Shown here: in pieces, positions 1 to 64,000 of the stretch | How positions within the stretch are numbered: the stretch's first letter is position 1 | Layout: each line of letters opens with the position of its first letter | Source: Candidatus Moraniibacteriota bacterium | GTDB taxonomy: Bacteria; Patescibacteriota; Minisyncoccia; Moranbacterales; UBA1568 | NCBI GenBank assembly: GCA_052035095.1 | Contig: JBPOHW010000008.1 | Coordinates: 3,060 to 67,059, forward strand | Direction: 5' to 3' | Length of the DNA: 64,000 nt | Notes under the pieces: model-generated | Told to the model about the DNA's origin: nothing | Databases searched by the model: none | Seen by the model: only the letters and a program-made list of their open reading frames with translations | Program-made: the position numbers and the translations under genes

Positions 1-31
1 ATTTTTTTCTCGAGAGATTGAAAACTCGAAG

Positions 32-499
32 TTGTTTTTTTATACCAATTTCTTTGTAGTGCATAAAAAGATTTTTGATTTCCTCATAGCTTGGAAATAT
101 GCAAAAGCCTGTTTGATTGAGAAAGCTTTTCATCCCGGCGCTATCTTTAACATTGATAAACTTGATGTAAAGTTTGTTTGGAAAGACAGGTATTGTTCTC
201 CAGCGATCACACCCACCGTTTTGATCGATATATCCAAGACGGATTTTTTGAACATGCGGTTTTCCTGCCGTGGTAGGTATTCCTTTCGGGTGGATGTAAA
301 TATATCTAGTAGAAGGTCTGTTAGAAAAATCCCTCACAACTGTTCGAACAAGTTCTCCGCCAACTATGAAGACATCATAGAGAATCGTTTGCAAAAGATA
401 TCGAGGCAAAAGACAGTAGTCATTAGCAATAGTGACAAGCTGAATTTTCTGTTTAATAAGTCTTTCCATAAGACTTGCTGGAATTACAGAATGTTGTAG
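32..499 (+). CDS. hypothetical protein, 155 aa, AT-rich, low-complexity
   Basis: Only ORF of this size at the window start and no competing ORF on the minus strand; no recognisable motif. AT-rich like other accessory patches. Confidence 0.25.
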   Translation: MFFYTNFFVVHKKIFDFLIAWKYAKACLIEKAFHPGAIFNIDKLDVKFVWKDRYCSPAITPTVLIDISKTDFLNMRFSCRGRYSFRVDVNISSRRSVRKIPHNCSNKFSANYEDIIENRLQKISRQKTVVISNSDKLNFLFNKSFHKTCWNYRML

Positions 500-511
500 A
501 CTCATAGTAAG

Positions 512-724
512 TTGAAACCTATGAAAAGACAACCAAAACCAAAAGAAAAAGCATCAGAGATTCTGACGCTTCAGGAGGCGTGCGAGATTCTGCATTGCCA
601 TCCGAACACGCTTCGCAACTGGGACAACAAAGGATTTTTGAAAGCGATTCGGTTTGGGACACGGGGGGATAGGAGGTATCGGAGGGGAGAGGTGATAGGG
701 ATTCTTGATCGTGGGAAGGAGTGA
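512..724 (+). CDS. small HTH DNA-binding protein, excisionase/AlpA/MerR-like
   Basis: 70 aa; LTLQEACEILHCHPNTLRNWDNKGFLKAIRFG matches the excisionase-family helix-turn-helix. Stop lies 20 bp before the next ATG, which has an AAGAGGA RBS, so the two are operonic. Confidence 0.6.
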   Translation: MKPMKRQPKPKEKASEILTLQEACEILHCHPNTLRNWDNKGFLKAIRFGTRGDRRYRRGEVIGILDRGKE

Positions 725-743
725 TTCTTACAAAGAGGATAAT

Positions 744-3700
744 ATGAAATGGATCAACGCTAGCGACATCACGAATTGGGCGAATACAAACCAAAGACAA
801 TGTCAGGATACATTGCCGGAGTTGGTGCGTCGTCTTATTTTGGCTCACACCGTAAACGCCGTTGATAAATTTGATTTCCCCAGCGGCGATAGCGTCGCTA
901 CCGGTGGATGGGATGGTCGTCTTAAGACACCTGTTGTTTCGCCATTCTTTCCAAGCAGCCATTCCGGCTGGGAAATCGGAACTGAAAAGTCAGCTCAAAA
1001 AAAAGCAGAAGCAGACTATACAAAGCGAAGTGCGGATCCGTTAGGAATGGTACTCAATGAGACAACGTTTGTTTTTGTTACTCCACGATCGTTTCCAAAA
1101 CGTGCAAACTGGCAAAGCACAAAACAATCCACCAACACATGGAAAGATGTCAAAGTTATTGCCGCTGATGGATTAGAGCAATGGCTTGATAATACGCCAG
1201 CCGTTGCTTCGTGGTTTGCCCGTAAGATCAGCAAGGTCGTCTCGAATGGTATTCGGGATATTGAGGCTGTTTGGGAAGAGTGGTCGATAGGAACGAAGCC
1301 GGTGATGACACCAGCTCTCGTAATAGGTGGACGCACGACAGACGTCGAAGCCATTCAGAAATGGATCGCCGAAGCGCCGAGAATTCTTGAGGTACGAGGT
1401 GATCATCCAGATGAGGCATTTGCTTTTCTTTATGCTTCCATTGCAATGCTCCCCGAGACTGAAAGAGCACAGACGTTGGCTCGATGTTTAGTTGTTGAGA
1501 ATATCGGCGAGTTACGGGAATTAACCCAAGCTTTTCAAAATTATCCACTAATCATCGCTGCACCCGGCGAATGTATCAACGCCGCTTCTCTCGCTGTTTC
1601 CAAAGGCCACCATGTATTTATAAGCATGAACGCAACAGTTATTGGTTTTAGGGATATTCTTCGACTAGCTCGGCCGCAACGCGGTGCGGTAGAAAATATT
1701 TTACATGAGGGCGGCTTATCAGAAGCTGACGCACAGCGCATGGCCAGGGATTCCGGGCGTAGTATTCCCGTACTTCGCCGACATTTATTTCAATCCAATG
1801 CCGTTAGTGCTCCGGTATGGGCTAATGCCAAATCAGCACGGATACTCTTACCAGTTTTATTTGCCAACGCATGGGATGAGTACAAAGACGGAGATCGCAA
1901 AGTAATAGAGACCCTTTCCGGTATGAGCCATGACGACTTTGTTAAAGCTCTCACCCCTTTTTTATCTGTAGACGATTCTCCCATTCGCAAGGTTGGTAGT
2001 GTTTGGATGATCAAGTCTCCCTTGGACGCATGGTTTCTTCTCGCGCCACATCTTACACAGGATTCCTTAAAACTTTTTGAGCAGTCTTTATTGGGCGTCC
2101 TCACAAAGACAGATCCAAAATACGAATTGGAGGCGGACAAGCGATGGGCAGCTGCAATATATGGTAAATCAAATGCGTATTCTGAATGGCTTCGGAGTGG
2201 CTTTGTTGAATCGTTGGTGCTTCTTACCGTTTTCGGCAATCGCTCCCCACAAGTCCCATCCACACAGACGTTTGCGGATCATGTTGTCAAACAAGTATTT
2301 GCCACAGCGGATAAATGGGAGGCATGGGCTTCGATAAAGGACGCAACCCCATTATTTTCAGAAGCCGCACCGGATACATTCATGGAGGCGGTCGAACAAG
2401 GTATCGCAAAAACCCCGACTATCTTCCAAGAATTAATGAAGGATAGTGGGAGTGTATTTGGAGAGTGTCATCATTCCGGTCTTCTTTGGGCACTTGAGAG
2501 TATAGCGTGGAGTCAAGATTATTTTGCGCGAGCTGTAAACGTTTTGGTGGAGTTAGCCAATATAGATCCAGGCGGCAAATGGAGCAATCGAGCAATAAAT
2601 AGTATTAAAAACGTTTTCTTGCCACGTTTTCCGCAAACATACGCTACACCGGAACAACGTCTTGCGGCTTTGGATTCCCTTATCGCCAAATTTCCTAAAA
2701 AAGTTTGGGAATTCTCGCAAGGTTATTACAGTGGCGGAAGTTTTAGTGAATCACATCGCTTTCGTTGGCGCGACGCCGGTGGCAATCGCCGCGGATTGGA
2801 GCCGGAAGATAATGAGAACAATCGCGAATATCTCAATGCTCTCCTCCCCAAATTAATTGATCTTGCTGTTGCAAAAGAAAATCTCATAGCTTCTGCCGAT
2901 GAATTCACACAACTGCCGGACGATATACAGGAGCGATTACTTGGTGTACTTGAAAAAACAGATCCCGCTACTTTTTCAAAAGATGAACGTGCAAAGCTTC
3001 TGCAATGTATCCGAGAGGCATTGAATTGGACAAATAGCTACGGTGATGAAGATCGTCGCAAACAAGTGCCAGCTCTTAATCGAGTCTTGGAAAGATTCAC
3101 GCCGGAGGATGTGATTGAGCGTGTGGGTTGGTTATTGGGCAATCCGTGGCCACGGTTACCACAAGGAGAGCCTAAACAATATGACGCCAAAGATACAGCT
3201 GTTAAAACGGCGCAACAAGAAGCCGCACGCGAGGTACTGGATAAAGCGTCTTTGGATGAAATTTTTAAATTTGCCGGTACGATTCAGTATCAGGGAATTC
3301 TCGGTCATTCTCTCGCAAAAGCGGTGCGTGATGAAAAAGAGGATAGTACTGTGTTAGATGGCATATTGTCCCATATTACTGATATGCCGATTCTCATTCG
3401 GGGATACGCTGATGGCCGAGTTGAAGTTGCCGGGCCCGGTTGGATAGATACGCAGATCGAGAGAATGAAAACAAAAGGAAACTATTCGCCGCAGGCATGT
3501 GCGCTTCTGTATTTTGGTATACCAGAGGGTGCATCTACATGGTCGGCAGTTTCCGCCCATGGCAAAGATGTTGAGAGTACATATTGGAAGCAAGCAAGCG
3601 GATTCTCACAGACCAGTAAAGCAGATGATACTCCCATTGCCGTTGAAAAGTTATTGGATGTTAAACGACCGGAGGCCGCACTTCAAATTGCTGGTGATCC

Positions 3701-4532
3701 CCAAGTATCTATTCCAAGTGCGTTACTCCAACGATTGCTCCAAGAGCTTCTGATGATGGAAGATAAAAAGCTTCGTGCTGGAGTAATGGAAGAATTTCAT
3801 TTGGGGCACGTATTCAATCAGCTGTACGAAAAGAACGAACTATCAATTGAAGAAATGGCAAAATTAGAATGGCCATTTGCCGCACTCTTTGAGGAACTCA
3901 AGCAGTACACTTCTCATCCAATGGCACTTCATCGTGTTCTACAAAAAGATCCTCAATTTTTCTCCCAACTTATTACATTCATCTACAAACGAGATGATCA
4001 TGCGCCGGATTCTACTCGTGGCGATGTAGATGAGGAAACGGCGGAGCGACGCGCGCGCGTCGCTCATGAAGTCTTGAATTCTTGGTATCTCATACCCGGG
4101 TTAAAAGAGGACGGTACGCTTGATGAAAAAGAACTTACCGAATGGGTTGAGGCGGCACGCAAACAATGCACAGAAACCAATCATATAATAGGGTGCGATT
4201 TGCAGATTGGCTTCATGTTTGCTCATATACCGGGAGATCCCGACGGCACATGGCCACACGTTGGTGTTCGCAACCTTATAGAGCGCCTAAACAACGAAAC
4301 TATTGATCGGCATATTCAAAATGAGATTTATAATAGTCGCGGCGTTGTTTCAAAGAGCATCAATGACGGAGGTAAACAAGAGCGAGCACTTTCTGAAAAG
4401 TATAAAAAAATGAGCGAAGCCGTTAATTCAAAATGGCCACGTACCGCCGCCATGCTTCGCTCGATAGCTAAATCTTACGAACAACAAGCCAAGAGCGAGG
4501 ATATTGATTCAGATTTATATGATGTACGATAG
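744..4532 (+). CDS. large hypothetical protein, about 1262 aa, no recognisable catalytic motif, predicted mostly alpha-helical
   Basis: Uninterrupted 3.8 kb ORF. ATG at 744 is preceded by AAGAGGA. It follows the HTH gene and ends at a bidirectional terminator. No Walker, HxH, radical-SAM or other motif seen by eye. Confidence 0.7.
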   Translation: MKWINASDITNWANTNQRQCQDTLPELVRRLILAHTVNAVDKFDFPSGDSVATGGWDGRLKTPVVSPFFPSSHSGWEIGTEKSAQKKAEADYTKRSADPLGMVLNETTFVFVTPRSFPKRANWQSTKQSTNTWKDVKVIAADGLEQWLDNTPAVASWFARKISKVVSNGIRDIEAVWEEWSIGTKPVMTPALVIGGRTTDVEAIQKWIAEAPRILEVRGDHPDEAFAFLYASIAMLPETERAQTLARCLVVENIGELRELTQAFQNYPLIIAAPGECINAASLAVSKGHHVFISMNATVIGFRDILRLARPQRGAVENILHEGGLSEADAQRMARDSGRSIPVLRRHLFQSNAVSAPVWANAKSARILLPVLFANAWDEYKDGDRKVIETLSGMSHDDFVKALTPFLSVDDSPIRKVGSVWMIKSPLDAWFLLAPHLTQDSLKLFEQSLLGVLTKTDPKYELEADKRWAAAIYGKSNAYSEWLRSGFVESLVLLTVFGNRSPQVPSTQTFADHVVKQVFATADKWEAWASIKDATPLFSEAAPDTFMEAVEQGIAKTPTIFQELMKDSGSVFGECHHSGLLWALESIAWSQDYFARAVNVLVELANIDPGGKWSNRAINSIKNVFLPRFPQTYATPEQRLAALDSLIAKFPKKVWEFSQGYYSGGSFSESHRFRWRDAGGNRRGLEPEDNENNREYLNALLPKLIDLAVAKENLIASADEFTQLPDDIQERLLGVLEKTDPATFSKDERAKLLQCIREALNWTNSYGDEDRRKQVPALNRVLERFTPEDVIERVGWLLGNPWPRLPQGEPKQYDAKDTAVKTAQQEAAREVLDKASLDEIFKFAGTIQYQGILGHSLAKAVRDEKEDSTVLDGILSHITDMPILIRGYADGRVEVAGPGWIDTQIERMKTKGNYSPQACALLYFGIPEGASTWSAVSAHGKDVESTYWKQASGFSQTSKADDTPIAVEKLLDVKRPEAALQIAGDPQVSIPSALLQRLLQELLMMEDKKLRAGVMEEFHLGHVFNQLYEKNELSIEEMAKLEWPFAALFEELKQYTSHPMALHRVLQKDPQFFSQLITFIYKRDDHAPDSTRGDVDEETAERRARVAHEVLNSWYLIPGLKEDGTLDEKELTEWVEAARKQCTETNHIIGCDLQIGFMFAHIPGDPDGTWPHVGVRNLIERLNNETIDRHIQNEIYNSRGVVSKSINDGGKQERALSEKYKKMSEAVNSKWPRTAAMLRSIAKSYEQQAKSEDIDSDLYDVR

Positions 4533-4559
4533 ATTCAGAAATGACATTCGTTCTAAAAA

Positions 4560-4607
4560 ATATCCGAGCCGTCAACCAAATCGGCTCGGATATTTTTCTT
4601 TGTTTTC
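4560..4607. terminator. bidirectional rho-independent terminator between convergent genes
   Basis: Stem ATATCCGAGCCG, loop of 9 nt, stem CGGCTCGGATAT, then TTTTCTTTGTTTT. A-run on the other side. Confidence 0.55.
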
Positions 4608-4613
4608 ATTTTT

Positions 4614-5093
4614 TCATTCACGAATACCAATAACCTTGATCAGCGATAACACCTCTCCGATTTTTACTTCTCTCACCTCACCGACAGACGCGCCCATAAG
4701 CGGAGCCACGAAAGGCGCGGCGTAGGAAAATTCGTTCGGGTCTGTTTTTTCGAGAACCATGTAGCTCCCAACGACGACAACTTTTTCCTCGTGAGTATCC
4801 GTGTTCTGTATTGTGACTTTTGATCCGAGAGAGACATGCTTCGCGTGAACTGACGGCTCAACTATTTCAGCCCGTGCGTAAACTTTTTTCAATTCTTCGA
4901 GCGTACTGGCAAGCCTTTTTCTTTCCCGATCGGCTTCTTCAAAACCGTAGTTGTCATGCCACGTTTCCGAGCTCTGATGCGACATTTCCCCAACTTCAAA
5001 ACCAACCGTTTTCAGATTGTTTTTGAGCGCGTCGATATTTTTCTCAAGCGCCAAATAATCTTTTCGAAGAAAAAGGAATGATGCGTCTTTCAT
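4614..5093 (-). CDS. greA: transcription elongation factor GreA
   Basis: 159 aa. N-terminal coiled coil and C-terminal FKBP-like domain (GSKVTIQN...VVVVG...PLMGASVGEV) typical of GreA/GreB. Confidence 0.85.
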   Translation of the reverse strand: MKDASFLFLRKDYLALEKNIDALKNNLKTVGFEVGEMSHQSSETWHDNYGFEEADRERKRLASTLEELKKVYARAEIVEPSVHAKHVSLGSKVTIQNTDTHEEKVVVVGSYMVLEKTDPNEFSYAAPFVAPLMGASVGEVREVKIGEVLSLIKVIGIRE

Positions 5094-5617
5094 ATTGAAG
5101 ACTGTTCAATCTCAAGCATGAGAGCGACATATCCCTTTCGAATAATATTATCGCTTTGAATCCCGAGACTTACAAGAAGATTCATTATTTTTTCCTCTAT
5201 ATTTTCTCGACTCTCTTCATCGCCTCGCCCTTCGATCTCAACAAAGACTCCGAGATTTTCTATTTCATCAACATTGATTTCAAAATCTTCAAGACGATAG
5301 CTTGCTCGGCGTTTCTTGATTTCAACCACCTTTACATAGCCGCTCCCAAGAAGAAGCTGTTGGAGACCGTCGGAATCAGTGAGCGGAATATCAATATCCG
5401 GCCACGCGGTATCGTCGCCCAGAGCCTTGCCCTTGAACGTTAGTAATGACCCGTTTTCCTTCCGCCGAATACGCAAAATGAGCGAGCGATCTCTGTCGCT
5501 TTCATGGCGAAGATAAAAATCATGTTCGTTTGACGTTCCCCTGTGCTCTGCTTGTGTCGCCAAGGCGTTCCTTATTGCGTCGGGATCGTCAACGCTTGCC
5601 CGGAGCTCTATTTCCAT
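5090..5617 (-). CDS. CYTH-domain protein (triphosphate tunnel metalloenzyme, class IV adenylate cyclase / thiamine-triphosphatase fold)
   Basis: 175 aa with MEIELRA...E.E start and acidic/basic strand pattern of the CYTH fold. Its stop overlaps the greA start by 4 nt. Confidence 0.7.
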   Translation of the reverse strand: MEIELRASVDDPDAIRNALATQAEHRGTSNEHDFYLRHESDRDRSLILRIRRKENGSLLTFKGKALGDDTAWPDIDIPLTDSDGLQQLLLGSGYVKVVEIKKRRASYRLEDFEINVDEIENLGVFVEIEGRGDEESRENIEEKIMNLLVSLGIQSDNIIRKGYVALMLEIEQSSI

Positions 5618-5714
5618 AAATATGGCTTTACTTGAGGGAATGTTAGCGCATTTTTCTCAAAAAGAAAAGGCTAGCGCGTTGCGTTAGCCTCTGGTTTGTT
5701 GTGAGCTTTCTTTC

Positions 5715-6671
5715 CTACAGTTCTTTGCTCAATTCTTGAGCAATAGGGTGAGAAAAGTAGGCGTGAATCGGAAGAGAGAATGGCGGACCATCGCGGTGTA
5801 CGCAGTTTCGTACCATGAGCATTCCACGTTCCATTTCAAGTCTCGGACCGTACGCGAATTCATAGCACCCGCCATATATCCTCAGTTCGCAATTGGCGCA
5901 CATGCCTTCCAAAAAATGTGGCTGGATGAGTTTCAATTTGAAGGCAAACCCGTCTTCACAGCGCATATCAATGGAACAGCTCGAGCGTCCCCGAATGACA
6001 GACGCCCGCGTCGGAGTTGCTCCAAGCGTTTGGCACGCTCTTGCGAGAGAGGCATACGAGATTTCCGGAATTTCCAGCACGTTCATGAGACGCCACGAAA
6101 TATCTCTGTGTCTCACAAAGTCAGCAAGCGCGATCGCCGGCTGTTCCGTTTCGCCAATGCATGTATTGATCTTGAGACGAACCTTTCCATTGAGAGTCTC
6201 AATGAGATTGATTTGTTTCTCAAGCGCCTTTTTGCCCCACGCCGCATCTTTGGGCGGTGACATTATCTTCCCCAATTCCGCTGGGTCAAGAGTGTGAACG
6301 CTCATGTTGAGCTCATCGAGTCCCGACCATATGCACTCGAAATATCGCGAGTGCTTTGCCTGTCCGTTCGTTGTCATCTTCACTGTGAATCCCAAGCTCT
6401 TTGCCTTCACAATGAACTGGGTGATCTCGGGATGAATTGATGGCTCACCTCCGGTGAAATGCACTTCGGTAAATCCGAAGCGATCACGGAAGCGTACAAG
6501 CACATCGGAAAACTGCTTGTCATTCCGAATCGGTTGCGATGAGGGGTTGCCTTCCATGTGACAGAAATTGCATGTCCACTGGCACGGCACATGAAGCTTC
6601 ACGCGGAGGCTGTTGAGACGAGTCGTCTCTACTTTTCCCTGCGAAAGCAATTCTTCAAAAACATCATACAT
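5715..6671 (-). CDS. radical SAM enzyme, MoaA-like, with C-terminal auxiliary Cys cluster
   Basis: CQWTCNFC (CX3CX2C), FTGGEP, TTNG and C-terminal CANCELRIYGGC (CX2CX7C) resembling the MoaA auxiliary-cluster motif CxxCNRLR. Start is 2 nt after the kinase stop. Confidence 0.8.
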   Translation of the reverse strand: MYDVFEELLSQGKVETTRLNSLRVKLHVPCQWTCNFCHMEGNPSSQPIRNDKQFSDVLVRFRDRFGFTEVHFTGGEPSIHPEITQFIVKAKSLGFTVKMTTNGQAKHSRYFECIWSGLDELNMSVHTLDPAELGKIMSPPKDAAWGKKALEKQINLIETLNGKVRLKINTCIGETEQPAIALADFVRHRDISWRLMNVLEIPEISYASLARACQTLGATPTRASVIRGRSSCSIDMRCEDGFAFKLKLIQPHFLEGMCANCELRIYGGCYEFAYGPRLEMERGMLMVRNCVHRDGPPFSLPIHAYFSHPIAQELSKEL

Positions 6672-6673
6672 GA

Positions 6674-7249
6674 TTATCGCTCCTGTAAAAGCAATGACAC
6701 TTGCGCCTCGACTTGCTCCGCCGAGAGGTGATCGGTTTCAAGCACAAGCGACCATTGATGAGAATCCATGAAAGCCTTCTGCGCTCGATCAAGCAATCCG
6801 ACAGACTGCTCGATACGCTGATCATAGTCCTGCGATCCATCTCGCTTGTTTCTCCTTTCGGTTCTCGTTTTCGACGTAGCCGTAAGGAGTACGGAAACCG
6901 TCGACCAGAGAATGGGCAATTTTTCGGTATTTACAGAAGATACATCTACGCCAAGCACATGGTGCATGACGAGAGTCGAGTGAATATACCGATCAATAAC
7001 AACGCTCCTCCTCAAATCGATATCCGATCGGATTTTTCTCTGAACGGCAATAACCGAAGTAAGATAGTAGAAAAACCGAGTGTTTGAATCATCCAAAGAC
7101 TCTATCTCTTTGCGAATTGTTGAAAGAGGCGGTTGCGGCGTGTAGAGATATCGGAAACCGAGTTTTGAAGCGATGGCTTTGGCAAGGGTTGTTTTACCAA
7201 CACAATCCACACCCTCTACAACCAGAATTACCGGACTGGCATTTTGCAT
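6674..7249 (-). CDS. thymidylate kinase family nucleotide kinase (TMK-like)
   Basis: P-loop VVEGVDCVGKTT and DRY motif (VVIDRYIHST) typical of the dTMP kinase family; 191 aa. Confidence 0.75.
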   Translation of the reverse strand: MQNASPVILVVEGVDCVGKTTLAKAIASKLGFRYLYTPQPPLSTIRKEIESLDDSNTRFFYYLTSVIAVQRKIRSDIDLRRSVVIDRYIHSTLVMHHVLGVDVSSVNTEKLPILWSTVSVLLTATSKTRTERRNKRDGSQDYDQRIEQSVGLLDRAQKAFMDSHQWSLVLETDHLSAEQVEAQVSLLLQER

Positions 7250-7264
7250 GAGCGTTCTCCGCTA

Positions 7265-7762
7265 TCATTGAATTTCGCTGATTTCCCATGCTCCTTTGAG
7301 CACAGAACATTCGATCTCTTCTCCGTTTCCTTTTCCGAAAAGCGCTTTGCCAATCGGAGAAGATGGGCTTATCGCTGAAACTTTTTCACCCCCATAAGAG
7401 GGGTGCAAAAAAACTCCGCCACCTGCTCCTTCAGAAACGAGAAGAAACAGTTTTCTTTCCGCAGTATCAATATTCTCAATAGCCACTACAGAGCCGATAG
7501 AAACCTGATTGGAAACATCAGCATCTCTCTGGAGAAGGCTCTCAAGTAAAGCGAGAACAGTTTTTGCTTCAAGCAATCGCTTATTCTGCCCGCCCGCGAG
7601 ATATTGAGCTTCTTCGAGAAAAGTATCATAGCGAGAAATCATCGCGCCTTCCGCTTCTTGCGCGTCTTTGAGTGACACTTGTCTCGCTTGCTCGGTTCTT
7701 TCGATCTCTTCTCTCTTGTTCGCGATAATCTGCGCGAACAAGATTTTTGCTGTTTCGTGCAT
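7265..7762 (-). CDS. GreA/GreB-family transcription factor paralog
   Basis: 165 aa. Coiled-coil N-terminus plus FKBP-like C-terminal domain (GSVVAIENIDTAERKLFLLVSEGAGGG...SPIGKAL). It is the second Gre homolog in the same operon. Confidence 0.7.
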   Translation of the reverse strand: MHETAKILFAQIIANKREEIERTEQARQVSLKDAQEAEGAMISRYDTFLEEAQYLAGGQNKRLLEAKTVLALLESLLQRDADVSNQVSIGSVVAIENIDTAERKLFLLVSEGAGGGVFLHPSYGGEKVSAISPSSPIGKALFGKGNGEEIECSVLKGAWEISEIQ

Positions 7763-7914
7763 GATTCTCTCCTTTTTTTCTCTTCAATTAGTAAGATACT
7801 CGTCTTAAAATTAAGACCTCGTACAATAGCACGTTTAATAATTATAAGTCAATATCCGTGACTATTTTATGGCTTTACTGTGGAATTTTCGCGTAAATTA
7901 GTCAAAAAACTACC

Positions 7915-8025
7915 CCATCATAAGTCGCTCCATCCGTTCCTGCAAAACTTTCAGCCCATTGCCACATTCAAGCCAGTTTGAGAGAATACGAAGGAAGAAA
8001 TCGTTCCCATGTGTACTCCCCTGTT
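7915..8025 (+). repeat. about 95 bp intergenic repeat, copy 1 of 3
   Basis: Core CAGCCCATTGCCACATTCRAGCCAKTTTGAGAGAATACG..GG.AGAAAT.GT.CCCATG.GTAC shared with the copies near 9655 and 12185. Confidence 0.8.
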
Positions 8026-8178
8026 TCAGTAGTTGAAAAAGGATGCAGGACTTTTTCTATTTCCAAAGCAACTCAAAAAATAACTTATACACCGCGCATC
8101 ATAAAGCCGGACAGAATAAACTTCCCGTCCTTTTACTTGAAGCAAATTCTTTGTTTGAAAAGTTCGCTTTCATAATGT

Positions 8179-8535
8179 TTGCGGTATAGTCAAACTTTTA
8201 TGGAGAAGAAAACTTTTATTGTAGGCTCAGTGCTATTGGTTACGATGGCAGTGCTTTTTGACGGCTTTATGAGCACAGCATACCTATTAGGAAGTTTCGT
8301 CTTATGTTGGGCAGTTTATTATGGAGTTAGATATACAGGGTTAACTCGAGCAAAGAGTATTAATCCAAAACAAATAGTTCACATGGCGCTTGCAACTTCA
8401 ATCCTGATTCTGACAGGTATCACATTTATTTTCGGAACAGGAATCAACTTAATTGTCTATGCCGTCTGGCTCGTCTTCTTCTATTGGCACGAGTTGTCTT
8501 CCTTGAAACTAAAAAAAACTGCTTTGATTGAATAG
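8179..8535 (+). CDS. small integral membrane protein
   Basis: 118 aa with three or four hydrophobic helices; no known motif. Confidence 0.45.
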   Translation: MRYSQTFMEKKTFIVGSVLLVTMAVLFDGFMSTAYLLGSFVLCWAVYYGVRYTGLTRAKSINPKQIVHMALATSILILTGITFIFGTGINLIVYAVWLVFFYWHELSSLKLKKTALIE

Positions 8536-8635
8536 TTTTTTACTTCATTGACATCAAATGATTCTTCATCTTTTTTGGATTATTGATTTATAAATGTGGA
8601 ATCGAGACACAATTATACTTTGAAATGAGGACATT

Positions 8636-9205
8636 ATGATTGATACTACTCTTTACATTTTTGTTATTTATCCACTGGGCATCTTCATAGGCTTCGCCTC
8701 TTTTACGATGATATGGATGCCTATTCTAATTGGGATACCAATGGCCACCTACTGGTCATTGAAAGGGTGTGTACGATATAGAAGCATATTCTCCTATATA
8801 CCAAGTATTATATTTGGTTTTGTTTTATTCACACTTATTGGCTTTTTCTTTTTGAGAATTCTTCCTGCAATTGGAGAGAACAATGGATTTTATGTGGCGC
8901 AAATAATCGGCAGTCTATTTGCACTATTTTATTGCTTAAAGAAAATGGGCAGGCGTGATGTTCAACTTGATTTTTGGACGAAAATGTTGAAGAACAAATA
9001 CATGATCTACGAACACCCTATAATTGCCGAGAAGCTTCAGTTTTTATTCGAAGAAAGATTCGGAGAAGATGCCAAAAAAATGGCTACTCAACTTATGATG
9101 GAAACGAAAGCGAAGAGAATTGATGAGCTTATAGAAAAAAGAGAAGCGTTAAAAAAGCAGATTCTTGAAAAAGTTGAAAAAAAGAAGCAAGACGGCGAAT
9201 GGTAA
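8636..9205 (+). CDS. integral membrane protein with charged C-terminal tail
   Basis: 189 aa. Four TM helices followed by a KE-rich tail. Overlaps the next gene by 7 nt. Confidence 0.45.
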   Translation: MIDTTLYIFVIYPLGIFIGFASFTMIWMPILIGIPMATYWSLKGCVRYRSIFSYIPSIIFGFVLFTLIGFFFLRILPAIGENNGFYVAQIIGSLFALFYCLKKMGRRDVQLDFWTKMLKNKYMIYEHPIIAEKLQFLFEERFGEDAKKMATQLMMETKAKRIDELIEKREALKKQILEKVEKKKQDGEW

Positions 9206-9648
9206 GTTCAAACACAAGTATTGTGAAAAACCTCTACCTCGACATTGACGGGGTGATTCTTGATAAACGAGGATGTCCCGCCTACGGCTTGGAAGGTTTT
9301 TTACGCTTTGCAATAGTCCACTTCTCTTGTTTTTGGCTCACGACGCACTGTAGCGGAAATGCGAAACTAACCTTATCCTATCTCACGTCCAAGGTGCCAA
9401 AAGAAGCTTTGGAATTGATGTCAGGCATCCGACCAACCGCATGGAGCCTTTGGAAAACAGAGGCTATAGACTTCACCAAACCATTCTATTGGCTCGATGA
9501 TTATGCCTTTGATGGAGAAAGAAAAGTCTTACGAGAACATAGATGCGAATCCTCCCTTATCTTGATAAATCTTGAGACAAACCCGAAGCAACTGGAGGCA
9601 TTGTGTAAGCAACTGAAAGAGACATTTTCAGTGGCTACCTCGCCATAA
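9199..9648 (+). CDS. HAD-superfamily phosphatase-like protein
   Basis: LYLDIDGVILD matches HAD motif I (DxDGV) and FYWLDD resembles motif IV; 149 aa. Confidence 0.5.
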   Translation: MVSSNTSIVKNLYLDIDGVILDKRGCPAYGLEGFLRFAIVHFSCFWLTTHCSGNAKLTLSYLTSKVPKEALELMSGIRPTAWSLWKTEAIDFTKPFYWLDDYAFDGERKVLREHRCESSLILINLETNPKQLEALCKQLKETFSVATSP

Positions 9649-9654
9649 TCCGTT

Positions 9655-9765
9655 CCATCCGCTCACAAATTACCTCCAGCCCATTGCCACATTCGAGCCA
9701 TTTTGAGAGAATACGGGGGCAGAAATTGTTCCCATGTGTACCCCATCGTCCCAGCAAAATAAATT
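9655..9765 (+). repeat. about 95 bp intergenic repeat, copy 2 of 3
   Basis: Same core as copy 1. Its 3' end abuts the ATG of the next gene. Confidence 0.8.
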
Positions 9766-9767
9766 GT

Positions 9768-10178
9768 ATGCTTTACAAAGTTATTCTTGTTTCTCTTCTT
9801 CATAGAAGAAACAAAAGTGAGATATTGCTCATTAAAAGAAACCGTGAACCAGAATATGGTAAATGGTCGCTTTCTGGTGGCACAGGTGCATTAGAAAAAG
9901 AGGCAGATCCCAAAAAAGCAATTTTCATGGAAGTACTCGGGGATTTCTCGACAAACATCCTTGATCCAAAGCTTTTTTCCATAAAGTATGCCAATTTTTC
10001 AGAGCCGACCCTCCATTTTTATTTTGAAGGCGAATTAGAAAGTGAACCAAAAATTCAAGATATGAAAACAGTGAAAGAACTTGGATGGTTTGTGCCAAGA
10101 GAAATTTTGAAAATGGACATCGCCTTTCAAGATATTGATAAAGAAGCCGTTAAACAATTTATGAAGAATTCAAAATAG
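9768..10178 (+). CDS. Nudix-fold protein with degenerate Nudix box
   Basis: ILLIKRNREPEYGKWSLSGG...GALEKE has the GX5E part of the box but the REx2EE part is degenerate. Start moved to ATG 9768 because upstream codons lie inside the repeat. Confidence 0.5.
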   Translation: MLYKVILVSLLHRRNKSEILLIKRNREPEYGKWSLSGGTGALEKEADPKKAIFMEVLGDFSTNILDPKLFSIKYANFSEPTLHFYFEGELESEPKIQDMKTVKELGWFVPREILKMDIAFQDIDKEAVKQFMKNSK

Positions 10179-10180
10179 TT

Positions 10181-10207
10181 CCAACTTCGTCCCACAGTCC
10201 CAGCTGA
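10181..10207 (+). promoter_or_regulatory. short conserved leader motif TTCYAACTTCGTCCCACAGYCCCAGC, copy 1
   Basis: Also present at 10713-10740 and, reverse-complemented, at 16651-16674. Each copy is 8-15 nt upstream of an ATG. Confidence 0.5.
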
Positions 10208-10215
10208 CAAACTCT

Positions 10216-10713
10216 ATGAGCGATAAAATAGAACTTGTTGATTACAAAGGGAATCCTACGCAGGTTTCTTGCTTGGGTTGCGCCCGAGAAAACGGCGAAA
10301 TGGAAAGAGTAGGCACCATACTCACCACTAAACATTTCGACGCTCACCAGGACTTTGAAATTCCTATCCCTGGCTTTATCATTATTTCTTCGAGGCGACA
10401 TTTGCAAAGCATCGATGAGTTTACTGATGAAGAAAAGCTAGATTTTATCGATACTCTTATTGCGGTGAGGACTGGGATGAGAAAGACTCTTGATATTGAT
10501 GTTGTCTATCTCATTCAAGAAGAAGATACTTCGCATCATTTCCACATTTGGGTATTCCCTCGTTATGATTGGATGGCAGAGAAATTTGGCAAGAAAACAC
10601 CTTCACTCCAACCGATTATGGAATATGCTCGTGAAAATCTAAAGACTATAGAAAATCTTAAGAAAGTTGAAGAAGCAGTCAATAAACTGAAGACTCATTT
10701 TGAAGTAAATTAG
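10216..10713 (+). CDS. HIT-family hydrolase
   Basis: Histidine triad HFHIWVFPR (HxHxHxx); 165 aa. Confidence 0.8.
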   Translation: MSDKIELVDYKGNPTQVSCLGCARENGEMERVGTILTTKHFDAHQDFEIPIPGFIIISSRRHLQSIDEFTDEEKLDFIDTLIAVRTGMRKTLDIDVVYLIQEEDTSHHFHIWVFPRYDWMAEKFGKKTPSLQPIMEYARENLKTIENLKKVEEAVNKLKTHFEVN

Positions 10714-10748
10714 TTCTAACTTCGTCCCACAGCCCCAGCACATATTCT

Positions 10749-11306
10749 ATGGTTACTATCCCTGAACAATACGCTTCTCTTATCCACATCAAATCACTTT
10801 CGTGGAAAGAAGTGTTTGACACATGGCGAAATCTGGAAGCATGGCAAGAGTCTTGGAAAGAGCATTGGACTGAACGAGGATTCAACTCATGGGATGAATG
10901 GCGCGAAGCATATGCGGCCCCACTTCATCCGGAAACACTTTCCTGGGAAATGTATCATATTACTGATCCCATTAAAGACCTCCCCCTTTTTTATGGCACC
11001 CCCACAAAAGGATGGATTGATAAAGCCTACGAGGGAGAAATAACAAAACAACTGAAAGACATTTCCAATTTACCTATTATCACTGAGAACCAGAAGGTTC
11101 TCACTATCAAACAAGCGTTTCCGAAAGAAACGATGCTTACAGGCATCGTTCATGAGGGAAAAATCGTTCTCATTGAGGGAATGCACCGTGCTAACGCACT
11201 CGCCACATGGAATCCTAAGACCCCCTTTGTTGGAAACGTCACAATCGCTCTTGTTCAGTGGGATAGCTCGATTCCGGCTCTCGGAGGAAATTACAAGGTT
11301 AAATAA
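10749..11306 (+). CDS. hypothetical protein (Trp-rich N-terminus)
   Basis: 185 aa ORF preceded by the conserved leader motif; no recognised domain. Confidence 0.45.
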   Translation: MVTIPEQYASLIHIKSLSWKEVFDTWRNLEAWQESWKEHWTERGFNSWDEWREAYAAPLHPETLSWEMYHITDPIKDLPLFYGTPTKGWIDKAYEGEITKQLKDISNLPIITENQKVLTIKQAFPKETMLTGIVHEGKIVLIEGMHRANALATWNPKTPFVGNVTIALVQWDSSIPALGGNYKVK

Positions 11307-11460
11307 AGTAAGTTTTTCTTTCATTTCTTTCCAACCCACAGTTTCGAACACATCCAATAAGCCCAGCAAATACACTGCCTATGAAAAAGAAAAAAGGCGC
11401 TGTTTACCAGTCGCCTTTTGAATTTGAAATAGTTGTCGGGAGATTATCTTTGCTCAGAGT

Positions 11461-12027
11461 CTAACACTTACCGGGATGATTCCAATCGAAGAAAACTCTT
11501 TGCTCGCGATCCGTAACATCGCCGTCGAGTTCACCAATGTCTTCTCCCGGATACATGGAATGCACGATGACTTTTGGTTGGTCGTTCTCACACCTAAACT
11601 CCACAACAAGCGTGAGTTTCTGCGTTTGAGGAGCGAGTAGGTCAGTCCGATCGCGTTTTATACGAAGTCCGAAGCTTCTGCGATTCAAGTCAAACCGCTC
11701 CAAGACCTCCGGAGCATATATTTCGATCGGAACCGTACTTTCCCAACCGATAGACTCCTTACAAGTGATTTGGATACTCTGTGTTTCAAAGATTCCCTCA
11801 CTCCACATATCGACAATGTGCTTCGAAAGCTGTTTACGAACAGTTTTATCTTGGAAAAGATTCCTCGCCGAATTCCAGCAACTGAAATTCCCCGCAAGTG
11901 CGCGAGTAGAACCGCGAAAACAGGTTGTTCTTAACCGATCCTCGGTACGACGAGGAATAACAACGCTTGCCCAAAGACTGGGGCATACTTTTATACGAAA
12001 GAACATTTCTTCCTCTCCTGCCAGCAT
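11461..12027 (-). CDS. hypothetical protein
   Basis: 188 aa ORF with moderate GC and no motif. Start uncertain. Confidence 0.3.
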   Translation of the reverse strand: MLAGEEEMFFRIKVCPSLWASVVIPRRTEDRLRTTCFRGSTRALAGNFSCWNSARNLFQDKTVRKQLSKHIVDMWSEGIFETQSIQITCKESIGWESTVPIEIYAPEVLERFDLNRRSFGLRIKRDRTDLLAPQTQKLTLVVEFRCENDQPKVIVHSMYPGEDIGELDGDVTDREQRVFFDWNHPGKC

Positions 12028-12184
12028 GAGCCAGCCTGTAAATATACAGGGAAAATCCTACCAGCCTTTGCATTCCGGTAGAATTTTCTATTATGCGGTT
12101 GACAGTGGCTTTTGTCAAACACTATTCACCGTCCGCCTTCTAAAATATCCGAATCCAAACATTAAAGCGCCAAAGTTTTTTCAT

Positions 12185-12290
12185 CCGTTCCCGAAAAACC
12201 TCCAGCCCATTGCCACATTCGAGCCAGTTTGAGAGAATACGGGGGAAGAAATCGTCCCCATGCGTACCCCACAAGTCCCAGCCAATATAT
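12185..12290 (+). repeat. about 95 bp intergenic repeat, copy 3 of 3
   Basis: Same core as the other copies. It ends at the ATG at 12291. Confidence 0.8.
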
Positions 12291-12467
12291 ATGAAGACTC
12301 CGCATACTTCGACGTATAAGGGGAAGCGTGTGTATATTCGCCTCAAAAGCGGCGAACGGATCGTGGGAAAATTCGAAGGGAAAGATACGCATTTTATGCA
12401 TATCGAAAAACGAAAAATACGAATTGCGGAAGTAAAAGCATTCGCCATCTATCGAGGAAAAACATAA
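12291..12467 (+). CDS. small Sm/Hfq-like protein (58 aa)
   Basis: VYIRLKSGERIVGKFEGKDTHFMHIE...VKAFAI resembles the Hfq Sm1/Sm2 pattern (V.I.L.NG...G.I...D.F...L......YKHAI). Start placed after the repeat. Confidence 0.35.
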   Translation: MKTPHTSTYKGKRVYIRLKSGERIVGKFEGKDTHFMHIEKRKIRIAEVKAFAIYRGKT

Positions 12468-12641
12468 AAAACTCCCATCACAAAAAATCTCTCCACCCAT
12501 ACTATGAAAGAGGAGCGGAGAGGTTGACAGTAAGCAACGATATCCCTACACTGCGAGTGATCGTAAAGAGAGGTCGCAACGCAAGCCTCTTCTTGCGAGA
12601 GTTCCAGAAATCCCAGCACCATCAGTCGGGGGAAGTAAAAA

Positions 12642-12911
12642 ATGACTCGTCAGGAAATCCAAGAAAGAGTTATGAAGGTGGCAACAGAGGTTTTTAACCT
12701 CAAGCCGGAGGAGATTTCGCTCACCGATCACTTTGTACACAATTTAGGAGCTGATTGGTCCAAAGTCGAAGAATTCGTACTGAAACTGGAAATTGCGTTC
12801 GATGTATATCTTATGTACGAGGACACCGGAGACATCATCTCCGTTCAGACGGCGGTCAAACACCTCCTCGGAGCTTTCGATACCACTGGAGATTTTGACA
12901 CCTCCGAATAG
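12642..12911 (+). CDS. acyl-carrier-protein-like four-helix protein
   Basis: 89 aa with a LGADWSKVEEFVLKLEIAF region resembling the ACP DSLD helix, though the Ser position is shifted. RBS GGGGGAAG upstream. Confidence 0.45.
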   Translation: MTRQEIQERVMKVATEVFNLKPEEISLTDHFVHNLGADWSKVEEFVLKLEIAFDVYLMYEDTGDIISVQTAVKHLLGAFDTTGDFDTSE

Positions 12912-12953
12912 CCACAAAGCGAAGAGCGCCGGAACTCGTACCGGACGCTCTTT

Positions 12954-14198
12954 TCATTTCTCTGCCACGGCATTTCCGGCAACCCAGCCCGTACTCCAGC
13001 AAAGTTGGAGGCTATAGCCGCCGGAAGGGCGATCGATATCGAGAACATCTCCCGCAAGATACAGATTCGGGAACAGTCTCGAACGCATTGTTTTGAAATC
13101 CACCTCTTCCGGTATAACGCCGCCACTGGTCGCAATCGCCTTGTCCTTACCAAGAAGACCGATTGCAGTCAGATGGAGATCTTTTACTGTGCGAGCCAAC
13201 ACAAGACGCGATGTTCGACTCACATTGCGTACCGGCATCTCGAAAGGAATGTTTGCAAGCGACAAAACTACGGGGATGAGAAGTGGCGGCAGGAATCCAT
13301 CCAAACTGTTTTTCACCTGCTTATTTTTTTGGCGTTCAAAAAGCTCTCGGATACGCGTATCGATTTCATCGAAAGTACTGCGCGGAAAAAGATCAAGCGA
13401 GAGCGTCACCTTGCCACGACGCAAACATTCGCCGACACATCGACTCATATTGAGCGCCAGAGGACCGCTTAATCCGAAGTGTGTAAAGAGAAGCGCTCCT
13501 TCCCGAGATTCCTTTTTCTCTCCGCTTAAAAAAACGGTCATCCTCACCTCTTCGAGACTCGCTCCCGAAATCGAGCGGATCCACGATTCGCCGACGCGTA
13601 TCGGAACCAACGCGACGCGAGATTCGGCAACCGTATGACCGATTGCCTTGAGGAAGCGAAACCCATCACCCGTTGATCCGGTTTCCGGACGTGACATCCC
13701 TCCAGTCGCGAGAACATAGGTCTGCGCCCGAAGCACCTCCTCACCCCCAAGCCGAACACCGGCAATCATCCCCTCCGCCATTTCAAATCCAGCCACCTCC
13801 GCGCCAAGCATCACGTGAACGTTTCCCACCCGCATATATTCAACCAGTACATCAAGGACGGACTGCGCTTGATCGCTTACGGGAAATACCCGTTTCTCCG
13901 CTTCAACCTTGGTCGGCATTCCACGAGTATGGAAAAACGCCAGTGTCTCCTCCACGCCAAATCGCGAAAACAGAGAAAAGAGAAACTTTGCCGCGCCTTT
14001 GAACTTCGCTGCAAAAATATTCCGATCAAATTCGGCATTCGTCACGTTACAGCGACCGCCACCCGTCAAAAGCAGCTTCGTCCCGAGAGACGCGTTTTTC
14101 TCAAGCAACACCACGCGCGCGCCACGCTCTGCCGCGCGCCCCGCCGCCATCATTCCCGCCGGTCCCCCGCCGATAATCACCACATCATATTCTTTCTC
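12954..14198 (-). CDS. NAD(P)/FAD-dependent oxidoreductase, HI0933/BaiN family
   Basis: DVVIIGGGPAGMMAA dinucleotide fold and the TGGGRCNVTN signature. Start trimmed to the MREKEYDVVIIGGG Met. Confidence 0.85.
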   Translation of the reverse strand, partial: EKEYDVVIIGGGPAGMMAAGRAAERGARVVLLEKNASLGTKLLLTGGGRCNVTNAEFDRNIFAAKFKGAAKFLFSLFSRFGVEETLAFFHTRGMPTKVEAEKRVFPVSDQAQSVLDVLVEYMRVGNVHVMLGAEVAGFEMAEGMIAGVRLGGEEVLRAQTYVLATGGMSRPETGSTGDGFRFLKAIGHTVAESRVALVPIRVGESWIRSISGASLEEVRMTVFLSGEKKESREGALLFTHFGLSGPLALNMSRCVGECLRRGKVTLSLDLFPRSTFDEIDTRIRELFERQKNKQVKNSLDGFLPPLLIPVVLSLANIPFEMPVRNVSRTSRLVLARTVKDLHLTAIGLLGKDKAIATSGGVIPEEVDFKTMRSRLFPNLYLAGDVLDIDRPSGGYSLQLCWSTGWVAGNAVAEK

Positions 14199-14275
14199 GC
14201 GCATAGAATACCGGCTACTCGCATCCGATCGTCTTCTGACTGACCACCGCTTGATCGATCGCTTGTTCGCAAAAA

Positions 14276-14349
14276 AAATTATACACCACGGTTCAGTATA
14301 CGCTATTTCCTTGTCAAACCGGTGTAAACTCACAAAAAAAATGAGGGGG
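14276..14349 (-). promoter_or_regulatory. conserved upstream block: CGGTTTGACA, 11 nt spacer, GTATACTGAACCGT, then GGTGTATAAT
   Basis: About 70 bp related to 16541-16640. Contains TATAAT/TATACT boxes roughly 70-100 bp upstream of the flavoprotein start. Confidence 0.45.
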
Positions 14350-14369
14350 GTTCCCTATCGCGGAATCTT

Positions 14370-14774
14370 TCAAATATTGAGATACGTTATGGTAAACTGA
14401 AGCGCCGTCGCAAATGATACCCAGAGAAGATACGGGATATTGGCATAGACAACCCAACGCAAATCGGGAGATGAATTCCACAGGGCGATAAACGCCCAAA
14501 GAAGCGTCCCGAAAACAAGAAGAATATCAAGAGCGGCGAGAACATTATTTTTGAGCCCGAATTGAATCGGCGAGAACGCAAAATTAAAAACGAGGTTGAG
14601 CGCAAACGGCAACGCGACCGCCCACGCGAGCCTGCCCATCAATGCCCGATACAACACCACACCGAAAGAAACCGCGATAATCGCGTAGAGCACCGTCCAT
14701 ACCGGACCGAAAATCCACGAAGGTGGCGCCCACACAGGCTTCACCAATTGCGAGTACCAGGTGTACGTGTTCAT
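14370..14774 (-). CDS. tspO: TspO/MBR tryptophan-rich sensory protein
   Basis: 134 aa, five TM helices; conserved WYxxLxKPxWxPP and Trp-rich pattern. Confidence 0.8.
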   Translation of the reverse strand: MNTYTWYSQLVKPVWAPPSWIFGPVWTVLYAIIAVSFGVVLYRALMGRLAWAVALPFALNLVFNFAFSPIQFGLKNNVLAALDILLVFGTLLWAFIALWNSSPDLRWVVYANIPYLLWVSFATALQFTITYLNI

Positions 14775-14807
14775 AGATTTTTTTCATTAAAGACTCTTTT
14801 CAGAGTA

Positions 14808-15539
14808 TCACATTCGCTTCATATGAAGAAAGTATCGACGTTTGTCCGGGGAAAACCGTTCAATCGCGTACCGGAGCATCGTACGCGGCATATACGCCGC
14901 GTGCCGATCAAGAAACAGGGTGAGCGCCGACACATCCCGCTTTCCGATTTCTCGAAGCATCCACCCGACCGCCTTATGGATGAGATCGTGCGTATCGCCG
15001 AGCAAAACCTCGGAAATCGCAAATGCATCCGAAAAATCTCCACTTCGTATCAGTCGAAACGTGCCCAGCATCGCCATCCGTCGCTCCCAGAGATTCTTCG
15101 ATCGCGCCCATTTATAGAGCATCGAGCGATCTTTTCGTCGCGAAAGAAAATCGCCGACGATATTTGGCGTCGTTACGTCTACCAAATCCCAATTGTTGAC
15201 TGCCGATCGATGCGCCACATAAAAGTCAAAGACCTTCTCCTTCACGCTATCGTCTTTGGTTGTTTCATACCGGAGAACGAGTATCAAAAGTCCAATCATC
15301 CGCTCTTCGTGCCACGGACTCTCAAGGAGTTTCTCGATATCGGAAAAATCGAGATCTCGATACATTTTGGCAAGCTTCCGTTCTTCTCCCATGGTGAGCC
15401 CTCGAAACCGATCCCCCTCGCCATACTCCCCCTTCCCGGTCTTAAAAAACCACGCATTCGATCGAGCGCGATCCTTCATCGAATACCGTTTCACATCACG
15501 CAAAAGTTCGGAATATTTCATAAGGTATTCCCGTATCAC
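14808..15539 (-). CDS. DNA alkylation repair protein (AlkD/AlkC-like HEAT-repeat glycosylase)
   Basis: 243 aa; FFKTGKGEYGEGDRFRGL, WHEERMIGLLIL and NNWDLVD match the AlkD family. Confidence 0.7.
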   Translation of the reverse strand: MIREYLMKYSELLRDVKRYSMKDRARSNAWFFKTGKGEYGEGDRFRGLTMGEERKLAKMYRDLDFSDIEKLLESPWHEERMIGLLILVLRYETTKDDSVKEKVFDFYVAHRSAVNNWDLVDVTTPNIVGDFLSRRKDRSMLYKWARSKNLWERRMAMLGTFRLIRSGDFSDAFAISEVLLGDTHDLIHKAVGWMLREIGKRDVSALTLFLDRHAAYMPRTMLRYAIERFSPDKRRYFLHMKRM

Positions 15540-15731
15540 TTACAGACAACAAGGCACGGATCGACTATCACAGAATACCTCAATTTCAAGAAAACAAAAA
15601 AAAGCAGAGACTGAAACAATACCTCAGCCTTTATTAATTCCACCACGCTACTTCTTATGTCCTCCTTTCAAGCGCGAGCAAAAACCCAAGAAGGAAAACC
15701 ATTCGCTCGCGATGCTAAATATGGAGAGAGA

Positions 15732-16520
15732 CTACTCACATCCAAGAGCCTCCTTGCAGGCCGCCTTTTGATCGCCCGCTTGCTCGCAGGCGGAGCATTG
15801 GAGAGCTTTCATATCCCCGCCGCCTGCCGGAAGCGAGCCGGCGCCCGAAGGAACCGTTCCCGGCACAGTGGTCGGCACCGGCAAAGCTTTCATCATTTCC
15901 GCCGGGTCGACAAAGGTCACATCCGACGGAACGACAAACATAGATTCATCCACCTTCCATGAATCGCAATCATACGAATACTTGTGATTGATATCTTTGG
16001 CGGGATCCTCCAAGCGAGCGGGCATTGCCTCTTCACCCGCCTCGTCGTCTTGAACCGCGGGAGATTCCGGCGCCTGATCCATCATCATCTTCATACCCCG
16101 TTTCGTCGTCTCATCCCAGACATACATCGTATTTTTCGCCGTATCAAACAGCATCTGCGATGTCATCGTCGCTCCGGCACTTCCCTCGGAAAGCATCGTA
16201 TTTGAAATCATCGCCCGTCCCCTGTTACCCGACACATAGAAGGTACCCTCCGACTTGGACACATCATTCTCATCAGAGAACACGCACTTTTGCGATTTTC
16301 CCATTCCGAGCAAATCCCGGAAAGACATCTCCGCGGCGCTCTCCGATTGTTCGTCCATTTCCTGACGAGCATCGTCCGATGTCATCCCTCGCATCTCCTC
16401 TTCCCCCGACCCGCGCATCAGAAAGATCACTCCCGCGACAACCAGCATGCCCACCGCCGCTATTGCCACGCCTATCGCCGTTTTGTTTGTCCCGGATTTG
16501 TTTTCCGGACTATTCGACAT
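15732..16520 (-). CDS. membrane-anchored secreted hypothetical protein
   Basis: N-terminal TM anchor, acidic Met-rich ectodomain, Cys-rich C-terminus. Start set to the Met with a GGAAG RBS. Confidence 0.45.
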   Translation of the reverse strand: MSNSPENKSGTNKTAIGVAIAAVGMLVVAGVIFLMRGSGEEEMRGMTSDDARQEMDEQSESAAEMSFRDLLGMGKSQKCVFSDENDVSKSEGTFYVSGNRGRAMISNTMLSEGSAGATMTSQMLFDTAKNTMYVWDETTKRGMKMMMDQAPESPAVQDDEAGEEAMPARLEDPAKDINHKYSYDCDSWKVDESMFVVPSDVTFVDPAEMMKALPVPTTVPGTVPSGAGSLPAGGGDMKALQCSACEQAGDQKAACKEALGCE

Positions 16521-16605
16521 TGTTTCTTCCATACCAAAAATAGAAAGATTACGCACTACGGTTCAGTATACACCATCCCCCTGCCAAACCGCCACAACCC
16601 CCCAC

Positions 16606-16629
16606 AAAAAAACCACCCTCTCTTGAGGG
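16606..16629 (-). terminator. rho-independent terminator (CCCTC-TCTT-GAGGG plus T7 on minus strand)
   Basis: Hairpin followed by seven T on the transcribed (minus) strand, downstream of the 16698-17309 gene. Confidence 0.55.
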
Positions 16630-16697
16630 CGGCTCATTCTGTATGGCGGGGATGCTGGGACGAAGTTAGAACGTATCTTCTTTGGACATCAGGCTAG

Positions 16698-17309
16698 CTA
16701 TTTAATCTTTGCCAATGTCTCTAAAACGCTTTTAATCTGCTGATCACTGACTTTTGCATCTTCCATAGCACTCAAGAGGCTACCGAGCTGTTGTTCATTA
16801 ATTTTGACGTTGTTCGAGGTATTTAGAATCTGCTCTAGTTGATTGTTATCAATCTTTACGTCGTTTCGAACTTCTATGTCCTGTGTAGTTAATACAGGAA
16901 TCAAAATAGCAAGAACCGAAATTGCTATTGCTATAAACGCTGAAATTTTTGCATCCTTAGCATTTTTCCGTGCAAGTCTCAGTTCCTGATAGTCAATAAA
17001 ATTAAAATGGGACTCCAGACTTATGACATATTTATTTCTCCCGTCGGCGTAGTTGTTGTAGTCGAGGATATAAAGAGCCAAAAAGAGTGTGTCTGGATTT
17101 ACTGGCCCAGCACCAGTAACACCGATGCTGTAATGGTTCTTATGAGCGATCTGTAAGTAGGTTTTAAGAACGTCTTTTTCTCTATCGCTCAAGGACAGTT
17201 CTGTGGCTTCTGTAACCTCTGAAACACTAAACCCTTGAGGATGATTTAGTCCCCATTTAATAGCTCTGATAAGAAAGCTTTCACCAATATTTTCTTCACT
17301 AGATGGCAT
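16698..17309 (-). CDS. hypothetical protein with C-terminal TM helix and coiled-coil tail
   Basis: 203 aa, AT-rich. Sits 9 bp downstream of the OLD-family nuclease gene, probably co-transcribed. Confidence 0.5.
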   Translation of the reverse strand: MPSSEENIGESFLIRAIKWGLNHPQGFSVSEVTEATELSLSDREKDVLKTYLQIAHKNHYSIGVTGAGPVNPDTLFLALYILDYNNYADGRNKYVISLESHFNFIDYQELRLARKNAKDAKISAFIAIAISVLAILIPVLTTQDIEVRNDVKIDNNQLEQILNTSNNVKINEQQLGSLLSAMEDAKVSDQQIKSVLETLAKIK

Positions 17310-17318
17310 AGTAGCAAC

Positions 17319-19151
17319 TTAAAATCTCTCCAATAACTTAGTGAAAAGTGTTCCTACATTGGTAGTTGTTGTGCTACTTAAGTTTATCTGACTACTATCC
17401 TTCTGGCATTCTTCCAGAAACTTCTTGGCAAGCAATACTTTATCTAGCTTACTTTTTTTGATATACGTGGAATTAGATTCAGCGTAAGACTTACTTTCGT
17501 CTTTGAGTACGAATTTCTTAAAGTCTTCTAGTGAAAAAACATCTTCTATACTTCCCTCAGATTCTAATACAGCCAAAATTAAATCCTTAGTTACTAACCA
17601 AGTATCTTTCAAATTTCTCTCCCCATCTCTTTTCCCCTGATCTTTATCGTATAGGTATAAAACTTTTGTACCCCAGCCATGCAGGATAGTTCCAACGAAA
17701 GGCATATTCCCAGCTCCGCCACCAAAGATAAAGTTTAACTTATTTTCATTCATCAGTTTTTTAAATGCGTTTAAGTAATAAAGATCTGATGGACCTTCGA
17801 CTACTACGTTATTAACTTTATCCAAGGAAGCAACACCGGAGTTTAATTCTAGACCTATAGCCGTCAGGATGGGGGTTAATGTTTCTTTGTCTGCTAAAGC
17901 ATGAACTTTATTTTCAATTTTTGTGCCAGACTTTTTTGTTCGATGGATTAGTCTAATCTGATTTAGTTTATCTGCTTCCAAAAGATAGGGTGAGTGTGTA
18001 GAGAATACTAACTGCACTTCCTCTGCCGAGGCCTCAAGTTTTCTTAAAATATCCTCCTGTGCTTTTGCGTGTAGAAATAATCCAGGCTCATCTATCAAGA
18101 TGATATTTGGAACATCCTCACTTGCACGTGCAGACACTTTAATATAAAAGGCTAGATGCCACTGCCGTCCCTTACTCCTCAAGCTTGGTTCATACAAATG
18201 CCCGTCTTCTTCAACCCAAAAGTAAACATCTTCTGAATCCCAATCTACGCTTAAGTTAGTAATGTCTTGAGTCCAGAATTTCTCGTAGTCTTTATTTATT
18301 TTGATGTTCAAATCCTTCTTGTGTTTTTGTTTATCACGGGCTTGAGAATTTTTGATTGTATCTACGTCTAGGTTGCTTATGACTGCTAAATCTTGAACCC
18401 ATTTGTTAGTTTCAAGCTCTGCAAACGGTATTTTATTTGGAAAAACATCTTCAAATGAATTAAAGAATACAAAATTTGGTATCCATTTTTTGAGAGCTTC
18501 TAAGAATTTGGTCTCTGAATTAATTAATTTTTCAGCACCATCCATATCTCCGCCGATCTCCGATAATAATTTCAAAAAAATACCACCATCTTTTTCATCT
18601 ATCTGCGCAACATTAGGTGAGGTAGCAGTTTGAAATGTGTTAAATAAGGCCTTACTATTTTCAAAATTAGAAAATTCAAAATCAAACAAAGTCCCTCCTA
18701 ATTGCGTATGCTTTACATGTAGTCCTTTTATTTTGTCCCACTTATTTATGATTGATTTCTCCAGTCTCTCCAAATCATTTTTTCCAAAAATATCATCCTC
18801 TAGAGTTTCTTTCCCGAACCTATAACTATCTGGAAAAGTCTTAATAACCTCGAGCTCGATATTTTTAGTAGCCTTCTTTGTACTAGCTATTTTTTCTAGT
18901 ATATTTTTGAGAATAGATGCCTCAACTACAAAAGTTACGGAAATTTCTGGTATTGCCTCAGGTGTTTTTATTGGAATAGCAGATTCTCTAATTTTCTTTT
19001 CCGTATCAAAATCTTCTAAAGCCTCGAGAATTGAGGTTTTACCTGATTCATTTTTTCCAGCAAGGATCGTAACTGTATCAGTTAGATAACAATCGCCACT
19101 GTCGGTTATGGATTTAAAATTCTTAATCCGAAATTTCTTAAGCTTTAGCAT
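17319..19151 (-). CDS. OLD-family / PARIS-like ABC-ATPase plus TOPRIM nuclease
   Basis: N-terminal ABC ATPase (Walker A AGKNESGKTS; ILIDEPGLFLH Walker B/D-loop). C-terminal TOPRIM (VVVEGPSDLYYL, FGGGAGN, LYLYDKD = DxD). 610 aa, AT-rich. Confidence 0.8.
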   Translation of the reverse strand: MLKLKKFRIKNFKSITDSGDCYLTDTVTILAGKNESGKTSILEALEDFDTEKKIRESAIPIKTPEAIPEISVTFVVEASILKNILEKIASTKKATKNIELEVIKTFPDSYRFGKETLEDDIFGKNDLERLEKSIINKWDKIKGLHVKHTQLGGTLFDFEFSNFENSKALFNTFQTATSPNVAQIDEKDGGIFLKLLSEIGGDMDGAEKLINSETKFLEALKKWIPNFVFFNSFEDVFPNKIPFAELETNKWVQDLAVISNLDVDTIKNSQARDKQKHKKDLNIKINKDYEKFWTQDITNLSVDWDSEDVYFWVEEDGHLYEPSLRSKGRQWHLAFYIKVSARASEDVPNIILIDEPGLFLHAKAQEDILRKLEASAEEVQLVFSTHSPYLLEADKLNQIRLIHRTKKSGTKIENKVHALADKETLTPILTAIGLELNSGVASLDKVNNVVVEGPSDLYYLNAFKKLMNENKLNFIFGGGAGNMPFVGTILHGWGTKVLYLYDKDQGKRDGERNLKDTWLVTKDLILAVLESEGSIEDVFSLEDFKKFVLKDESKSYAESNSTYIKKSKLDKVLLAKKFLEECQKDSSQINLSSTTTTNVGTLFTKLLERF

Positions 19152-19345
19152 ATCTATCCTTTATTAAACTCTTATTAGCATCCTGATCAGCTAGCTTCTT
19201 TGAAGAAAAAAATAAGTAAATCCAGCAAGGCTATCCAGCCACATTCCCATTTCTTCTTTACCTGCTTTGACCCCGCAGTTTTTCTCAAAGTATTCCTGGC
19301 CTCTCTTAATCAATCCCTCGGAAAACTTTTGAGCTGACATAAGGA

Positions 19346-19567
19346 TTACTTCAAAAAGTGTTCGACACTTTTACCGTACAGTTGGGCAAATTTCTTTACT
19401 TCCAAGATATCGAGACGATATTCACCGGATTCGACACGAGAAATGTAGGACTGCGGACGCTTCATTTTCTTGGCAACATCAACTTGCCTGAGTCCAGCCT
19501 CGTGCCTCGCTTTGATCATCCTTTCGATGAAAATGGCGTATTCTTTTGTGCGGATTGTTCTTCCCAT
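19346..19567 (-). CDS. XRE-family HTH transcriptional regulator
   Basis: 73 aa; QVDVAKKMKRPQSYISRVESGE is a canonical XRE/Cro helix-turn-helix. Confidence 0.75.
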   Translation of the reverse strand: MGRTIRTKEYAIFIERMIKARHEAGLRQVDVAKKMKRPQSYISRVESGEYRLDILEVKKFAQLYGKSVEHFLK

Positions 19568-19635
19568 ATACTACAAACGTATATACGGGAAATCAAGAAA
19601 AAGCAGTCTCTCGTGAGACTGCTCGTTCCGTCGTG

Positions 19636-19709
19636 CGGGGACGACCGGGCTCGAACCGGCGACCTTCTGCGTGACAGGCAGACGCTCTAACCAACTGAGC
19701 TACGCCCCC
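19636..19709 (-). tRNA. tRNA-Asp (GTC)
   Basis: Cloverleaf: GGGGGCG acceptor, GCTC-AGTTGGTTA-GAGC D arm, anticodon loop CTGTCAC, T loop TTCGAGC, discriminator G. Confidence 0.9.
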
Positions 19710-19740
19710 AAACATTCAATTTTTTCTCTCTGATTTTCCT

Positions 19741-19828
19741 TTGGTACCAGGGGCGAGATTCGAACTCTTGATCCGCCTCAGGCGGACTTATGCGTTCAAT
19801 ATCCCACCTTACCCCCGTACCATTTTTG
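19741..19828 (-). pseudogene. degenerate tRNA-like fragment (3' half shared with the disrupted tRNA at 19955-20058)
   Basis: Contains CATAAGTCCGCCTGAGGCGGATCAAGAGTTCGAATCTCG, 39/40 identical to the 3' half of the neighbouring tRNA-like copy. 5' half unrelated, T stem mismatched, ends form an 11-bp inverted repeat. Confidence 0.5.
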
Positions 19829-19902
19829 TAGCAGGGGCGAGATTCGAACTCGCGACCTACGGCTTATGAGTCCGTCGCTCTAACCAACTGAGCTACCCTG
19901 CC
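19829..19902 (-). tRNA. tRNA-Met (CAT), elongator-type or Ile2-type
   Basis: GGCAGGG acceptor, anticodon loop CTCATAA, T arm GCGAG-TTCGAAT-CTCGC, discriminator A. Confidence 0.85.
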
Positions 19903-19954
19903 GTAAAAATGGTACAGAATAAGTTTACATTACCCTGATAAAGCTGACTGGGGA

Positions 19955-20058
19955 AATACTCTCACCGAGATTCGAACTCTCGATCCGCCTCAGGCGGACT
20001 TATGAGTCCCGTGCTCCCTGCCTGCCGGCAGGCAGGTAACCAACTGAGCTACCCTGGC
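19955..20058 (-). pseudogene. tRNA-like gene (CAT anticodon loop) disrupted by a 20-bp perfect palindrome in the D-loop
   Basis: GCCAGGG-TA-GCTC-AGTTGGTTA-[CCTGCCTGCCGGCAGGCAGG]-GAGC, then CGGGA-CTCATAA-GTCCG. 3' acceptor strand cannot pair and the T stem is non-canonical. Confidence 0.55.
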
Positions 20059-20211
20059 AAAAAGTACCATATCGATTGGAAAGAAACAAGGGCGGGAAAA
20101 GAACCGCTCTCCCAAGAGCTTACCAGAAAGCCACAATTCTTTCAAGGGAACCTCGCCTTCAAAAGAAAGCGCCTCCTCAAAATCAAAGGAAGCGCGATAA
20201 CTCCGGAAAGG

Positions 20212-20532
20212 CTAGAGCGAAACATTCAAAACTTCCCGTTCAATACTCGGAATGAGGCTGAGAAATACTTCTCTAAAAGGCTCTCCTTCCCTCTCAGCCA
20301 AAGCAAAAATCGAATCAAGCTCTTCGGAAAGTTTCAGTTGCCGAGCCGCTTTCTCTCGTGGGAGTGAAATTGCACGGCGAATTGACACAAACCGCTTCGC
20401 CAAATCGACAAGCATTTCTCCTTGTTGGAGGGAAAGCCCATTGTTCTCAACCAGCGAAAAAACCATCGATCGCACCCTTTGATCGGACAGGACTCTCCCG
20501 TGAAGCACCCTATTCAAGCTTAACGCTGTCAT
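20212..20532 (-). CDS. hypothetical protein
   Basis: 106 aa ORF between the tRNA cluster and the HD gene; no motif. Competing + strand ORF at 20002-20367. Confidence 0.25.
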   Translation of the reverse strand: MTALSLNRVLHGRVLSDQRVRSMVFSLVENNGLSLQQGEMLVDLAKRFVSIRRAISLPREKAARQLKLSEELDSIFALAEREGEPFREVFLSLIPSIEREVLNVSL

Positions 20533-20585
20533 ACCAACCTCCTCTTGTAAACATTAAAGAACGAATTCCACCACCGTATTGATCG

Positions 20586-21998
20586 TCAAGACGCCTCCGC
20601 CATTTTCCTCAAAAGAGCAATATCATTTTTTATATCCGAAAGAATGTTTTTCACTTCGCTACGAACAAACTCCACAACCTCCCTTGCAAGGAGAACGTCG
20701 CCGCCGCTTTCCCTGACTCTTACTTGCCACTTTTCAAGGGCTTCCGGAAGTGAGAGATTCTCATCGTCCTCTATTTCCGATTCTTTGTCAATATCCACAG
20801 GACCGGTGTGCCCAAGTCCCTCTCTCGATATTTCATCTATCATACAAAGAGCCGCTACTTGGGAATTGAACGCCCGCGGCTCCCGCCGCACATCGCCCGC
20901 AATGATGGCAAGCGTCTTTTCAAGAGAATTTGCAAGTTTATACGATCGCGTCGACGAGGATATCGCCTCAAACTCATCGCAGAACCGTATAAGTGAAGGA
21001 GCAATGTTGGGTATGTCCGGATCGGCATGGTGGTGGTGTGCCGCAAGCATCACCTGAAATTCAGAATACCCGTACTTCTCAAGAATAGGTTGCGATTTCT
21101 CCTCGTGAGCATCGAGAATCTCCCGCAAAGTCATCTGTCCCGAAAAGCCGACGCGTTCCAAACGTCCTATCCGAATTTGAACCCACGAATCCTCTTCATT
21201 TTGAAGGCGAGTAGCTTGCTCCGCGTCGGTATCTCCCGCCATATCGGGATGCTGTTTCCGATACTCCAAGCGAAAGAGTGTCTCCGCAGGCATAAACATA
21301 TTCACCCGTTTTCCGGAAAAGGTGGAGCGAACTGTTTCTTCGGAAACTTCAGGAGAAAGCGGCTCTTCCAAAGAAGCAGTTGCTCGATCATGTGCCCTTC
21401 CCGCTTTCGAAAGAATTTCCCGGGCAAAATCCCGTTCATTTTTTTTCTCGCTCTCGCAACACCGGACAAGATACGCTTCACTCTCGGAATCGCGTACGGA
21501 ATTTTCTATGACATCGGCGGTGATATTAAGTTTCCCAATATCATGCACAACGGCAACTCGAAGAATCTCCTTCATAACCTCATCCTCACCCTTTCCGGAT
21601 TCCCGCCCAAGCGGGGCGGCTATCGACTCAAGTGTCCGCCCTCCCGCCGAAAAAATTCGTTCAAATTTTTCGAGCGCCAACCGAAACGTACGCAATGAAT
21701 GAGAGAAGAGAATCTTTCGATCATCATCATACAGCCATATATAGTCGAGGAGCTTCCAGTCTTTTTGCTCGAGAACGCCTTCAAGGGCGAGAACGTACTT
21801 TTCCGGAAGAATATCTTGCTCTCGAATATACCGCTTCATATGCTCGATAAACTCCGGATGCTCACTTACCGCTCTTTCCACCGCGGGAAGATCTCCCTCC
21901 GCCGCAATCGCATGAGTCTTCCGTTCCGCATCCTCCAATAAACCTGAAGCTTCTCCCTTTCCATCACGCGCTTTGAAAGACAGCTTCTCGACCGCCAT
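20586..21998 (-). CDS. HD-domain phosphohydrolase
   Basis: VVHDIGK and AAHHHHADPD motifs typical of the HD/HD-GYP superfamily. Start trimmed to MAVEKLS, which has a GGAGG RBS. Confidence 0.7.
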   Translation of the reverse strand: MAVEKLSFKARDGKGEASGLLEDAERKTHAIAAEGDLPAVERAVSEHPEFIEHMKRYIREQDILPEKYVLALEGVLEQKDWKLLDYIWLYDDDRKILFSHSLRTFRLALEKFERIFSAGGRTLESIAAPLGRESGKGEDEVMKEILRVAVVHDIGKLNITADVIENSVRDSESEAYLVRCCESEKKNERDFAREILSKAGRAHDRATASLEEPLSPEVSEETVRSTFSGKRVNMFMPAETLFRLEYRKQHPDMAGDTDAEQATRLQNEEDSWVQIRIGRLERVGFSGQMTLREILDAHEEKSQPILEKYGYSEFQVMLAAHHHHADPDIPNIAPSLIRFCDEFEAISSSTRSYKLANSLEKTLAIIAGDVRREPRAFNSQVAALCMIDEISREGLGHTGPVDIDKESEIEDDENLSLPEALEKWQVRVRESGGDVLLAREVVEFVRSEVKNILSDIKNDIALLRKMAEAS

Positions 21999-22146
21999 GT
22001 CCGATCCGCCTCCGCCGGTTCTCGCGCCGCCGGTTTCCTCCAAATTCGGCTGTTCCCAAAAACGAAACATACTCGTAACAAAAAAGCGATACACCCCCAG
22101 TGTACCGCCCTTCTTCTTTCCATTCAAGGCACGTCGCTCGCTTGCC

Positions 22147-22206
22147 ACGTCGTTGCACGAACGACGGTGGCGAGCGACGTCGTTGCACGAACGACGGTGG
22201 CGAGCG
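22147..22206. repeat. perfect 30-bp tandem duplication (ACGTCGTTGCACGAACGACGGTGGCGAGCG x2), each with an internal hairpin
   Basis: Direct tandem copies at 22147-22176 and 22177-22206. GTCGTT-GCACG-AACGAC hairpin in each copy. Flanking ACGTCGCTCGC pairs with GCGAGCGACGT. Confidence 0.85.
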
Positions 22207-22244
22207 ACGTGCCAAGGCATCAGCACCGGAAAAATTCCGCAACG

Positions 22245-24065
22245 CTATTTATCCTCCCCCTCATCCAAAAAGCTCCCCGTCTGCCGATTCCACAAGCTCG
22301 CGTAGAGTCCGTTCTTCGCGAGGAGTTCGTCGTGCTTCCCTTCTTCTTCAATCTTTCCATCGCGATTCATGACAACGATGCGGTCGAGCTTCCGGATCGT
22401 GCTCAAACGATGCGCGATGACAACCGCCGTCTTGCCGCTCATCAAATCGTCAAGCGCTTCCTGTATCGCGTGTTCGCTCTCCGAATCGAGCGAACTCGTC
22501 GCCTCATCGAGCACCAAAATTTCCGCATCCTTCAAAATGGCGCGAGCAATGGCAATGCGTTGACGTTCGCCGCCCGAGAGTTTCACCCCGCGCTCGCCAA
22601 CCAAAGTGTCGTACCCCTTGGGAAGGCGCGTGATAAAATCGTGCGCTTCGGCTTTCTTCGCCGCCGTGACAATGTCTTCATCCGACGCTTCCGGTTTGCC
22701 ATAGGCGATATTCTCGCGAATCGAACGATGAAAGAGAAGTGGCTCCTGCGGCACATAGGCGATATGCGAGCGGAGCTCATCCTGGCGAATACTTCGAATA
22801 TCCTGCCCGTCAATCGTGATCGCCCCCGTCTGCGGATCCGCGAATCGCAAGAGGAGTTTCGTCACCGTCGTCTTCCCCGCGCCCGATGGCCCCACGAGTC
22901 CCACCTTCTCTCCGTCTCGAATCGCGAGTGAAAAGTTTTGAAACACATCCTCGCCGTCCGAATACTTGAACGACACGTCGCGAAACTCAATCCGCCCATC
23001 CTTTATCCGATCCGCCTCCGGCTCTTCGGGATCGAGAATATCAATCGGTGTCTCGAAAACCTCAATCATTTCGGAAGCTGCTGCGGATGTTCGAAGGATC
23101 TGCGATGCCGATCGCGTGAGTTGCCACATGATGCCGAAAATATTCAGAAGATATGTCTGCACCAAAACCACGGTCCCCGCGGTAATTTCACCGCGAAGCC
23201 AAAGCCACACCGAAAGAGATAAGCCGGAAAACTGTAACAGGATTGCCAATCCATTCTGTACGGCACTCATAAGAATAAACGCCTTCCATGCCTCGCTTCG
23301 CGCTCGCTCTTGAGTGTTCGCGTATTCCCGAAATGAAGATTTTTCTCGACTATGAGCCGAGAAAACCTTCACGGTGAGAATATTTGTGAGCACATCCGAC
23401 AACCGACCGGTTATCTTGGAATCCTCGGCGGATTCAATATCATTGAATCTCCATCGCCGTTTCAAAAGCGGAATACTCGCCAACACAACCACAATCATGC
23501 TTCCCAAAAAAAGAAAAGCGAGAAGTGGCGAAAAGAAAAAAATGCCAAAAAAAGTTCCAAAAAGTATAAGACCATTCATCCACAAAGAAAAAGTTATCGT
23601 GTCCTGTAAATCCGAAAGTCCGTGCACGAATCGACCGGACTGCGATACCAAACTTCCGGAAAATCGATTTGCAAAAAATGCATACGAATGTTTCTGAAGT
23701 CTTTCAAATGTAAAGCATGCAAGATCGCGTTGCGCGCGACTCTGCGCAAAAAAATACAAAAAATCTCCGACACGAAAGACAACGTACTGAAAAAGAAACA
23801 ATCCTCCAAGTACGGAAATCCAAAACCATACTTCTTCGCGACCAGTCAGTGAATCGCCGGAAATGATATCCACGATATTTTTGTACACGATCGGCGGCAA
23901 GATATCGACACACACAATCCCTATCCCATAACACAGAAGTCCGCCCAAAAACCGCCATCGGTATTTCCCGACGACCTTCCAGTACCACGACACGATCTTC
24001 CGGATCGGCATCAACTTTTTTGCCTCCGGTTTTTCTTGCTCATTCATAAATGCATACACTACCAC
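22245..24065 (-). CDS. ABC exporter, fused permease and ATPase (MsbA/multidrug type)
   Basis: Six TM helices followed by an NBD: Walker A GPSGAGKTT, signature LSGGERQRIAIARA, Walker B ILVLDEATS. Confidence 0.85.
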   Translation of the reverse strand: MVVYAFMNEQEKPEAKKLMPIRKIVSWYWKVVGKYRWRFLGGLLCYGIGIVCVDILPPIVYKNIVDIISGDSLTGREEVWFWISVLGGLFLFQYVVFRVGDFLYFFAQSRAQRDLACFTFERLQKHSYAFFANRFSGSLVSQSGRFVHGLSDLQDTITFSLWMNGLILFGTFFGIFFFSPLLAFLFLGSMIVVVLASIPLLKRRWRFNDIESAEDSKITGRLSDVLTNILTVKVFSAHSREKSSFREYANTQERARSEAWKAFILMSAVQNGLAILLQFSGLSLSVWLWLRGEITAGTVVLVQTYLLNIFGIMWQLTRSASQILRTSAAASEMIEVFETPIDILDPEEPEADRIKDGRIEFRDVSFKYSDGEDVFQNFSLAIRDGEKVGLVGPSGAGKTTVTKLLLRFADPQTGAITIDGQDIRSIRQDELRSHIAYVPQEPLLFHRSIRENIAYGKPEASDEDIVTAAKKAEAHDFITRLPKGYDTLVGERGVKLSGGERQRIAIARAILKDAEILVLDEATSSLDSESEHAIQEALDDLMSGKTAVVIAHRLSTIRKLDRIVVMNRDGKIEEEGKHDELLAKNGLYASLWNRQTGSFLDEGEDK

Positions 24066-24211
24066 AGACGAAACATCCCCATCAGAAGACGGGGATATTC
24101 CAAAAACAGATTTTCATGTGTTGCGGGGGCAGGATTTGCCCCGTCATTCGACGGGGCATCCCGTCGAATGACGGGATGAACCTTCCGTAAACCAAGATCT
24201 TCTTCCCAATG

Positions 24212-24285
24212 TTGCGGGGGTGGGATTTGAACCCACGGCCTCCTGGTTATGAGCCAGGCGAGCTGCCAGACTGCTCCACCCCGCG
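24212..24285 (-). tRNA. initiator tRNA-fMet (CAT)
   Basis: CGCGGGGTGGAGCAG 5' end identical to E. coli tRNA-fMet; C1-A72 mismatch pattern; anticodon loop CTCATAA; T loop TTCAAAT. Confidence 0.9.
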
Positions 24286-24537
24286 ATAAAGAATGCTTCG
24301 AAATCCATTTCCTCCCTTGAGACTTTTCAAGTATATTTCTCTCCTTCTTGCGTCGGAGTAATTCTCATAATCCTCTCGATAAACCAACTTCCAATTCTTT
24401 CCGCCCTTTGTCCATCGAGACTTCCCTGCGTTGTGGAAAGAAATCCTCTTTTCTACATCGGCGGAAATACCGATATAAAAACGACCAGCACTTGATTGTA
24501 TCACATACACACTAAAAGGAAGACTCGTGTCAAACAT
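24247..24537 (-). CDS. GIY-YIG nuclease-domain protein (YhbQ-like)
   Basis: VYVIQS..GRFYIGIS.D..KR...HN.G pattern. Its last 39 nt overlap the tRNA-fMet gene on the same strand. Confidence 0.65.
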   Translation of the reverse strand: MFDTSLPFSVYVIQSSAGRFYIGISADVEKRISFHNAGKSRWTKGGKNWKLVYREDYENYSDARRREIYLKSLKGGNGFRSILYRGVEQSGSSPGS

Positions 24538-24576
24538 ACATCACAATGACCTCATAAGCCAGTCCCACCGGGGCGG

Positions 24577-24600
24577 GACAGACTACTCCACCCCGCGATA
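24577..24600 (-). pseudogene. duplicated 5' fragment of tRNA-fMet (about 24 bp, 1 mismatch)
   Basis: GACTACTCCACCCCGCGATA versus the tRNA 5' region GACTGCTCCACCCCGCGATA at 24267-24290. Confidence 0.5.
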
Positions 24601-24671
24601 TTTTAGCTGCTCCTTTCCACAGCGGTATGTGTCTTTCAACAGTACAAGTATTCCACTCTCACGTCAACCAG

Positions 24672-24745
24672 TGGGTGATCGAGGACTCGAACCTCGGACC
24701 TCGACATTATCAGTGTCGCGCTCTAACCACCTGAGCTAATCACCC
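24672..24745 (-). tRNA. tRNA-Ile (GAT)
   Basis: GGGTGAT acceptor perfectly paired with ATCACCC; anticodon loop CTGATAA; T loop TTCGAGT; discriminator A. Confidence 0.9.
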
Positions 24746-24889
24746 AAAGAAAACCCATCGAAACATTCCGGTTCCTCAAGAAGAATCCTATCAAAAAGAC
24801 TCAAAAAGAGCAAGACGCTTGCCAACAAAGAGAAAATATGCCAGGCTCTTCGTAGCAAGTCCTTTTCCAACCAACAAGAGGAAGTAAGA

Positions 24890-26353
24890 ATGAACAAGAA
24901 AGTACCCTCTTCCCTAACTCCAGTGGAAGACTCTTCAGTCAGGATACATGTGCTTGATACCAGCGTACTTATGAGTAGCCCCTCAGCGCTCTTTAGCTTT
25001 CAAGAACATGATATCTGCCTCCCCATGCAAGTATTGAGTGAAATCGATAAAGGAAAAAAGGGGCACTTCGAAGCGGCGAGAAATGCAAGAGAGTCCGCCA
25101 GAAATATCGAGAGCGTCAGCGCTGAACCGGGAGCAGATATTACAGTAGGGGTATCTCTTTCGAGATTAAGCCAAGGAGCCGCCACCGGAGAACTCTTCAT
25201 TTGCAACGATTTGGTTGAGCGTTTTATACCAAAAACTCTCCCGAAAGAAAATGGAGACAATCAAATCATTGGAACCGTTCTATTTCTCAAAAAGAAATTC
25301 CCGGGCCGAACCATCATATTGGTTTCCAATGACATAAATATGCGGAGTAAGGCGAGGGCATGTCACATTAAGGCGGAAGAATACGCTACGGATAGAGTTA
25401 TCAAGGACACCTCCCTTTTGTACTCCGGTACTCGAAGGCTCGATGAATCATTTTGGTCGGAAAACGAAATTAGCGAGACCATGAAAAGCGGAGGAAAACG
25501 ATTCTACACAGTGAAGGGTCCCTTTGCTGAATCGGTTGTCTTAGGGGAATACGTCTATTACGAAGGTGACGCACCCCTCTACGCAGTTGTCACGGAAATT
25601 TCCAGAGGAGTGACACACCTCGCTACAATCAGGGACTATTCCCTATCGAAGAATTCCGTGTCCGGAATCACGGCAAACAACCGCGAACAAAATTTCGCCC
25701 TCAATGCCCTCATGGATCCGGATATTGACTTCGTTTCTCTGATGGGCGATGCCGGAACCGGAAAAACACTCCTCGCACTCGCGGCTGGCCTTGCCCAAAC
25801 CATGGAACCGAGCCAGCGGAAATACAACAAAATCATCATGACTCGGGCAACCGTACCGATCGGAGGTGAGGACATAGGATATCTTCCGGGAACCGAAGTA
25901 GAAAAAATGACACCATGGATGGGCGCCCTCATGGACAACTTGGAAGTAGTTATGCCTAATCAGTTCGGAGGAAACGGTAACGGAAATGGGAGGCTGACAG
26001 AATTTGGGCGAGGCGCAACGCAGGATATACTTGAGAAGTATATCAGCATACGTCACATGGGCTTTATGAGGGGAAGAACTTTCCAAGAAAAGTTTCTCAT
26101 CATAGATGAGGCTCAAAATCTCACCGTTGACCAAGCGAGAACAATGATCACAAGGGCAGGGAACGGAACCAAGGTTGTTTTCCTTGGAAATATTGCCCAA
26201 ATCGACACTCCGTACGTCATTGGCGCAACCTCCGGAATCACCTTTGTTGCCGAACGCATGAAGAACTGGGATCACGCTCGCCACGTCATTCTCCCGAAGG
26301 GTGAACGTTCGCGACTCGCAAACTATGCAAATCAGGTCCTTCAAACAGTTTGA
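24890..26353 (+). CDS. PIN-domain plus PhoH-like ATPase (YlaK/PhoH2-type predicted ribonuclease)
   Basis: N-terminal PIN (VLDTSVLMSSP); C-terminal PhoH with Walker A GDAGTGKT and Walker B FLIIDEAQN. Confidence 0.85.
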   Translation: MNKKVPSSLTPVEDSSVRIHVLDTSVLMSSPSALFSFQEHDICLPMQVLSEIDKGKKGHFEAARNARESARNIESVSAEPGADITVGVSLSRLSQGAATGELFICNDLVERFIPKTLPKENGDNQIIGTVLFLKKKFPGRTIILVSNDINMRSKARACHIKAEEYATDRVIKDTSLLYSGTRRLDESFWSENEISETMKSGGKRFYTVKGPFAESVVLGEYVYYEGDAPLYAVVTEISRGVTHLATIRDYSLSKNSVSGITANNREQNFALNALMDPDIDFVSLMGDAGTGKTLLALAAGLAQTMEPSQRKYNKIIMTRATVPIGGEDIGYLPGTEVEKMTPWMGALMDNLEVVMPNQFGGNGNGNGRLTEFGRGATQDILEKYISIRHMGFMRGRTFQEKFLIIDEAQNLTVDQARTMITRAGNGTKVVFLGNIAQIDTPYVIGATSGITFVAERMKNWDHARHVILPKGERSRLANYANQVLQTV

Positions 26354-26359
26354 AAACAA

Positions 26360-26396
26360 GCCGCCCCACGAACATTCCGGGGCGGTATTTTTTTCG
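26360..26396. terminator. bidirectional rho-independent terminator
   Basis: CCGCCCC...CCGGGGCGG hairpin followed by a T run; lies between convergent genes. Confidence 0.55.
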
Positions 26397-26402
26397 AAAA
26401 AA

Positions 26403-27074
26403 TCAGCACTCCAGCAGATGTCCATTTTTCTTGAGCCACCGGCGCTCCGTTTCAAATTCGGGAAGCATTGATGCAACCTTTCGCCAAAAATTTCGGGAAT
26501 GATCGCGATGAACGAGGTGCGCGAGCTCATGCACAACCACATAATCAATCACCGAGAGGGGCGCCATCGCGAGGCGGAAACTGAAATTCAAACTTCCCTT
26601 CCCGCTGCACGACCCCCAGCGCGTTCGCGCCGCGTTTACTTTGATTGCTCCATACGCGAGCTTGTTTTCCCGCGCGAAAAACCGCACTCGCTCCGAGAGA
26701 ATCCGTTTCGCCTCCCGTGTATACCACCGCGAAAACACCTCTTTCGCGCGAAAGTGAAACCGTTTCGCCATCACGAACTCGCCGCCAGAAAACACCACGC
26801 TCAAACGCGCCCGTTCCGACACCCGAAGCGGATAGCGCTCTCCCAAATACCAAAACATCTCCCCATCCTCGTATCGCCGCTCCCGCTCTCGCGCGCGTTC
26901 CCGCACCTTTGCGAGCGTCTTCTCTATCCACTCGCGTTTCTTCTTGAGAAACGACTCGATGAAATCAATCGGTGTCCGAAGCGGCGCGCGCACCGTCACA
27001 AACGCCTCCCGCGAAACGGTAAGTGCCACACTCCTCCTCCTCGACCGCACCAGTTTGTAGGGAAAAGGCGGCAT
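26403..27074 (-). CDS. DUF45 / YgjP-like M48-family zinc metallohydrolase
   Basis: HELAHLVHRDH (HExxH) near the C-terminus and WGSCS motif typical of YgjP/DUF45. Confidence 0.7.
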   Translation of the reverse strand: MPPFPYKLVRSRRRSVALTVSREAFVTVRAPLRTPIDFIESFLKKKREWIEKTLAKVRERARERERRYEDGEMFWYLGERYPLRVSERARLSVVFSGGEFVMAKRFHFRAKEVFSRWYTREAKRILSERVRFFARENKLAYGAIKVNAARTRWGSCSGKGSLNFSFRLAMAPLSVIDYVVVHELAHLVHRDHSRNFWRKVASMLPEFETERRWLKKNGHLLEC

Positions 27075-27120
27075 AGAGAAAAGTCCATCTACTTTCGAGA
27101 AAAGAGCTCCTTACAAAACA

Positions 27121-27801
27121 CTATTCCTGAATAATCTTGAAGTTGAACATCGGTGTTTTGAGCGCGCTCCAGAGGCGGAGCCATATCGGTAAAAGCATCT
27201 CCGTCCCGCGCGCCGTCGTTATATCGCCCAGATCAATGATATGCTTCCAGCCATAACTCCTCGCTATCTCGGAAACCACACCTTTTGCCGCAGCATCGTT
27301 CCCACTCACAAAAAGATGGTGATCGCCACTCGCAAGCTTCATCGGCTCAACCTGCAAAAAAGCATTCGTCGTATTAAACGCCTTCACAACTTTCGTTTCC
27401 GGAAGCGCCCGCTGAATCTGCTCGCCAAGCGAATCCGTGTTGCACACGGAAAGAGACGGCGGCATACCTTTCGAAAAATCCAACGGATTCGCAATATCAA
27501 CGAGTATCTTTCCCGAGAGTTCTCTCACAAGCAACGAGAGCACCGAAAGCGCGATTTCCCCTTTCAATGCGTTAAACGCGATTTCACTCTGCGACACCGC
27601 ATCGGCAAAGGTCGCAAGCTCCACTGACTGATGCTCCACTTGCCACTCGCCAAAGGGAAGATTCCCCATCGCGTCTTTCTCCGTAACCGTACGCGTCCTC
27701 TCCACATCCTGCGTGCCCAAAATCACCTCGTGACCAAGCTCTGAGAGCCGCGCCGCGTGCGTTCTCCCCACCACCCCCGTCCCCAAAATCGCTATTTTCA
27801 T
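27121..27801 (-). CDS. NADP-binding oxidoreductase, F420-dependent NADP reductase (Npd) / ProC-like Rossmann family
   Basis: MKIAILGTGVVG GxGxxG Rossmann start; 226 aa. Confidence 0.6.
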   Translation of the reverse strand: MKIAILGTGVVGRTHAARLSELGHEVILGTQDVERTRTVTEKDAMGNLPFGEWQVEHQSVELATFADAVSQSEIAFNALKGEIALSVLSLLVRELSGKILVDIANPLDFSKGMPPSLSVCNTDSLGEQIQRALPETKVVKAFNTTNAFLQVEPMKLASGDHHLFVSGNDAAAKGVVSEIARSYGWKHIIDLGDITTARGTEMLLPIWLRLWSALKTPMFNFKIIQE

Positions 27802-27848
27802 AAAGCGTTCTTGTTATTTTATTTAACGAGCTTTTTGCCTTATCACAC

Positions 27849-27922
27849 TGGTGGACCTGAGGGGAATCGAACCCCTATTTCCCGGATGCAAACCGGGTGC
27901 TCTACCACTAAGCTACAGGCCC
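27849..27922 (-). tRNA. tRNA-Ala (TGC), CCA encoded
   Basis: GGGCCTG acceptor with the G3:U70 identity pair; anticodon loop TTTGCAT; T loop TTCGATT; ACCA at the 3' end. Confidence 0.9.
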
Positions 27923-28125
27923 CGAGAACAACGAAAGCCCTCCCATTGTAAGCGGAAAAACGAATACTGTCCATAAAGCAAAACCCCAGAAACGGGTTCC
28001 GAGGATTTTTGTATTGGTGTTTCTCTCCTGGTCGGGAGAGGAAGAATGGAGAACTCCACTCTTTTTTTGAGTTCGCCGATCTCGGCGAAGGAGTTATTGG
28101 TGGCGAATTGTATTTTGGTTTTGGT

Positions 28126-28911
28126 TTACATAGGCGTGGCGATACGAAAGCGAAATGTTCGAAATCGGAGAAAAAGCATTCGAGACACAATACCTGCGGC
28201 GCATACCTCAAGCATTCCGATAAGTCCCAGTAAGAGCATAGAAGCGGTTTGATAAGGAAAAATAGGCGTTTGCACTTGAGAAACAGTAAATGAAGGAAGG
28301 GTGGTAGAAGGAAGTATGGAAGGCGCCGGCGCTTTATTTTCAAGAACAATCGGCGCGTTCACGGCAATCGGAGCGACATCGGAAAGGTTCTTCCACGGCT
28401 CGGCATCGGAAACCACCTCTCCGAGACGCGTCCCGAAAAGCTGTACCGTCACAGTCGTCACCTTCCCTTCCCACGGCATTTCAAGTACGGCAACTCCGAT
28501 ATCATGATACTTCGGCGAAAGAATATTCTCTCGATGCTTCTCGCTCTTCATCCATACTGATTGTTCACTCTCCGCGTCGGTAAAATGAATCGCCAAATTC
28601 TCTCCGGCATACCGATACCGATAGCCCGCCTCCTCAAAGAAAAACCATGGGCGCGTCCCCTCGGGCGACGTGTGCGCGAAATATCCGTTCTTCGCCATAT
28701 CCCCTGCCTTCATCTCAGCCGCCCGAGTAAGCGTCTCATCCGCGTGAAGCATGGAAAGATCTTCCGCCTCCCGATCTCGATTGACGAGATTAACCACGTC
28801 TTCCGGTCCAAACGACGCGGCGGACACAAGAGCTGGAAAGATAAGGACAAAAGCCCCTATAAAAAGGCTATATCGAGAAAAAGTGTCGTTTTGTGAGAAA
28901 AGTCGCTTCAT
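28126..28911 (-). CDS. secreted CAP/SCP/PR-1-like domain protein
   Basis: Signal peptide MKRLFSQ..LIFPALVSA; YFAHTSPEG and GENLA motifs of the CAP superfamily. Start trimmed to the signal-peptide Met. Confidence 0.65.
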   Translation of the reverse strand: MKRLFSQNDTFSRYSLFIGAFVLIFPALVSAASFGPEDVVNLVNRDREAEDLSMLHADETLTRAAEMKAGDMAKNGYFAHTSPEGTRPWFFFEEAGYRYRYAGENLAIHFTDAESEQSVWMKSEKHRENILSPKYHDIGVAVLEMPWEGKVTTVTVQLFGTRLGEVVSDAEPWKNLSDVAPIAVNAPIVLENKAPAPSILPSTTLPSFTVSQVQTPIFPYQTASMLLLGLIGMLEVCAAGIVSRMLFLRFRTFRFRIATPM

Positions 28912-29078
28912 AGGGGTATAAAAAATGGGAAAACGGGCGTGTTCACCCGTTTTCCCATTGAAAACAACTCTATTATACCCCAAAAAATTAGCACTGTCAA
29001 TCGAAACCGAAAAATCGCGCCTCCTCGCCGCGACTTTTCGAAAATATTCTCGCAAACGATATCGCTCGAGACCTCGTT

Positions 29079-29399
29079 TTATTGTCCGAAAAAAAGATCT
29101 CGGAAAACACCGGGAGCGCTTTCGTGTTGTTTGGCTCGATCGCTGAGCATGCCTATGGCAACGTCAAATTTCTCCCGTTGAAACTTTACCTGCTTGCTTT
29201 TGGAAAGCCGATACTCCCGCTCCTCATCCTCGCTCCAGCGAAACATATAGAGGCTTTTGTACCAAGAGAAAACGCTGATACCCAGCACCAGGAAAAAAAG
29301 AAGAGAGAAGACAAGGGAACTCCATCGACGCCACCACAAGCCGAGCGCCGCTATAAAGTCTCGCGGAGAAATATTCTTTGGAAAAAAAGGATTCGACAT
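29079..29399 (-). CDS. small membrane protein
   Basis: 106 aa with one or two TM helices; first gene of the pilus cluster on this strand. Confidence 0.35.
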   Translation of the reverse strand: MSNPFFPKNISPRDFIAALGLWWRRWSSLVFSLLFFLVLGISVFSWYKSLYMFRWSEDEEREYRLSKSKQVKFQREKFDVAIGMLSDRAKQHESAPGVFRDLFFGQ

Positions 29400-29418
29400 A
29401 CGCCATTGTAAGCAAAAA

Positions 29419-30186
29419 TTATCGATCCGTATAAATAACCGTATGGAACGACGCCTCTACGTTCAACTTCTTCGCCTCAACCGGTTTTTCACCGGAGACT
29501 TCCAGAGGAGACGACGATCGAAAAGGACTCCTAACATCACCGGATATGGAAGGCGAAACGCTCGACTGGTCATCTTCAAAGACCGCCTGCTCCATCTGAA
29601 TCGAGAGAACATCCAACAAGAAAGGCATCGTATCGAGCTTCCGAAGGAAAGCAAGGACACGATCATACTCACCCGTCACCTTAAACGTGATGAAAACGGA
29701 ACGATCTTCCGGTAAAAGCGGGAGAAGAGCCTCCGCTTCTTTCTCCTCCTCCTTTTTTTCTTCTTTCGCTTTGCCATTTGTCACCTCTCCTTCTTCGGAA
29801 ACCGATGCTTTCTTTGTTGGCTTTTTCTTTACGGAAGAAACGGCAAGTGCCTGCGGCGAAGACGCTTCAGATACAATCGAAACACCGAGATCATTCCCAA
29901 TCGATTCAAGCGCTTCAACCAAGGAGATAATACGATCTTTTGGCAAAAAGACATCGAGCTTATCGCTCTCCAGACGAATACGATCGACTTCGTCGCGCAT
30001 AGTCGCAATCACACTTCGTTGTTCCTCAAGCATCTTTCGATCCACGATCGCCTGTTGAATGGAGACCATTCCCTCGCGATTTCTCTCAAGCACGCGGAAA
30101 ATACCGAAATACACCAGCGCTGAAAAAAGACCGATCATTCCCAGAATGACCACGACCTCTCGAGATTGTAACCAAAAGCTTTTCAT
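29419..30186 (-). CDS. PilO-like type IV pilus assembly protein
   Basis: N-terminal TM, coiled coil and acidic linker; sits immediately downstream of PilN/PilM as in pilMNO operons. Confidence 0.5.
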   Translation of the reverse strand: MKSFWLQSREVVVILGMIGLFSALVYFGIFRVLERNREGMVSIQQAIVDRKMLEEQRSVIATMRDEVDRIRLESDKLDVFLPKDRIISLVEALESIGNDLGVSIVSEASSPQALAVSSVKKKPTKKASVSEEGEVTNGKAKEEKKEEEKEAEALLPLLPEDRSVFITFKVTGEYDRVLAFLRKLDTMPFLLDVLSIQMEQAVFEDDQSSVSPSISGDVRSPFRSSSPLEVSGEKPVEAKKLNVEASFHTVIYTDR

Positions 30187-30192
30187 ATATTC

Positions 30193-30765
30193 TCATTTGA
30201 TACCAACAAGACACGATCTCTCTATCATTGCGTCAAGTTGAAAATCGATATTTTCTTTTACCAGCTTATTCGAAAGCGGTATCATAGGACCGCCATCTTT
30301 TGAACGAAAACAATCGGACTCATTCATATTTTTTTCCAAGAGAAGAAGCGCATCTCGATTCGGCGCCGTTCCGCTCGCTGAAAAGGAAAAATCGTTTTTC
30401 GAAAGCATCTTGGTATAGAGAACGCCGGGCGGTGTTGCCGCTTCGAGCGATTGAAAAAACTTTTCCCACAAAACATGTCCCGCAAGCAACTGGGAAATTT
30501 CGGAAGCCTTCGCGTTCGTCTCCCGAAAAACCGCTTCGTACGATTCGATTTCGTTTTTTTCTTCTACGAACGAAGAGCCTCCCGAAAGTCCGCGTGTTGA
30601 AGAGAGCTGCACCGACAAGAGGAATGAAATGCCAAGAAGCGCACAGCAATAAGAAAAACCCAGAAAAATAATGCCGGATCCTTGGGCGACAATCATACGG
30701 AAACGCTTATTCTTAAGCATTTCCGTCTTCTTTTCGACAGGGAGAAGATTAAGCAGGATTTTCAT
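30193..30765 (-). CDS. PilN-like type IV pilus assembly protein
   Basis: MKILLNLLPVEKK N-terminus (the INLLP motif) followed by a TM helix. Start overlaps the pilM stop by 17 nt. Confidence 0.6.
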   Translation of the reverse strand: MKILLNLLPVEKKTEMLKNKRFRMIVAQGSGIIFLGFSYCCALLGISFLLSVQLSSTRGLSGGSSFVEEKNEIESYEAVFRETNAKASEISQLLAGHVLWEKFFQSLEAATPPGVLYTKMLSKNDFSFSASGTAPNRDALLLLEKNMNESDCFRSKDGGPMIPLSNKLVKENIDFQLDAMIERSCLVGIK

Positions 30766-31843
30766 AGTTGCGTATACCGCGAAGCGCAAGCCCAAGCGCG
30801 GTTGAATATTGTACCGACTGTTTCTTGCTGATAACGGGAATAGACTTCCCGATACGGAGATTGACCCAGGGATTTCCAAATTCGACCGGCTTCCCGAGTT
30901 TCCGCGCCAGATACGGCAGGATACCGCGCATATTGGATCCGCCGCCACAGAGAATTACTTTGTCGACCGCCGAAGAATATCGAAGTGTATTCAAATAAAA
31001 ATCCACTGACCGCTCCATCTCGGCCGTAAGACTCGACAATACCGGCTCCACCATACGAAAGAGCGGATCTCCCTTGGTCTGCGATCCGATCCCCTCGGTA
31101 ATCTTGATTCGCTCCGCGTCCTCAAAGGGAATCTTCATCCCCTTGGCAATCGAATCGGTAATCATCTGCGATGAAAGTGGGATACTCGATGTAAAGACCG
31201 GGATATTGCCGAGCGCGATCAAAAAACTCGTTCGTCGGTCGCCGATATCGATGATGAGCGTCGTCACATCGCTCGTCTCTTCGGGCAAAAGAATGCGCGC
31301 CTGCGCTATTGATTCCGTTTCAAAGCCGACCACCTCGAGCCCGGCCGCTTCAAGCGCTGATACAAACTGATCCACAACACTTCGCGCGACCGCGACCACG
31401 AGAATACTCATCTTTCCCTGTTCCCGGGTCACATTCCGATCAAGGAGTTGGTAGTCATAGTAAACCTGGTCGAGCGAGAGCGGAATATTTGCCTCAATCT
31501 CCCACCGAATCGCTTCCGACACTTCTCGCTTGTCCATAACGGGAAGGCTCACGATTCGCAAAAACGCTTTCGTTTCGGGCAAAGAGCAGAACACTCGCCG
31601 AGAACGAATTTTCCCCGGACCGGATGTTTCAAGAAGTGTTTTGACGCCCGCGATCACCGCGTCTTCTTTCAAAATTTTCCCGTCGGACACCGACTCGAGC
31701 GGCAAATTGACCGCGCCGTAACTCACGATTCTATCTCGATCGCCTTCCTCGTCAAGAAACACCGCCTTGAGCGACAGATCGCTCAAATCAAGCCCGAATG
31801 GACGCGGCGTGAGTCGTAACAAATTTCTGTTCCAAAGAGACAT
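30749..31843 (-). CDS. pilM: PilM type IV pilus assembly ATPase-like (actin fold)
   Basis: GLDLSDLSLKAVFLD start, SIDIGDRRTSL and CGGGS actin-fold motifs. Start set to MSLWNRNLL. Confidence 0.8.
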   Translation of the reverse strand: MSLWNRNLLRLTPRPFGLDLSDLSLKAVFLDEEGDRDRIVSYGAVNLPLESVSDGKILKEDAVIAGVKTLLETSGPGKIRSRRVFCSLPETKAFLRIVSLPVMDKREVSEAIRWEIEANIPLSLDQVYYDYQLLDRNVTREQGKMSILVVAVARSVVDQFVSALEAAGLEVVGFETESIAQARILLPEETSDVTTLIIDIGDRRTSFLIALGNIPVFTSSIPLSSQMITDSIAKGMKIPFEDAERIKITEGIGSQTKGDPLFRMVEPVLSSLTAEMERSVDFYLNTLRYSSAVDKVILCGGGSNMRGILPYLARKLGKPVEFGNPWVNLRIGKSIPVISKKQSVQYSTALGLALRGIRNYENPA

Positions 31844-32026
31844 GGAAATGCAGTTAGTAGCGAGTAGTTTGTAGTTGGTAGTCACTCTTGATATACATCC
31901 GCATGACTCTTTGCCACTCAAACTGCTCATTGCCAACGTTGTATTGTTTTTTATTGCTGTTTTTCCTCTCTCTTTTCTGCCAACTACTAGCTACTCTCTA
32001 CAAACTACCAACTGTTCCCGCTCCCA

Positions 32027-33619
32027 TTATAACTCTTCCCACAAATCTATGGAATACTCGGTGCCGGTTGGAAAGTATGGTGGCGGATAGTAGAGAAGAT
32101 TATTGTCGAAATTAAGATAGCGATCGGTATATCCGGATCCATCCGTCCACGCGAATCCATAGCGCTGTTTGGTGGCGATCGCACCGTTTATAGTGATACT
32201 GTTTCGATGATCGGATGAGCTGTAGTGCGCACGACCCACGCGACCGTTTTGTGCAAGAAGCGCGCCATCTATCTGGAGATCATTCTGGCTGTAGCGAATA
32301 ATTTCCACATCTTGCTGACCGATAATGCCCAAGATATTGTCACCATCATAACTCGTATACGTAATATCATTGTTCCCAAGGAACATATTCCCAACCCCCG
32401 CCACAATCGTCACTCGGCTCACGCCGGAATCAATCGATCCCTCAAGCCACACATTGTCGTCAACGTAGATAATACCTTCGTCGGGAATAGCTTTATTTGA
32501 AGGATTACACAAGCACGTTATCCCTCCGCCCAAATTGCGATTTTGACACTGTGCATTTGAACCGGTCGATGTCGTGACATTGGTCGTGCAGGACGCGCCA
32601 TTATTACTTCTCCTCCCGATAAAACTCAAAATGCTAAAGGTAGTCGCGTCATAGGCATTCACCGTATACACATCAAATGTCCCGTCAGTTTTCAGTACAA
32701 TGCGACGACCGGCATTTGAATTATCATAGTAACACCCGGACGCCCAGCAATTATTCGTCACCGCACATCCCGACCCGGTATCATTGCACGCCGTATTCTT
32801 CATATTTGTGAGATCGCTCTGTACGCCCGTGAAACTCACCTCCGGCACCGGAAACTGTCGTCCCCCTTCAAAGATATCCGCTCGATCCGGCACGGAATTC
32901 GGAATTCTTTCTGACGCCAATGCTCCCACAATAGTGCTGTTTGGTGGATCCGGCGGATGCGTCGAGCTTGCATGCGTATGCACGCCAAACTCATTATTCC
33001 CCGTATGATCCGGATCATTCACATCCGGAACGAGGCTTGTCACCGAATTGTGCGCCAACCCATCAAATCGCACGCCATTATTTGAATGAATTTTCCCCCA
33101 CACCTCCGTCCCTGCGCCAAAGCGAACAAATTCATCCGCCAAAACCGCGTACTCGCTCCAACTCGGGCGACGAAATCGCGCTTTCACGGTGCGTGACACG
33201 CCGGCATCGCTCGCCGACGTCCCGACAACGGTGACCGTCGCGATGGTCGAACTCGGATCGGGTGGATCAAGCGTGAGCGAGTAGTGCCCGATCACATCTC
33301 CAGTTCCCGGATCGGTATAGTCAACTTCGACCGGACCCGAAACGCCGAGCGTCCCCGCATCCGACCAAAAGGCCTTGAGTTGTTGCGCGTTCATCCCATC
33401 CGTCGCGTGCGCGAGATACCAGCGATACGAATAGATACCGGTCTCGGCAATCTGAAACGCCTCTTCGCGCGCCACTCGATTGGAACTGAATTGCAATTGC
33501 GACACCACAAATCCGATAATGGACGTGAGTAAAATACCAACCACCGTCATAATGACCAAAGCATACACCAACATAGAGCCCTTCGAAACATTTTTATTTT
33601 TTTGGTATGTCATAAACAA
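32027..33619 (-). CDS. large pilin-like / pilus tip-associated protein with N-terminal hydrophobic anchor
   Basis: 530 aa; N-terminal helix MLVYALVIMTVVGILLTSI, Gly/Asn/Thr-rich beta-rich body and several Cys pairs. Confidence 0.55.
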   Translation of the reverse strand: MFMTYQKNKNVSKGSMLVYALVIMTVVGILLTSIIGFVVSQLQFSSNRVAREEAFQIAETGIYSYRWYLAHATDGMNAQQLKAFWSDAGTLGVSGPVEVDYTDPGTGDVIGHYSLTLDPPDPSSTIATVTVVGTSASDAGVSRTVKARFRRPSWSEYAVLADEFVRFGAGTEVWGKIHSNNGVRFDGLAHNSVTSLVPDVNDPDHTGNNEFGVHTHASSTHPPDPPNSTIVGALASERIPNSVPDRADIFEGGRQFPVPEVSFTGVQSDLTNMKNTACNDTGSGCAVTNNCWASGCYYDNSNAGRRIVLKTDGTFDVYTVNAYDATTFSILSFIGRRSNNGASCTTNVTTSTGSNAQCQNRNLGGGITCLCNPSNKAIPDEGIIYVDDNVWLEGSIDSGVSRVTIVAGVGNMFLGNNDITYTSYDGDNILGIIGQQDVEIIRYSQNDLQIDGALLAQNGRVGRAHYSSSDHRNSITINGAIATKQRYGFAWTDGSGYTDRYLNFDNNLLYYPPPYFPTGTEYSIDLWEEL

Positions 33620-33671
33620 AAATAGTTCTCTTCAAATCCTCCATTCCCCATTCTTCATTCTCCATTCTATT

Positions 33672-34340
33672 TCAAATTCCAAACCGATCATGATCGTTCA
33701 AGTTGCGCATCTCGGCAAAGGAGCTGATATAGACGCTATCCGGCGCGTGATTGGGATCGATATTCATATAAAGATTGATTTTTACGAGGCGGACATTGGG
33801 AACCGTCGCCGGCGTCGCGATCGGATTATTCACGCTATCCTCGGGATAATTCGCGTCATAATAGTAAAATATTGGCTGAGCTCCGGTATTTACGATACGC
33901 TGAGCGATGGTCGTCGTCGTCCCATCGCCTGAAGCATACGTCACCGGAAATCCTCCACTCGGCTCTCGGACACCCAAGATCACGTCTGTCCCACTCTTGT
34001 AGAGATGGAGCCGCTCCGTCACGCCGTCGCGATCGTAATCGCCGTAAAATACGAGATCATTATCATCGGCGGACACTACCGGATATGAGCCGTTGTCCGC
34101 CTGTCGCGCCTCGCGAATATACCGTGTCATTTCATTCACGCCTCGCGACACCGCCATCGCCGTCTGCCCCATTTCAATCGTGTACGCGTTCGAACGCCAC
34201 GAATTCATAAAGAGCGCCGAAAACCCCACCATACCCGTGGTGAAAATAAAAATCGCCATCATCATTTCCACGAGAGACATCCCTTTGACAAAGTTGGTAG
34301 TTGGTAGTCCGTAGTTTGTAGATTTTTGTTTATAACACAT
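33672..34340 (-). CDS. prepilin-type (type IV pilin-like) protein
   Basis: KG|MSLVEMMMAIFIFTTGMVG matches a class III leader with cleavage after Gly and Glu at +5. The leader may be shorter than the ORF. Confidence 0.65.
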   Translation of the reverse strand: MCYKQKSTNYGLPTTNFVKGMSLVEMMMAIFIFTTGMVGFSALFMNSWRSNAYTIEMGQTAMAVSRGVNEMTRYIREARQADNGSYPVVSADDNDLVFYGDYDRDGVTERLHLYKSGTDVILGVREPSGGFPVTYASGDGTTTTIAQRIVNTGAQPIFYYYDANYPEDSVNNPIATPATVPNVRLVKINLYMNIDPNHAPDSVYISSFAEMRNLNDHDRFGI

Positions 34341-34423
34341 AGGATTCCATATTTTCTCTCAACTATTCCCTCCTCTCTACTCTCTCCCAACTACTCACTA
34401 CTTTCTACTCACTACTGACTACT

Positions 34424-35809
34424 TTAACTCGCCGTCATACTCACCGTCTCAATCTCGAGCGCGCCGTTTGACACGGTCACTTGTCCCGTCACGTCGGTGT
34501 ACCCAGCCGCGCTCACCGTGTAGTCATAGGTTCCCGCCACAAATGGCGTCGCGTCATCCGGGAAAAACGCGTATCCGATCGCGTCCGCCACAATCGTATC
34601 GTCAAACGGGAGCGCGCTCGTCAGGTGGACACTTGCCCCCGAAATCGGCTTGCCATCAGTGTCTTTCTGCACTTTAAAAAGAGCTGACGTTGTCGTGTCC
34701 GGACTCACCTTTACCGTAACTGTGGCTATCTCATCCGGAGCGACGGTAAACTCCCAATAGGCATCATCGGGCGCCGCCGGGTGCTCTGCCGCTTTGTCCA
34801 TACCAATAATCTCGGTATTCGCTTCTTCGAGCAAAAAGTAATACGGACCAGGGCTAACATCTCCATAATCTTTTTCTCCGCTCCCATCGGTCGCTTCATG
34901 CACATCGGTATTGTAAATTTTGATCGTCGGATCCGTCGCGTCGGTTCCAAGCGTCCGACCGCCCTTCAGGTGAAAGTCAATCGCGGGCGCGTCGGCATTG
35001 AGAGCATCCTCTGTGCGAACGGTCAGTTCCGCCAGTTCGTTTTGATAAATATTCGCGGTATTAATAGCGAGCTCCACCACCGAAGCATGTTCATGCGTCG
35101 GAGTATACGATGAGGTCGGGTAGGGCGCCATGGTAGAAACCGTTTCGTACCCACCCTTTGAAACCGTCACGACATACTCTTTGATCGCCTCCGGAATACC
35201 AACGAGCATCAATCGTCCCATACTGTCCGTCGTATTGGTTTCGTCATATCCGAGCGTCGTATTCTGAACGCGCACCGAAGCGCCCGATACCAAGGCGCCG
35301 CCATCCTTGTCGCTCGTCACATTGACTACCAAGATGCCGAGTCCCGCGGCCGACTGCTCGATGCCCGCCGGCACAAACCGAGACACCGCTGAAACACTTT
35401 GCCCCGCCGTCCCCCACGACACGGTAATCTTCACATCTTTGTAATCGATAAAATCCGTATCCGTATCGCTCACTGTCCCATCAAACGAATCGTCTCGATT
35501 CGCAATTTGTGTATGCACGTGATACGTGCCGCCGGAACGAGTCACATCTTCGTCTTGCAAAAGGTTTCCCGCCGGAAATCCGGTCGTATGAGCAATATCC
35601 TCAAAAGCAAGGTTCCTGATCACCTCCATTTTCTCCGTCGCCAAGGCCGATGCCACCAGCCGATTTTTGGAAAGCGTAATGTACTGCGTCGCGAGTGACC
35701 AGGTCGAATAAAACGCCATGGTAATGACGCTAAACACAAACAAAAACACGAGCGCTTCAATGAGGGTTGCCCCTCTTTTTGTTTTCATCATTTTCTTTTT
35801 GCACTCCAT
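34424..35809 (-). CDS. large type IV pilin-like protein with Ig-like/carboxypeptidase-regulatory-like repeats
   Basis: MKTKRG|ATLIEALVFLFV canonical prepilin N-terminus. True start is probably the MKTKRG Met near 35788. Confidence 0.65.
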   Translation of the reverse strand: MECKKKMMKTKRGATLIEALVFLFVFSVITMAFYSTWSLATQYITLSKNRLVASALATEKMEVIRNLAFEDIAHTTGFPAGNLLQDEDVTRSGGTYHVHTQIANRDDSFDGTVSDTDTDFIDYKDVKITVSWGTAGQSVSAVSRFVPAGIEQSAAGLGILVVNVTSDKDGGALVSGASVRVQNTTLGYDETNTTDSMGRLMLVGIPEAIKEYVVTVSKGGYETVSTMAPYPTSSYTPTHEHASVVELAINTANIYQNELAELTVRTEDALNADAPAIDFHLKGGRTLGTDATDPTIKIYNTDVHEATDGSGEKDYGDVSPGPYYFLLEEANTEIIGMDKAAEHPAAPDDAYWEFTVAPDEIATVTVKVSPDTTTSALFKVQKDTDGKPISGASVHLTSALPFDDTIVADAIGYAFFPDDATPFVAGTYDYTVSAAGYTDVTGQVTVSNGALEIETVSMTAS

Positions 35810-35940
35810 TTCTCAGGACTTTCAAATTTGAGTACATTTCGAGGCGCAAATGAGGAACGGAGTAAGCTGTACGTAATCGTACAGCGTCCCCGCCTCGGCG
35901 GGAGAATTTGCAACGAAAAAATGTGCCAAATTTGGAAGTC

Positions 35941-37164
35941 CTATTTGATATTTTCAAGCACAGAATACATTGGCTGCAACATCGCGACCGCGAAAAACCC
36001 GACACTGCACCCGATAATGAGCATCAGAATCGGCTCAATGATAGATGACATATTCTTGGTAATCTGCGTCACCTCTTCTTCATAAAAGGTCGCAAGCTTC
36101 TCCAGAACCGTTTCGGTTTTCCCCGTTTCTTCGCCGACCGCGATCATTTGCGGGACGAGAAGCGGGAAAATTCTCGGATACCGCAAGATGACGACGCTCA
36201 ATTCCGTCCCGCGCTGAATTTCGGTAATCGCCTCGTTGATCGATTTTTTGTACGCGTCATTCGAGAGCACGCGCGAGACAATGCCGAGCCCATCCACCAC
36301 CGAGACGCCGCTCCGCAAAAGCGAGCTATATATTCGCGCGAAACGCGCGCAGTTTACCTTGATGACAATATTTCCTATAACCGGAAGATAGAGAAGGATG
36401 AGGCTGAAAATTCGTTTTCCGGTTGCGGTCGAAAGAAACAGTTTCCCACCGACAATACCACCAATCACAATCAGAATACTCGCAATATAGTGATCACGGA
36501 GAAAATCGCTGATACCCATAATGAAGAGCGTCATCGGCGGAAGTTCCGTACCCATATCCTTGAAAACGCCCGTAATGCTGGGGAGAATATAGGTGAGCAT
36601 CAGAACCGCAATACCTACCATCGCGACCAAAATAACCGACGGATAGATGAGTGCGCCCTTTACCTTGCTCGTAATATCGTGCTCCTTCTCGAGCTGGGTC
36701 GCCAAAATATCGAGTACCATTTCGAGATTCCCCGAAACTTCCCCGACATAGACCATATTGACAAAGAGCTCATTAAAGACCGTCGGAAAGCGCCCCATCC
36801 CTTCGGACAGCGTCTTCCCCGCCTGCAAATCCGTTTGAATCGACTCGAGAATACCTTTGAATTTCTTGTTTCTCGTTTGACTTGCAAGATTCTGAAGCGC
36901 GCGCGACATCGTAAGTCCCGATGACACCATAACCGCGAGATTGCGCGTAAAGGTCATCTTTTCTTTGAGCGGTATCGTCGTGAAGCGGTCGAAGAAATTC
37001 ACTTTGACGCCCGCCGACGCCTCTTCAATGACCTTGATCGACGTCGGCACAAATCCTTCGGCGGCAAGCGCCGTCGCCACCCCCTTCTCATCCTTGGCGT
37101 TCACTTCCCCACCTTTCGATTCGCCCGTCTTTAAGTTTTTCGCCGTAAATAAATATTTCGGCAT
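35941..37164 (-). CDS. pilC: PilC / GspF-family type IV pilus platform protein
   Basis: 407 aa; two GspF repeats each with three TM helices and conserved LL/G motifs. Confidence 0.85.
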   Translation of the reverse strand: MPKYLFTAKNLKTGESKGGEVNAKDEKGVATALAAEGFVPTSIKVIEEASAGVKVNFFDRFTTIPLKEKMTFTRNLAVMVSSGLTMSRALQNLASQTRNKKFKGILESIQTDLQAGKTLSEGMGRFPTVFNELFVNMVYVGEVSGNLEMVLDILATQLEKEHDITSKVKGALIYPSVILVAMVGIAVLMLTYILPSITGVFKDMGTELPPMTLFIMGISDFLRDHYIASILIVIGGIVGGKLFLSTATGKRIFSLILLYLPVIGNIVIKVNCARFARIYSSLLRSGVSVVDGLGIVSRVLSNDAYKKSINEAITEIQRGTELSVVILRYPRIFPLLVPQMIAVGEETGKTETVLEKLATFYEEEVTQITKNMSSIIEPILMLIIGCSVGFFAVAMLQPMYSVLENIK

Positions 37165-37381
37165 ATCATAGAACTATGTATGCGCACAGTATACCACAAA
37201 AACCGATGTACCGAGAACTCCGCGCTCATATAGCTCCCGCAAAACAAAACTTAAGATTTAACACACGCCAAGATTGCAAAAATGGATTTTTCGAACGTCG
37301 GATCAGACATCGTCTCACGTGTGAGAAAAATCCATTTTTGCAATCTTGGCAACCCCCTACCTTGTTTTGCCATTGCTATGC

Positions 37382-38521
37382 TTACTCAAAGAGTTTCACG
37401 TACTCCCCATATCCGATTGTTTCGAGATCGGCTTTGGGAATAAAACGGAGCGCGGCGGAATTCATACAGTAACGTTTACCGCCACGGTCCTCGGGACCAT
37501 CATCGAAGACATGGCCCAGATGCGAATCAGCGATGCGAGAGCGCACTTCCGTTCGCGTTGAGAAGAATCCTCGATCCTCGCGAAGCGTGACCGCCGATGG
37601 CGAAATCGGCTTCACAAAGGACGGCCATCCCGTTCCCGAATCATATTTGTCGAGCGAAGAATAGAGTGGCTCACCGGAAACGATATCGACATAAATCCCC
37701 GCTTCGTCGTTCTTGTCATAGGCGTTCTTGAAGGGCGGTTCCGTACCGTCTTCTTGCGTCACGCTGTACTGGATCGGCGTGAGGGTTTGTTTGAGTATCT
37801 CTTGCGATGGCTTCACGAACGCCGCGTCACCATCCGAGGCGCGGACTTCGCCCGAGGGTGTGGCGCCAAGCGACGTTTGTCCCTGAAGGTGTTTCTCTAT
37901 GAAAGCATCGCGCCCCGAACCCGATCGATAGAAACGATAGCGGAGCGGATTCTTCTTGGCATAGTCCTGATGATATTCCTCCGCCGGCCAAAAAGGAACG
38001 CGCGGCAAAACGGCAATCGCGAGCGGCCTCTCATAGATTTTCTCGGCATCAACAGCGCGAATGACCGCTTCAGCAACACTCTTCTCTTCTTCCGTTTCAA
38101 AGTAAATCGCCGGAGCATACTGCGCCCCCCGATCATGGAACGATCCCCCGACATCCGTCGGGTCGCTATAGAAAATGATATGTTCCACCAGACTCCGATA
38201 GGTCGTCTTTGCGGGATCATATGTCACGAGAACGACTTCGCGGTGTCCGACTTCGGCATAGTTCTCATAGGTCGGATGCTCGGTCGTCCCGCCCGCGTAG
38301 CCGGACTCTACCTTAACGATACCGGAGAGTTTCTCGAAGTCCGCCTCGACACACCAGAAGCACCCGCCCGCAAACATCGCCGTCCGAACCGTCGACAAAT
38401 CCCCTGTCGAAATCACCGTCGCGCTCTCGCGCGAAGAAAACGTATTCATAAGCATGACCGTGAGAATAAAAACCGATACCAAAAGACCGATCGCAAGAAC
38501 AATGAGCGCGTTTCTTTTCAT
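37382..38521 (-). CDS. msrAB: membrane-anchored bifunctional peptide methionine sulfoxide reductase MsrA/MsrB
   Basis: N-terminal TM; MsrA GGCFWC motif; MsrB CMNSAAL and GWPSF motifs. Confidence 0.85.
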
Positions 38522-38525
38522 AGAG

Positions 38526-38894
38526 CTATTCCCACAAATTTAACCACACGCCGAGGAAGTGCACGACAACGTAGAGGAAGAAGAGGTAGCCGAGTATACC
38601 AACCGTGAGGACAAGCGCGACCGTGTTTATGATCTCGTTTCGTTGTCGCTTCGCTTGATCGAGCGTGCAGATGTTCTTGGCACGACGGAAATAGTAGAGG
38701 AGCGAGAGAGCCATGAGGACGAGTCCCGCCCCGCGAAAATACCATTTATACTCGCCGTAGAGCGTATCGGCGAGCGACGAAGCAAATCCAACCGTCCCGA
38801 GTCCAAAGAGGACAAGTACGACCGGCGAAAGACAACAGAGCGACGCAACCACCACCGGAATCGAGCTCACTTTCAAAAGTTCTTTCAGTGTCAT
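38526..38894 (-). CDS. small membrane protein with vicinal Cys pair (possible redox partner of MsrAB)
   Basis: 122 aa, three or four TM helices, SLCCLSP motif. Stop lies 4 bp after the msrAB start. Confidence 0.4.
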
Positions 38895-39122
38895 GGGAAT
38901 ATATTAAGCACTCATCTCAAAAATAACTTTGAAGCGATTTATGAAGGATTTTTGAAATGAATTTTACTTTACCATACAAACGCTCCTACGAGAAACAAAC
39001 CTTCTATGACAACTACGGCGAATCCGCTACCCCACTGCGCCAAAAAACATTCCCGACAAAAAGTTCCGTTCAGGATCCCAAACTTCAGACACTCCCTGCC
39101 AATATCCGCAAGCTATCCACTC

Positions 39123-40061
39123 CTACGAAAGAGCCGCGGTTTCAACATCGCTTATGCGTGCGAGAAACGATTCGAATGTTTTGGGACCGCGAGGGTGCGG
39201 AAGAAAAACAAGTCGCTCATCGGTCGCCTCTATGATACCCTCCGGCGACAAGGTCTTCGGATTCGAATCGATCTTTTTCTTTTGGAGGGCTCGGAGTACA
39301 TTTTCGACACGAAGACCGACCAAGAGCACTTCGAATACATTTCTCGAAAGCCGAGCAAAAAACGTATCGGGCAAAGAAGTAAGATGCGGAAGGCGCGCGG
39401 GGAAAAAATTCGGACGGAAGCGCCGTATCCACGCATTCGCCGATTGAAACTTCGCAAACGTTTTCTCTCCAAAAAGCGGAATGAGAAAAAAATACTCGTT
39501 CGAGGAAAACATATCCTTGAGGCGAATCTCGAGCGACTCGGTCGTCACCCAAAAATTAAGGCACGCCCGCCGCGCCACCTTCCCGCCGTGTCGACGGAGC
39601 CCAAAGAGATGCAAGAGTCCCGTCACGACCGCGCGCCCCGTCCAGATATACCCGCTTCGAAGCACGATGAAAAAATCCCAGTCGCTTCCGCGATCGGCAT
39701 TCTTCATCGCGAGACTCCCCGTAAGTCCCACCATCCGCACAAAGGGAAAGAACCGGAGTATCGAGGCAATGCGTCGCGCCCCTTTGATATTCCGATCCGC
39801 GATTTTTTGCCGCCTCATCCGAAGCGCGACCAAATCTTCGCGCCCATGAAGAAACACAAACCCCCGAAACCGCCCGAGTCGCTTCGAGAGGAAACTCCCC
39901 TGTAGTATCTCTTGCACCTCGCGAAACGAAACCGACTTCATCCTCTCTCCCTCCCCGTCGGACGAGAGCAAAAACTTCCACACCTCAAACTCCGTGAGCG
40001 GATAATCAAACACATCAGCATACGCAACCGTCTCAAGAATCATCCGATGAAGGGGAAGCAT
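39123..40061 (-). CDS. nucleotidyltransferase-fold protein
   Basis: GLTGSLAMKNADRGSDWDFFIV fits the GS...DxD signature of pol-beta-type nucleotidyltransferases. Confidence 0.4.
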   Translation of the reverse strand: MLPLHRMILETVAYADVFDYPLTEFEVWKFLLSSDGEGERMKSVSFREVQEILQGSFLSKRLGRFRGFVFLHGREDLVALRMRRQKIADRNIKGARRIASILRFFPFVRMVGLTGSLAMKNADRGSDWDFFIVLRSGYIWTGRAVVTGLLHLFGLRRHGGKVARRACLNFWVTTESLEIRLKDMFSSNEYFFLIPLFGEKTFAKFQSANAWIRRFRPNFFPARLPHLTSLPDTFFARLSRNVFEVLLVGLRVENVLRALQKKKIDSNPKTLSPEGIIEATDERLVFLPHPRGPKTFESFLARISDVETAALS

Positions 40062-40073
40062 AGGAGAGAAAGA

Positions 40074-40910
40074 TTATCCTTTCAAAAATTTCTGACCGTT
40101 CACTCCTGAAAGAGCGTTGGCTTTCGAAATAACGCTTCTGCCGATTTCTTTTTCGGTTTCCTTTCGCGCGTTTCCGGCAACATTTCCGCCCCTTTTCGCC
40201 ACTCGCTTGTTTCCTTCAAGTGTTTTCGGCTTTTCCACATGAGAAATCTCCGTCGTCACCCGTTCGCCGAGCATGGTAAAAATCAGCTCGAGATCAGTCA
40301 TATTGTCCCGCAAATTTGCCTTTGATGTTTCCGAAATATTCTTGTGCTTCCGATATTCGCCGGGCGTCATCCCAAAGGTCGCCTTGCTTATTTCCGCCGT
40401 CAAAATGGCATAATCCCTTTGATCATGCAGTCCTCTTTCTTTCCACTCATCGGTCAAATTCTGACGAACGGCGATACCGCGAAGCCGTTTATCTATCCAC
40501 TCTTTCGAATAGCCCTTCTGCTCATACAACTGCTTCATTCGCTCCTGCGCCAATTCCGGATTTTCTATTTCTTGCACCCGCTCATAGCCAACTTTGGCAA
40601 GCCAGCGTTTAAACGGTTCGGCTTTTGGGGACGGAATAGACTGGATAATGCGAAAAATGCCTTCGGTATCGGCACAGTCCGTTTCATATTTCTTCCCATC
40701 GGAAGCTTCTAATTTCAGTTGTCGACAAATTGTCGATAACTGAATTCCATCCTCACTCTGCACGCGAACCTTCATCCTAAACCAATAATCCCGAGGATCA
40801 ACGCTGTCGGTCAGTACCCCCACCACATCCACTGCCGAAAAGAACCATTGATTTTCATACCACACACGACGAATTTTTCTCGATTCAAAAACAACAAGAG
40901 TGTTTTCCAT
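40074..40910 (-). CDS. Bro-N domain / DinD-like protein, paralog 1
   Basis: N-terminal Bro-N pattern (RKIRRVWYENQWFFSAVDVVGVL). C-terminal region LRDNMTDLELIFTML resembles DinD. Confidence 0.65.
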   Translation of the reverse strand: MENTLVVFESRKIRRVWYENQWFFSAVDVVGVLTDSVDPRDYWFRMKVRVQSEDGIQLSTICRQLKLEASDGKKYETDCADTEGIFRIIQSIPSPKAEPFKRWLAKVGYERVQEIENPELAQERMKQLYEQKGYSKEWIDKRLRGIAVRQNLTDEWKERGLHDQRDYAILTAEISKATFGMTPGEYRKHKNISETSKANLRDNMTDLELIFTMLGERVTTEISHVEKPKTLEGNKRVAKRGGNVAGNARKETEKEIGRSVISKANALSGVNGQKFLKG

Positions 40911-40941
40911 AGCATTTATTGAACATTGATCCTTGAAAATT

Positions 40942-43881
40942 TTACAAATACTTCCCCGTCAAGCTCTTCTTGCATTTCTTAAGATCGTTTGGCGTGCCGG
41001 CGAAGACGATTTCGCCACCCAGGGCGCCTCCGTCCGGCCCCAGGTCAATCACCCAGTCGGCGTGACGAATTACATCGGAATTGTGTTCAACCACCAAGAC
41101 GGTATTGCCTTTGTCAACCAGCGTGTCGAGAATAATGAGGAGTCGGCGAATATCTTCAAAGTGAAGCCCGATCGTCGGCTCATCCAAGATATAAAGCGTT
41201 TTGCCGGTCGCCTTCCGCGCGAGTTCGGTCGCGAGCTTCACGCGTTGCGCCTCGCCGCCCGAGAGATTGGTTGCACTCTGTCCCAAGACGAGATACCCCA
41301 AGCCAACCTCATCGAGCGCGCGCAACTTCTCCTCGACCGCCGGCTGATCAAAGAAAAATGCGCGCGCTTCCGATACTGTCATATCGAGCACTTCGGAAAT
41401 ATTCATACCGCGATATTCAATCGCGAGCATCCGCTCATTGTAGCGCCTTCCACCACAAGTCTCGCACGCGATATACCGATCCGGCAAAAGATACATTTCG
41501 ATTTTTTTGAGACCGCTCCCCTGACACATCTCGCACCGACCGCCCCGCATATTGAAGCTGAAGTGGCTCGCCGAAAATCCCGCCTTTTCCGCTTCCGCCG
41601 TTCCTGCAAAGAGGTCGCGAATCGGCGTCCACGCGCCCGTGTAGGTGACGGCATTCGAGCGCGGCGTTCGTCCGATCGGATCCTGATTGACCACGATCGC
41701 TTTGTCGAGACGATCCAGACCGCGTATTTCGCGATGCGCCCCGACCGAAGCGCGCGCGCCGTAAAAATTTTTGAGGAGCGCCCGCGCGAGAATATCCGTA
41801 ATAAGAGTCGATTTGCCCGATCCGGAAATACCGGACACCACCGTAAACGTTTCAAGCGGGATGTGCGCGTCGATATTTTTGAGATTATGTTCCGTCGCTC
41901 CCAGAATTGAAAGCGTCTGACGAGATTTCCGAATCGATTTTTTTTCAGACACCTTGCGGCGCCCGGAAAGATACGCGCCGGTTTCCGTTTTTGACTTCCA
42001 GAGTTCCTCCGACGTCCCCGAAAAAAGCACCTCTCCACCCTCGCGCCCGGCGCCGGGTCCCATATCAACGACCCAATCCGACGCCTTCATAATCGACGGA
42101 TCGTGTTCGACGACCACAAGCGAATTGCCGTTTCCCTGAAGCGCGCGGAGCGTCTCGATGAGGCGCTCGGTATCACGATTGTGAAGACCGATCGAGGGCT
42201 CGTCCAAAATATAGAGAACACCAGAGAGTTCGGATTTTATCTGCGTCGCGAGTTTGATGCGTTGCGCCTCGCCCCCCGAGAGCGTCTCGGCGCTCCGAGA
42301 AAGTTCCAAGTACCCCAGTCCGACACGTCGAACCGCGCCGAGCCGATCCGCGATTTCCCGAAAAAGCGGCTGCGTCGTATGATCCGACTCCGAAGCGGGC
42401 GCGCCCGTTATTTTGCCGAGAAAGTACGCTTCCAAACGATCAATCGGCATATCGGAAAATTGATCAATACTTTTGCCGTCAAAGAAAACGGAGCGAGCCT
42501 CTTTTCGAAGACGATTCCCCTCGCATGAGGGACATGGCGAGGACGACATAAACTTTTCGATACCGGTGCGAATATGATCGGATTTTGTTTCACGGTACTT
42601 CCTCTCAAGCATAGGGATCACGCCGGAAAAGCGTTCCTTCTCAGGACGGCCAGACTCCGGCTCACCATAGAGAATACTCTGGATTTCGGACTTCTTGAGT
42701 CGCGATACCGGAATATCGATTCGAATTTTTTTTCGATCGGCGAAATTTCGCAGAAGCTCAAATCCGCCGAGAGTTGCTTCACGTTTCCCATTCCCGTTTT
42801 TGTGTTCACTGCCGTTTCCATTCCCATCAAGCGAGTGCTCTTCCTCATGATCTTCACACTCACGAGACGGCGAACACGGCGTTCGACTCCACGGACGAAT
42901 CGCCCCCTCGAGAAGGGAGAGTTTTTTGTTCGGAAGCACAAGATCGGGATCGATCTCGAGTTTCTTGCCCAATCCGGAACAAGCAAGACAAGCTCCTTCC
43001 GGATTATTGAAAGAGAACATATGCGGCGTCATATCCGGAACGCGCGTCCCGCACGAGGCGCAGAGGTATTCTCGGCTGAAATGCCGCTCTTCGGACTCGT
43101 TCACAACAAGGGAGAGTGTTCCATGCCCCAATTTGAATGCCGTCTCGATCGAATCGAGCACGCGTTCGATATCGGGACGTTTGGAACTCAACACAATGCG
43201 ATCGATCACCGCGTCCATTTCGGAAAGGAGCATATCGGAAGCGTGCGGAAGCGCCTCTGAAATCTGCATAATTTGATTGTGAAACCGTACGCGCGCGTAC
43301 CCGGACTGCAACAGTGTTTGCAGCGCCTCTTTCTCGGTTTTTTTGCGCGTCTGCTCCATCTTGGTCAAAAAAACCACCCGCGTCCCATCCGGAAACGCGA
43401 GAATCTCCCGAAGAATATCCCGCGCGTCCCGCCGATCGAGGCGCTTCCCGCACGCGGGACAGTGCGGAATGCCAACCTTGGCAAAGAGAACCCGAATATA
43501 GTCATAGGCCTCCGTGAGCGTCCCCACGGTCGAACGCGGCGAGCGCGCGATGCTTTTTTGGTCAATGGAAATCGAGGGACTCAAATTGGAAATGCGGTCC
43601 ACTTCCGGTCGATCGAGCGCTTCCATAAAGTGCCTCGCGTAGGACGAAACGGACTCCATATATCGCCGGTTCGCCTCGGCGTGAATGGTATCGAAGGCGA
43701 GTGACGACTTGCCGGATCCGGAAAGCCCGGTAATCACCACGAATTTCTCGCGCGGAATATCCACGTCAATTCCTTTCAAATTATTCGTACGCGCGCCGCG
43801 AATCGCGATTACGGCACCAGAAGATGGATTGGGCACCTTTCGAGAAACAGATCCGCGAGAACCTCGGGAATTTTTTGGCAT
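40942..43881 (-). CDS. uvrA: excinuclease ABC subunit A
   Basis: Two ABC modules ([14 protein letters not shown] and [10 protein letters not shown]), zinc fingers CPACGK/CASCG and signature LSGGEAQR x2. Start trimmed to MPKNS at 43881. Confidence 0.9.
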
Positions 43882-44046
43882 AGACGCGGTACAAAAAAAT
43901 GAATCGAAAAAAGGCGCATTGCCAACCAGTGTATCGCGTTTTTTTGAATTTGTCACCCTGTCAACAATTTCAGACGAGTGGCACCATATCTTGCGGCTTT
44001 TGGCACCCTCGGCTATACTCCGCCGAAGAACAATTCTCTCCCATTT

Positions 44047-45162
44047 CTTATGCGTGACGAAATATTCCTTCACTGCTTCTCAAAAATTCCCGGCGTCGGC
44101 GCGGAAAAACTTCGGAAAATCATGGCGCACTTCCCAAGCGCGGAGGCGGCATGGCACGGCACGCGCGAAGACTTCGTCGCAGCGGAACTCCCAGAAAAAA
44201 TAGTAGAAACCATCCTCAACGCTCGAAAAAGCATTGCTCCCGAAAAAGAAGCGGCGCTCCTCGAAAAGCACCGTATTCGACTCATCCCGATCGGCTCCGA
44301 CGACTACCCCGAGCTCCTCGCTGAAATTCCCAATCCCCCGCGCCTCCTCTATCTTCGCGGAAACGCGCGCCCGAACAACCACCCGCTCCTCACCATAGTC
44401 GGCACGCGCAAACCCACCGAATACGGCCTCGGCATCGCGCGTGAATTTGCGCGAGAACTCTCCAATGCCGGCATCACAGTCGTCTCGGGACTCGCGCTCG
44501 GTATCGACAAGGAAGCGCATGTGGGCGCGCTAGAAGGGAGAAGCGATACCATCGCCGTTCTTGGGAACGGCCTCGATGACGCTTCGATCGCGCCGAGAAA
44601 TCACCTCGCGCTCGCGCGAAGTATTATGCTCCGCGGCGCGATTCTCTCCGATTATCCGCCGGAGACACCGGCAAACGATTTCACCTTCCCCGCGCGAAAC
44701 CGCATTATGGCCGGTATGTCTCTCGGAACGATCGTCATTGAAGCTTCCGAAAAAAGCGGCACCCTCATCACCGCGCACCTCGCCCTCGACTTCAATCGCG
44801 ACGTCTTCGCCGTCCCGGGCTCCATTTACTCCGAAGGTTCCCGCGGCCCGCACGCCCTCATCAAACAAGGCGCCATTCTCGCAACGAGCCTCTCCGATAT
44901 TTTGGACGCCCTTCCGCTCGTCCGAGAACGCGAGACGCAAAAAAATCAAAACGAAAAAGCGGAAACGGACATACAAAATCTTTCATCCGACGAGGAACGA
45001 CTTCTCAAAATTCTCGGATGTGATACCCTGCACATTGACGCCCTGGTGAAACATTCGAAACTCGCGACATCAAACGCACTCTCCGCGCTCTCCATTCTCG
45101 AAATGAACGGTCTCGTCAAAAACGTCGGCAACATGCACTATATTCGGACATACCGAGTGTAA
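44047..45162 (+). CDS. dprA: DNA processing protein DprA (Smf)
   Basis: Rossmann-like DprA core ([35 protein letters not shown]) and C-terminal winged-helix tail. Confidence 0.85.
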
Positions 45163-45241
45163 AATTTTCAATGATCAATTTTCAATTCACAAAAAATTCT
45201 TCTCAATTGAAAATTGATCGTTGAACATTGAAAATTTTTCT

Positions 45242-47413
45242 ATGAAACTCGTCATCGTTGAGTCGCCGTCGAAGGCGAAAACCATCCAGAAATATCTCGG
45301 TAAAGAATACAGCGTCGTCGCCTCGGTGGGACACATTCGCGATTTGCCGAAGAGCAATCGCCAGGCGATCGACATAAAGAACGACTTCAAGCCACACTAC
45401 GAAATCACGCCCGGAAAAGAACATATCGTCGCCACCCTCGCCCGCCTCACCAAGAAGGCGAGCGAAATCTACCTCGCGACCGACCCCGACCGCGAGGGCG
45501 AAGCGATCGCGTGGCATATCGCCGAGGCGTGTGGATTGAAACATGCGAAGCGCGTCGCCTTCCACGAGATCACCCGAAACGCCGTCCAAGCGGGCATCGA
45601 ACACCCCCGTCGCATCGATCAAAATTTGCGTCGTGCCCAAGAAGCGCGTCGTGTCTTGGACCGTCTCGTCGGCTATGACCTCTCGGGACTCATTTGGAAG
45701 AAACTCCGCTATGGCCTTTCCGCCGGTCGCGTCCAATCGCCGGCACTCCGCATCTTGGTTGAGAAAGAGCGAGAAATCAAAAGCTTCATCCCCGAGAATT
45801 TCTGGGTCATCACCGCGAAAGCGACGTGCCCGGACAAAACACCCATCACACTCACCTGCTCCAAGGAGCCGAAAGAAGAACGAGAAGTAAACGACATCGT
45901 CAAAAAAGCGAAAGCGGGTTCTTGGTCGGTACTCGACGTCAAAGAATCCGAAGTCTCGCGCGCGCCCTCGCCTCCGTTCACCACCTCAACACTCCAACAA
46001 TCGGCAAGCTCGCGCTTGGGATTCTCTCCGGCAAACACGATGCGCATCGCCCAAAAACTCTACGAAGCGGGGCTCATCACCTATATGCGTACCGACAGTT
46101 TCAATATGAGCGACGACGCGCGAAACGCGGCAACGAAATATATCGTGAAAAAATTCGGCGAACCATTTTCCGAACCGCGCGTCTATAAAACAAAGAGCAA
46201 GAATGCCCAGGAAGCGCACGAGGCGATTCGTCCCACCGACCCTTCGCGCGAAAAAGCCGGATTCTCTCCCGACCAACAAAAACTCTACGCGCTCATTTTC
46301 CGCCGCACCATCGCCTCGCAAATGACGAGCGCTCGACTCCTCAAAACCAAAGTGCTCGCGAATATCTCCGATCGTTCGATTCCCGACTTCGTCGCAAGCG
46401 GTTCCCGACTTCTGTTCCCGGGCTGGCTCGAGCTCGACACCTTCGCCCGACAAGACGATATGACCGTGCCCAAGCTCGCCCCGAATGATCCGCTCGCGGT
46501 CACCGATGTCACATCCGAAGCAAAACAAACCGAACCGCCGCGCCGCTATTCCGAAGCCGGTCTCATCAAGGAACTTGAGAAACGCGGTATTGGGAGGCCA
46601 AGTACCTACGCCTCCATTTTGAAAACACTTCTCGACCGCGGCTATGCCGAGAAAGACGGTCGCGCCCTCCACGCGACCGAAACGGGCGAAGCCGTCAGCT
46701 CATTTCTTGAAACACACTTTGGAAATATCATAAGCGACACCTTCACTGCCGATATGGAACAAAAGCTCGACGATATCTCAAACGGCGAACGCGAATACGA
46801 GCAAACCCTAAAATCGTTCTATACCCCCTTCGCCAAAGAAGTAAAATCAAAAGCGAACGTGGACAAGATCACCGATATCGGCGACGCGCCCAAAGAATTC
46901 CCCTGCCCCGTCTGCGGAAGCGCTATGACCGTGAAGCTCGGCAAAAACGGAACCTTCTTGAGTTGCTCGCGCTTCCCCGATTGTAAAGGCGCCCGCATGA
47001 AAGACGGCTCGCTCATCCCCGAGAGCAAAGAAACCGGCGAGCCATGTCCCGAGTGCGGCGGCGCCCTCGTCGAAAAGGTCGGTCGCTTCGGCGCTTTCGT
47101 CGCCTGCGGCAATTATCCCAAATGCAAATTCATCAAAGGATCGCAGACGCAAACAACCGGTGTGAAGTGCCCCCTCTGCGACAAGGGCGAGATGGTCGAA
47201 AAACGCGGTCGCTTCGGCGCCTTCTACAGCTGTTCCAACTATCCCGATTGCAAACACTCGATCAAAGCAAAGCCCACCGGCAGAAAATGCGATTTCAAAC
47301 GAGACGGCAAACCCTGCGGCGCCCTCATGATGGAAGGCACCAAAACCATTCCGGAGCGTTGCTCCGACCGCACCTGCCCCAATCACAACCCGCATTTGCT
47401 AGGAAAAAAGTAA
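45242..47413 (+). CDS. topA: DNA topoisomerase I
   Basis: TOPRIM start MKLVIVESPSKAKTIQKYLG, active-site Tyr region and C-terminal Cys4 zinc ribbons (CPVCGS, CPECGG, CPLCDKG). Confidence 0.9.
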   Translation: MKLVIVESPSKAKTIQKYLGKEYSVVASVGHIRDLPKSNRQAIDIKNDFKPHYEITPGKEHIVATLARLTKKASEIYLATDPDREGEAIAWHIAEACGLKHAKRVAFHEITRNAVQAGIEHPRRIDQNLRRAQEARRVLDRLVGYDLSGLIWKKLRYGLSAGRVQSPALRILVEKEREIKSFIPENFWVITAKATCPDKTPITLTCSKEPKEEREVNDIVKKAKAGSWSVLDVKESEVSRAPSPPFTTSTLQQSASSRLGFSPANTMRIAQKLYEAGLITYMRTDSFNMSDDARNAATKYIVKKFGEPFSEPRVYKTKSKNAQEAHEAIRPTDPSREKAGFSPDQQKLYALIFRRTIASQMTSARLLKTKVLANISDRSIPDFVASGSRLLFPGWLELDTFARQDDMTVPKLAPNDPLAVTDVTSEAKQTEPPRRYSEAGLIKELEKRGIGRPSTYASILKTLLDRGYAEKDGRALHATETGEAVSSFLETHFGNIISDTFTADMEQKLDDISNGEREYEQTLKSFYTPFAKEVKSKANVDKITDIGDAPKEFPCPVCGSAMTVKLGKNGTFLSCSRFPDCKGARMKDGSLIPESKETGEPCPECGGALVEKVGRFGAFVACGNYPKCKFIKGSQTQTTGVKCPLCDKGEMVEKRGRFGAFYSCSNYPDCKHSIKAKPTGRKCDFKRDGKPCGALMMEGTKTIPERCSDRTCPNHNPHLLGKK

Positions 47414-47419
47414 GCCTAA

Positions 47420-48421
47420 CTACCTCACAACCCCCGTCTTCCCGTCCAGGGAAAGCGCTACCGGGATATCTCGGAATGAAATGGTATTGTCCGGCGCGAT
47501 GGTTGCTTCGACGAGGAGTCCTCGTCGTACTTCGGGACTGAAGTACTGATCAAAGACAAGGTTGCCGAGAGAATAGTAGATCGTCTTTCCCTGATACACT
47601 TCTTTCTCTTGAACCACATGCGGGTGCGAGCCGATCACAGCATCGGCGCCACGGTCAATGAAGCGATGCGCGAGCTCTTTCTGTCTTGCATTTGCCAGCA
47701 CATACTCAACGCCCCAATGCGTATAGACAAAAAGAGTATCAACGTTCGGACGAAGGCGATCGATATCGGCAAGCGCACGCAGCTCTCCTTCTTTGTAAAA
47801 CTGATTGTAATTCACAAAGCCGATTTTCTTTCCTCGTATCTCGGCGACATACGCGCGAAGCGTTTCGTCGAGCGGATCACCGAAAAATTTAACACCCGCC
47901 TCACGCAAAAACTTCCGCGTTTCGAGAAGTCCCGCCTCGCCGAAATTCAAAATGTGATTGTTGCCGAGATTTACAATACGGATATTGGCATCAAAGAGCG
48001 TTTTCGCCCACAGAGGATCAAACGTGAACAAAAAATGCCGTGATTCCCCAACTGCCGACCCGACACTCCTTGAGAAATTTGAGGTAATCGGACCCTCCAA
48101 ATTCGCGACAACAAAATCCGCCGCGCGCAATTCTCCGGCAAGACCTTCGAAAACAGCCTCTTTCCCGATTTTGTCCGACTGCGTACGAATATATCGGTCA
48201 AACATCATATCTCCCGCAAAGAAGATTTTCAAAGAAACTTCTTTTGCACCATTCCTCTCATCCAAAGAAATATCCCCCGTCCCCTCAGACTCAAAAGGGG
48301 GCTCCACTGCCTTCGTCGACTCCAAAACGCGCATCGTTTTCGATGGTGAAAAAGACAAGAAAGACGCACCAATGAGAAACGCCCCGCCGAGAAAACCCAT
48401 CCCCCAAAAATACTTCCTCAT
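47420..48421 (-). CDS. CapA-family (PGA_cap) metallophosphatase-like protein
   Basis: N-terminal TM/signal; KIFFAGDMMFDR, NLEGP, GNNH and HWG motifs of the CapA/YwtB family. Confidence 0.75.
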   Translation of the reverse strand: MRKYFWGMGFLGGAFLIGASFLSFSPSKTMRVLESTKAVEPPFESEGTGDISLDERNGAKEVSLKIFFAGDMMFDRYIRTQSDKIGKEAVFEGLAGELRAADFVVANLEGPITSNFSRSVGSAVGESRHFLFTFDPLWAKTLFDANIRIVNLGNNHILNFGEAGLLETRKFLREAGVKFFGDPLDETLRAYVAEIRGKKIGFVNYNQFYKEGELRALADIDRLRPNVDTLFVYTHWGVEYVLANARQKELAHRFIDRGADAVIGSHPHVVQEKEVYQGKTIYYSLGNLVFDQYFSPEVRRGLLVEATIAPDNTISFRDIPVALSLDGKTGVVR

Positions 48422-48586
48422 ACATCAATCTGAAACTCATATATCCCTCTTGCGTTACCAGCACATTCACTCTATCACCCACGATACCCCCGTCAATGCC
48501 ACGCTTGACTTTTTCGAAAGCCCTCCATTCCACAAATTTCCGGAATATGGTGTATAATGAAACCACTTCTCTTTTTTTAAAAGCGT

Positions 48587-49045
48587 ATGAAGTTTATTCA
48601 TCAATCGGGATTCTGCCAAAATTGCGGGGAAAATATCTCGAGAGAGATCGCCTTCTGTCGAAGTTGCGGCACCGCGCTCTCCGAGGAACAAGTGCAAGCG
48701 AATATCGAACGATCCCGAAATGAAGCATCCGTCCACGTAAACGTCCGCGACGAAAACAAGCCGGTGCTGCAAAAAATAGCGGGAGCCGTACTTATCGGTC
48801 TTATGGAATTTTTGTTTATTACTTTCGTATTCACACTTTCACTTCTCATCAGTATAAACTTCCTTCCAGCACTGGGCGACGATCACTCCGGATCACTCTT
48901 CTCCTATTTTATCGTTATGGCAACCGCTTGCATTGCCGGTCTTGTCGGCGGATCATTCCTCTCAAAGAAACTGTGCGAAAAATATCCAAGCCGCGTCGCC
49001 AAAATGAAAAGCTTCCTCTGCCTCGAAGAAAAGCCGCAAGAGTAA
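48587..49045 (+). CDS. zinc-ribbon membrane protein
   Basis: CQNCGE...CRSCG zinc-ribbon pair followed by two or three TM helices. Confidence 0.4.
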   Translation: MKFIHQSGFCQNCGENISREIAFCRSCGTALSEEQVQANIERSRNEASVHVNVRDENKPVLQKIAGAVLIGLMEFLFITFVFTLSLLISINFLPALGDDHSGSLFSYFIVMATACIAGLVGGSFLSKKLCEKYPSRVAKMKSFLCLEEKPQE

Positions 49046-49119
49046 ACCTCAGACGCAACTACCGCGCCGCCATTTCCAAAAAGTCCCGTCGGGACTTTTT
49101 TCTTTTCCCCTTCTCTCCT

Positions 49120-49146
49120 TGCCCCCTTTCCCGACTCGTCTATAAT
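49120..49146 (+). promoter_or_regulatory. sigma70-like promoter (TTGCCC, 16 nt spacer, TATAAT) for rel
   Basis: Perfect TATAAT at 49141-49146, about 22 nt upstream of the rel start. Confidence 0.45.
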
Positions 49147-49167
49147 ACCAATATCGAGCATTTTCCT

Positions 49168-50649
49168 ATGACCATCAACGATCTCTTCAAATCCTGCAAG
49201 TTCCCGCCGTCAAATGAAGGTCGACGCTTCATCACGGCCGCCGTCGCGCTCGCCGAAGATGCCCATCGGGGACAAAAACGAAAGTCCGGTGAAAACTATA
49301 CCGAGCATTGCCTCTCAGTCGGTAAGATTCTCGCCGAACTCGGTATGGAATCGCGTACCATCGCCGCCGGTATTCTTCACGATGTCCCCGAGGACACCGC
49401 CGTATCGCTCGAAACCATTCGAAAACAGTTCGGCGACGAAGTGGCTCGGCTCGTCGATGGCGTCACCAAACTCGGCAAGATCCGCCTCCGCGGTTCGCGC
49501 GAGGAATACTACCTCGAAAATCTCCGCAAAATGTTCCTCGCTATGGCGGAAGATATCCGCGTCGTCATCGTGAAGCTCGCCGACCGACTCCACAATATGC
49601 GCACCCTCGACTACCTCGCGCCCGAGAAACGCCTCCGTATCGCCCGAGAAACCATGGAAATCTACGCTCCGATCGCCAATCGCCTTGGTATCGGCGAAGT
49701 AAAGGGTGAACTCGAAGACCTCGCCTTCAAATATCTCGATCCGGAATCACACGAAAAAACGCTCGGCATCGTCAAAGAATATATGCGCGAAAGCGATTCC
49801 TATCTCGACCGATCGGTCACGGCCATTCGGGAAAGCCTCGCCAAAGAAGGCGTCCGCCTCACGCATATCGAGGGGCGCGCCAAACGACTCTACCGCCTGT
49901 ATCAAAAATTGAAGCGCCACGATATGGACATCAAGCGTGTCTACGATTTGGTCGCCGTCCGGATCATTGTTCCTTCGGTCGCCGATTGCTACGAGGCGTT
50001 TGGCGCCGTCCACAAGCGTTATCGCCCCCTCGTTGGTCGCATCAAGGATTACATTTCCCTCCCCAAACCCAACAACTACCAATCGCTCCATACGACCGTC
50101 TTCGGACCCGAAGGACGCATCATCGAAATTCAAATCCGGACGCAAAAAATGCATGATGAAGCCGAGCTCGGTATCGCCGCTCACTGGGCGTACGCGGAGA
50201 AAGAGCGCGGTTCCGGCTGGCGCAAGCTTTTCTTCCGCCGACACGAAACCGCGCCTCCCAAGGAACTCGCGTGGGTCAAACAGCTCCAAGAATGGCAGAA
50301 AGAAATCGGTCAAGACAATCGGGAGTTTCTCGAAGGAATCAAGATTGACTTCTTCAAAAATCATATTTTCGCTTTCACTCCAAACGGCGATATCATCGAG
50401 CTCCCCGAAGAAGCGACGCCGGTCGACTTCGCCTACGCCATTCACAGTGAAATCGGCAACAGTATGATCGGCGCCAAAGCCGATACCAAAATGGTCCCCC
50501 TCGACTATCACATCAAGAATGGCGAGGTCATTGAAATCGTCACCGACAAAAGCCGAAAAAAACCAAATCCCGATTGGCTCGCCTTCGTCAAAACCTCCCT
50601 CGCCAAATCCCACAGCCAAAAACAACTAAGGAAAGAAGGCGGGTTGTAG
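49168..50649 (+). CDS. rel: short bifunctional (p)ppGpp synthetase/hydrolase Rel/SpoT (HD, synthetase and TGS domains; no ACT)
   Basis: HD motif (HDVPED), synthetase motif (YQSLHTTV...RTQKMH) and TGS domain (IFAFTPNGDIIELP). Start trimmed to MTINDLF. Confidence 0.85.
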   Translation: MTINDLFKSCKFPPSNEGRRFITAAVALAEDAHRGQKRKSGENYTEHCLSVGKILAELGMESRTIAAGILHDVPEDTAVSLETIRKQFGDEVARLVDGVTKLGKIRLRGSREEYYLENLRKMFLAMAEDIRVVIVKLADRLHNMRTLDYLAPEKRLRIARETMEIYAPIANRLGIGEVKGELEDLAFKYLDPESHEKTLGIVKEYMRESDSYLDRSVTAIRESLAKEGVRLTHIEGRAKRLYRLYQKLKRHDMDIKRVYDLVAVRIIVPSVADCYEAFGAVHKRYRPLVGRIKDYISLPKPNNYQSLHTTVFGPEGRIIEIQIRTQKMHDEAELGIAAHWAYAEKERGSGWRKLFFRRHETAPPKELAWVKQLQEWQKEIGQDNREFLEGIKIDFFKNHIFAFTPNGDIIELPEEATPVDFAYAIHSEIGNSMIGAKADTKMVPLDYHIKNGEVIEIVTDKSRKKPNPDWLAFVKTSLAKSHSQKQLRKEGGL

Positions 50650-50761
50650 GGAACGTACCAAAATACTTTTTTCTTTCCACGCAAAAACCGCCCTGATATA
50701 TCGGAGCGGTTTTGGTTTCTACTGATAAGCTGGTAGCCGATTGCCGAAAGCCGCGCGAGCC

Positions 50762-52501
<1,740 letters not shown>

Positions 52502-52515
52502 TTAGGGTTTACGTA

Positions 52516-52542
52516 TTAGCACTCTCAAACTATGACTGCTAA
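52516..52542. promoter_or_regulatory. CIRCE (HrcA) operator
   Basis: TTAGCACTC, 9 nt spacer, GACTGCTAA; this matches the TTAGCACTC-N9-GAGTGCTAA consensus on the groEL strand. Confidence 0.8.
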
Positions 52543-52547
52543 GTCTG

Positions 52548-52576
52548 ATTGTAAGCAAAGAAAAATCGGGTGTCAA
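52548..52576 (-). promoter_or_regulatory. sigma70 promoter for groEL (TTGACA, 17 nt spacer, TACAAT)
   Basis: Read on the minus strand: TTGACAcccgatttttctttgctTACAAT, just upstream of CIRCE. Confidence 0.7.
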
Positions 52577-52581
52577 GACCC

Positions 52582-52609
52582 AAAAAAAGGATTTCCCGAA
52601 GGAAATCCT
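52582..52609 (-). terminator. rho-independent terminator (AGGATTTCC-cgaa-GGAAATCCT plus T7)
   Basis: 9-bp perfect stem and T-run on the minus strand, downstream of the 52646-53053 gene. Confidence 0.7.
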
Positions 52610-52645
52610 AAAAAAACACTATCTGATTTATCGACACTTAGAGAA

Positions 52646-53053
52646 TCACGCTCCGGGAAAAAGCTCCCAGAGAATTGTATCTTTCTCAGATGCCCAAGTT
52701 ATTGAATCGTCCAGAGACGATCGTGGCATTACCTTGGGATAACACCAACAGTTACCCGGACACGGTAACTCCAGCTTTGGCGCCAAGAAGGTTACAACTT
52801 CTTGTATCCACTGATTGATCGACTTCTCTTCTCCGTACAGCCCATGCCTACGCCGGTAGTTGTAACACCAAGACGAAAAAGATGGGTTGTCAAGGATAGT
52901 ACACCGGAGGAATTCATCAGGAGACTGCACTCTTTCCATATGAGAGAGTGCTTCGCCGTAAACGAAAATTTTCTGGACATCTTCCAACCTGACGCACCCC
53001 AACATAATATCCCCTAGGCAAGACGAGAGTTCTAAACCGATTTTTTTCGCCAT
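52646..53053 (-). CDS. hypothetical protein (AT-rich, Cys/Trp-rich)
   Basis: About 135 aa ORF ending at the terminator; no motif. AT-rich unlike its neighbours. Confidence 0.35.
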   Translation of the reverse strand: MAKKIGLELSSCLGDIMLGCVRLEDVQKIFVYGEALSHMERVQSPDEFLRCTILDNPSFSSWCYNYRRRHGLYGEEKSINQWIQEVVTFLAPKLELPCPGNCWCYPKVMPRSSLDDSITWASEKDTILWELFPGA

Positions 53054-53120
53054 CGAAATCTCCTCATTCAACAAAAAGTACTGACGAAAAATTATCACAC
53101 TTTCTCAAAAAATGCAAGCC

Positions 53121-54170
53121 TCACACCCGGAAGACCATCACATCACCATCTTGCACGACATACTCTTTTCCTTCGAGGCGAAGCGTGCCTTTTTCGCGCG
53201 CGGCGCTCCACGAGCCCGCCAAGAGGAGCACTTCCCAGTTAATCACTTCGGCGCGGATGAAGCGATCCTTGAAGTCCGTATGAATGGCGGCTCCAGCTTC
53301 CGGAGCAGTCGAGCCTCGGCGAATCGTCCACCCGCGCGTTTCCGTTTCGCCGGTCGTGAAAAACGTCATGAGTCCCAAAAGCGAATACGTCTCGCGGATA
53401 AGATCGTTGATGCGCGATGAAATCCCAAACTCAGCTTGCTCGTCCGCGCTCATCGAAAACAATTCTTCTTCGATTTTCACATCAAGCCGCACATGGGGAC
53501 GTGCGGCGAGTTCCGGCGGAAGCGCCGCCTCCGGATCGGACATATTGTAGACGAAGAGGAACGGCTTCGCCGTCAAAAGTTGGAGTTCGCGAAACACACG
53601 TTTCGAATCTTCACTTTCCGCTATTCCCGCTTCCCTCGCGAGTTTCCCCGCCTGAAGCGCCGACTCAATCGTCTCGAGTATCGGCATCTCGGCAAGCGCG
53701 TCTTTTTTCCCGGCACGCGCGTCTTTCACGGTTTTGAGTTTCCGCTTCTCGATCGTTTCCAAGTCCGCCAAGATAAGCTCGGTATGAATGATATCGATAT
53801 CTTCCTCGGGTGCCACCCGATCGTGGACGTGAATGATATTGGGATTTTCGAAAAGTCGCACGACCTCGATGATCGCGTCCGCCTCGCGAATATTCGCGAG
53901 GAATTTGTTGCCAAGCCCTTCGCCCTTGGACGCGCCGGCAACCAAGCCCGCGATATCGACAAACTCCACGACCGCCGGAACAATCTTTGCCGACTTTGAC
54001 ATCGCCGCAAGCTTGCCGAGTCGCACATCCGGCACCGGCACGACACCAACATTGGGCTCGATCGTGCAAAAGGGATAGTTGTTGATATCCACCGCCTTCC
54101 CCGAAAGCGCCTTGAACAACGTGGACTTCCCCACATTCGGCAGTCCAACAATACCGGCTTTGAGAGACAT
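53121..54170 (-). CDS. ychF: ribosome-binding ATPase YchF (Obg-family)
   Basis: [23 protein letters not shown]1 motif; NxxE ATPase specificity; C-terminal TGS domain ([11 protein letters not shown]). Confidence 0.9.
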
Positions 54171-54181
54171 AAAGCTTTGCT

Positions 54182-54231
54182 GCTGTCAGCTATCCTGCCT
54201 ACCGGCAGGCAGACGGCATTCAGCTGTCAGC
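54182..54231. mobile_element. miniature palindromic insert (CCTGCCTACCGGCAGGCAG) flanked by 9-bp direct repeats GCTGTCAGC
   Basis: 32 bp between perfect 9-bp direct repeats at 54182-54190 and 54223-54231. The palindrome is 18/20 identical to the one inside the tRNA D-loop at 20017-20036. Confidence 0.5.
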
Positions 54232-54381
54232 ATTTAGAAAAGAAAAAGATTCCACTTGCTGTATGCTAGCGGAATCATAGTGACATGTCCATCATCCCAA
54301 AAATCAGGAAAAGTTAAAAGGCACCCAATCGTAATTGGATGCCCTTGGTATTACCCATCTCAGCGAACTTCAGCGAGCGAC

Positions 54382-54633
54382 TTAGCCCTTGGTGCCGCTC
54401 GGCTTCAGGAACTCCAGTGTATCGCCGGGCCGGAGGACATAGACCCCCTGAACATTGTCTCCGGAGATGATCGCCTGAGCATCCGGCGGAATATTGAGGA
54501 CTTCCCCGAAATCCCGACGGATGTCATTCACCGTCCTACCGGCAACGGCGGCCTCCTGCGTATTGGCACCGCACACCAGTTTCACACTTCCGATAGGCTT
54601 CGTTGTGTCAACAGCCATAAAACCCTCCTGCAA
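54382..54633 (-). CDS. ubiquitin-like beta-grasp protein with C-terminal Gly (BilA/Ubl-like)
   Basis: 83 aa ending in ...KPSGTKG then stop; last gene of the E2-JAB-E1 operon. Confidence 0.55.
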   Translation of the reverse strand: MQEGFMAVDTTKPIGSVKLVCGANTQEAAVAGRTVNDIRRDFGEVLNIPPDAQAIISGDNVQGVYVLRPGDTLEFLKPSGTKG

Positions 54634-54676
54634 CTTGACTGTAAAAAAAGAAACAAATCAGTCGGAACATCCCCGA

Positions 54677-55351
54677 CTACCTCCGAACAACCGCGCGGCA
54701 GTTATTCCCTACAATACAAGCATACACCTCATCATATGTCAAGTATCCTTGACTCGACGCCCAAAAGGCATTCAGCATCAGCGCGGCGATCGTAAAGTTG
54801 GTGGGAATAATTTGCGGTTCAGCCGCAACTTGTTCTCCGCATCCAACTTCATGGGGACTCCTATCCTTCGGCCTTTGAATTTCAGGATGGAATCTATTTG
54901 CCAAAGGAAGCGTCATATCCACTCTATCTTTCCGCACATACACTTGAATATTGCCATCCGTATACTCATTTCCTCCAGAGATAAGTACCACGGAATCCAG
55001 ATCCCGACAGAAGTCAGACACAAGCTTCCTTGTTTTGTGATTATCTACGCACAAGAGAATCGTGTCTCCATCCTCAAGAAGATACTCTATCGAGTCCGGT
55101 GCTACAAATTCCCCGTATGCACGAATCGAAATTTCCGGAAATTCTTTCTTGAGTCTTTCTGCCGCAACCTCAGCCTTATTCCCAATCCGGTCGAATAACT
55201 GACGATCGCGGTTTCGAGGCTCATACCTATCGCCATCAATCACCGTAAGAACGACATCCTCGTCGCCTCCACTGTAATTCAGATACAGGGCGAGCGGCTG
55301 AAGAAGCCAGCTACCAATACCCCCCGCGCCAACAACCTTTATTTTCTTCAC
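54677..55351 (-). CDS. E1-like ThiF/MoeB-family activating enzyme
   Basis: KIKVVGAGGIGSW Rossmann GxGxxG, Asp-rich region DGDRYEPRNRDRQ, Cys in LLCVDNH. Confidence 0.7.
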   Translation of the reverse strand: MKKIKVVGAGGIGSWLLQPLALYLNYSGGDEDVVLTVIDGDRYEPRNRDRQLFDRIGNKAEVAAERLKKEFPEISIRAYGEFVAPDSIEYLLEDGDTILLCVDNHKTRKLVSDFCRDLDSVVLISGGNEYTDGNIQVYVRKDRVDMTLPLANRFHPEIQRPKDRSPHEVGCGEQVAAEPQIIPTNFTIAALMLNAFWASSQGYLTYDEVYACIVGNNCRAVVRR

Positions 55352-55362
55352 GCTATCACCTC

Positions 55363-56268
55363 TCAGAGTTGAACTTCCCCATTAATCAGGTCTCCCTTTC
55401 CGTTAGACGGAGAGGGCACCTCCTTGGAAACCCTTTCCATCCACACTTTCGGGAATGGATAATTCCGATAGTCCTTACCTTCGGGAAATACAAGGTCAAA
55501 GAACTGCTGACGGTACAAATATTGTCCGTATCGCTCTTTCGGAATCCATGGCTCATCCGGACCAAGAATCATATCGTCCAGCCAATTCTTCAACCTTCCC
55601 GCAACAGAACATTGGTCGCCATACCCTTCGCGACTCACGCCAAGTGGACGACGATATCCGCGCGAGCTCTTCGTGGGAACAGTATACTCCACTTCCTTTA
55701 TGCCGGAGATTATATCGCCGGGATTCATTGGGAAGCGATTGTTATTAACCGCGATAGAGCCGATCACCATGAAATACGGTTGATCAACCCTACCAATGGT
55801 AATGTGTATACCGTCAAGGTGTTGCTCGTCATGAATATCCACACCAGAATGAAACGCCCCGAAATTCGCATGGGAGTGGATAGTGCCAACCAATTGCAAT
55901 CCCTCATCCACCCGCCCCCGACTTTGATACGAAACCGAAGTTCCGGTTACTCGTTGAAGGGGAGCATCCAGTACATAGGCGCCATTCCGAGCATCATAGT
56001 ACAACAACACCGCAGCCTCAGCTGCATATTCCTCATACACCCGACGGAAGAACAAGACCACTGGCGCCACGACAAATGACGGGATCTTTGGAACACGAAG
56101 CGTTACCCTCGTATCCACTTCCCCCAAAAAGGAAATGCCATCCACCTTTACCATCGCCCGCACCAGACCAGTATCCTTGCTCAAGTAAATACCTCCTCGA
56201 GCAATAACATAGTATGTCCCTGCTTGCGGCAATGACACCTGACCATCCAAAACATAGATCGGAAACAT
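55363..56268 (-). CDS. JAB/MPN (JAMM) metalloprotease, deubiquitinase-like
   Basis: JAMM motif HSHANFGAFHSGVD (HxHx7Sx2D). Confidence 0.75.
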   Translation of the reverse strand: MFPIYVLDGQVSLPQAGTYYVIARGGIYLSKDTGLVRAMVKVDGISFLGEVDTRVTLRVPKIPSFVVAPVVLFFRRVYEEYAAEAAVLLYYDARNGAYVLDAPLQRVTGTSVSYQSRGRVDEGLQLVGTIHSHANFGAFHSGVDIHDEQHLDGIHITIGRVDQPYFMVIGSIAVNNNRFPMNPGDIISGIKEVEYTVPTKSSRGYRRPLGVSREGYGDQCSVAGRLKNWLDDMILGPDEPWIPKERYGQYLYRQQFFDLVFPEGKDYRNYPFPKVWMERVSKEVPSPSNGKGDLINGEVQL

Positions 56269-56270
56269 AT

Positions 56271-56990
56271 CTAGCTCCTCGCATTCAATTGACGTTTCAA
56301 TTCATCGGGTCCAACCATCCGCCAAAGAAGGACTTCTTCGGAGAGCTGTGCAAATTCCCCCTCCAGGATTGACCGAAACACCTCGGATACCACTTTTTGA
56401 AAGGTTGCCATAGTATTCGCGTCGACACGCATCGCGTCAAACGAGTCTTCGGTCAAGCGAAACAACTCTTCAATAAAACCACGCTCACACTTTTCGAGCA
56501 ATTCAGCCGCCACGTGCGAGTGTCTTCTCTCCACCCGAAGAGTACTCATTGTCTTCATAAGCGCTCCCTGCAACCCTTCCATCCCTTGAGAAAAAGCTCT
56601 CTCGAGACACCTTGAGATTGCAATCTCCATGCCCTCCTCTTCGAAGTCGGCAATTTCCCGCGCGATCACACGTCTAAGCGTCACATGGGAACTTACCCAC
56701 TGAAGATTGAGCATGAACGAAGGATCTTTCCTTGATTCTACCTCCCACCGATCAAAACTTGAGAGAGCAGGCTCTCTCTCCTGATACATTTCATATCCCC
56801 CTCTCAAGTCCGTATTAAACTGACTCTCCCAGAAATACCCAACAATCTCACTCGCACGAGCAAATATCCCACGTTCAGCATGTCTCGAAAACCCGAGACA
56901 CACCCGACCATCCCCGTCAATATTGGGCAAGTTAGCTCGGAAAAACCGATCCTCCAATGAAAACCACCGGCGATAGCCGGTGGTTTTCAT
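56271..56990 (-). CDS. E2-like ubiquitin-conjugating (UBC-fold) protein
   Basis: ANLPNIDGDGRVCLGF corresponds to the eukaryotic E2 HPNI-x3-G-x-ICL catalytic-Cys motif. Confidence 0.65.
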   Translation of the reverse strand: MKTTGYRRWFSLEDRFFRANLPNIDGDGRVCLGFSRHAERGIFARASEIVGYFWESQFNTDLRGGYEMYQEREPALSSFDRWEVESRKDPSFMLNLQWVSSHVTLRRVIAREIADFEEEGMEIAISRCLERAFSQGMEGLQGALMKTMSTLRVERRHSHVAAELLEKCERGFIEELFRLTEDSFDAMRVDANTMATFQKVVSEVFRSILEGEFAQLSEEVLLWRMVGPDELKRQLNARS

Positions 56991-57115
56991 TTAAACAACA
57001 CCACTGCATCAAGGGAACATGCCATCCCCGAAATGCATCGTATCACTCTTACATAAACCGGAATAGATGTCAAGGATCACTTCATCAGTAGTACAATCAA
57101 TATTCAATCCGCGAG

Positions 57116-57195
57116 ACCGCCTTCCCCGAAAGCGCCTTGAACAAGGTGGACTTCCCCACATTCGGCAACCCGACAATACCGGCTTTGAGAGACAT
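57116..57195 (-). pseudogene. duplicated 5' fragment of ychF (first 27 codons, 76/80 identical)
   Basis: ATGTCTCTCAAAGCCGGTATTGTCGGGTTGCCGAATGTGGGGAAGTCCACC... has 4 mismatches versus 54091-54170. The frame is not continued. Confidence 0.85.
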
Positions 57196-57202
57196 AAAAA
57201 GT

Positions 57203-58948
57203 TTATTTCAAAGACCCACCCCATTCAACTACGGTAAATCCTTTCCGATCCGGAGTATGAATCTCGAATGGCTTCACTGAAATTTTTTCGTCAAGCCCTC
57301 GGTATCGCATGAAAACTCTCACAACACTCTCCGGCTTCGGAACGACGTGAAGCGGAGCCATCTCATCAATCACTCCCTTCGGAAGAAACGTGATGAAATA
57401 ATACGGCTTGTTTTCGTTGAGCATTCTCGAAACCCAGAACTCCTTGAAATCTCTCGATTCCTGTGCGCTCAAACCAAGTTTCGCGAGTGTTTCATCAAAG
57501 AAGCTGTCAAGGTTCGCCTTTTCAATGACAAACCCCGACTCATCGGACAGATATGACGAGTGCGCATTCCCTTCCCAGAAAAGATACGGGTATCGCTTTC
57601 CATCTGAAGCGTTGGTGAGCTGTCCATCGGGACGCGCCATCACATTCCAGCCGCTTCCGTACAAAGGGTCGGAAAATGTCAAACCGTCATTCGGTTCGAC
57701 ACGCACAGAAACATTTTCGGTTTTTTCGGGATAGAGGTAAATAACCGGCTTGCCGCATCCACCCGCGATAACATAGCTGTCATTGACAAACTTCATGAGA
57801 TTTCCAAGGGGATCCCTCCAGAAAAAGACAAGATGCTTCCCATTTACAAAATCATCATAGGCAGTATCTTTTTGAAAAAAATTCGAGTCCCCAAAACTGG
57901 AAACACTATCCATATTCTCTTTATACCAATCCTTGAGATACTGGGTATTTTTGTCTTTGTACTCATAAATGGCATCGCCGTACATCGTCTTCCCTGCCAA
58001 TACGAGATCGTCGGTCGTGACGACATCATCGGCAACGGGACCAGACGAACCGCATCCGCCGCCAGGATATATCCGCCTAAAAGTATCCGCGGATTTCCAC
58101 CCGTCACTCCATGTTATTTGAGGAACATCATTTTTCAAAAAATCAGGGATGAGAGCATACTGAACTTCCGTTCCGTATGGGGATCGAAAGGAAATTGTTT
58201 CAGTACCGTCTGACGGAACATTTAAGAAAGCCGGACCGAATATCGGATCGACATGGGCAAGAGTCAAATTTCGTTTGTCTGTTTTTGGATCGAAAAAAGC
58301 TTCGTCAGAACTGGCGAGAGAGACGCTTTGAAGTTCAAAAATCGCCCCTCTAAATGTTACATAGCCCGGATAATCCAAAGAATGTATCGTTTTATTATCA
58401 AAAGATTCAGCTAGAGCAACAACAGTATCACGATTATCGAGACCAAACAACTTAAAAAAATCTCCCGAGGAATAAAGCATGTACTGTTCGTAGCGGACCT
58501 GCTCATTGGGCGTTCCTCGATTCCATACACTTTTCGAAAAAAGAAAATACGGAACTCCTCCGGGACCACTGTTTGGATCATCAAAAACAAGAAAAATTAT
58601 AGTATCCCCATTTGAATTACTGCCAACCTCCCATGCCTTCATATTGGAACGTGCCACATCCCCGTCCGAGCCCTTCTGAAAAAACTCTGGCGTCTCAATC
58701 GGCTTTCTCTCGACATACCACTGTATGGTTCCGTCGTCGAGCGCGAACCCGGCTCTCGCGGGGGATGCCACATCCGATGTTCCCTTCGCAAACTCCGCCT
58801 TTTGTGGCGCAATCAGTACCGGTTGTTTTTGGAATTGTGAAATACCAAAAAGAACTTTCCGGCTCGCGAGAAAAAATGAGACCGACACCACAGCGGACAC
58901 AAGGGCAAAAGCGCAAATCGCTATACCGAACTTAATTTGTTTGGACAT
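57203..58948 (-). CDS. membrane-anchored extracytoplasmic hypothetical protein
   Basis: 581 aa; N-terminal TM anchor [23 protein letters not shown]; Gly/Asp/Tyr-rich ectodomain with two GGCG motifs; no known domain. Confidence 0.55.
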
Positions 58949-58991
58949 ACTTCATCATAAGAAAGTTACACAACTACAGTATACACCACTT

Positions 58992-59038
58992 GACTTCCCC
59001 GCATTCGGCAACCCAACAATACCAGCTTTGAGAGACAT
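58992..59038 (-). pseudogene. second duplicated 5' fragment of ychF (47 bp, 4 mismatches)
   Basis: ATGTCTCTCAAAGCTGGTATTGTTGGGTTGCCGAATGCGGGGAAGTC shares the CAACCC variant with fragment A rather than with the intact gene. Confidence 0.8.
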
Positions 59039-59063
59039 AGAAATAAAATCGAAAAACTGAAAT

Positions 59064-59357
59064 TTAGAAACTCAGAAAATCATTAACGCGTCTAAGAACG
59101 AGAACATATAACCCTGTAAACATTAACCAAATGAGAGCCTGTAGGAAGATTTTACTCTTCATAAAATCGGTCTTGTTTATCATCTCAAAAACTTTAGCAA
59201 AAGAACCAAAAATAAAGGTGGCGAGAGATATCTTTAGAGCCAATTCATTGACAGACCAAATGGATATTAAAAATCCAAAACCGCCAAAGATTCGAAAACC
59301 TCTCCCTATATTGAGAGTTTTTAAAACTTCATCAACCTTACCAAGATTAAGATCCAT
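59064..59357 (-). CDS. small membrane protein (AT-rich)
   Basis: 97 aa, two TM helices; local AT content is much higher than in flanking DNA. Confidence 0.35.
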   Translation of the reverse strand: MDLNLGKVDEVLKTLNIGRGFRIFGGFGFLISIWSVNELALKISLATFIFGSFAKVFEMINKTDFMKSKIFLQALIWLMFTGLYVLVLRRVNDFLSF

Positions 59358-59377
59358 AACATCATCTGATAAAAAAT

Positions 59378-60214
59378 CTATTTCAGTCTATTTGCATCAC
59401 TTCCACCACCAAGAAAGTTTTTCCCGCTCACTATCTTCTTTCCGGTTTTCGCTTCCAACTCCAATCGCGCGTTTTTTGCTACCCGCCCACCTTTCCGTGC
59501 CGGAACTTTGTTTGCTTCCAAACCCTTTGTCCGCATCGTTTCGGCGATGTGTCGGGTGGAAAGTTCGGCAAGCGCGGTAAATACCAGTTCCGCGTCACTC
59601 ATGTGGTCGCGTAAATTTTCTCTTTCGAGACTTTTCAAATTCTTGTGTTCCTTCACGGTAAGGTCGCTCCATTCCCGATGAATGATATCCGCAAGAATCG
59701 CATACTCGTCCCGCCCTCTGACTTCGTTTTCTTTCCAGTAGTCGGTCAGTTTATTGCGAATTTCCTGCCCCATCATTCTCTGCTGTATCCATTTCTCGCT
59801 CCGCCCCATACCCAGCCAATATTCTCGAGAACGGTTGAGTGCCTTTTCCGGATCATTCATCTCTTCCATGCGTTCATACCCCACCCGCGCGAGCCAGAGC
59901 TTCACCGGCTCGGCTTTGGAACTGGGAATTGACTGAATTATCCTTAAGAGATGTTCTGGGTTGCCTGCGAGCGTTTTCCTTTTTTTTCCTGTTTCAGTCA
60001 ACATTTCTACCTGGGGACAATGTGTCCCTATGTATGTTCCAACTTCAGGATCTCTTTTTCGAAGTTTCTTTAAATAATCCGTCGGATTGAGACTTTCGGT
60101 TAGTACAGAGATAATATCAACCAGCGAGAAGTACCACTTCTCTTCTTTTTCATTCCACACCCGTCGAATCTTCCGCCCTTCAAAAACTGTCAAATTTTCG
60201 GGTATGTCATTCAT
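59378..60214 (-). CDS. Bro-N domain / DinD-like protein, paralog 2
   Basis: Same architecture and length (278 aa) as 40074-40910, with roughly half the residues identical; LRDHMSDAELVFTAL DinD-like C-terminus. Confidence 0.65.
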   Translation of the reverse strand: MNDIPENLTVFEGRKIRRVWNEKEEKWYFSLVDIISVLTESLNPTDYLKKLRKRDPEVGTYIGTHCPQVEMLTETGKKRKTLAGNPEHLLRIIQSIPSSKAEPVKLWLARVGYERMEEMNDPEKALNRSREYWLGMGRSEKWIQQRMMGQEIRNKLTDYWKENEVRGRDEYAILADIIHREWSDLTVKEHKNLKSLERENLRDHMSDAELVFTALAELSTRHIAETMRTKGLEANKVPARKGGRVAKNARLELEAKTGKKIVSGKNFLGGGSDANRLK

Positions 60215-60245
60215 AGCCCATCAAACAAGTAAAACTTTGAACTTT

Positions 60246-60782
60246 TCATTGTAAACTTCGCACCCTATACAAACACCATGCCGACAGAAAGCGGCTGTTT
60301 TCCACGTCACCCTTTCGGATCATGGTTTCGATTTCCTCTTCCGTGAACCAAAAGCTCTCGATCGCGCCTTCTTCTTCCGGATCGGGCGGAAGCGACTCCT
60401 CCTTCAAGTCTTCGCCGACAAAAACATACATCCGCCCCTTGGATCGGCGATGATCATAGTAGTAGTCACCGATCACCGTGAGCCTCCCCGCGCGATAGCC
60501 CGCTTCTTCCATCAGTTCACGGTTGGCGCCCACATCAACACTCTCGTCCGGCAAGAGGAGCCCGCCCGGGAGCTGATAGATGTGTTCGTTGGGCGGATAG
60601 GAATACTCGCGCTGAACGAGGATTTTGCCGTCGGTTCGGCGACAAATCACCGTCGCGCCATCAACCGCGTGCTTGGTATGAAGGTAGGTTGAACGAGTCC
60701 CATTGGGAAGCTCAACCTCGTCTTCGAGGAGCGTCACCTTGGGATGCATAAATACCTCTTTCGAGGAGAGTTTTTTCCACAT
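60246..60782 (-). CDS. NUDIX hydrolase (ADP-ribose pyrophosphatase-like)
   Basis: Canonical Nudix box GGLLLPDESVDVGANRELMEEAGY (GX5EX7REUXEEXGU). Confidence 0.8.
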   Translation of the reverse strand: MWKKLSSKEVFMHPKVTLLEDEVELPNGTRSTYLHTKHAVDGATVICRRTDGKILVQREYSYPPNEHIYQLPGGLLLPDESVDVGANRELMEEAGYRAGRLTVIGDYYYDHRRSKGRMYVFVGEDLKEESLPPDPEEEGAIESFWFTEEEIETMIRKGDVENSRFLSAWCLYRVRSLQ

Positions 60783-60884
60783 ATGACCCTATCTTGACGA
60801 CTCTTCCCCAAGCTGTCAATCTTGGGGAAACAACCAACTGGCAACAGACAACTGACAACAAGAAAGCCCTTTTGAACTCCGCAT

Positions 60885-60950
60885 CATTATTCATTCTCTA
60901 CTCTTCATTCTTAATTCCTCATTCTTAATTCTTCATTCTTAATTCTCTCC
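60885..60950 (+). repeat. tandem 11-12 bp repeat (TCATTCTTAATT x3-4) in the PGM 5' leader
   Basis: ttcattcttaattcctcattcttaattcttcattcttaattctc directly upstream of the ATG at 60954. Confidence 0.7.
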
Positions 60951-60953
60951 CCT

Positions 60954-62291
60954 ATGAATCCCTCTATCTTCAAGGCCTACGATATCCGAGGCGTGTACGG
61001 GCAAGATTTCGACGAAGGCGACGCCTACAAGATTGGTCGAGCGACGGTTGAAGTATTGAAACTCAAAACAATCGCCCTCGGACGCGATGCGCGCGTATCA
61101 AGTCCGGCTCTTTTTGAAGCATTTGCGAAGGGCGCAAGAGAAAGCGGTGCCGACGTGATTGATTTGGGACTCCTCACGACACCGATGGTGTACTTTGCCT
61201 CGTGGACGCTCGACGTCGATGCCGCCGTCTCCATCACCGCCTCCCACAATCCGCCCGAGTACAATGGCATGAAGATTGCTCTCAAAAACGCGCTCCCCGT
61301 CGGGGAAAAGAGCGGACTCTTTGAGATTCGAGACCGCGTGATCGCGGGAACATTTGAAAATTCCGGAACAATGGGAACACTTTCGACACAAGATATCAAG
61401 CCCGCATACTACGATCACTTTTCAACATTCGCAAAACTCGGAGACAAAACATTCAAAGTGGTGATCGATACGGCAAACGCGATGGGCATCCTCGAACTTC
61501 CGATTTTCAAAATGTTCCCGAAGAATATCAAACTTGTCACGATGTATGACGACCTCGACCATCCCTTCTCGACGCACGAGGCGAATCCCCTCAAAACAGA
61601 AACGCTCGACGAGCTCCGCGAGCGCGTCATCGCCGAGCACGCCGACCTCGGTATCGCCTTCGACGGCGACGCGGACCGTGTCGGCTTTGTGGACGAAACG
61701 GGCGCGATCATTCCGATGGACCATATGACCGGCATCATCGCCAAGGAAGTGTTGAAATCACATCCGGGCGCGACTATTCTCTATGATCTCCGCTCTTCGA
61801 AAGCCGTGAAAGAGGTGATCGAAGAAGCGGGCGGGATCGCCAAGGAATGCAAGGTGGGACACGCCAATATCAAACAACAAATGCGCGATGACCAAGCGGT
61901 CTTTGCCGGCGAGCTCTCGGGTCACTACTATTTCCTCGAAAATTCCTACGCCGAAGCGGGGTCGCTCGCGGCGCTCATGATCCTCTCCGTGATGAGCGAA
62001 ACCGGACAAACTTCCTCCCAACTCGCGCACGATCTCAAGCGCTACGCGCACTCGGGAGAAATAAACAGCGAAGTCGAAAACAAAGACGAGGTACTGCAAA
62101 GGCTGGAACAAGAATATGCCGACGGAAACATTTCCCATCTCGACGGCGTGAAAATAGATTTCCCCGACTGGTGGTTCAATGTCCGCCCCTCCAACACCGA
62201 GCCACTCCTCCGCCTCAACCTCGAAGCCAACACGGAAGCGCTCATGATCGAGAAACGAGGCGAGGTGCTCGGGATTATACGGAAAAAATGA
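60954..62291 (+). CDS. phosphoglucomutase/phosphomannomutase-family enzyme
   Basis: Active-site loop TASHNPPEYNGMK; metal-binding FDGDADR; sugar-binding GELSGHYYF. Confidence 0.85.
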   Translation: MNPSIFKAYDIRGVYGQDFDEGDAYKIGRATVEVLKLKTIALGRDARVSSPALFEAFAKGARESGADVIDLGLLTTPMVYFASWTLDVDAAVSITASHNPPEYNGMKIALKNALPVGEKSGLFEIRDRVIAGTFENSGTMGTLSTQDIKPAYYDHFSTFAKLGDKTFKVVIDTANAMGILELPIFKMFPKNIKLVTMYDDLDHPFSTHEANPLKTETLDELRERVIAEHADLGIAFDGDADRVGFVDETGAIIPMDHMTGIIAKEVLKSHPGATILYDLRSSKAVKEVIEEAGGIAKECKVGHANIKQQMRDDQAVFAGELSGHYYFLENSYAEAGSLAALMILSVMSETGQTSSQLAHDLKRYAHSGEINSEVENKDEVLQRLEQEYADGNISHLDGVKIDFPDWWFNVRPSNTEPLLRLNLEANTEALMIEKRGEVLGIIRKK

Positions 62292-62710
62292 TTTTCATGC
62301 CTATGGAATTTTCTCATCCGGCAATGAATCTCCAAGAAAAAAAGCCTCTTGTTTTTACGGCACTCTCAAAAAAATATTTCTACATGAGAATGTTGATCGT
62401 AAAATACGTCCTCGAAAACGGGTACGTGCCAATCAATCCGTTTATGTCATTTGACTATTATCTTGCGGACACAGTTGAGAGAGATATCATTCGCAACGCC
62501 AACAACAACCTCGTGGCGCTCGCGGACGAACTCTGGGTATTCGGATCAATAAGTAACGGGGTTATGGCAGAAATACGGCAAGTTCAAAATATGAAAAAAC
62601 CAATTCGATTCTTTTCAATAGAGAACGATAGAGATATTTCAGAAATTTCAAGAAACAAGCTTATTTTCGAAGATGGCATGGAGGAGTTCAAAGAAGAGCT
62701 GGAAAGGTAG
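62288..62710 (+). CDS. nucleoside 2-deoxyribosyltransferase-like (DUF4406-like) protein
   Basis: ADELWVFGSISNGVMAEIRQ fits the deoxyribosyltransferase-like Rossmann pattern (D..W..S.G...E). Start overlaps the PGM stop (ATGA). Confidence 0.4.
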   Translation: MIFMPMEFSHPAMNLQEKKPLVFTALSKKYFYMRMLIVKYVLENGYVPINPFMSFDYYLADTVERDIIRNANNNLVALADELWVFGSISNGVMAEIRQVQNMKKPIRFFSIENDRDISEISRNKLIFEDGMEEFKEELER

Positions 62711-62713
62711 GGA

Positions 62714-63127
62714 ATGAATCCGATTTCAAAACGGCAAGAACTAACTATGGAGAAAGAAATTATTGCGCGACTTCATAAGAATTTTGAGGAATACGCTCAC
62801 CGAGAAGGCGATGTGGAATTTTGGTATGCGCGGGAACTTCAGCAACTTCTTGGATACGATAAGTGGAGTAATTTTGAGGGAGTTATAGAGAAAGCAAGAA
62901 CTGCCTGCGAAACCGCCAAACAAAAGGCTTCAGACCATTTTGCCGACGTCGGCAAAATGGTTGATCTTGGCTCCGGAAGCAAGCGAGAAATTCAGGACAT
63001 CATGCTCACTCGTTACGCGTGCTATCTCATCGCGCAAAACGGCGACCCTCGAAAGGACGAGATCGCGTTCGCGATGACCTATTTCGCCATTCAGACCAGA
63101 AAGCAAGAAATACGCTTCGAATATTGA
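62714..63127 (+). CDS. DinD-like Bro-N domain protein, N-terminal half only (137 aa)
   Basis: SDHFADVGKMVDLGSGSKREIQDIMLTRYACYLIAQNGDPRKDEIAFAMTYFAIQTRKQE closely matches the conserved core of E. coli DinD, but the ORF stops at about half the usual length. Confidence 0.6.
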   Translation: MNPISKRQELTMEKEIIARLHKNFEEYAHREGDVEFWYARELQQLLGYDKWSNFEGVIEKARTACETAKQKASDHFADVGKMVDLGSGSKREIQDIMLTRYACYLIAQNGDPRKDEIAFAMTYFAIQTRKQEIRFEY

Positions 63128-63208
63128 TACAAATACAAATAGAGTTTTGCAAAAAATAAAAGACGCCAAGTGGATTCACTTGACGTCCCCTTTCAAGATT
63201 CTACGCGT

Positions 63209-63499
63209 TTACGCGTTAGTCGAATCGATTTTCAATCCATTGGCTCGAAGCGAAAGACTTTTAAAAAGCGCCTCTAAGTGAGAAAAATCTTTATAGGATT
63301 CAATGAAAGGTATCCATCCCCCGGATGTTAAGGAGAAAATTTCTATCCGGAAAAGAGCTCTCCCTCCTTGTGCATCAGGAACAAGGGAAATAGTTCCCTT
63401 CACAAATGCCCCCAAAAATGGCCCTCGACATGTCACAACTCCAAACGAACCCGCACCAGATGCATCTTGAGTTTTCCACTCTATAACATCGCTAGACAT
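63209..63499 (-). CDS. hypothetical protein
   Basis: 96 aa ORF, no motif. Confidence 0.25.
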   Translation of the reverse strand: MSSDVIEWKTQDASGAGSFGVVTCRGPFLGAFVKGTISLVPDAQGGRALFRIEIFSLTSGGWIPFIESYKDFSHLEALFKSLSLRANGLKIDSTNA

Positions 63500-63629
63500 T
63501 TCGAATATCCTCTTGTTTGCGTAACAACCTATAAACCTGTGAATTACACAGGAATCAACCCTTTACTATCTATACATAGATTTACAAATAAGTCAAATAA
63601 TTTTTCTTGAGGGGATTGAAAAAATACAT

Positions 63630-64000
63630 ATGTCTCAAATATCCATCCAAAAAGTCCTTCTCGCCTCCCCGCGCGGGTTTTGCGCGGGGGTGGCGCGCGC
63701 GGTAAAGACGGTCGAGGATACGCTCGATATTTTCGGCGCGCCGGTCTATATCAAGCACGAAATCGTCCACAACAAAACCGTGGTGGAGAATTTGGAAACG
63801 CGCGGCGCGATCACCGTCGACAGCGCCGAAGAAATTCCCGAGAACGCCGTCGTCGTCTTCTCCGCGCACGGTTCGCCTCCCGAAGACTTCGAAATCGCCA
63901 GGAAGAAGAATTGCACCGTGATTGATGCAACGTGTCCTCTCGTCAACAAGGTCCACCTCGAAATGCATCGCTTCCTCAAGGACGGCTACTCGGTCGTCTA
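63630..64000 (+). CDS. ispH: 4-hydroxy-3-methylbut-2-enyl diphosphate reductase IspH/LytB (5' part, runs off the window)
   Basis: MSQISIQKVLLASPRGFCAGVARAVK is the IspH N-terminal signature (first Fe-S Cys). No stop before the window end. Confidence 0.85.
   Translation, partial: MSQISIQKVLLASPRGFCAGVARAVKTVEDTLDIFGAPVYIKHEIVHNKTVVENLETRGAITVDSAEEIPENAVVVFSAHGSPPEDFEIARKKNCTVIDATCPLVNKVHLEMHRFLKDGYSVV

Follow-up and report, generated by a model that had tools for sequence, protein, structure and literature searches.

The 1262-aa protein encoded toward the left end of the window (the whole stretch of 64,000 nucleotides that was analysed) is probably an Avs-kind (antiviral STAND) receptor, a pattern-recognition protein against viruses that consists of a single polypeptide. 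[quoted passage not shown] This is the architecture of a known kind of immune receptor. The preliminary description of the locus, whose overall interpretation is partly supported, had presented the protein as an orphan with no recognisable domain and as a candidate for an undescribed, possibly defence-related or toxin-like, system. By sequence, the absence of a domain holds: searches of Pfam, NCBIfam and the PDB returned no match, whether made with the single sequence, a 36-member profile or the N-terminal domain alone (E up to 10). It does not hold for structure prediction, which gives the nuclease, STAND/NOD and alpha-solenoid parts listed below, and the protein is far from an orphan, with at least 553 homologs of ~1260-1266 aa and ~3,400 clusters at 50% identity that carry its N-terminal domain. 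The features of the locus are:

521 to 724, plus strand: small HTH gene (67 aa from ATG 521; alternative start TTG 512)
734 to 739, plus strand: Shine-Dalgarno AGAGGA, 4 nt 5' of ATG 744, read from the sequence
744 to 4532, plus strand: gene of the 1262-aa, probably Avs-like protein (nuclease, degenerate NOD, alpha-solenoid), from the ORF and the homolog alignment
744 to 1238, plus strand: predicted PD-(D/E)xK restriction-endonuclease-fold domain, presumed effector (residues 1-165), from structure prediction
1311 to 2051, plus strand: predicted STAND/NOD module (residues ~190-436)
1398 to 1421, plus strand: degenerate pseudo-P-loop GDHPDEAF (residues 219-226), placed by secondary structure
2061 to 4529, plus strand: all-alpha HEAT/ARM-like solenoid, presumed sensor (residues ~440-1262), from all-helical models and Foldseek
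2481 to 2912, plus strand: conserved helical segment that weakly and colinearly resembles Avs8A (PD-Lambda-4_A; residues 580-723), from a PADLOC profile
4555 to 4602, no strand: bidirectional intrinsic terminator

The locus and its small HTH gene

Both genes lie where the preliminary description had placed them, the HTH gene running from TTG 512 or ATG 521 to 724 and the big gene starting at ATG 744. The open frame of the big gene extends upstream to 705, and we take ATG 744 as its real start, giving 1262 aa, because homolog N-termini all begin MKWI in the alignment. This start lies 19 nt beyond the HTH stop codon, behind the strong ribosome-binding site already noted. The terminator, also recognised earlier, is real: its perfect 16-bp stem (4556-4571/4582-4597) closes a loop of 10 nt, is preceded by an A-run and followed by a T-run, and has a folding energy of -28 kcal/mol (z = -6.4), and a consensus terminator scan missed it because of its loop length. 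It lies 23 nt past the big-gene stop codon, where the next gene is convergent, and is common to the big gene and a viperin-like operon. The reported AT-rich patch upstream is only mildly so (GC 0.42 in positions 1-1000 of the window vs 0.45-0.47 in the big gene), and most of it is a divergent minus-strand ORF at 2-505. A promoter scan found no sigma-70-like promoter on the plus strand before position 512, and a repeat search found no convincing operator-like repeats upstream of the HTH gene; the sole inverted repeat near that gene, of 15 nt and 73% complementary, spans the two start codons.

The 67-aa protein matches Pfam HTH_17 (E 2e-9; 37.8 bits, cutoff 27), MerR_1 (5e-7) and MerR as well as PADLOC mad1 (1.7e-6), and scores 22.3 bits with the excisionase model TIGR01764, under its cutoff of 28.8. 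Its earlier label, AlpA/Xis/MerR-like, stands as an assignment by sequence to the HTH_17/MerR superfamily, but excisionase identity is not demonstrable. Like small regulators of this superfamily (excisionase/AlpA-like proteins and mad1) it passes Pfam cutoffs, yet it is not retained together with the big gene, and neither an integrase among the scanned neighbouring genes nor attachment-type flanking repeats were found around the window copy, where the left side ends at the window edge. The idea of a system under an excisionase-family regulator is also not supported more broadly: no homolog of the window HTH lies beside any of 90 related loci, and among close relatives of the 1262-aa protein most do without an HTH gene. 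The regulators that do occur vary in type between loci, with HTH_17 in locus L023, LexA/S24-like proteins in L025 and L087, and XRE or HTH_17 domains fused to the big protein in a distant branch. The HTH gene is an accessory, swappable (HTH_17, LexA-like, fused XRE) or absent, that stands outside the core machine, and its most likely role at this locus is that of a local regulator of transcription, restraining a potentially toxic big gene.

Architecture of the 1262-aa protein

The protein shares four features with Avs receptors: an N-terminal effector domain, here of nuclease fold; a central STAND/NOD fold with nucleotide-binding-type, helical and winged-helix domains; a C-terminal repeat sensor of at least ~400 aa, here ~800 residues and not classical TPR; and a defence-island or variable context with patchy distribution, as judged by a qualitative survey without matched control. 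It lacks a fifth, a functional nucleotide-binding site with Walker A GxxxxGK[ST] and Walker B acidic residues.

The preliminary description had denied the protein any nuclease motif while suspecting a cryptic PD-(D/E)xK fold in its first 150 residues, and structure prediction sides with the suspicion, placing the fold at residues 1-165. Invariant in this domain are G55-x-D57-G58, S74-x-W76-E77, K87-A88, R95 and F109-VFVTPR115. The canonical (D/E)xK lysine, present in the nuclease domains of FokI, Mrr/AF1548 and MspJI/AspBHI, is missing, which counts against the Avs reading; the motif instead reads E77-x-G/S79, and the invariant K87 is located on the helix after it. Catalysis by the predicted domain would need K87 to be supplied from this helix. 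The domain is also the most conserved region of the protein (mean pairwise identity 0.45 over residues 1-170 vs 0.26 over 801-1000, the least conserved stretch). At the level of sequence, a conserved nuclease domain joined to a variable solenoid part resembles what is expected of a fixed effector with a diversifying sensor.

STAND/NLR receptors, whether of animals, plants or bacteria, are regarded as nucleotide-gated switches, and the NB-ARC modules of Apaf-1, CED-4 and plant NLRs exchange ADP and ATP at an intact P-loop. In the 1262-aa family an acidic GDxPDEA motif replaces the P-loop throughout the members examined. In the window protein this pseudo-P-loop is placed between a strand (214-218) and a helix (222-234), with E224/A225 at the Walker A Lys-Ser/Thr position (within one residue), and the strand equivalent to Walker B, LIIAAPGE, is variable across the family. 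The lack of a P-loop noted earlier is therefore family-wide: GK[ST] occurs at this position in none of 73 loci-derived members, down to 27% identity, and in none of 96 full-length representatives. Because an invariant Glu-Ala replaces the P-loop Lys-Ser/Thr, the NOD switch probably needs neither to bind nor to hydrolyse ATP. With Walker A lost, the family lacks the feature that defines STAND NTPases in mechanistic terms, a further point against the Avs reading, yet the whole receptor architecture is kept under strong purifying selection with an acidic pseudo-P-loop in every member examined.

The long helical repeats foreseen from composition are borne out by the models for residues ~440-1262, and Foldseek matches this solenoid to CAP-G, transportin-3, CAND1 and importins. 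The family members are unusually uniform in length (~1260 aa), indels being rare; this indicates less sensor plasticity than in many Avs families and likewise speaks against the Avs reading.

Among known systems the closest in layout is Avs8/PD-lambda-4A (E. coli ECOR07 WP_000963924.1), which has an N-terminal Mrr-type nuclease, a NOD and a long helical-repeat C-terminus in the same order; Avs8A, at about 1283 aa with its NTPase at ~224-392, is close to our protein in its dimensions. The link itself comes from PADLOC HMM matches only: residues 580-723 match positions 596-747 of the 1283-position PD-Lambda-4_A profile (PDLC03991; E 3.6e-5, 19.6 bits), and a full-length match was not obtained. 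The same model is matched by 19 of 36 diverse members, always weakly (best 2.8e-6), and no other PADLOC family recurs among these 36. Avs8 is thus the only PADLOC family with recurrent, colinear matches, but at ~20 bits over ~150 residues these stay below membership and, as partial matches, count against the Avs reading. EcAvs8A differs in its intact P-loop, and ATP is reportedly required for Avs8A activity, whereas KpAvs8, described in a preprint as an exception within Avs8, has degenerate Walker A/B motifs similar to those of the 1262-aa protein and yet causes cell death upon sensing the major capsid protein. Avs8 works as a single protein, Avs8B being dispensable; no Avs8B-like gene lies downstream at the window locus, where the terminator directly follows, and downstream genes vary among loci. 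Avs8 is mainly gammaproteobacterial, whereas the 1262-aa family spans many phyla.

The best structural match in the PDB is EcAvs4 (8DGF; Foldseek prob 1.0, E 3e-6, 738 aligned columns). The TM-scores from Foldseek are low (0.2-0.3), since each alignment extends over several domains, and they too count against the Avs reading. Avs4 and Avs3 are receptors of nuclease, STAND and repeat sensor that tetramerise upon binding a phage protein, and the EcAvs4 effector is said to be Mrr-like. No sequence similarity to either was detected in PDB searches, and Avs4 differs in binding ATP via a canonical Walker A, in its TPR-like sensor that binds the portal protein, and in its larger size (1541 aa).

Distribution and genomic context

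Relatives of the 1262-aa protein occur in CPR, Elusimicrobia, Aminicenantes, Acidobacteria, Gammaproteobacteria and Verrucomicrobia at 50-85% identity, and horizontal transfer of the family is therefore indicated. A profile of the N-terminal domain, run against representatives, yields this family alone, and no other architecture, among its best 150 matches. IMG/VR viral contigs hold no relatives, and for that collection we reject a viral origin of the big gene.

Gene contexts, including downstream genes, differ in every locus, so a housekeeping family conserved in synteny, the one outcome that the preliminary description would have accepted against itself, was not what we found. The window gene adjoins a viperin-like radical SAM/kinase cluster; one homolog locus adjoins Type III R-M genes and AbiEii, and another has an S24 repressor and a methylase beside the big gene. 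Elsewhere the neighbours include a Gabija-like OLD/UvrD pair, IS elements, an integrase and, beside one locus, a tRNA, and PADLOC run on 132 flanking ORFs, tallied per family, finds AbiE, MADS, AriA and MTase genes. A tblastn search of all related loci with the window HTH, the upstream divergent ORF and the viperin-cluster proteins revealed no co-occurrence with the big gene, with the single exception of a weak CYTH match in L075.

Proposed mechanism and alternative readings

By analogy with Avs3, Avs4, Avs7 and Avs8, we propose that the solenoid and NOD would keep the nuclease inactive in a resting monomer until a conserved ligand of phage origin, in all likelihood a protein, is bound by the solenoid. 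Binding would free the NOD to oligomerise, and the oligomers would bring nuclease domains into contact, a requirement of FokI- and Mrr-type domains for double-strand cutting; the resulting degradation of phage and host DNA would amount to abortive infection.

We consider it unlikely that the protein is instead a DNA-directed restriction-like enzyme, in which a FokI/Mrr/MspJI-type nuclease is guided to foreign or modified DNA by the solenoid, together with a fused HTH where there is one. Such an enzyme would sense no phage protein, and its pseudo-NOD would serve as structural scaffold only, which is equally unlikely. The top fold matches of the nuclease domain do come from Type IIS, IIM, IV and ISP restriction enzymes (FokI, BspD6I, MspJI, AspBHI, LlaBIII), the big gene is often beside R-M genes, and in ~12% of members a DNA-binding HTH is fused directly before the nuclease domain. 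However, most members have no HTH, and we find no modification-reader (SRA or similar), methylase or helicase module in the big protein. HEAT-like solenoids are, moreover, mostly protein binders, and the order of NOD, winged helix and solenoid matches that of protein-sensing Avs and NLR receptors.

The close coupling of the two genes in the window (19 nt) might suggest an addiction module that stabilises its island and has no anti-phage role, with the big protein as toxic nuclease and the HTH protein, from a superfamily that includes excisionases and AlpA, as antitoxin-like repressor or excisionase. Integrase, IS elements or tRNA do flank some loci. We nevertheless regard this as improbable, since most loci lack the HTH, no conserved partner gene could serve as antitoxin, neither integrase nor attachment repeats are seen beside the window copy, and a 1262-aa receptor-type architecture is atypical of TA toxins. 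A STAND-type signal-transducing transcription regulator (cf. MalT, AfsR, LAL), with the HTH as output and a dead nuclease fold that binds DNA or ligand, would account for the recurrence of fused or adjacent HTHs in the family and for the missing ExK lysine, and STAND transcription factors do unite a NOD, a repeat sensor and an HTH. This reading is nevertheless highly improbable given that ~85% or more of the family lacks an HTH domain, that the nuclease fold with invariant D57, E77, K87 and R95 is the most conserved part, and that no regulon is conserved across the variable defence or mobile regions in which the genes lie.

If the 1262-aa protein is an Avs-kind receptor, a further-reaching and more tentative possibility is that the ~3,400 clusters at 50% identity form a very large, phylum-spanning NLR/Avs-type clade that gave up nucleotide binding when it arose, while its members continue to function as nucleases triggered by a ligand. 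Such a clade would possess a natural, ancient, nucleotide-independent STAND switch, even in CPR genomes of ~1 Mb. Its nuclease site would be a non-canonical PD-ExG...K, and its regulators, of HTH or LexA type, would be interchangeable. An active immune sensor of this kind would raise the question of which ligand it recognises, and would offer a natural system for studying NOD oligomerisation triggered without ATP. It would also add to defence catalogues a large unannotated family for which Pfam and NCBIfam have no model and PADLOC no dedicated one, and would show Avs-type immunity in genome-reduced CPR bacteria.

A gene pair with one partner from a large family

The preliminary description had placed a small helix-turn-helix (HTH) gene and a giant ORF between an AT-rich patch and a strong bidirectional terminator, and both ORFs are indeed present:

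521-724, +: HTH gene (ORF call), starting at ATG 521, with an upstream TTG at 512 as a possible start
744-4532, +: big gene, 1262 aa
4 nt 5' of ATG 744, +: Shine-Dalgarno sequence AGAGGA, read from the sequence
2-505, -: divergent ORF crossing the left window edge

The HTH and big genes are spaced by 19 nt. The reading frame of the big gene is open from 705, and we assign its start to ATG 744, giving 1262 aa, because the N-termini of its homologs all begin MKWI. A hairpin with a perfect 16-bp stem between an A-run and a T-run lies 23 nt 3' of the pair (-28 kcal/mol, z = -6.4); it is a genuine bidirectional terminator, which the pair has in common with a convergent operon, and a consensus terminator scan passed it over solely on account of its 10-nt loop. 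The upstream patch is AT-rich, but only mildly so, and is mostly taken up by the divergent ORF, which matched nothing in Pfam, NCBIfam or PADLOC. The ATG of this ORF (505) lies just 7-16 bp from the HTH gene start, so that both promoters must overlap coding regions, and a weak 15-nt inverted repeat (493-507 / 519-533) covers both starts.

The big protein has no match by sequence in Pfam, NCBIfam or the PDB, in keeping with its first description as an orphan without recognisable domains, but an orphan it is not. A word-indexed search returned more than 553 homologs, nearly all of 1260-1266 aa and either unnamed or labelled "hypothetical protein", from Moranbacteria, Parcubacteria, Gracilibacteria, Margulisbacteria, Elusimicrobia, Aminicenantes, Bryobacteraceae, Gammaproteobacteria and Verrucomicrobia. 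When the N-terminal 172 residues served as the query of an exhaustive HMM search, 3,404 50%-identity cluster representatives were recovered (1,496 at E <= 1e-30); full-length representatives measure ~1240-1290 aa, or ~1330-1380 aa if N-terminally extended. Viral contigs, when searched, yielded no relatives. The protein's only defence-library signal is a weak one, to the PADLOC Avs8A profile PD-Lambda-4_A (19.6 bits; residues 580-723 against profile positions 596-747 of 1283, colinear). Because 19 of 36 diverse members scanned singly (26-80% identical to the window protein) match this profile and no other PADLOC family recurs among them, the match points to remote homology rather than chance.

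Predicted modules and proposed mode of action

Every structural statement here is based on two confident AlphaFold2 models, for each of which an alignment of 30 sequences was used (residues 1-620: pLDDT 89.4, pTM 0.78; residues 561-1262: pLDDT 89.2, pTM 0.75); Foldseek TM-scores are low, as its alignments extend over several domains. The models predict three modules:

residues 1-165: nuclease domain
residues ~190-436: STAND-type switch module (NOD)
residues ~440-1262: helical arm and solenoid

This predicted layout is that of nuclease-bearing Avs (antiviral STAND) receptors. The C-terminal half is modelled wholly as helices and resembles the HEAT/ARM solenoids of CAP-G, transportin-3, CAND1 and importins, which bears out an earlier suggestion of long helical repeats. 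The accompanying claim that no nuclease motif is present is not quite right: the predicted elements of residues 1-140 follow the order of the classic alpha-beta-beta-beta-alpha-beta core, beta-2 opening with D57 and beta-3 containing E77. Both residues are invariant across the family, as are K87-A88 and R95 on the helix after the E77 strand, and the motif is non-canonical in having Gly/Ser instead of Lys two positions past E77. Mean pairwise identity is highest in the N-terminal domain (0.45) and lowest in solenoid residues 801-1000 (0.26), a gradient compatible with a catalytic effector that stays constant and a sensor that diversifies. A decaying relic would be out of line with this pattern.

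In every P-loop NTPase, Walker A occupies the same strand-helix loop. In the big protein this loop, between strand 214-218 and helix 222-234, reads GDHPDEA, in agreement with the earlier remark that a P-loop is lacking. None of 73 genomic and metagenomic family members, with identities as low as 27%, has GK[ST] at this position; their consensus is acidic, (G/A)(D/E)xx(D/E)EA, with E224 and A227 nearly invariant. Walker A is likewise absent there from all 96 full-length cluster representatives, and the Walker B-equivalent strand, LIIAAPGE, is degenerate too and variable across the family. Since Walker A is missing family-wide and the Walker B strand is degenerate, the nucleotide site was already lost in the common ancestor of the family.

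The closest known system is Avs8, formerly PD-lambda-4, in which the STAND NTPase Avs8A, bearing an Mrr nuclease at its N-terminus, recognises major capsid proteins of the HK97 fold at nanomolar affinity; this binding switches on its DNase, and Avs8A suffices for defence without Avs8B. The Avs8A NTPase (residues ~224-392) is colinear with the family's NOD. Unlike STAND NTPases, the family lacks their defining nucleotide-binding feature; a 2026 preprint describes the Walker A/B motifs of KpAvs8 as degenerate, "suggesting a lack of ATPase activity", yet finds the protein capsid-responsive, and another preprint counts at least 90 Avs families, few of them characterised. By analogy, the big-protein family would be Avs-like in its working, and it is most similar to Avs8. 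It appears to fall outside Avs8 proper, because the profile match, in a comparison made through the PADLOC profile only, is partial and weak, and because no Avs8B accompanies the family.

We propose that the solenoid would bind a phage component, as in Avs3, Avs4, Avs7 and Avs8, and that ligand binding would release the NOD. Oligomerisation would then bring nuclease domains together, as FokI- and Mrr-type domains must dimerise, and DNA would be degraded and infection aborted, by a switch that would work without ATP. A DNA-directed restriction-like enzyme is an unlikely reading of the protein.

Exchangeable regulators

The HTH protein matches Pfam HTH_17 (E 2e-9) and MerR models over their cutoffs, and also PADLOC mad1; these profiles place it among the HTH_17/MerR-superfamily DNA-binding proteins. 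An earlier AlpA/Xis/MerR-like assignment holds at this superfamily level but not for excisionases: the TIGR01764 score is under its cutoff, and the label is unjustified because neither an integrase among the neighbouring genes scanned nor att-like repeats in a flanking-repeat search came to light. Nor did the proposed coupling of the two genes as one system stand, since none of 90 loci carrying big-protein homologs has a homolog of the window HTH, and no HTH gene lies upstream in L001-L005, the closest relatives (60-80% identical) whose context can be read. The HTH gene is no conserved partner of the big gene, and a mobile-element addiction module made up of this adjacent pair is, next to these absences, quite improbable.

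DNA-binding regulators beside or fused to family members recur, in differing forms. Those encoded separately in related loci include:

L023: HTH_17 gene (E 6e-14), unrelated to the window's, ending 6 bp upstream of a family member
L025, 1329-1994: LexA/S24-like repressor (Peptidase_S24 and LexA DNA-binding domain), ending 10 bp upstream
L087, 3815-4471, and L088, 3775-4431: LexA-like repressor (Peptidase_S24), ending 28 bp upstream of a family member (an 85% identical relative)

The LexA-like genes 10-28 bp upstream suggest DNA-damage-induced expression in some lineages. Many proteins of the ~30% branch are extended in frame at the N-terminus by 70-115 aa, the added part being an XRE-type HTH in most and an HTH_17-like domain in three (L068, L072, L078); a fused XRE HTH is found in 12 of the 96 full-length cluster representatives. 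A STAND-type transcription factor is a very unlikely reading of the big protein. The simplest reading is that a potentially toxic big gene is often under a local, exchangeable repressor, the window pair being one instance.

Genomic habitat

The window encodes UvrA, TopA, RelA/SpoT and PhoH2 and is thus chromosomal. The best named relatives of UvrA (40942-44073; 60-81% identity) are all Candidatus Moranbacteria (CPR), which places the host in Candidatus Moranbacteria/Moraniibacteriota. Its genome is probably only ~1 Mb in size, and a 20-kb stretch of it holds at least three defence-type loci. The big gene sits in the first ~12 kb of the window, which is lower in GC, and is convergent with a five-gene cluster (4614-7762, -):

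4614-5093, -: GreA/GreB-C-like protein
5090-5617, -: CYTH/class-IV-cyclase-like protein
5715-6671, -: viperin-like radical SAM enzyme (PADLOC pVip 2e-19; NCBIfam viperin model sub-cutoff)
6674-7249, -: dTMP-kinase-like protein (PADLOC PDC-M51B 4e-26, VakA 1e-15)
7265-7762, -: second GreA-like protein

The cluster resembles a prokaryotic viperin system whose CYTH and GreA-like partners are unusual. The CYTH protein is the sole window neighbour refound near another family member: a homolog (25% identical, E 3e-5) lies at 10508-11011 in L075, ~2 kb downstream of a distant member.

Elsewhere, a family member comes directly after a Type III R-M pair and AbiEii, another adjoins a methylase gene, and others neighbour a Gabija-like OLD/UvrD pair, IS110 and IS21 elements, an HsdM-like gene and a gene for a tyrosine recombinase. 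PADLOC applied to 132 flanking ORFs (41 loci) identified AbiEi and AbiEii at least four times each, together with MADS, AriA-like ATPases and Type II methylases. No neighbour gene is conserved across the family loci. The big gene is a single-gene cassette moving among variable, defence-rich regions, the neighbourhood evidence being qualitative. Taken together, the models and sequence comparisons support the three predicted modules, the family-wide absence of Walker A, invariant nuclease-domain residues, single-gene mobility and a variable regulator.

In L002, only 94 bp separate the family member from the end of an upstream tRNA gene at 5819-5907 (ARAGORN: tRNA-Phe, with an atypical length of 89 nt), consistent with insertion into a tRNA-linked island. 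Directly upstream of distant members lie a YgjP-like (DUF45/SprT-like) metallopeptidase gene (L016, 1425-2153; Pfam E 4e-54) and a candidate one judged by eye (L055, 21-374).

Within the window, six small co-directional ORFs (8179-11306, +; 118-189 aa, GC 0.36-0.41) yield a single family match, a weak NUDIX at 9684-10178; PADLOC returned zero matches for five of them (8636-11306), and several look like membrane proteins. Further on, at 16698-19151 (-), a 609-aa OLD/AriA/PtuA/GajA-like ABC ATPase (PADLOC Old 2e-28; Pfam AAA_15, AAA_21) and a 202-aa partner matching no family probably form a second small defence islet, in a patch of GC 0.35-0.37 that adjoins tRNA-Asp and tRNA-Met (19635-19902).

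Follow-up and report, generated by a model that had tools for sequence, protein, structure and literature searches.

The window, that is, the whole 64,000-nucleotide stretch of DNA analysed here, encodes a radical SAM enzyme (rSAM), a kinase and a CYTH protein together with two Gre-like proteins, here named GreL1 and GreL2. No feature of this system is conserved more strongly than its link to Gre-like proteins, which extends to gene fusions; what the preliminary description of this DNA had left as an unexplained adjacency is a strongly conserved association. The grouping is not a matter of chance, since the same gene set recurs in many unrelated contigs at 30-50% protein identity; it is a rare, accessory and horizontally moving set, known from very small, uncultured CPR bacteria and from a single phage. 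We propose an accessory system in which the enzymes would make a modified nucleotide and the Gre-like proteins would couple this chemistry to RNA polymerase via the secondary (NTP-entry) channel, a reading to which we give about even chances.

All five open reading frames are confirmed on the minus strand at 4614-7762, and both the frames and their Pfam domains (GreA_GreB C-terminal domain twice, Thymidylate_kin, Radical_SAM and CYTH) agree with the families first listed for this region:

7823..7852, minus strand: candidate sigma-70-like promoter 5' of GreL1 (TTGACT, 18-nt spacer, (TG)TATTGT), a consensus pattern match only
7265..7762, minus strand: GreL1, 165 aa, diverged Gre/Gfh1-like protein; the N-terminal part is a coiled-coil hairpin and the C-terminal part a Gre domain
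6674..7249, minus strand: kinase, 191 aa, P-loop NMP kinase of the thymidylate-kinase family
5715..6671, minus strand: rSAM, 318 aa, AbmM/MoaA-like radical SAM enzyme with two clusters
5659..5692, minus strand: hairpin and U-run resembling an intrinsic terminator, on the coding strand inside the 97-nt rSAM-CYTH spacer
5090..5617, minus strand: CYTH, 175 aa, triphosphate-tunnel metalloenzyme of the CyaB-like subgroup
4614..5093, minus strand: GreL2, 159 aa, second Gre/Gfh1-like paralog
4555..4593, minus strand: terminator hairpin and T-run 3' of GreL2, ATATCCGAGCCG...CGGCTCGGATAT then TTTTT

GreL1 is separated from the kinase by 15 nt, and the translational coupling described earlier stands, both the 2-nt gap between the kinase stop and the rSAM start and the 4-nt overlap (ATGA) of the CYTH stop with the GreL2 start being correct. 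The single five-gene operon probably does not. The rSAM-CYTH spacer, absent from the preliminary description, holds a hairpin and U-run, as do six of the seven related spacers that were folded, despite their diverged sequence; in the seventh (L002) the hairpin is the strongest of all, but a CUUUCU tail replaces the U-run. Because this terminator-like hairpin lies between rSAM and CYTH and is kept in relatives, the sequence suggests that the locus is probably two transcription units, GreL1-kinase-rSAM and CYTH-GreL2. The terminator hairpin of GreL2 sits between that gene and a convergent 1275-aa gene.

The radical SAM enzyme, the kinase and the CYTH protein

The rSAM belongs to the radical SAM superfamily, with a CX3CX2C motif (C30/C34/C37), a GGEP SAM-binding motif (74-77) and a partial TIM-barrel fold. 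The C-terminal CxxC...C cluster (C258, C261, C269) is likewise present as first described, to which we add a fourth invariant Cys, C290; this four-Cys cluster and CxFCHxEG are the motifs specific to the family. The enzyme had been called MoaA-like, and this is right as to the fold: among full-length structural matches MoaA is the best (TM about 0.6), and two Fe-S clusters are common to both. A bona fide MoaA it is not. Scores against the MoaA equivalogs fall below their cut-offs (TIGR02666, 69 against 284 bits; TIGR02668, 78 against 325; NF001199, 71 against 231), and Pfam finds PF04055 only in the rSAM, Mob_synth_C (PF06463), which genuine MoaAs carry, being undetected. The C-terminal motif, which has four invariant Cys along with an insert of 12 residues, reads CX2CX7C...C, as compared to the three-Cys CX2CX13C of MoaA, and the protein ends ...SKEL with no Gly-Gly tail, where MoaAs end ...IGG. 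On these grounds the MoaA assignment was rejected.

The same differences bear on whether the locus serves housekeeping Moco synthesis, with the rSAM as MoaA and its Gre, kinase and CYTH neighbours incidental. JGI auto-annotation does name some members "cyclic pyranopterin phosphate synthase", in keeping with the top structural match, but in addition to the scores and the C-terminal differences the equivalent of MoaA R266 is lost (R23 aligns with R17, and R277 with R268), the family is rare and patchy, and the partner within 5 kb of the rSAM is CYTH in 82 of the 85 genomic loci, where the two genes are normally directly adjacent. MoaA and the rSAM are alike in having an obligate downstream partner that acts on a triphosphate, but this is MoaC for the former and CYTH for the latter. 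As far as neighbour clustering goes, the conserved neighbours are limited to CYTH, kinase, Gre-like genes and lineage-specific regulators. A search of the window with E. coli MoaC and MoaB sequences, a weak test, found no similar ORF, in agreement with the earlier remark that molybdopterin genes are not evident there. We regard Moco synthesis as effectively refuted, and the preliminary description's own counter-scenario, a rSAM clustering within MoaA, fails because the enzyme is not a bona fide MoaA.

The suggested resemblance to viperin and CMPK2 is a real parallel. Viperin/CMPK2, and pVip with its nucleotide kinases, likewise pair a radical SAM enzyme with an NMP kinase, and the product of viperin systems is a nucleotide analogue acting on polymerases. 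The PADLOC models for pVip and VakA both match at the sub-family level, pVip the rSAM (2e-19, over residues 26-201 only) and VakA the kinase (1.2e-15), which also matches PADLOC PDC-M51B (3.6e-26). As an identification of the rSAM, however, viperin was rejected: with the NCBIfam viperin model NF038283 it reaches 68 bits where the cut-off is 180, the structures align in the radical SAM core alone (TM about 0.45), and the rSAM has a four-Cys C-terminal auxiliary Fe-S cluster domain where viperins have no auxiliary cluster. Moreover, pVip systems have no CYTH or Gre-like partners.

AbmM/AbmG and ThmABC, which yield 4'-thio-nucleosides, are better-matched precedents. By sequence, the closest solved relative of the rSAM is AbmM (74 bits), at about 20% identity and with a significant alignment over the N-terminal ~110 residues only; the two have in common CxFCHxEG and a C-terminal C...C-x-E...R-L...R-x-C-L. 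In albomycin biosynthesis AbmM, which is accompanied by the kinase AbmG, remodels a nucleotide ribose, AbmM-type enzymes swapping sulfur for oxygen, and we liken the rSAM to them by sequence signature alone. The 4'-thiothymidine cluster ThmABC combines a radical SAM enzyme, a kinase and an NTPase, ThmC, that confers self-resistance; ThmA itself reportedly has no relationship to AbmM. Both systems resemble the present one in joining a radical SAM enzyme that acts on a nucleotide to a nucleoside or nucleotide kinase, with the NTPase in addition in Thm. They differ from it in that the kinase here is TMK-type rather than of the dNK/AbmG type, the phosphohydrolase here is CYTH, unlike the Thm NTPase, and neither cluster has any Gre-like protein.

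The kinase has a predicted NMP-kinase fold. It scores 39 bits with Pfam PF02223 (cut-off 27), its P-loop is present and its DRY motif and LID arginines are conserved, and because it reaches 38 bits against a cut-off of 83 for the NCBIfam dTMP kinase equivalog it is probably not an orthodox Tmk. Its gene lies directly 3' of GreL1 in almost all arrangements. The CYTH protein (Pfam PF01928, 5e-21) has the N-terminal ExExK, with K replaced by R at R6, the basic tunnel residues and the C-terminal ExE; its conserved catalytic set is E2, E4, R6, R49, R51, K64, K102, R104, D117, E127 and E129. It scores 96 bits with TIGR00318 (class IV adenylate-cyclase-like, cut-off 58), among PDB entries it is closest to the Saci_0718 triphosphatase, and the sequence would fit a cyclase or a hydrolase alike. 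The nearest relatives of the rSAM (AbmM, MoaA, then viperins) all use NDPs or NTPs, and this, together with an NMP kinase and a CYTH with its catalytic set intact, supports nucleotide chemistry.

Two divergent Gre-like proteins

The last gene of the locus had been taken for GreA. GreL1 and GreL2 are instead divergent Gre/Gfh1-like paralogs, and neither is GreA: against an NCBIfam GreA cut-off of 139 bits GreL1 scores 33 and GreL2 49, and the best PDB sequence matches of the GreL proteins, that of GreL2 included, are to the inhibitor Gfh1. PF01272 is above cut-off for both, and the Pfam GreA_GreB C-terminal domain scores 39 bits in GreL1. A phmmer search with an E. coli GreA sequence detected neither protein, and in an alignment to an E. 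coli GreA reference the position of D41 appears as Ser/Thr and that of E44 as Asp in both families. A role as GreA/GreB cleavage factors was rejected on the scores, far under the cut-offs, and on the D41/E44 pair not being kept.

The antiparallel coiled coil and globular Gre domain of a Gre-fold secondary-channel protein are nonetheless present. In the AF2 model of GreL1 (pLDDT 87) helices span 3-39 and 44-78, with tip residues at 40-47. All 14 Foldseek matches of this model at E<=0.001 are Gre-family chains (GreA, GreB, Gfh1, a Gre/Gfh1 chimera, 3bmb and 2pn0), and it superimposes on RNAP-bound Gfh1 with a TM of 0.64-0.68. From the fold alone, both GreL proteins may bind RNA polymerase. They retain a C-terminal SP[IL]GxAL motif, and both families are most strongly conserved at the coiled-coil tip. 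In GreL1 the tip motif is EAEGAM-x-SRYDTF-x-EEAQYL, with S43, R44, Y45, T47, E50 and E51 invariant and D46 at least 90% conserved; in GreL2, which is found in only part of the family, it is SSETWHDNxxFEE. The two-domain Gre fold is thus held in common with Gfh1, GreA/GreB and Rnk, but the tip chemistry is S-R-Y-D-T or S/T-W-H-D-N in the GreL proteins, where GreA has D-x-x-E and Gfh1 four Asp. Rnk, which has the Gre fold and a functional tie to a nucleotide kinase, is a precedent; unlike any of these proteins, the GreL proteins are genomically locked to a radical SAM enzyme and at times fused with it.

Such a conserved tip might alternatively mean that the enzymes act on the Gre-like proteins themselves: kinase, rSAM and CYTH would modify the invariant tip residues post-translationally, possibly with a nucleotide-derived group, in a manner comparable to EF-P lysylation or diphthamide on EF2. 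One enzyme set serves two different Gre paralogs and is obligately linked to, and at times fused with, them, as would be expected. The rSAM+CYTH pair is, however, widespread without a Gre protein, and the relatives of all three enzymes use free nucleotides; we consider tip modification highly improbable.

Distribution, gene orders and fusions

The rSAM family is rare, with 159 clusters (50% identity) at E<=1e-30 among 1.84 billion representatives, and in the closest genome homology is limited to 4612-8019 (88% nucleotide identity) between unrelated flanks, both of which argue for an accessory nature. Among rSAM-anchored CPR loci at 45-50% identity, GreL1-kinase-rSAM-CYTH(-GreL2) is kept in unrelated neighbourhoods, and the kinase and/or rSAM adjoins GreL1 in 73 of 80 GreL1-anchored metagenomic loci. 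Where at least 2.5 kb is available on both sides of GreL1 (15 loci), rSAM, kinase and CYTH are each found in 13 and all three in 11. There are at least four gene orders; CYTH is convergent in many other loci, and in some arrangements, such as L087, it overlaps rSAM. Most rSAM loci (Streptomyces, Streptococcus) comprise the rSAM+CYTH pair with no Gre protein or kinase.

Three independent rSAM::Gre fusion proteins were found, always with the rSAM N-terminal, two of the three resting on single contigs. P0128 carries a GreL1-type tip (ESRFDT), with the kinase next downstream; P0152 carries a GreL2-type tip (SSETWHDN), with a kinase upstream and CYTH convergent, on a contig seen in 4 samples; and the tip of P0172 is ESRYDT. 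A genuine phage contig (portal 2e-67) encodes kinase-rSAM-GreL1, without CYTH and without GreL2. Nucleotide hydrolases occur nearby in several cases (NUDIX in the window and L194, HD in L016, MazG-like in L195), the cassette of L194 has a Crp/cNMP-binding regulator and a response regulator as neighbours, and the Streptococcus relatives are in an exporter-containing, biosynthetic-cluster-like locus. Defence genes are weakly enriched near the loci (Fic in 3, type I RM in 1), among many housekeeping genes.

Self-protection is a further alternative: the enzymes would make a toxic analogue directed at phages, like prokaryotic viperins, or at competitor or host cells, like 4'-thiothymidine, CYTH would clean the producer's own pool, and the Gre-like factors would proofread its RNA polymerase by removing the analogue from the RNA 3' end, much as Gre factors excise misincorporated 3' nucleotides. 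This would accommodate the pVip and VakA matches, the recurring hydrolases, the Streptococcus locus and the example of ThmC as a self-resistance gene. On the other hand, both GreL families appear to have Ser/Thr at the catalytic D41 of GreA, their closest structural match is the anti-cleavage factor Gfh1, fusion of a biosynthetic enzyme to an immunity factor is not expected, and the phage copy retains GreL1 without CYTH. We think self-protection rather unlikely.

Alternatively, an alarmone-like signalling nucleotide might bind at the interface of RNA polymerase and the Gre-like protein and reprogramme transcription, as ppGpp does with DksA, the functional comparison for the GreL proteins, its level being set by CYTH as hydrolase or cyclase. 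Synthetase, hydrolase and secondary-channel cofactor would all be present, the CYTH score is that of a class IV adenylate-cyclase-like protein, the regulators in L194 adjoin the cassette, and the tip Arg, Tyr and Asp would suit nucleotide contact. But rarity, patchiness and variable flanks are at odds with a core regulatory circuit, an alarmone synthase would be an unusual role for a radical SAM enzyme, slow and sensitive to oxygen as it is, and the system is carried by a phage, so that this explanation appears improbable.

A proposed coupling of nucleotide chemistry to transcription

In the accessory system that we favour, the TMK-like kinase would convert an NMP to the NDP, from which a housekeeping nucleoside-diphosphate kinase would make the NTP, and the AbmM/MoaA-like rSAM would remodel the sugar or base of the nucleotide. 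GreL1 would dock on RNA polymerase so that the invariant S-R-Y-D-T tip comes to lie at the active centre, from which it would follow that the rSAM product acts on transcription, most likely in arrest. CYTH, a putative triphosphatase, would destroy or process the triphosphate, and GreL2, the paralog closer to GreA, would reset the polymerase; CYTH, perhaps with GreL2, may make up a turn-off or antidote module that is transcribed on its own. Gene content, conservation, fusions, folds and conserved residues are observed, whereas we infer the chemistry, its substrate and product, the binding to RNA polymerase and the choice of arrest over protection.

This reading is supported by the co-occurrence of GreL1, kinase, rSAM and CYTH independently of gene order, by the rSAM::Gre fusions, by the full Gre fold and conserved tip of GreL1, and by the precedent of ThmABC with its self-resistance NTPase. 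That enzyme and Gre-like protein are sometimes fused suggests that they act on transcription in a way not described before. Two modules are consistent with the hairpin between rSAM and CYTH and with the many loci in which CYTH is convergent, and the phage copy fits an "attack" module usable without the "reset" module. Against this, the rSAM+CYTH pair without Gre protein or kinase in most loci implies that the chemistry needs no RNA polymerase and that CYTH may be a biosynthetic partner, not an antidote; the CYTH/rSAM overlap in L087 requires co-transcription and weakens a strict division into attack and antidote. We also counted the weak enrichment of defence genes, and the single contigs behind two of the three fusions, against the favoured reading.

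More tentatively, we speculate that a Gre-like adaptor, separate or fused, docks the rSAM at the mouth of the secondary channel, where a self-made analogue would be fed into the active site, giving a programmed and reversible arrest that CYTH and GreL2 would reset; this is possible, though we lean against it. If true, the docked-enzyme arrest used by CPR bacteria and at least one phage would add a new class to the systems that target RNA polymerase, and a Gre-fold protein would for the first time have a known enzymatic partner.

Layout of the cassette

The preliminary description placed five open reading frames at 4614-7762, and all five are present there on the minus strand, with each of their domains confirmed by Pfam:

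7762..7265, minus strand, GreL1, the first of two Gre/Gfh1-like proteins (ORF and Pfam)
7249..6674, minus strand, TMK-family kinase (ORF and Pfam)
6671..5715, minus strand, radical SAM enzyme, here rSAM (ORF and Pfam)
5617..5090, minus strand, CYTH protein (ORF and Pfam)
5093..4614, minus strand, GreL2, the second Gre/Gfh1-like protein (ORF and Pfam)

The 2-nt gap it reported between the kinase stop and the rSAM start is borne out by the sequence, as is the CYTH/GreL2 overlap, which reads ATGA. Absent from that description was the 97-nt spacer between rSAM and CYTH, whose coding strand has a GC-rich hairpin with a U-run after it; the region 3' of GreL2 also reads as a clear terminator. Of seven related CPR loci whose spacers were folded, six share the hairpin and U-run with the window despite differing sequences; the seventh (L002) has the strongest hairpin of the set with a tail of only CUUUCU. 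In many loci not of the window type CYTH is convergent, and in a few it overlaps rSAM. Since the spacer signal is conserved and CYTH is so often convergent, GreL1-kinase-rSAM and CYTH-GreL2 are probably under separate control in window-type loci.

We also considered a 13-mer, CAGTAAAGCCATA, as a regulatory site common to GreL1 and CYTH. It is found on the minus strand only at 5621-5633 and 7868-7880 (0 and 1 mismatch), one copy directly 5' of the CYTH start and the other about 100 nt 5' of GreL1; its significance is doubtful because the GreL1 copy is not kept in L006, the locus of the closest relative, and the proposal was set aside.

Separately, a repeat of about 137 nt is present in three direct copies of 69-74% identity (7910-8046, 9635-9771 and 12161-12297), all intergenic and 5' of a plus-strand gene, one of them just upstream of GreL1. 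In the closest genome, too, a copy lies at the edge of the cassette (L006 4643-4764). The repeat has no Rfam match and may be a lineage-specific promoter, a small RNA or a MITE-like element. An Rfam scan of the window returned five tRNAs only (minus strand, 19636-27922) and no match in the cassette, and GC skew is strongly negative over the entire window.

The radical SAM enzyme and its catalytic partners

A confident AF2 model of the rSAM (pLDDT 92.5) has MoaA as its top full-length structural match, with a TM of about 0.6. Assignment to MoaA and the molybdenum-cofactor pathway is nevertheless ruled out by scores, domain content, motifs and neighbours, and we reject cofactor housekeeping as the role of the cassette. 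MoaA equivalog models gave 69-78 bits against cut-offs of 231-325, and PF06463, the C-terminal domain present in real MoaAs, is missing. In alignment with annotated MoaAs the rSAM carries a family-specific CxFCHxEG where these have CxYC and, between CX2C and the R-L strand, a 12-residue insert that brings an extra invariant Cys and Glu, whereas the equivalent of R266 and the Gly-Gly tail are lost. Nor is it a true viperin, scoring 68 bits where the cut-off is 180, with superposition limited to the core.

In sequence-profile comparison the rSAM comes closest, among solved structures, to AbmM (74 bits), which has both rSAM signatures. AbmM is reported to swap sulfur for oxygen while forming the thiofuranose core of albomycin, with its own Fe-S cluster as sulfur donor and the kinase AbmG as partner (PMC12691670). 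In an unrelated cluster, Photorhabdus thmA (a radical SAM enzyme), thmB (a kinase) and thmC (an NTPase) produce 4'-thiothymidine, and ThmC confers self-resistance (PMC12691670).

The cassette kinase has P-loop, DRY and LID features, and its model score does not support an orthodox Tmk. The CYTH protein keeps the complete catalytic set of the tunnel metalloenzymes; among solved structures it best matches an archaeal triphosphatase, and it also passed a class-IV cyclase model. Across 85 loci, taken from species-representative genomes and earlier look-ups, 82 have a CYTH gene, belonging to one of two sub-clusters, no more than 5 kb from rSAM and normally right beside it. The majority of these loci hold the rSAM+CYTH pair alone; such loci are found in Streptomyces and other actinomycetes, often close to an HTH_31/DUF5753 regulator. 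In mitis-group streptococci the pair occurs with a 407-aa AlaRS-like protein, two ATP-grasp ligases, an MFS transporter and two apparently Rgg-like regulators (for instance L023, Streptococcus sp. KHUD_011, about 3300-12700, with 10 similar loci), a set that looks like an uncharacterised biosynthetic gene cluster of peptidyl-nucleoside type.

The rSAM family is small, with 159 clusters (50% identity) at E<=1e-30 among 1.84 billion representatives. It includes further fusion architectures (P0100 and P0238, 605-606 aa; P0150, 570 aa), with an N-terminal SorC-type sugar-binding domain in two proteins and C-terminal TPR repeats in one, as well as giant proteins of about 920-1070 aa with three radical SAM domains apiece (P0219, P0222, P0231 and P0236).

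Gre-fold proteins as partners of the enzymes

By sequence, both Gre genes are divergent paralogs: GreL1 and GreL2 score 33 and 49 bits on the GreA model (cut-off 139), Gfh1 is the top PDB sequence match of each, and a search with an approximate E. coli GreA sequence detected neither. GreL1 is predicted to fold as a complete Gre protein, and conservation in its family peaks at EAEGAM-x-SRYDTF-x-EEAQYL, exactly at the coiled-coil tip, the part of Gre factors that reaches the polymerase active site. The invariant tip of GreL2 is a different one, S-x-x-W-H-D-N. Opposite the catalytic D41 of GreA, both families align a Ser or Thr. That the cassette enzymes modify the Gre tip itself is an alternative we retain. 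A MAG labelled Gammaproteobacteria carries what appears to be a third Gre-like gene (L016 9344-9793, minus strand, 149 aa) about 3 kb from its cassette.

When metagenomes were searched with GreL1 alone, the kinase and/or rSAM adjoined it in 73 of 80 loci. Among the 15 GreL1 loci with enough flank, rSAM, kinase and CYTH were each present in 13, and all three in 11. Gene order varies: GreL1-kinase-rSAM-CYTH, with or without GreL2; GreL1-kinase-rSAM with a convergent CYTH; rSAM-GreL1-kinase, sometimes preceded by CYTH; and CYTH-rSAM divergent from GreL1-kinase. The gene set is found also in two MAGs labelled Gammaproteobacteria and one Peribacteria MAG, and the GreL-linked rSAMs form several sequence clusters interleaved with CYTH-only rSAMs.

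Three proteins fuse rSAM to a Gre module, all translating from their contigs free of stops, two with GreL1-type and one with GreL2-type tips. A kinase gene directly adjoins two of them, one of which also has a convergent CYTH; a search for close relatives of the fusion P0128 gave no further fused homologue. In all three, rSAM is N-terminal and the Gre module C-terminal, and in Gre-RNAP structures the N-terminus of the docked factor lies near the secondary-channel entrance, so the enzyme would sit at the channel mouth. These data show that a nucleotide-type radical SAM enzyme, an NMP kinase and a triphosphate enzyme sit in one system with Gre-fold proteins that are integral to it and in some cases fused.

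Mobility and proposed role

The host of the window is a CPR bacterium, and the closest genome is a Candidatus Moraniibacteriota chromosome whose rSAM protein is 94% identical. Homology between the two is confined to 4612-8019 (88% nucleotide identity), the flanks being unrelated, and the cassette clade is scattered across many CPR lineages. A kinase-rSAM-GreL1 copy, the sole phage copy recovered by our rSAM-based scan, is flanked by recombination genes on one side and the portal gene on the other in a 62.7-kb contig (L090 5468-7372, IMGVR_UViG_3300017593_001448); this is a genuine phage, with portal, small terminase and exonuclease genes. Its GreL1 tip is QSRYDT, CYTH and GreL2 were not found on the contig, and a scan of viral contigs with GreL1 as query gave no match. 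Four or five components make up the system, which is shown to be conserved and mobile.

The cassette does not correspond to any known defence system in PADLOC, where matches were confined to the kinase (PDC-M51B, VakA) and the core of the rSAM (pVip), and GreL1, GreL2 and CYTH had none. Among the neighbours are a few genes for Fic, NUDIX, type I RM, MazG-like and SLFN-helicase proteins alongside housekeeping genes, a mix so heterogeneous that we reject a consistent defence-island context, the evidence for it being weak. Nucleotide pyrophosphatases and hydrolases recur near the cassette in unrelated loci and may serve as additional genes for pool sanitising or immunity:

window 9684-10178, plus strand, NUDIX
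L016 6979-7620, HD hydrolase
L194 4236-4649, NUDIX
L195 4163-4510, MazG-like

At 512-4532 (plus strand) of the window lie two overlapping ORFs, a 70-aa HTH_17/MerR-type (excisionase-like) one and, its start within the overlap, a 1275-aa one convergent with GreL2. The latter has no Pfam match and a weak PADLOC match (PD-Lambda-4_A, 3.7e-5); it is missing from the closest relative and is therefore probably a separate island gene.

In the reading we prefer, the kinase and rSAM would make a modified nucleotide and GreL1 would direct their chemistry to the secondary channel of RNA polymerase, leading to transcription arrest; CYTH, possibly with GreL2, would be the off-switch, by analogy with ThmC. 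Alternatively, the cassette might serve self-protection or proofreading, or its product might act as an alarmone-like regulator, and we keep both possibilities beside arrest through GreL1.

As a source of antivirals and antibiotics, radical-SAM makers of nucleotide analogues (viperins, AbmM, ThmA) are growing fast, and the enzyme logic here is a variant of such known systems. To our knowledge none is wired to RNA polymerase accessory factors, and we know Gre-fold proteins solely as stand-alone secondary-channel factors, whereas here they are an obligate, sometimes fused, part of an enzyme system. The literature searched gave no relevant paper combining a radical SAM enzyme with CYTH, GreA, Gfh1, thymidylate kinase or Patescibacteria, nor any on PDC-M51 or 8WM2; the obligate tie between nucleotide-type enzymes and Gre-fold proteins appears novel. 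If our reading is true, it would bring a new natural nucleotide analogue and a new way to control or poison bacterial RNA polymerase via its NTP-entry channel. It would also suggest testable roles for the uncharacterised rSAM+CYTH pair widespread in Streptomyces and mitis-group streptococci, and offer a rare functional handle on the accessory biology of CPR bacteria and their phages.

Follow-up and report, generated by a model that had tools for sequence, protein, structure and literature searches.

Repeats bounding small gene cassettes in a Moranbacteria genome are probably attachment sites of large serine recombinases

In the 64-kb stretch of DNA analysed here (the window), two repeat families delimit an array of small gene cassettes. 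We consider it likely that both families are attachment sites of integrative elements of the large serine recombinase (LSR) type and that they bound swappable gene cassettes. In the way they work, the repeats most likely come closer to SCCmec or an integron than to a regulatory RNA. A preliminary description of this DNA had noticed the repeats and interpreted them as a MITE-like element or a leader RNA. Mobile DNA, a common 3’ end and a promoter-like element are the parts of that interpretation that stand, whereas the MITE and the leader RNA do not.

Two repeat families with a common 3’ end

Three repeats of roughly 95 bp had been reported at 7915-8025, 9655-9765 and 12185-12290. They are real and measure about 120 nt each, lie on the + strand (Table 1) and show pairwise identities of 81–89%. 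Allowing one mismatch, their 24-nt core has three matches, compared with none expected from shuffled sequences. The short motif, previously placed upstream of ATGs at 10181 and 10713, occurs exactly at 10179-10204 and 10714-10739, again against none expected. A reverse-complemented copy noted at 16651 also exists on the - strand, but with a variant sequence. A PWM scan revealed one additional + strand site that had been overlooked (s3), in which conservation reaches upstream to about 11320. Altogether there are three short sites of 27 nt on the + strand and one on the - strand, and the octamer GYCCCAGC, present five times in the 64 kb, is found only inside repeat sites.

Both families had been described as converging at their 3’ ends. 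This is correct, and we newly observe that the short motif aligns to the terminal 27–28 nt of the long repeat. ATGs follow 8–16 nt past the junction, much as described, and the N-terminal extensions already suspected to be false are artefacts of the ORF caller. The peptide picked out on the opposite strand is no gene either; two antisense frames stay open through the ~90 nt that form the upstream part of the long repeat. The GGGGA...TCCCC hairpin is present, but weak and poorly conserved.

In the long form we found the promoter-like sequence TTGCCA-17-TGaGAGAAT, in agreement with the outward promoter proposed earlier. Neither the hexamers nor the TG vary among the seven aligned long-repeat copies. 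In the diverged homologue of L111 they are kept save for one -35 base, while 5 of the 17 spacer bases have changed. Judged by its sequence, this would be a sigma-70-type extended -10 promoter that may be active.

Layout of the cassette array

The array occupies a hypervariable locus, has a conserved flavoprotein gene downstream of it and adjoins a greA-like gene, with a thymidylate kinase and a radical SAM gene as further neighbors. The earlier assignment of the repeats to mobile or accessory DNA is correct. All window cassette genes but one point in the same direction as the sites, as do those seen in L074, L083 and L091/L100. Cassette 5, for which an own near-consensus promoter is predicted at 12118-12090, forms together with copy 3 a 915-bp strain-specific insertion (11368-12282), and the last cassette is found in all strain variants. 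A Shine-Dalgarno-like motif is present in only 10 of the 46 window genes.

Table 1. Positions of repeat sites, cassettes and associated features in the window
Feature	Position	Strand	Remarks
Long repeat copy 1	7910..8030	+	First array site, adjoins divergent greA-like gene; 3’ half-site degenerate, GTTCCCATGTGTACTCCCCTGTTTCAGT
Promoter-like element, copy 1	7959..7987	+	TTGCCA, 17-nt spacer, TG-n-GAGAAT; toward next cassette
Cassette 1	8031..9634	+	Two membrane proteins and putative HAD-type gene
Membrane proteins, cassette 1	8200-8535, 8636-9205	+	
HAD-type gene, cassette 1	9199-9648	+	DxDG motif seen by eye, without Pfam match
Long repeat copy 2	9635..9755	+	Closes A-B-C cassette; end GTTCCCATGTGTACCCCATCGTCCCAGC, then junction
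Promoter-like element, copies 2 and 3	9684-9712, 12210-12238	+	Same element as in copy 1
Cassette 2	9756..10177	+	Nudix hydrolase (gene 9768-10178); Pfam NUDIX, E = 4.7e-5
Short site s1	10178..10204	+	GTTCCAACTTCGTCCCACAGTCCCAGC, then junction; closes Nudix cassette
Cassette 3	10205..10712	+	HIT-family Ap4A hydrolase (gene 10216-10713), homologues so named by sources
Short site s2	10713..10739	+	GTTCTAACTTCGTCCCACAGCCCCAGC, then junction; closes HIT cassette
Cassette 4	10740..11340	+	185-aa protein without assigned function (gene 10749-11306)
Short site s3	11341..11367	+	GTTTCGAACACATCCAATAAGCCCAGC, then junction; closes cassette F; PWM scan
Cassette 5	11368..12160	-	188-aa protein (gene 11461-12027)
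Long repeat copy 3	12161..12282	+	Closes strain-specific G cassette
Last cassette	12283..12467	+	58-aa Sm/LSM-like protein (gene 12291-12467); Pfam LSM match weak, under curated cut-off
Putative Asp-type P half-site	16646..16672	-	GTTCTAACTTCGTCCCAGCATCCCCGC, then junction; distal island end
Strain-specific island	16673..19634	-	tRNA-Asp to Asp-type site
tRNA-Asp gene	19635..19709	-	3’ end GTTCGAGCCCGGTCGTCCCCGC

Strain differences end exactly at the repeats

Closely related strains differ by whole cassettes. The key property of the repeats, missed in the preliminary description, is that their ...CCCAGC 3’ end is the exact breakpoint at which cassettes are gained, lost or replaced. Strains L002-L005, whose flanks are ~97.5–98% identical, lack exactly 11368-12282 and read ...AAGCCCAGC/CAATAT across the joint (the slash marks the junction). 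In L008, L091, L100 and L102 a cassette with a 76-aa and an NYN gene stands in place of 9756-10739. This replacement brings its own site, ATTCCAACTTCGTCCCAGAGCGTCAGC, and both of its edges lie exactly behind AGC; in L008, L091 and L100 the DNA diverges directly after position 9755. At s2, the right arm ACATATTCTATG is joined in variant strains by a different cassette with its own site. Synteny with CP064994.1 (88% identical) breaks off no more than ~11 nt from where copy 1 ends, and the last bases of this copy are degenerate. The copy in CP064994.1 itself ends in GTCCCAGC, followed by unrelated DNA. This genome (L001) and L070 each hold a single long-repeat copy at the position equivalent to copy 1.

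Arrays with the same sites were found in L074, L083 and L108 (CP064974.1), and L111 contains several short-type sites and a long-repeat homologue. Long-repeat homologues are located at other loci as well: in L074 one follows trpS, and in L108 and L111 they belong to the arrays between dnaX and the flavoprotein gene. Sites nearly identical to s3 are present in the L108 array and, in L083, at the distal end of a gene block beside the LSR gene at tRNA-Gln. In L074 the HIT gene is preceded by a long repeat, in L108 by an s3-type site, and its upstream neighbor differs in each of three arrays. The cargo of related arrays also includes HAD and NYN genes.

Serine recombinase genes and a 5-bp shift at the junction

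L070 is syntenic to window positions 6142-8019, and here the junction after GTCCCAGC is abutted by a 526-aa protein with the Pfam domains Resolvase, Recombinase and Zn_ribbon_recom. LSRs 57% and 90% identical to this protein abut short-type sites in L075 and L076. In L083 an LSR of 87% identity abuts tRNA-Gln (...CTCCCCAGCCA), and L075 has a second LSR, a more distant one, directly at another tRNA-Gln. The LSR gene directly adjoins the site in L070, L075, L076 and L106, and most of the best-matching LSR homologues adjoin a tRNA 3’ end. The elements of L076, L083 and L106 additionally carry a Phage_integrase gene; the gene lying at the junction, with a fixed codon there, is that of the serine and not of the tyrosine recombinase. 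Within the 64-kb window, where the tblastn search used three tyrosine recombinases as queries, no LSR or tyrosine recombinase gene was found.

The window sites resemble the end of tRNA-Gln, or of tRNA-Asp in the case of the - strand site, with a T-loop-like GTTCNAA box located 5 bp further out. The distance from GTTC to the junction is 27 nt at window-type sites versus 22 nt at tRNA ends, both for the Gln and the Asp type, and that from GTTC to the “GN” codons of the LSR is 29–30 nt at window-type sites versus 24 nt at tRNA-Gln. Among the 120 best LSR homologues the T-loop core lies at offset 56 in 47 of 51 tRNA-type tails and at offset 61 in 7 of 9 P-type tails. A zinc-ribbon-domain motif shifted by 5 bp is known to distinguish attP from attB (Rutherford et al. 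2013, PMC3783163), and the shift of the GTTCNAA box appears to be this signature of serine integrases. Site s1 can be read as a putative attP-type left half-site mimicking the 3’ end of tRNA-Gln. Only the left arm is conserved: in the right arms past AGC no inverted half-site, GTTCNAA box or consensus was found.

A second island at tRNA-Asp

The site at 16646-16672 ends in TCCCCGC, identical to the 3’ end of tRNA-Asp, with its GTTC box 5 nt further out. The tRNA-Asp end of 22 nt and the distal site of 27 nt (both ...TCCCCGC) form a matched pair with a 3-kb strain-specific island between them, and by this match the 3’ end of tRNA-Asp would be the attB-type half-site corresponding to 16646-16672. 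The island, in which no recombinase gene was found, codes for an HTH protein, a 203-aa protein and an OLD-family ATPase-nuclease (17319-19151). Strains L002-L004 have other genes at this position. A terminator and not a gene comes after the distal site. Partial tRNA-Met-like copies lie nearby at 19745-19800.

Proposed origin of the array

According to our model, both repeat families would belong to a family of LSR integrative elements common in CPR/Patescibacteria. The common 27–28 nt (GTTCYAAC-N13-YCCCAGC) would represent the left half of an attP-type site and imitate tRNA-Gln from the T-loop to the acceptor end, with tRNA-Asp as the model for the - strand site, and strands would be exchanged at or just past ...CCCAG(C). 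A cassette unit would then begin with a short right arm, continue with one gene or a few and end in a half-site. Repeated insertions at the site combined with deletions between sites could lead to a head-to-tail array of small cassettes devoid of recombinase genes. Because the window lacks a recombinase, we assume that an LSR acting in trans moves these cassettes. In the long repeat, a ~90-nt module with a predicted promoter facing the next cassette would be placed in front of the same half-site, which would probably make the long repeat the expression platform of the array.

Some observations fit this model less well. Canonical serine-integrase sites comprise two half-sites, whereas only the left arm is seen here. 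LSR genes and cassettes lie beside P-type left arms, an arrangement not foreseen by the canonical attP x attB rules, and array formation would therefore need a non-canonical or relaxed choice of partners. Moreover, the ~90-nt module is conserved beyond the needs of a promoter alone. Not all of the cargo moves freely: the HIT gene is near-universal in Moranbacteria, and parts of the array may therefore be old and fixed. Strain-to-strain exchange could also be ordinary homologous recombination in shared flanks, in which case a site-specific step is needed only for the origin of the arrangement.

Alternative explanations

The repeats might instead be a promoter with a 5’ leader that was copied in front of several genes, the breakpoints merely marking where the shared sequence stops. 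This would account for the promoter-like sequence kept in every long copy, for the sites lying 8–16 nt ahead of ATGs and for nearly all cassette genes being co-directional with them. However, the 27-nt short sites show the same exact breakpoints without a promoter-like sequence. In L070, L075 and L076 the junction runs into the 3’ end of an antisense recombinase gene instead of a start codon, 16646-16672 precedes a terminator, and the tRNA mimicry and the 5-bp shift are left unexplained. An RNA structure signal is absent as well: Rfam returned nothing for the repeats even with E <= 10 allowed, the folds of the long repeats are no more stable than those of shuffled sequences (z = +0.9 to +1.5, or -0.1 to +1.5 when both strands are included), and the covariation analysis suggested in the preliminary description gave almost nothing, with a term of -0.7 in a consensus structure of -6.8 kcal/mol (RNAalifold). 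The earlier idea of a “family-specific 5’ UTR regulatory RNA” does not hold up against these data, and we regard a copied leader as unlikely. The nearness of the ATGs is explained by tight packing of the cassettes and not by leader function.

Partial tRNA copies could also arise as direct repeats from tRNA-targeting tyrosine-integrase elements, as in tycheposon islands. The resemblance to tRNA-Gln and tRNA-Asp 3’ ends, the Phage_integrase genes mentioned above and the neighboring tRNA-Met-like copies would suit such an origin. It is nevertheless very unlikely: the sites are 5 nt longer than the tRNA end and differ in their middle segment, hence they are no copies, the gene that meets the junction at a fixed codon encodes a serine recombinase, and the window array has no tRNA-Gln anchor. 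There is also only a slim chance that the repeats are a local segmental duplication or MITE copies without current function, even though all long copies lie within 4.4 kb and the core turned up at one place in a single genome when 185,579 species-representative genomes were scanned. The DNA between the copies is unrelated, the strain breakpoints are exact, and homologous copies at other loci in L074, L108 and L111 contradict the single-locus duplication that had been considered earlier. Terminal inverted repeats are absent, as the ends CTACC... and ...CCCAGC show, and CP064994.1, the only complete related genome matched by the scan, has one exact 22-nt core match. Many dispersed copies would be expected of a MITE, yet all window copies lie in one array. 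We find it scarcely conceivable that the array is an integron or an integrase-less attC cluster (CALIN) with the repeats as attC for an IntI tyrosine recombinase, despite its small, co-oriented, packed cassettes that each end in a repeat and the promoter-like element that accompanies the first of these repeats. The attC hairpin is out of reach for a site of 27 nt, shuffled sequences fold just as well as the long repeats whichever strand is taken, the two ends of the long repeats are not complementary, and tblastn with three queries detected no tyrosine recombinase in the window. We rejected attC membership: R’’/R’ and L’’/L’ hairpin complementarity is missing and no IntI gene lies beside the array.

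Comparison with known systems

Closest in logic to the proposed serine-recombinase attachment sites bounding cassettes are SCC composite islands, tycheposon islands and integrons. With SCC/SCCmec the array shares the large serine recombinase class (Ccr), head-to-tail units at one site, short direct repeats with the integration sequence and many units without a recombinase. Recombinase-less pseudo-SCC elements exist and Ccr acts in trans. SCC units stack head-to-tail at one site and are bounded by direct repeats with the integration sequence (PMC7029136). In contrast, the window array adjoins a greA-like gene and its target is not rlmH/orfX, its sites mimic tRNA 3’ ends, its units are often single genes of 0.4–0.9 kb versus tens of kb, its host belongs to the CPR and one site form has a promoter-like module. 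With direct repeats present but no recombinase in the window and a position other than rlmH, membership in SCC/SCCmec was rejected.

Serine integrases (Listeria A118-type, Bxb1, phiC31) are similar in having half-sites of ~24 bp (P-type) and ~19 bp (B-type), AG as centre and an outer box shifted by exactly 5 bp between the two types (PMC3783163). Here, however, only the left half-site is recognisable and the recombinase is found beside P-type as well as B-type arms. The crossover lies within the 3’ end of the recombinase ORF, and integration therefore swaps the C-terminal tail of the protein. Integrons (IntI, attI, attC, Pc) likewise contain small co-oriented cassettes, mostly without promoters and each ended by a site, with the first site tied to an outward promoter-like element and strains varying by whole cassettes. 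They differ in that the enzyme here is a serine and not a tyrosine recombinase, the site is not a single-strand hairpin and no integrase gene lies beside the array. In tycheposons, repeated integration at a tRNA gene similarly pushes older elements outward, and site remnants and integrase-less cargo are scattered in a hypervariable island (bioRxiv 10.1101/2020.12.28.424599). Of these Prochlorococcus elements, 910 of 937 use tyrosine recombinases and the repeats are true partial tRNAs (bioRxiv 10.1101/2020.12.28.424599), whereas the window repeats would be mimics of attP type that exceed the tRNA end by 5 nt. One database LSR homologue is labelled “cassette chromosome recombinase B”.

Repeats and short sites in the window

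The window contains three long repeats with a pairwise identity of 81-89% and several short sites of 27 nt. A 24-nt core of the long repeat gave three matches with at most one mismatch in the window and none in shuffled sequences, while the 26-nt motif TTCYAACTTCGTCCCACAGYCCCAGC was found exactly at 10179 and 10714 and likewise never in shuffles. When both are aligned at their 3' ends, the short motif corresponds to the final 27-28 nt of the long repeat (GTTCCAACTTCGTCCCACAGTCCCAGC versus GTTCCCATGTGTACCCCATCGTCCCAGC), and each of the five GYCCCAGC octamers in the 64 kb falls within one of the sites. The preliminary description of a long repeat family together with a shorter motif was therefore correct and slightly incomplete: the three long copies and the exact short motifs were recovered, and a fourth site on the plus strand was added. 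As a key to find such arrays in metagenomes, GTTCNAAC-N13-YCCCAGC can be used.

Features of the repeat region and of related loci (window coordinates unless a locus is named)
Feature	Position	Strand	Remarks
Variable region	705-4614		third strain-variable region
greA	4614-5093
Long repeat, copy 1	7910-8030		direct repeat, ~120 nt
Long repeat, copy 2	9635-9755		direct repeat, ~120 nt
Short site s1	10178-10204	+
Short site s2	10713-10739	+
Short site s3	11341-11367	+	fourth plus-strand site, position-weight scan
Cassette G	11368-12160	-	single gene
Long repeat, copy 3	12161-12282		direct repeat, ~120 nt
Right-hand anchor	12954-14333		HI0933-type flavoprotein gene
68-nt repeat	14274-14341, 16544-16611		74% identical
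Short-site variant	16646-16672	-	GTTCTAACTTCGTCCCAGCATCCCCGC
Island	16698-19634	-	strain-specific
tRNA-Asp	19635-19709
tRNA-Met-like sequences	19745-19800, 19950-20063	-
83-nt repeat	54091-54173, 57116-57198, 58959-59041	-	64-95% identical
LSR ORF in L070	1767-3347	-	526 aa
Array in L074			trpS, long repeat, HIT gene, site, ~260-aa gene, site, HAD, acyl-carrier-like gene
Array in L083			tRNA-Gln, LSR and neighbouring genes, s3-type site closing them, HAD, site, Nudix
Array in CP064974.1 (L108)			dnaX, HAD, site, NYN, site, HIT, degenerate site, 165-aa gene, partial long repeat, HAD

Breakpoints between strains

The window comes from a CPR bacterium; its nearest complete genome, Candidatus Moraniibacteriota CP064994.1, is 88% identical to window positions 4612-8019. 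The similarity breaks off no more than about 11 nt from where copy 1 ends, the last bases of this copy being degenerate. The single long repeat at this place in CP064994.1 ends in GTCCCAGC at the junction and is followed by a terminator and unrelated DNA. Four relatives with flanks about 97.5-98% identical (L002-L005) lack exactly 11368-12282, that is the minus-strand gene G and copy 3, and are joined as ...AAGCCCAGC/CAATATGTATG (slash, junction). In four others (L008, L091, L100, L102) the segment 9756-10739, comprising a Nudix gene, s1, a HIT gene and s2, is swapped for a cassette of a 76-aa and an NYN gene with its own terminal site ATTCCAACTTCGTCCCAGAGCGTCAGC. The left edge of this replacement lies exactly behind the CCCAGC of copy 2 and its right edge is the same ACATATTCTATG as in the window. 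A cassette thus consists of a short right arm (the DNA just after the junction), one or more genes and a trailing site. Judging from these alignments, the 3' end of the repeats evidently is a recombination junction. No att-like motif was found at 4614, the left edge of strain variation.

The variable region left of greA contains a 1275-aa ORF with a weak match to PD-Lambda-4_A; at the same position L002-L007 have genes for a GmrSD-type, a 576-aa and an HTH protein.

Arrays in other genomes

Further copies in relatives, as would be expected for a repeat family, were indeed present: L074 (another species), L083 and L108 contain the same kind of array. The HIT protein of L074 is 86% identical to that of the window at the amino acid level. 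In L108 the array is followed by a convergent flavoprotein gene, which is also the right-hand anchor in the window. L109-L114 have the HIT gene beside this anchor, with sites seen in L111, L112 and L114. The HIT gene is preceded by a different site type in the window, L074 and L108, and its right arm TGACAAACTCTATGAGCG moves together with it. A strict binding of a cassette to its trailing site was rejected, as HIT is trailed by an s2-type site in the window and L074 and by an s3-type site in L108. In the related Moranbacteria arrays of L109 (7510-8000) and L110-L114, the NYN and HIT genes are separated by a fragment that by eye resembles an IS30-type transposase N-terminus; no att-type site was found before the HIT gene in this arrangement.

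A family of large serine recombinases at the junction

In L070, a relative syntenic to window positions 6142-8019, the repeat is followed at once by an opposite-strand large serine recombinase (LSR) with Resolvase, Recombinase and Zn_ribbon_recom domains, whose ORF extends over the junction. The homologues of this LSR number more than 2,000, with named sources mostly from CPR/Patescibacteria. All but one fragment of the 120 best homologues cover 90-96% of the query (the first ~490 residues) and then diverge. In 51 of these 120 the tail is an antisense-translated tRNA 3' end (...GNW/LRDQDSNLEPID, with TGG complementary to CCA and DSN corresponding to the T-loop), and in 9 it is the antisense translation of window-like sites (...LGVWDEVRNYL, ...LLDAFRTIDW). 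In this family the crossover appears to lie inside the 3' end of the LSR ORF, so that integration would rewrite the last 10-40 residues, integrated copies running on into antisense tRNA. In the genomic loci examined, LSRs adjoin tRNA-Gln in L083 and L075 and short-type sites in L075, L076 and L106. The order in L075 (tRNA-Gln, LSR2 with cargo, short site, LSR1 with cargo) evidently reflects a tandem array with the short site as distal end of the first element.

LSRs located beside attP-like (P-type) sites have the common tail motif D-x-(F/V/Y)-R-T-x-x-W even at ~50% overall identity. The recombinase-bearing elements of L076, L083 and L106 have a common module in which three ORFs, small or unknown, accompany a tyrosine and a serine recombinase gene; L076 and L083 additionally encode a DNA methyltransferase, an SNF2 helicase and, near the LSR, a small HTH_17 protein that is a candidate directionality factor.

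Half-site spacing and tRNA mimicry

The zinc-ribbon domain of serine integrases is displaced by 5 bp between the two attachment sites, covering bp 16-24 in attP and bp 11-19 in attB (Rutherford et al. 2013, PMC3783163). In tRNA-Gln and tRNA-Asp the GTTC box lies 22 nt from the junction, versus 27 nt in the window sites, and its distance to the conserved LSR 'GN' codons is 24 nt at tRNA-Gln versus 29-30 nt at window-type sites. Among the best 120 LSRs the T-loop core is offset from a conserved Pro-Phe anchor by 56 nt in 47 of the 51 tRNA-type tails and by 61 nt in 7 of the 9 P-type tails. With AG as the centre the arms measure 19 nt and 24 nt, the usual sizes of attB and attP half-sites. In their spacing the sites conform closely to the serine-integrase half-site rule. 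Sites ending in ...CCCAGC apparently mimic tRNA-Gln and the one ending in ...CCCCGC tRNA-Asp, the first 17 nt of both types being identical. Within the window, the tRNA-Asp end (...GTTCGAGCCCGGTCGTCCCCGC) and the minus-strand variant (...GTTCTAACTTCGTCCCAGCATCCCCGC) form a matched pair that brackets a 3-kb island. This island encodes an ATPase-nuclease of the OLD family (PADLOC Old, E = 8e-29), which likewise resembles PtuA, AriA and GajA, as well as an HTH protein and one of 203 aa; L002-L004 have DUF2975, an HTH protein and DUF4153 instead.

The long repeat as a possible promoter module

The most conserved block of the long repeat comprises TTGCCA, a 17-nt spacer and TG-n-GAGAAT and is aimed into the next cassette. 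Neither the hexamers nor the TG vary among the seven copies, the two variable positions between them falling in the spacer. A diverged homologue in L111 keeps TTTCCA-17-TGAGAGAAT with 5 of the 17 spacer bases changed and is followed by a canonical short-type arm, which shows the long repeat to be composed of a module and a half-site. In L108 and L075 either TTTGAGAGAAT or TTTTGAGAGATT is kept 55-66 nt ahead of the junction. All cassette genes but one are co-oriented with the sites; the exception is G, for which a separate near-consensus promoter is present. On this pattern the module is predicted to be an outward promoter, to which we give slightly less than an even chance. The block is conserved beyond strict promoter need.

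The minus-strand frame of the long repeat is open, and in 6 of 7 copies its stop coincides with the repeat's left border. A native recombinase C-terminal tail found no support in this frame: the 47-aa query had no match among 5.8 billion proteins, and the synonymous fraction (0.29) was no better than that of the antisense plus frame (0.31). A relic of a recombinase 3' end in the middle of the repeat (GNG/L versus GNW/L) was rejected, a C-terminus profile of the 120 LSRs giving no match in any frame.

Alternative readings and comparison with known systems

A MITE-like element and a regulatory RNA leader had been put forward as candidates in the preliminary description. The ends of the long repeat are not inverted repeats of each other, which speaks against a MITE. 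For a leader neither an Rfam family nor a fold signal was obtained: the Rfam search of the sequence returned tRNAs only, at the gathering cut-off as well as at E <= 10, each long copy folded no better than its own shuffles on both strands (z -0.1 to +1.5), and the consensus structure of seven homologous copies reached -6.8 kcal/mol, the covariation term being -0.7. With 27 nt the short sites are too short for the hairpin of an attC site. Scans of viral contigs with the short and long cores yielded no matches or chance matches within phage genes only. The exchanges between strains could have proceeded via homologous recombination in the shared flanks.

The recombination sites may, with rather low probability, belong to a serine-recombinase counterpart of the integron. 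In this scheme a chromosomal platform of a promoter module and an attP-type, tRNA-mimicking half-site would capture, express and shed single-gene cassettes bearing a trailing half-site only. Elements of the same family that target tRNAs would provide the recombinase in trans, and its C-terminal tail would be rewritten with each integration, since the crossover falls within its ORF. That cassettes move in trans, and how the array grows, is what we infer, because no recombinase gene was found in the 64-kb window, no inverted half-site was found in the right arms after the junction, and recombinase genes and cassettes adjoin P-type arms, an arrangement not foreseen by strict attP x attB pairing.

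Some units of SCC islands are recombinase-less. SCC composite islands, with Ccr serine recombinases and direct repeats at each joint (PMC7029136), are close to the array in logic. Together with tycheposon-type tRNA islands and integrons they are the three closest known systems; on their defining tests the array belongs to none of them. The genomes of CPR/Patescibacteria are tiny, and to our knowledge little is known about their gene exchange. The locus offers a sequence-defined mechanism with a 27-nt site, a large LSR family and a diagnostic 5-bp attP/attB shift. Natural pairs of attP-like and attB (tRNA) sites for an unexplored serine-integrase clade could interest genome engineering. Should single-gene cassettes truly be mobile in trans, the array would represent an integron-like system with a different enzyme class.

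Other features of the window

A lack of Shine-Dalgarno motifs was rejected as a cassette hallmark, as only 10 of 46 window genes (long ORFs) have such a motif. Many start codons in the window are preceded by pyrimidine-rich ...YCT, which together with the scarce Shine-Dalgarno motifs suggests that translation is initiated in a different way in this lineage.

The 68-nt repeat is located upstream of two minus-strand genes, the flavoprotein gene and a 274-aa gene, reads ...TTGACA...TATACTGAACCGT.GTG..TAAT... on the minus strand and looks like a shared promoter or leader. The 83-nt repeat encodes the P-loop N-terminus of three paralogous GTPase genes and is coding similarity, not a mobile repeat. 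Two tRNA-Met-like sequences are called by neither ARAGORN nor Rfam. One is partial, extending from the CAT anticodon loop to ...CCCCTGGTACCA, and the other is seemingly a full tRNA whose D region is interrupted by the 20-nt palindrome CCTGCCTGCCGGCAGGCAGG. An odd, long variable arm is present in both; they may be unusual tRNAs or scars left by other integrations.

Follow-up and report, generated by a model that had tools for sequence, protein, structure and literature searches.

A probable relic of a GIY-YIG nuclease/tRNA gene cassette at the tRNA-Met locus of a Candidatus Moraniibacteriota bacterium

Why should an intact tRNA-Met gene stand between two decayed tRNA-like sequences that share a direct repeat, one of them split in its D-loop by a perfect palindrome? 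Such an arrangement lies beside tRNA-Asp in a 64,000-nt stretch of a Candidatus Moraniibacteriota genome (the window), and the original prediction took it for att-site debris of recombination into tRNA 3′ ends. We propose, with a probability of about 0.7, that the locus is instead the decayed, ORF-less relic of a free-standing cassette of homing type that replaces tRNA genes, the GIY-YIG nuclease being a predicted one and its homing presumed.

The tRNA-Met locus and its gene fragments

All features of the interval are on the minus strand; no strand is given for the palindrome and hairpins.

19635–19709, minus strand: intact tRNA-Asp (GTC), by ARAGORN and Rfam
19742–19792, minus strand: 3′ piece, resident tRNA-Met positions 34–76 plus CCA
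19772–19786: second copy of the variable-loop hairpin TCCGCC-TGA-GGCGGA, from a listing of perfect hairpins
19793–19827, minus strand: 3′ helix arm AAAAATGGTAC, then a decayed inverted copy of the T arm and acceptor 3′ end, GGGGGTAAGGTGGGATATTGAAC, by inverted-repeat search and folding
19828–19902, minus strand: inner intact tRNA-Met (CAT), by ARAGORN and Rfam (70.7 bits)
19903–19965, minus strand: spacer, presumed former site of the nuclease ORF, its ends matching the spacer of the sister strain L005
19966–20058, minus strand: 5′ piece, resident tRNA-Met positions 1 to about 64, no tRNA call
19984–19998: GC-rich hairpin TCCGCC-TGA-GGCGGA, created in the 5′ piece by 8 nt inserted into its variable loop
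20017–20036: perfect 20-bp palindrome CCTGCCTGCCGGCAGGCAGG (hereafter PAL), in the D-loop of the 5′ piece

ARAGORN and Rfam find only two intact tRNAs in this interval, tRNA-Asp and the inner tRNA-Met. Neither outer piece is called by ARAGORN, even with PAL and the variable-loop insert taken out, and neither matches a tRNA in Rfam, whether at the gathering score or at E ≤ 10. The original description of non-functional debris arranged as a direct repeat around an intact tRNA-Met is thus borne out, and the repeat, the two tRNA-like pieces and the D-loop palindrome are all real. The shared segment, CATAAGTCCGCCTGAGGCGGATC[A/G]AGAGTTCGAATCTCG, is 39 nt long (a repeat search scored it as 42 nt at 95%), lies at 19754–19792 and 19966–20004, occurs exactly twice in the 64 kb and has no match in shuffled sequence. 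Its two copies bracket about 170 nt, the inner tRNA included.

The pieces were, however, wrongly thought to be two decayed copies of another tRNA. Both come from a single resident elongator-type tRNA-Met gene, as a 5′ fragment (positions 1–64) and a 3′ fragment (positions 34–76 plus CCA) that overlap. The 5′ piece comprises the acceptor 5′ strand GCCAGGG, the D arm, the CAT anticodon arm and the T loop, and is truncated inside the 3′ strand of the T stem. The 3′ piece runs from CATAA through the variable-loop hairpin and a degraded T stem to a proper acceptor 3′ strand, CCCTGGT-A-CCA; the GCCAGGG with which the 5′ piece starts is its complement. When the two pieces are joined in silico and PAL is deleted, ARAGORN calls a tRNA-Met. 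Alignment with the tRNA genes of relatives likewise derives both pieces from tRNA-Met, which is intact in the relative L002. Here a single tRNA-Met (GCCAGGG...CCCTGGTA) occupies the syntenic site 18 nt before tRNA-Asp, and the proteins flanking the site are 54–70% identical to those of the window. The 5′ piece aligns with this gene except for two insertions, and the variable-loop hairpin made by the 8-nt insertion is missing from the L002 allele. The tRNA-Met site is therefore polymorphic among relatives, with L002 as the empty site. tRNA-Asp lies outside the cassette; in every relative it is the gene next downstream of the resident tRNA-Met.

The inner tRNA-Met is taken to be the replacement for the resident gene. 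Its allele (GGCAGGG...CCCTGCT) is distinct from that of the resident, with compensatory changes in the stems. A helix of 11–13 bp between leader and trailer (GTACCATTTTT/AAAAATGGTAC) encloses it, the last 13 nt of the spacer forming the 5′ arm, and such a helix is retained with different sequences in three lineages (the window and L005; L006; L022). In L006 the helix arms are copies of the 3′ end of the outer tRNA itself, as would be expected of an inverted duplication. The 5′ half of the downstream piece, originally described as unrelated, repeats the T arm and acceptor 3′ end of the same piece in inverted and decayed form. The piece consequently forms a foldback (−42 kcal/mol, z = −6.1).

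The tRNA-Met locus of the window holds no nuclease ORF. The ends of its spacer, GTGAGAGTATTTC... and ...TGTAAACTTATTCTGTACC, match those of a longer spacer in the sister strain L005, in which the 5′ piece, the inner tRNA and the 3′ piece are all present. The L005 spacer begins with ATG and holds a putative 31-codon GIY-YIG stump, encoding MDFVAYVLENFEGRRYTG..., whose sole Pfam match is a weak one, to the N-terminus of GIY-YIG (E = 0.016; score 16 bits, curated cut-off 22.6 bits).

Recurrence of the layout and a proposed origin

A paralogous cassette that carries an ORF is found 4 kb away, at tRNA-fMet.

24119–24597, minus strand: whole cassette at tRNA-fMet (Pfam GIY-YIG, E = 7.8e-14)
24119–24182, minus strand: 3′ remnant of tRNA-fMet, with two hairpins in the T-loop
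24211–24285, minus strand: intact tRNA-fMet
24247–24537, minus strand: intact 96-aa GIY-YIG ORF, its stop codon the TAA of the tRNA-fMet anticodon loop
24550–24597, minus strand: dead 5′ copy of tRNA-fMet, with palindrome TCCCGCCCCGGTGGGA at 24563–24578

The 96-aa ORF belongs to no NCBIfam family. At the same locus L005 has a different GIY-YIG ORF, with PAL in the anticodon loop, L006 has an ORF of the window type and L002 has lost the ORF; this distribution of one type, another type or none among relatives indicates turnover.

The layout recurs well beyond these strains as a dead 5′ tRNA copy with PAL in a loop, an ORF of about 80 aa of the GIY-YIG family or none, and an intact tRNA, followed at some loci by a 3′ remnant. 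The same nested Met arrangement, with PAL identical, is present in another Moraniibacteriota sequence (CP064975.1), and L022 has a further version of the layout. At tRNA-Lys (L044), tRNA-Gly (L113) and tRNA-Leu (L125), the 5′ copy with PAL is followed by a GIY-YIG ORF and then by the intact tRNA. Metagenomes yielded 91 exact GGTTA-PAL-GAGC junctions, 82 of them distinct; since the sample was picked by this junction of PAL with the D-loop, the frequency of PAL-free cassettes cannot be read from it. In 62 of the 82 an intact tRNA on the same strand follows, ten tRNA species being represented. Between junction and tRNA, 12 of the 62 loci have a GIY-YIG ORF, which lies 17–39 nt (PAL to ATG) downstream, is 77–86 aa long (by scripted start calls, one of them mis-called) and in eight cases has its stop inside the 5′ end of the tRNA. 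The other 50 have no ORF and a median gap of 57 nt. A 3′ remnant is kept in 15 of 56 loci, so most homologous loci have no 3′ piece, and the dead 5′ copies end at variable positions, mostly 29–43.

Cassette ORFs are chromosomal and occur in Patescibacteria, Bacteroidota and other phyla. They are 77–96 aa long, with the Pfam GIY-YIG domain spanning nearly the full length, and an alignment of 19 of them shows conserved Y..Y, YxG, R, H and REKYWKSG motifs. Neither Pfam nor the alignment reveals a DNA-binding domain beside GIY-YIG. A 37-nt query of D arm plus PAL found no match in cultured phages and plasmids, to which a low-complexity filter may have contributed. Our literature search found no description of such GIY-YIG/tRNA cassettes.

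We suggest that the locus arose as follows. A mobile cassette, comprising a gene for a GIY-YIG nuclease of about 80 aa with only the catalytic domain and then a complete tRNA gene, would have invaded the resident elongator-type tRNA-Met gene. Its arrival would leave the 5′ part of the resident gene upstream as a dead copy, here to about position 64 in the T arm and carrying the 20-bp PAL in one loop; the 3′ part would sometimes remain downstream, and the incoming intact tRNA would assume the function. In the window the nuclease ORF would later have been deleted, the usual end of the homing endonuclease cycle of invasion, decay and loss, leaving the 5′ piece with PAL, the spacer, the intact tRNA-Met, the foldback and the 3′ piece. 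The cassette nuclease presumably cuts tRNA genes, and the cassette may spread by repair of the double-strand break (homing), with PAL and the tRNA allele co-converted. The allele it brings would then be resistant to cleavage, for which the stem differences between resident and incoming tRNA-Met are circumstantial evidence. The foldback and the 31-nt overlap of the two pieces may be repair scars. Since the cassette proteins of about 80 aa have no DNA-binding domain, site-specific homing by them alone is conjectural. It also counts against the cassette reading that the tRNA-Met locus of the window has no surviving nuclease ORF and the L005 stump matches GIY-YIG only below the cut-off. Nor does simple insertion explain why both pieces contain positions 34–64, together with the 8-nt variable-loop insert, or why a helix of leader and trailer surrounds the inner tRNA in three lineages.

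The 20-bp palindrome

PAL is, as first described, an insertion in the D-loop, and a clean one, placed between GGTTA and GAGC of the D arm. It occupies the same position in L005 (19 of 20 nt identical) and L006 (20 of 20). The exact 20-mer is found in the genomes of more than 120 species from more than eight phyla, and in viral contigs. The 64-kb window has two copies when up to two mismatches are allowed, and one 29-kb viral contig has up to six copies. Cultured Bacteroidota that carry it include Winogradskyella echinorum KCTC 22026, Flagellimonas yonaguniensis and Longitalea luteola. Copies are mostly intergenic and sometimes sit in loops of other hairpins. About 100 of 121 genomic copies lie away from tRNAs and GIY-YIG genes, and PAL may thus be an independent element. 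No paper containing the exact string was found.

Several explanations of PAL were tried and set aside. A transposon with 7-bp target duplications does not account for it, as an exact 7-nt flanking repeat is present at only four of 121 copies; direct or inverted repeats flanking PAL are only about three-fold enriched. Nor does a single transposase or nuclease gene accompany it: when the ORFs within 3 kb were clustered all against all, no family occurred at more than six loci. A coincidence of the PAL site with the stop codon of the ORF fits some loci (TAG in the D-loop, TAA in the anticodon loop) and fails at L044, L113 and L125. Finally, PAL cannot simply mark a destroyed nuclease target, because the intact tRNAs retain the same D-loop sequence into which it is inserted.

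Three roles are candidates: PAL may break the homology between dead and live copies, so that the ORF is not looped out; it may form a 5′ hairpin of the ORF transcript; or the nuclease may use it as an operator or target. As to its nature, PAL could be mobile DNA of ultra-small size, or a footprint left by some undescribed mechanism of insertion or repair tied to structure-specific GIY-YIG nucleases. At somewhat less than even odds, both parts of the picture may be new together: a widespread cellular class of selfish elements, each a GIY-YIG protein of about 80 aa with a replacement tRNA, that overwrites resident tRNA genes in Patescibacteria, Bacteroidota and other phyla and leaves palindrome-tagged dead 5′ copies, and an exact 20-bp tag shared by more than 120 species, more than eight phyla and viral contigs.

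Other explanations and known systems

If unequal recombination had simply duplicated tRNA-Met in tandem, the outer copies then decaying and a dispersed palindrome settling there by chance, no nuclease cassette would be required at this locus. Tandem duplication is common among tRNA genes, the inner tRNA and the 3′ piece are 93% alike over 28 nt at their 3′ ends (repeat search), and PAL is also found away from tRNAs and GIY-YIG genes. We nevertheless regard this as unlikely. The outer pieces are complementary halves rather than whole copies, and the many compensatory changes that separate them from the inner tRNA show that it is not a recent duplicate. Moreover, L005 has an ORF stump between the pieces, and the identical layout with intact ORFs is widespread.

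The fold of the 338-nt region pairs the outer acceptor strands (z = −4.7), and among the tRNAs of the locus only the 3′ piece encodes CCA. Both would suit a functional composite RNA whose outer pieces fold round the inner tRNA and, after processing by RNase P/Z or RNase III, give a split tRNA or other structured RNA, the palindrome acting like an intervening sequence of rRNA type. This too is improbable, slightly more so than tandem duplication. The T stem of the 3′ piece is broken (AAGAG/CTCGC), the outer tRNA-Met copy of L006 has lost its CAT anticodon, a 3′ piece is lacking from most homologous loci, and the point at which their dead copies end varies. On the other side, the arrangement is retained in a different genus, with PAL and positions 1–26 identical, and the helix round the inner tRNA is kept while its sequences differ. 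In L006, however, the arms of this helix copy the outer tRNA 3′ end, as inverted duplication predicts, and the L005 spacer is an ORF stump.

We give least credence to the att-site origin of the original prediction, in which an integrase-borne island entered a tRNA gene in its 3′ half by recombination, left attL and attR and was mostly lost. Pfam detects no integrase, recombinase or transposase domain in ten neighbouring ORFs (12954–26353), the repeats enclose about 170 nt with no island between them, and a search with the shared segment for a matching island end finds no third copy in the 64-kb window. Because the upstream repeat stops in the T stem, short of the tRNA 3′ end, neither copy amounts to a restored tRNA. 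Dozens of loci with the same layout carry a GIY-YIG ORF in place of an island. What can be said for it is that the direct repeat begins in the anticodon loop, reportedly a classic crossover sublocation of tRNA-targeting integrases, that a variable defence-gene region lies nearby past tRNA-Asp, and that L006 has extra copies of the tRNA-Asp 3′ end downstream of tRNA-Asp. The supposed link to the adjacent island finds no support: its HTH and OLD-family nuclease genes lie beyond tRNA-Asp and are separate, and the recurring partner is the small GIY-YIG ORF. An exact-protein look-up of the HTH neighbour returned only a contig ending at tRNA-Asp, and a profile of a 106-aa neighbour found no relatives in one scan each of metagenome and genome collections. 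An intron in the outer tRNA, whether bulge-helix-bulge or group I, was rejected, as Rfam finds no intron, L006 has no anticodon in its outer copy and the flanks form a continuous helix.

If the cassette reading is right, tiny nuclease/tRNA cassettes routinely overwrite tRNA genes in many uncultured bacteria and in some that are cultured, whole tRNA alleles are replaced horizontally, and the question is raised of how a GIY-YIG domain of about 80 aa locates its target. The relics could mislead island-finding through their resemblance to tRNA pseudogenes or att sites. The exact conservation of PAL across phyla provides a ready search handle for such loci and poses a testable question, namely what inserts or preserves it; the cultured Bacteroidota that carry it make experiments possible.

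The closest phage counterpart is SegB of T4 and T6, a free-standing GIY-YIG homing endonuclease in a tRNA gene cluster, which cuts inside tRNA genes at a conserved T-arm motif, carries along neighbouring tRNA genes and generates duplications of tRNA-containing segments (PMC2330249, PMC13096335). Its recognition site is described as 27 bp (PMC2330249). As with SegB, the GIY-YIG gene of the cassettes adjoins tRNA genes, and at each of the two window loci the dead 5′ copy breaks off within the T arm. Unlike SegB, the cassette ORFs encode only about 80 aa, are chromosomal, often overlap the tRNA 5′ end and stand beside a copy of the same tRNA that is truncated and bears a palindrome.

Group I intron homing endonucleases target tRNA anticodon loops, an example being I-Ssp6803I at cyanobacterial tRNA-fMet. 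The cassettes likewise place a nuclease gene at the anticodon region of tRNA-fMet and tRNA-Met genes, the anticodon loop is where several remnants start or finish, and its TAA serves as an ORF stop codon. In contrast to these introns, Rfam finds no intron here, and function is kept not by splicing but by a complete second tRNA gene. Islands and prophages in tRNA 3′ ends also leave direct repeats of the 3′ portion, and here one end of the repeat falls in the anticodon loop, but the locus has no integrase and no island between the repeats, and a separate full tRNA is supplied.

The rRNA genes of CPR bacteria contain non-intron insertions, some coding for GIY-YIG or 23S-IVS proteins, at the tops or bases of stem-loops (PMC11270868). 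The cassettes share with these the broad lineages, the small GIY-YIG ORFs and a position in loops of structured-RNA genes; that paper mentions neither tRNA nor palindromes. Whereas the interrupted rRNA genes are presumed to be still functional, the tRNA copy interrupted here is dead, and a second gene is supplied to replace it. PAL itself resembles REP and MITE sequences as a short GC-rich palindrome with several copies per genome or contig, mostly intergenic. It differs in having neither a recurrent neighbouring transposase nor a regular target duplication and, unlike lineage-specific REPs, is only 20 bp long and identical across more than eight phyla and viral contigs.

Anatomy of the tRNA-Met locus

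All features of the array are on the minus strand, and ARAGORN and Rfam called only tRNA-Asp and tRNA-Met in it; neither of the two extra copies in the original prediction scores as a tRNA.

19635-19709, minus: tRNA-Asp (ARAGORN and Rfam)
19828-19902, minus: tRNA-Met, the intact inner copy (ARAGORN and Rfam)
19754-19792 and 19966-20004, minus: shared segment, two copies (window-wide repeat search)
20017-20036: palindrome CCTGCCTGCCGGCAGGCAGG (PAL), perfect over 20 bp, in the D arm of the upstream piece

The predicted repeat is real, the shared segment occurring exactly twice in the window and never in shuffles, and PAL does interrupt the D-loop, as a clean insertion that separates GGTTA from GAGC. 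Run permissively (E<=10), Rfam returned zero tRNA matches for the upstream and downstream pieces, and the same small GC-rich hairpin (TCCGCC-TGA-GGCGGA) was found in both. The 5' part of the downstream piece had been thought unrelated; however, it is a decayed inverted copy of the piece's own T-arm and 3' end, making the piece a foldback (z = -6.1). GCCAGGG at the start of the upstream piece is complementary to the CCCTGGT-A-CCA that ends the downstream piece, the two being acceptor strands.

The 546-aa protein adjoining the array has a relative, 70% identical, on contig L002. The matching neighbourhood there comprises the 106-aa gene, then tRNA-Asp with a terminator hairpin, and a single intact tRNA-Met, GCCAGGGTAGCTCAGTTGGTTAGAGCACGGGACTCATAAGCCCGGGGTCGAGAGTTCGAATCTCTCCCCTGGTA, 18 nt before tRNA-Asp. 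Aligned to this gene, the upstream piece is positions 1 to ~64 with two additions: its D-loop holds the 20-bp palindrome and its variable loop an 8-nt insert that forms a hairpin. The downstream piece is positions 34-76 with the identical 8-nt insert; a 31-nt overlap (positions 34-64, including that insert) is common to both. In silico, neither piece was ever called a tRNA by itself, with or without its insertions. A call of tRNA-Met(CAT) was obtained once the palindrome was deleted and the part of the 5' piece that precedes the repeat was fused to the 3' piece, starting at the repeat. Judged from this alignment and reconstitution, what had been described as two decayed copies of another tRNA are overlapping halves of one resident tRNA-Met gene. 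Against the resident allele, the inner tRNA (GGCAGGG...CCCTGCT) shows compensatory changes in three stems (acceptor, anticodon and T); it is another allele of this kind of tRNA and not a recent duplicate.

In the sister strain L005, whose 106-aa neighbour protein is 96% identical, all three parts of the array are present, and the spacer from the 5' piece to the intact tRNA is longer than that of the window. It opens ATG GAT TTT GTT GCA TAC GTG... and translates as MDFVAYVLENFEGRRYTGSSSNMESRLA. Against Pfam at E<=1 this peptide matched one family only, at the N-terminal end of the GIY-YIG catalytic domain (profile positions 4-27; E = 0.016); the match falls below the curated cut-off and is therefore no more than suggestive.

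An 11-13 bp leader/trailer helix encloses the intact tRNA-Met and is retained, with differing sequences, in the window and L005, in Candidatus Moraniibacteriota CP064975.1 (L006) and in L022, a further nested Met case. Insulation of the live tRNA's folding is one possible role; alternatively the helix may be a mere trace of inverted duplication. That the helix covaries and the arrangement is conserved across genera would suit a working split or nested RNA, but several features weaken this reading: the T stem is broken, L006 has lost the anticodon, L005 has an ORF stump and many homologous loci have no 3' piece.

Att-site debris left by an integrase at tRNA 3' ends, the explanation proposed originally, is contradicted: there is no recombinase among the 10 ORFs scanned, the interval between the repeats is tiny and the tRNA is unrestored. 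Nor does the adjacent island lend it the consistency once claimed. The DNA beyond tRNA-Asp is not that of the window in L005, where the difference starts inside the tRNA 3' end, or in L002, where it starts past the terminator hairpin that both share; it is therefore a separate variable region, probably a defence region. A plain tandem duplication of tRNA-Met leaves the complementary halves around a divergent allele unaccounted for.

16698-19567, minus: region directly beyond tRNA-Asp (HTH, OLD-family and 203-aa ORFs)
19346-19567, minus: XRE-type HTH gene
17319-19151, minus: OLD-family ATPase/TOPRIM nuclease, 610 aa (PADLOC Old, E = 8e-29)

The 203-aa ORF of this region gave zero matches. In L006 (3560-3900) two additional tRNA-Asp 3'-end copies (GTCCCGCCGTCCCCGCCA-like) lie ~90 and 330 nt downstream of tRNA-Asp; these are classic att-like or repeated-invasion debris, of another tRNA than the one considered here.

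Related loci with and without a GIY-YIG reading frame

A cassette bearing an ORF lies 4 kb from the tRNA-Met locus.

24119-24597, minus: fMet cassette, ORF-bearing
24247-24537, minus: GIY-YIG ORF of the cassette, 96 aa (Pfam E = 7.8e-14)

Its dead 5' tRNA copy carries the GC-rich palindrome TCCCGCCCCGGTGGGA, the stop of the ORF is the anticodon-loop TAA of the intact tRNA-fMet next in line, and the T-loop of its 3' remnant (GGTTCA|AATCC) contains two hairpins. At this locus L005 has another GIY-YIG ORF and a dead copy with the palindrome, altered by two changes (CCTGCCTGCCGGTAGGCGGG), in the anticodon loop; L002 has a dead copy and an intact tRNA, with the ORF absent. Gain, replacement and loss are typical behaviour of homing-endonuclease genes, a pattern that this variation fits.

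L006 encodes a homologue of the window GIY-YIG protein (68% identical) and carries tRNA-Ala, tRNA-Ile and the fMet cassette. Its Met arrangement is nested too, and the palindrome there is identical and at an unchanged D-loop position. On this evidence the lineage of the window is probably Patescibacteria. Among the matches listed, 17/121 PAL copies have a tRNA gene within 400 nt. At L044 (Lys), L113 (Gly) and L125 (Leu) the order is a dead 5' copy, with PAL in one of its loops, a GIY-YIG ORF and an intact tRNA, and the layout recurs without the ORF at L090, L037, L008 and L011. Metagenome stretches with the exact GGTTA-PAL-GAGC junction numbered 91, representing 82 distinct loci.

Layout downstream of the junction at distinct metagenome loci
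62 of 82: intact same-strand tRNA after the junction
12 of those 62: GIY-YIG ORF between junction and intact tRNA
50 of those 62: no ORF between junction and intact tRNA (median gap 57 nt)
6 of 82: no intact tRNA within 900 nt
14 of 82: contig too short for judgement

Where an ORF is present (12 loci), it is 77-86 aa long and its ATG comes 17-39 nt after PAL (scripted calls, one start mis-called); in 8 of these loci its stop is within the 5' end of the tRNA. The tRNA species at the metagenome loci are Val, Ile, Asp, Met, Asn, His and Ala; the dead copy ends mostly at tRNA positions 29-43, in some in the T arm, and a window-like 3' remnant follows the intact tRNA at 15/56 loci. The catalytic Y..Y, YxG, R, H and REKYWKSG motifs are conserved across 19 aligned cassette ORFs.

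Some loci are arranged otherwise. At L007 (JGI 3300044839, 2410-3210) the order is reversed: intact tRNA-fMet precedes a GIY-YIG ORF, which ends in a dead copy of the 3' half, its TAA stop being in the anticodon loop of that copy; the copy also has hairpin TCCCGCGACTGCGGGA. Adjoining it, tRNA-Asn is followed by a candidate ORF remnant (judged by eye only) and by another dead copy of a 3' half. L167 (Ga0074195_1001821, 94-427) has a pair of D-loop-PAL junctions 305 nt apart, and its GIY-YIG ORF runs through the second dead copy, PAL being translated YLPAGRQGA; these look like tandem cassettes. At metagenome loci L219/L238, L228, L253, L214, L210 and L209/L246, PAL sits in the D-loop of a tRNA gene of full length. 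Many of these genes have extra small GC-rich hairpins in the D, anticodon or T loops, and no intact copy was found within 900 nt downstream. Either hairpins have colonised genes that are fully dead, or these tRNAs tolerate or excise the inserts.

The palindrome within and outside tRNA genes

Exact PAL is present in at least 120 GTDB species genomes, compared with a chance expectation that we estimate at ~0.5 in 596 Gb. By record name the matches listed include Patescibacteria, Bacteroidota, Omnitrophota, Planctomycetota, Gamma- and "delta"-proteobacteria, Bdellovibrionales, Thermodesulfovibrio relatives and Chloroflexi. Where it lies in a tRNA context, PAL has gone cleanly into a loop of the dead copy, adding 20 bp and no target duplication; the D-loop is the usual place, the anticodon loop or a stem edge an occasional one. 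We rejected a simple destroyed cleavage site as its origin, since the D-loop of the live tRNAs is uninterrupted.

Copies distant from tRNAs are for the most part intergenic and modestly enriched between local inverted repeats (stem >=6 bp; 12% vs 4% of controls) and local direct repeats (18% vs 5%), with no recurrent gene among the neighbouring genes compared. Co-conversion of PAL with the cassette would account for its cross-phylum identity in tRNA contexts, but not for these free-standing copies. PAL is possibly a new phenomenon; the literature search returned no paper containing the palindrome.

PAL is also found in 35 viral-contig stretches, with a maximum of 6 copies in a 29-kb contig. 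In GC-rich IMG/VR contigs (L128 10596-11273, L157 4880-5557, L148/L155/L156) it occupies intergenic spacers, with GTGAGAG/GTTAGAG heptamers and their complements arrayed on either side, and two contigs have in common a PAL pair 658 nt apart around one small ORF. The window itself holds a variant.

54194-54213: PAL variant CCTGCCTACCGGCAGGCAGA, 2 mismatches, directly upstream of the ychF start
53121-54170, minus: ychF

The variant is sandwiched by two copies of GCTGTCAGC, and its CAGCTAT/CAGCATT-like heptamers resemble those beside PAL in the Planctomycetaceae contig L052. Other small GC-rich hairpins are found in dead-copy loops at cassette loci (for example TCCCGCCCGGGCGGGA in L006), and GC-rich perfect hairpins with a stem >=7 number 11 in the window, compared with 3.0 in composition-matched shuffles. 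A perfect 22-bp GC-rich palindrome, GAGCGACGCGCGCGCGTCGCTC, is at 4044-4065.

A possible mechanism and known relatives

The locus anatomy, the empty site in a relative, the in silico reconstitution, the recurrence with and without the ORF and the conserved nuclease motifs are observed; the following steps are modelled on free-standing GIY-YIG homing endonucleases. The predicted nuclease would break a cassette-free tRNA gene, repair would copy the ORF and the attached tRNA allele from a donor, and the old 5' part, sometimes also the 3' part, would be left as scars. The 31-nt overlap of the pieces suggests two successive events or repair synthesis, and the inverted 3'-end copy after the inner tRNA may reflect foldback priming at a break.

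The tRNA-Met locus itself is an ordinary relic, whereas the cassette type behind it looks like a new form of free-standing GIY-YIG homing element; in the literature search such cassettes were not described in cellular genomes. The nearest known system in CPR is the GIY-YIG-encoding non-intron insertions in rRNA genes (PMC11270868), and in phages it is SegB. SegB recognises a 27-bp site that includes an 11-bp T-arm motif, cleaves within tRNA genes at RAWTSGAAC, carries tRNA genes along and drives duplication of tRNA segments (PMC2330249, PMC13096335). The likeness extends to position, SegB cutting at a T-arm motif and the two dead 5' copies of the window ending in the T arm.
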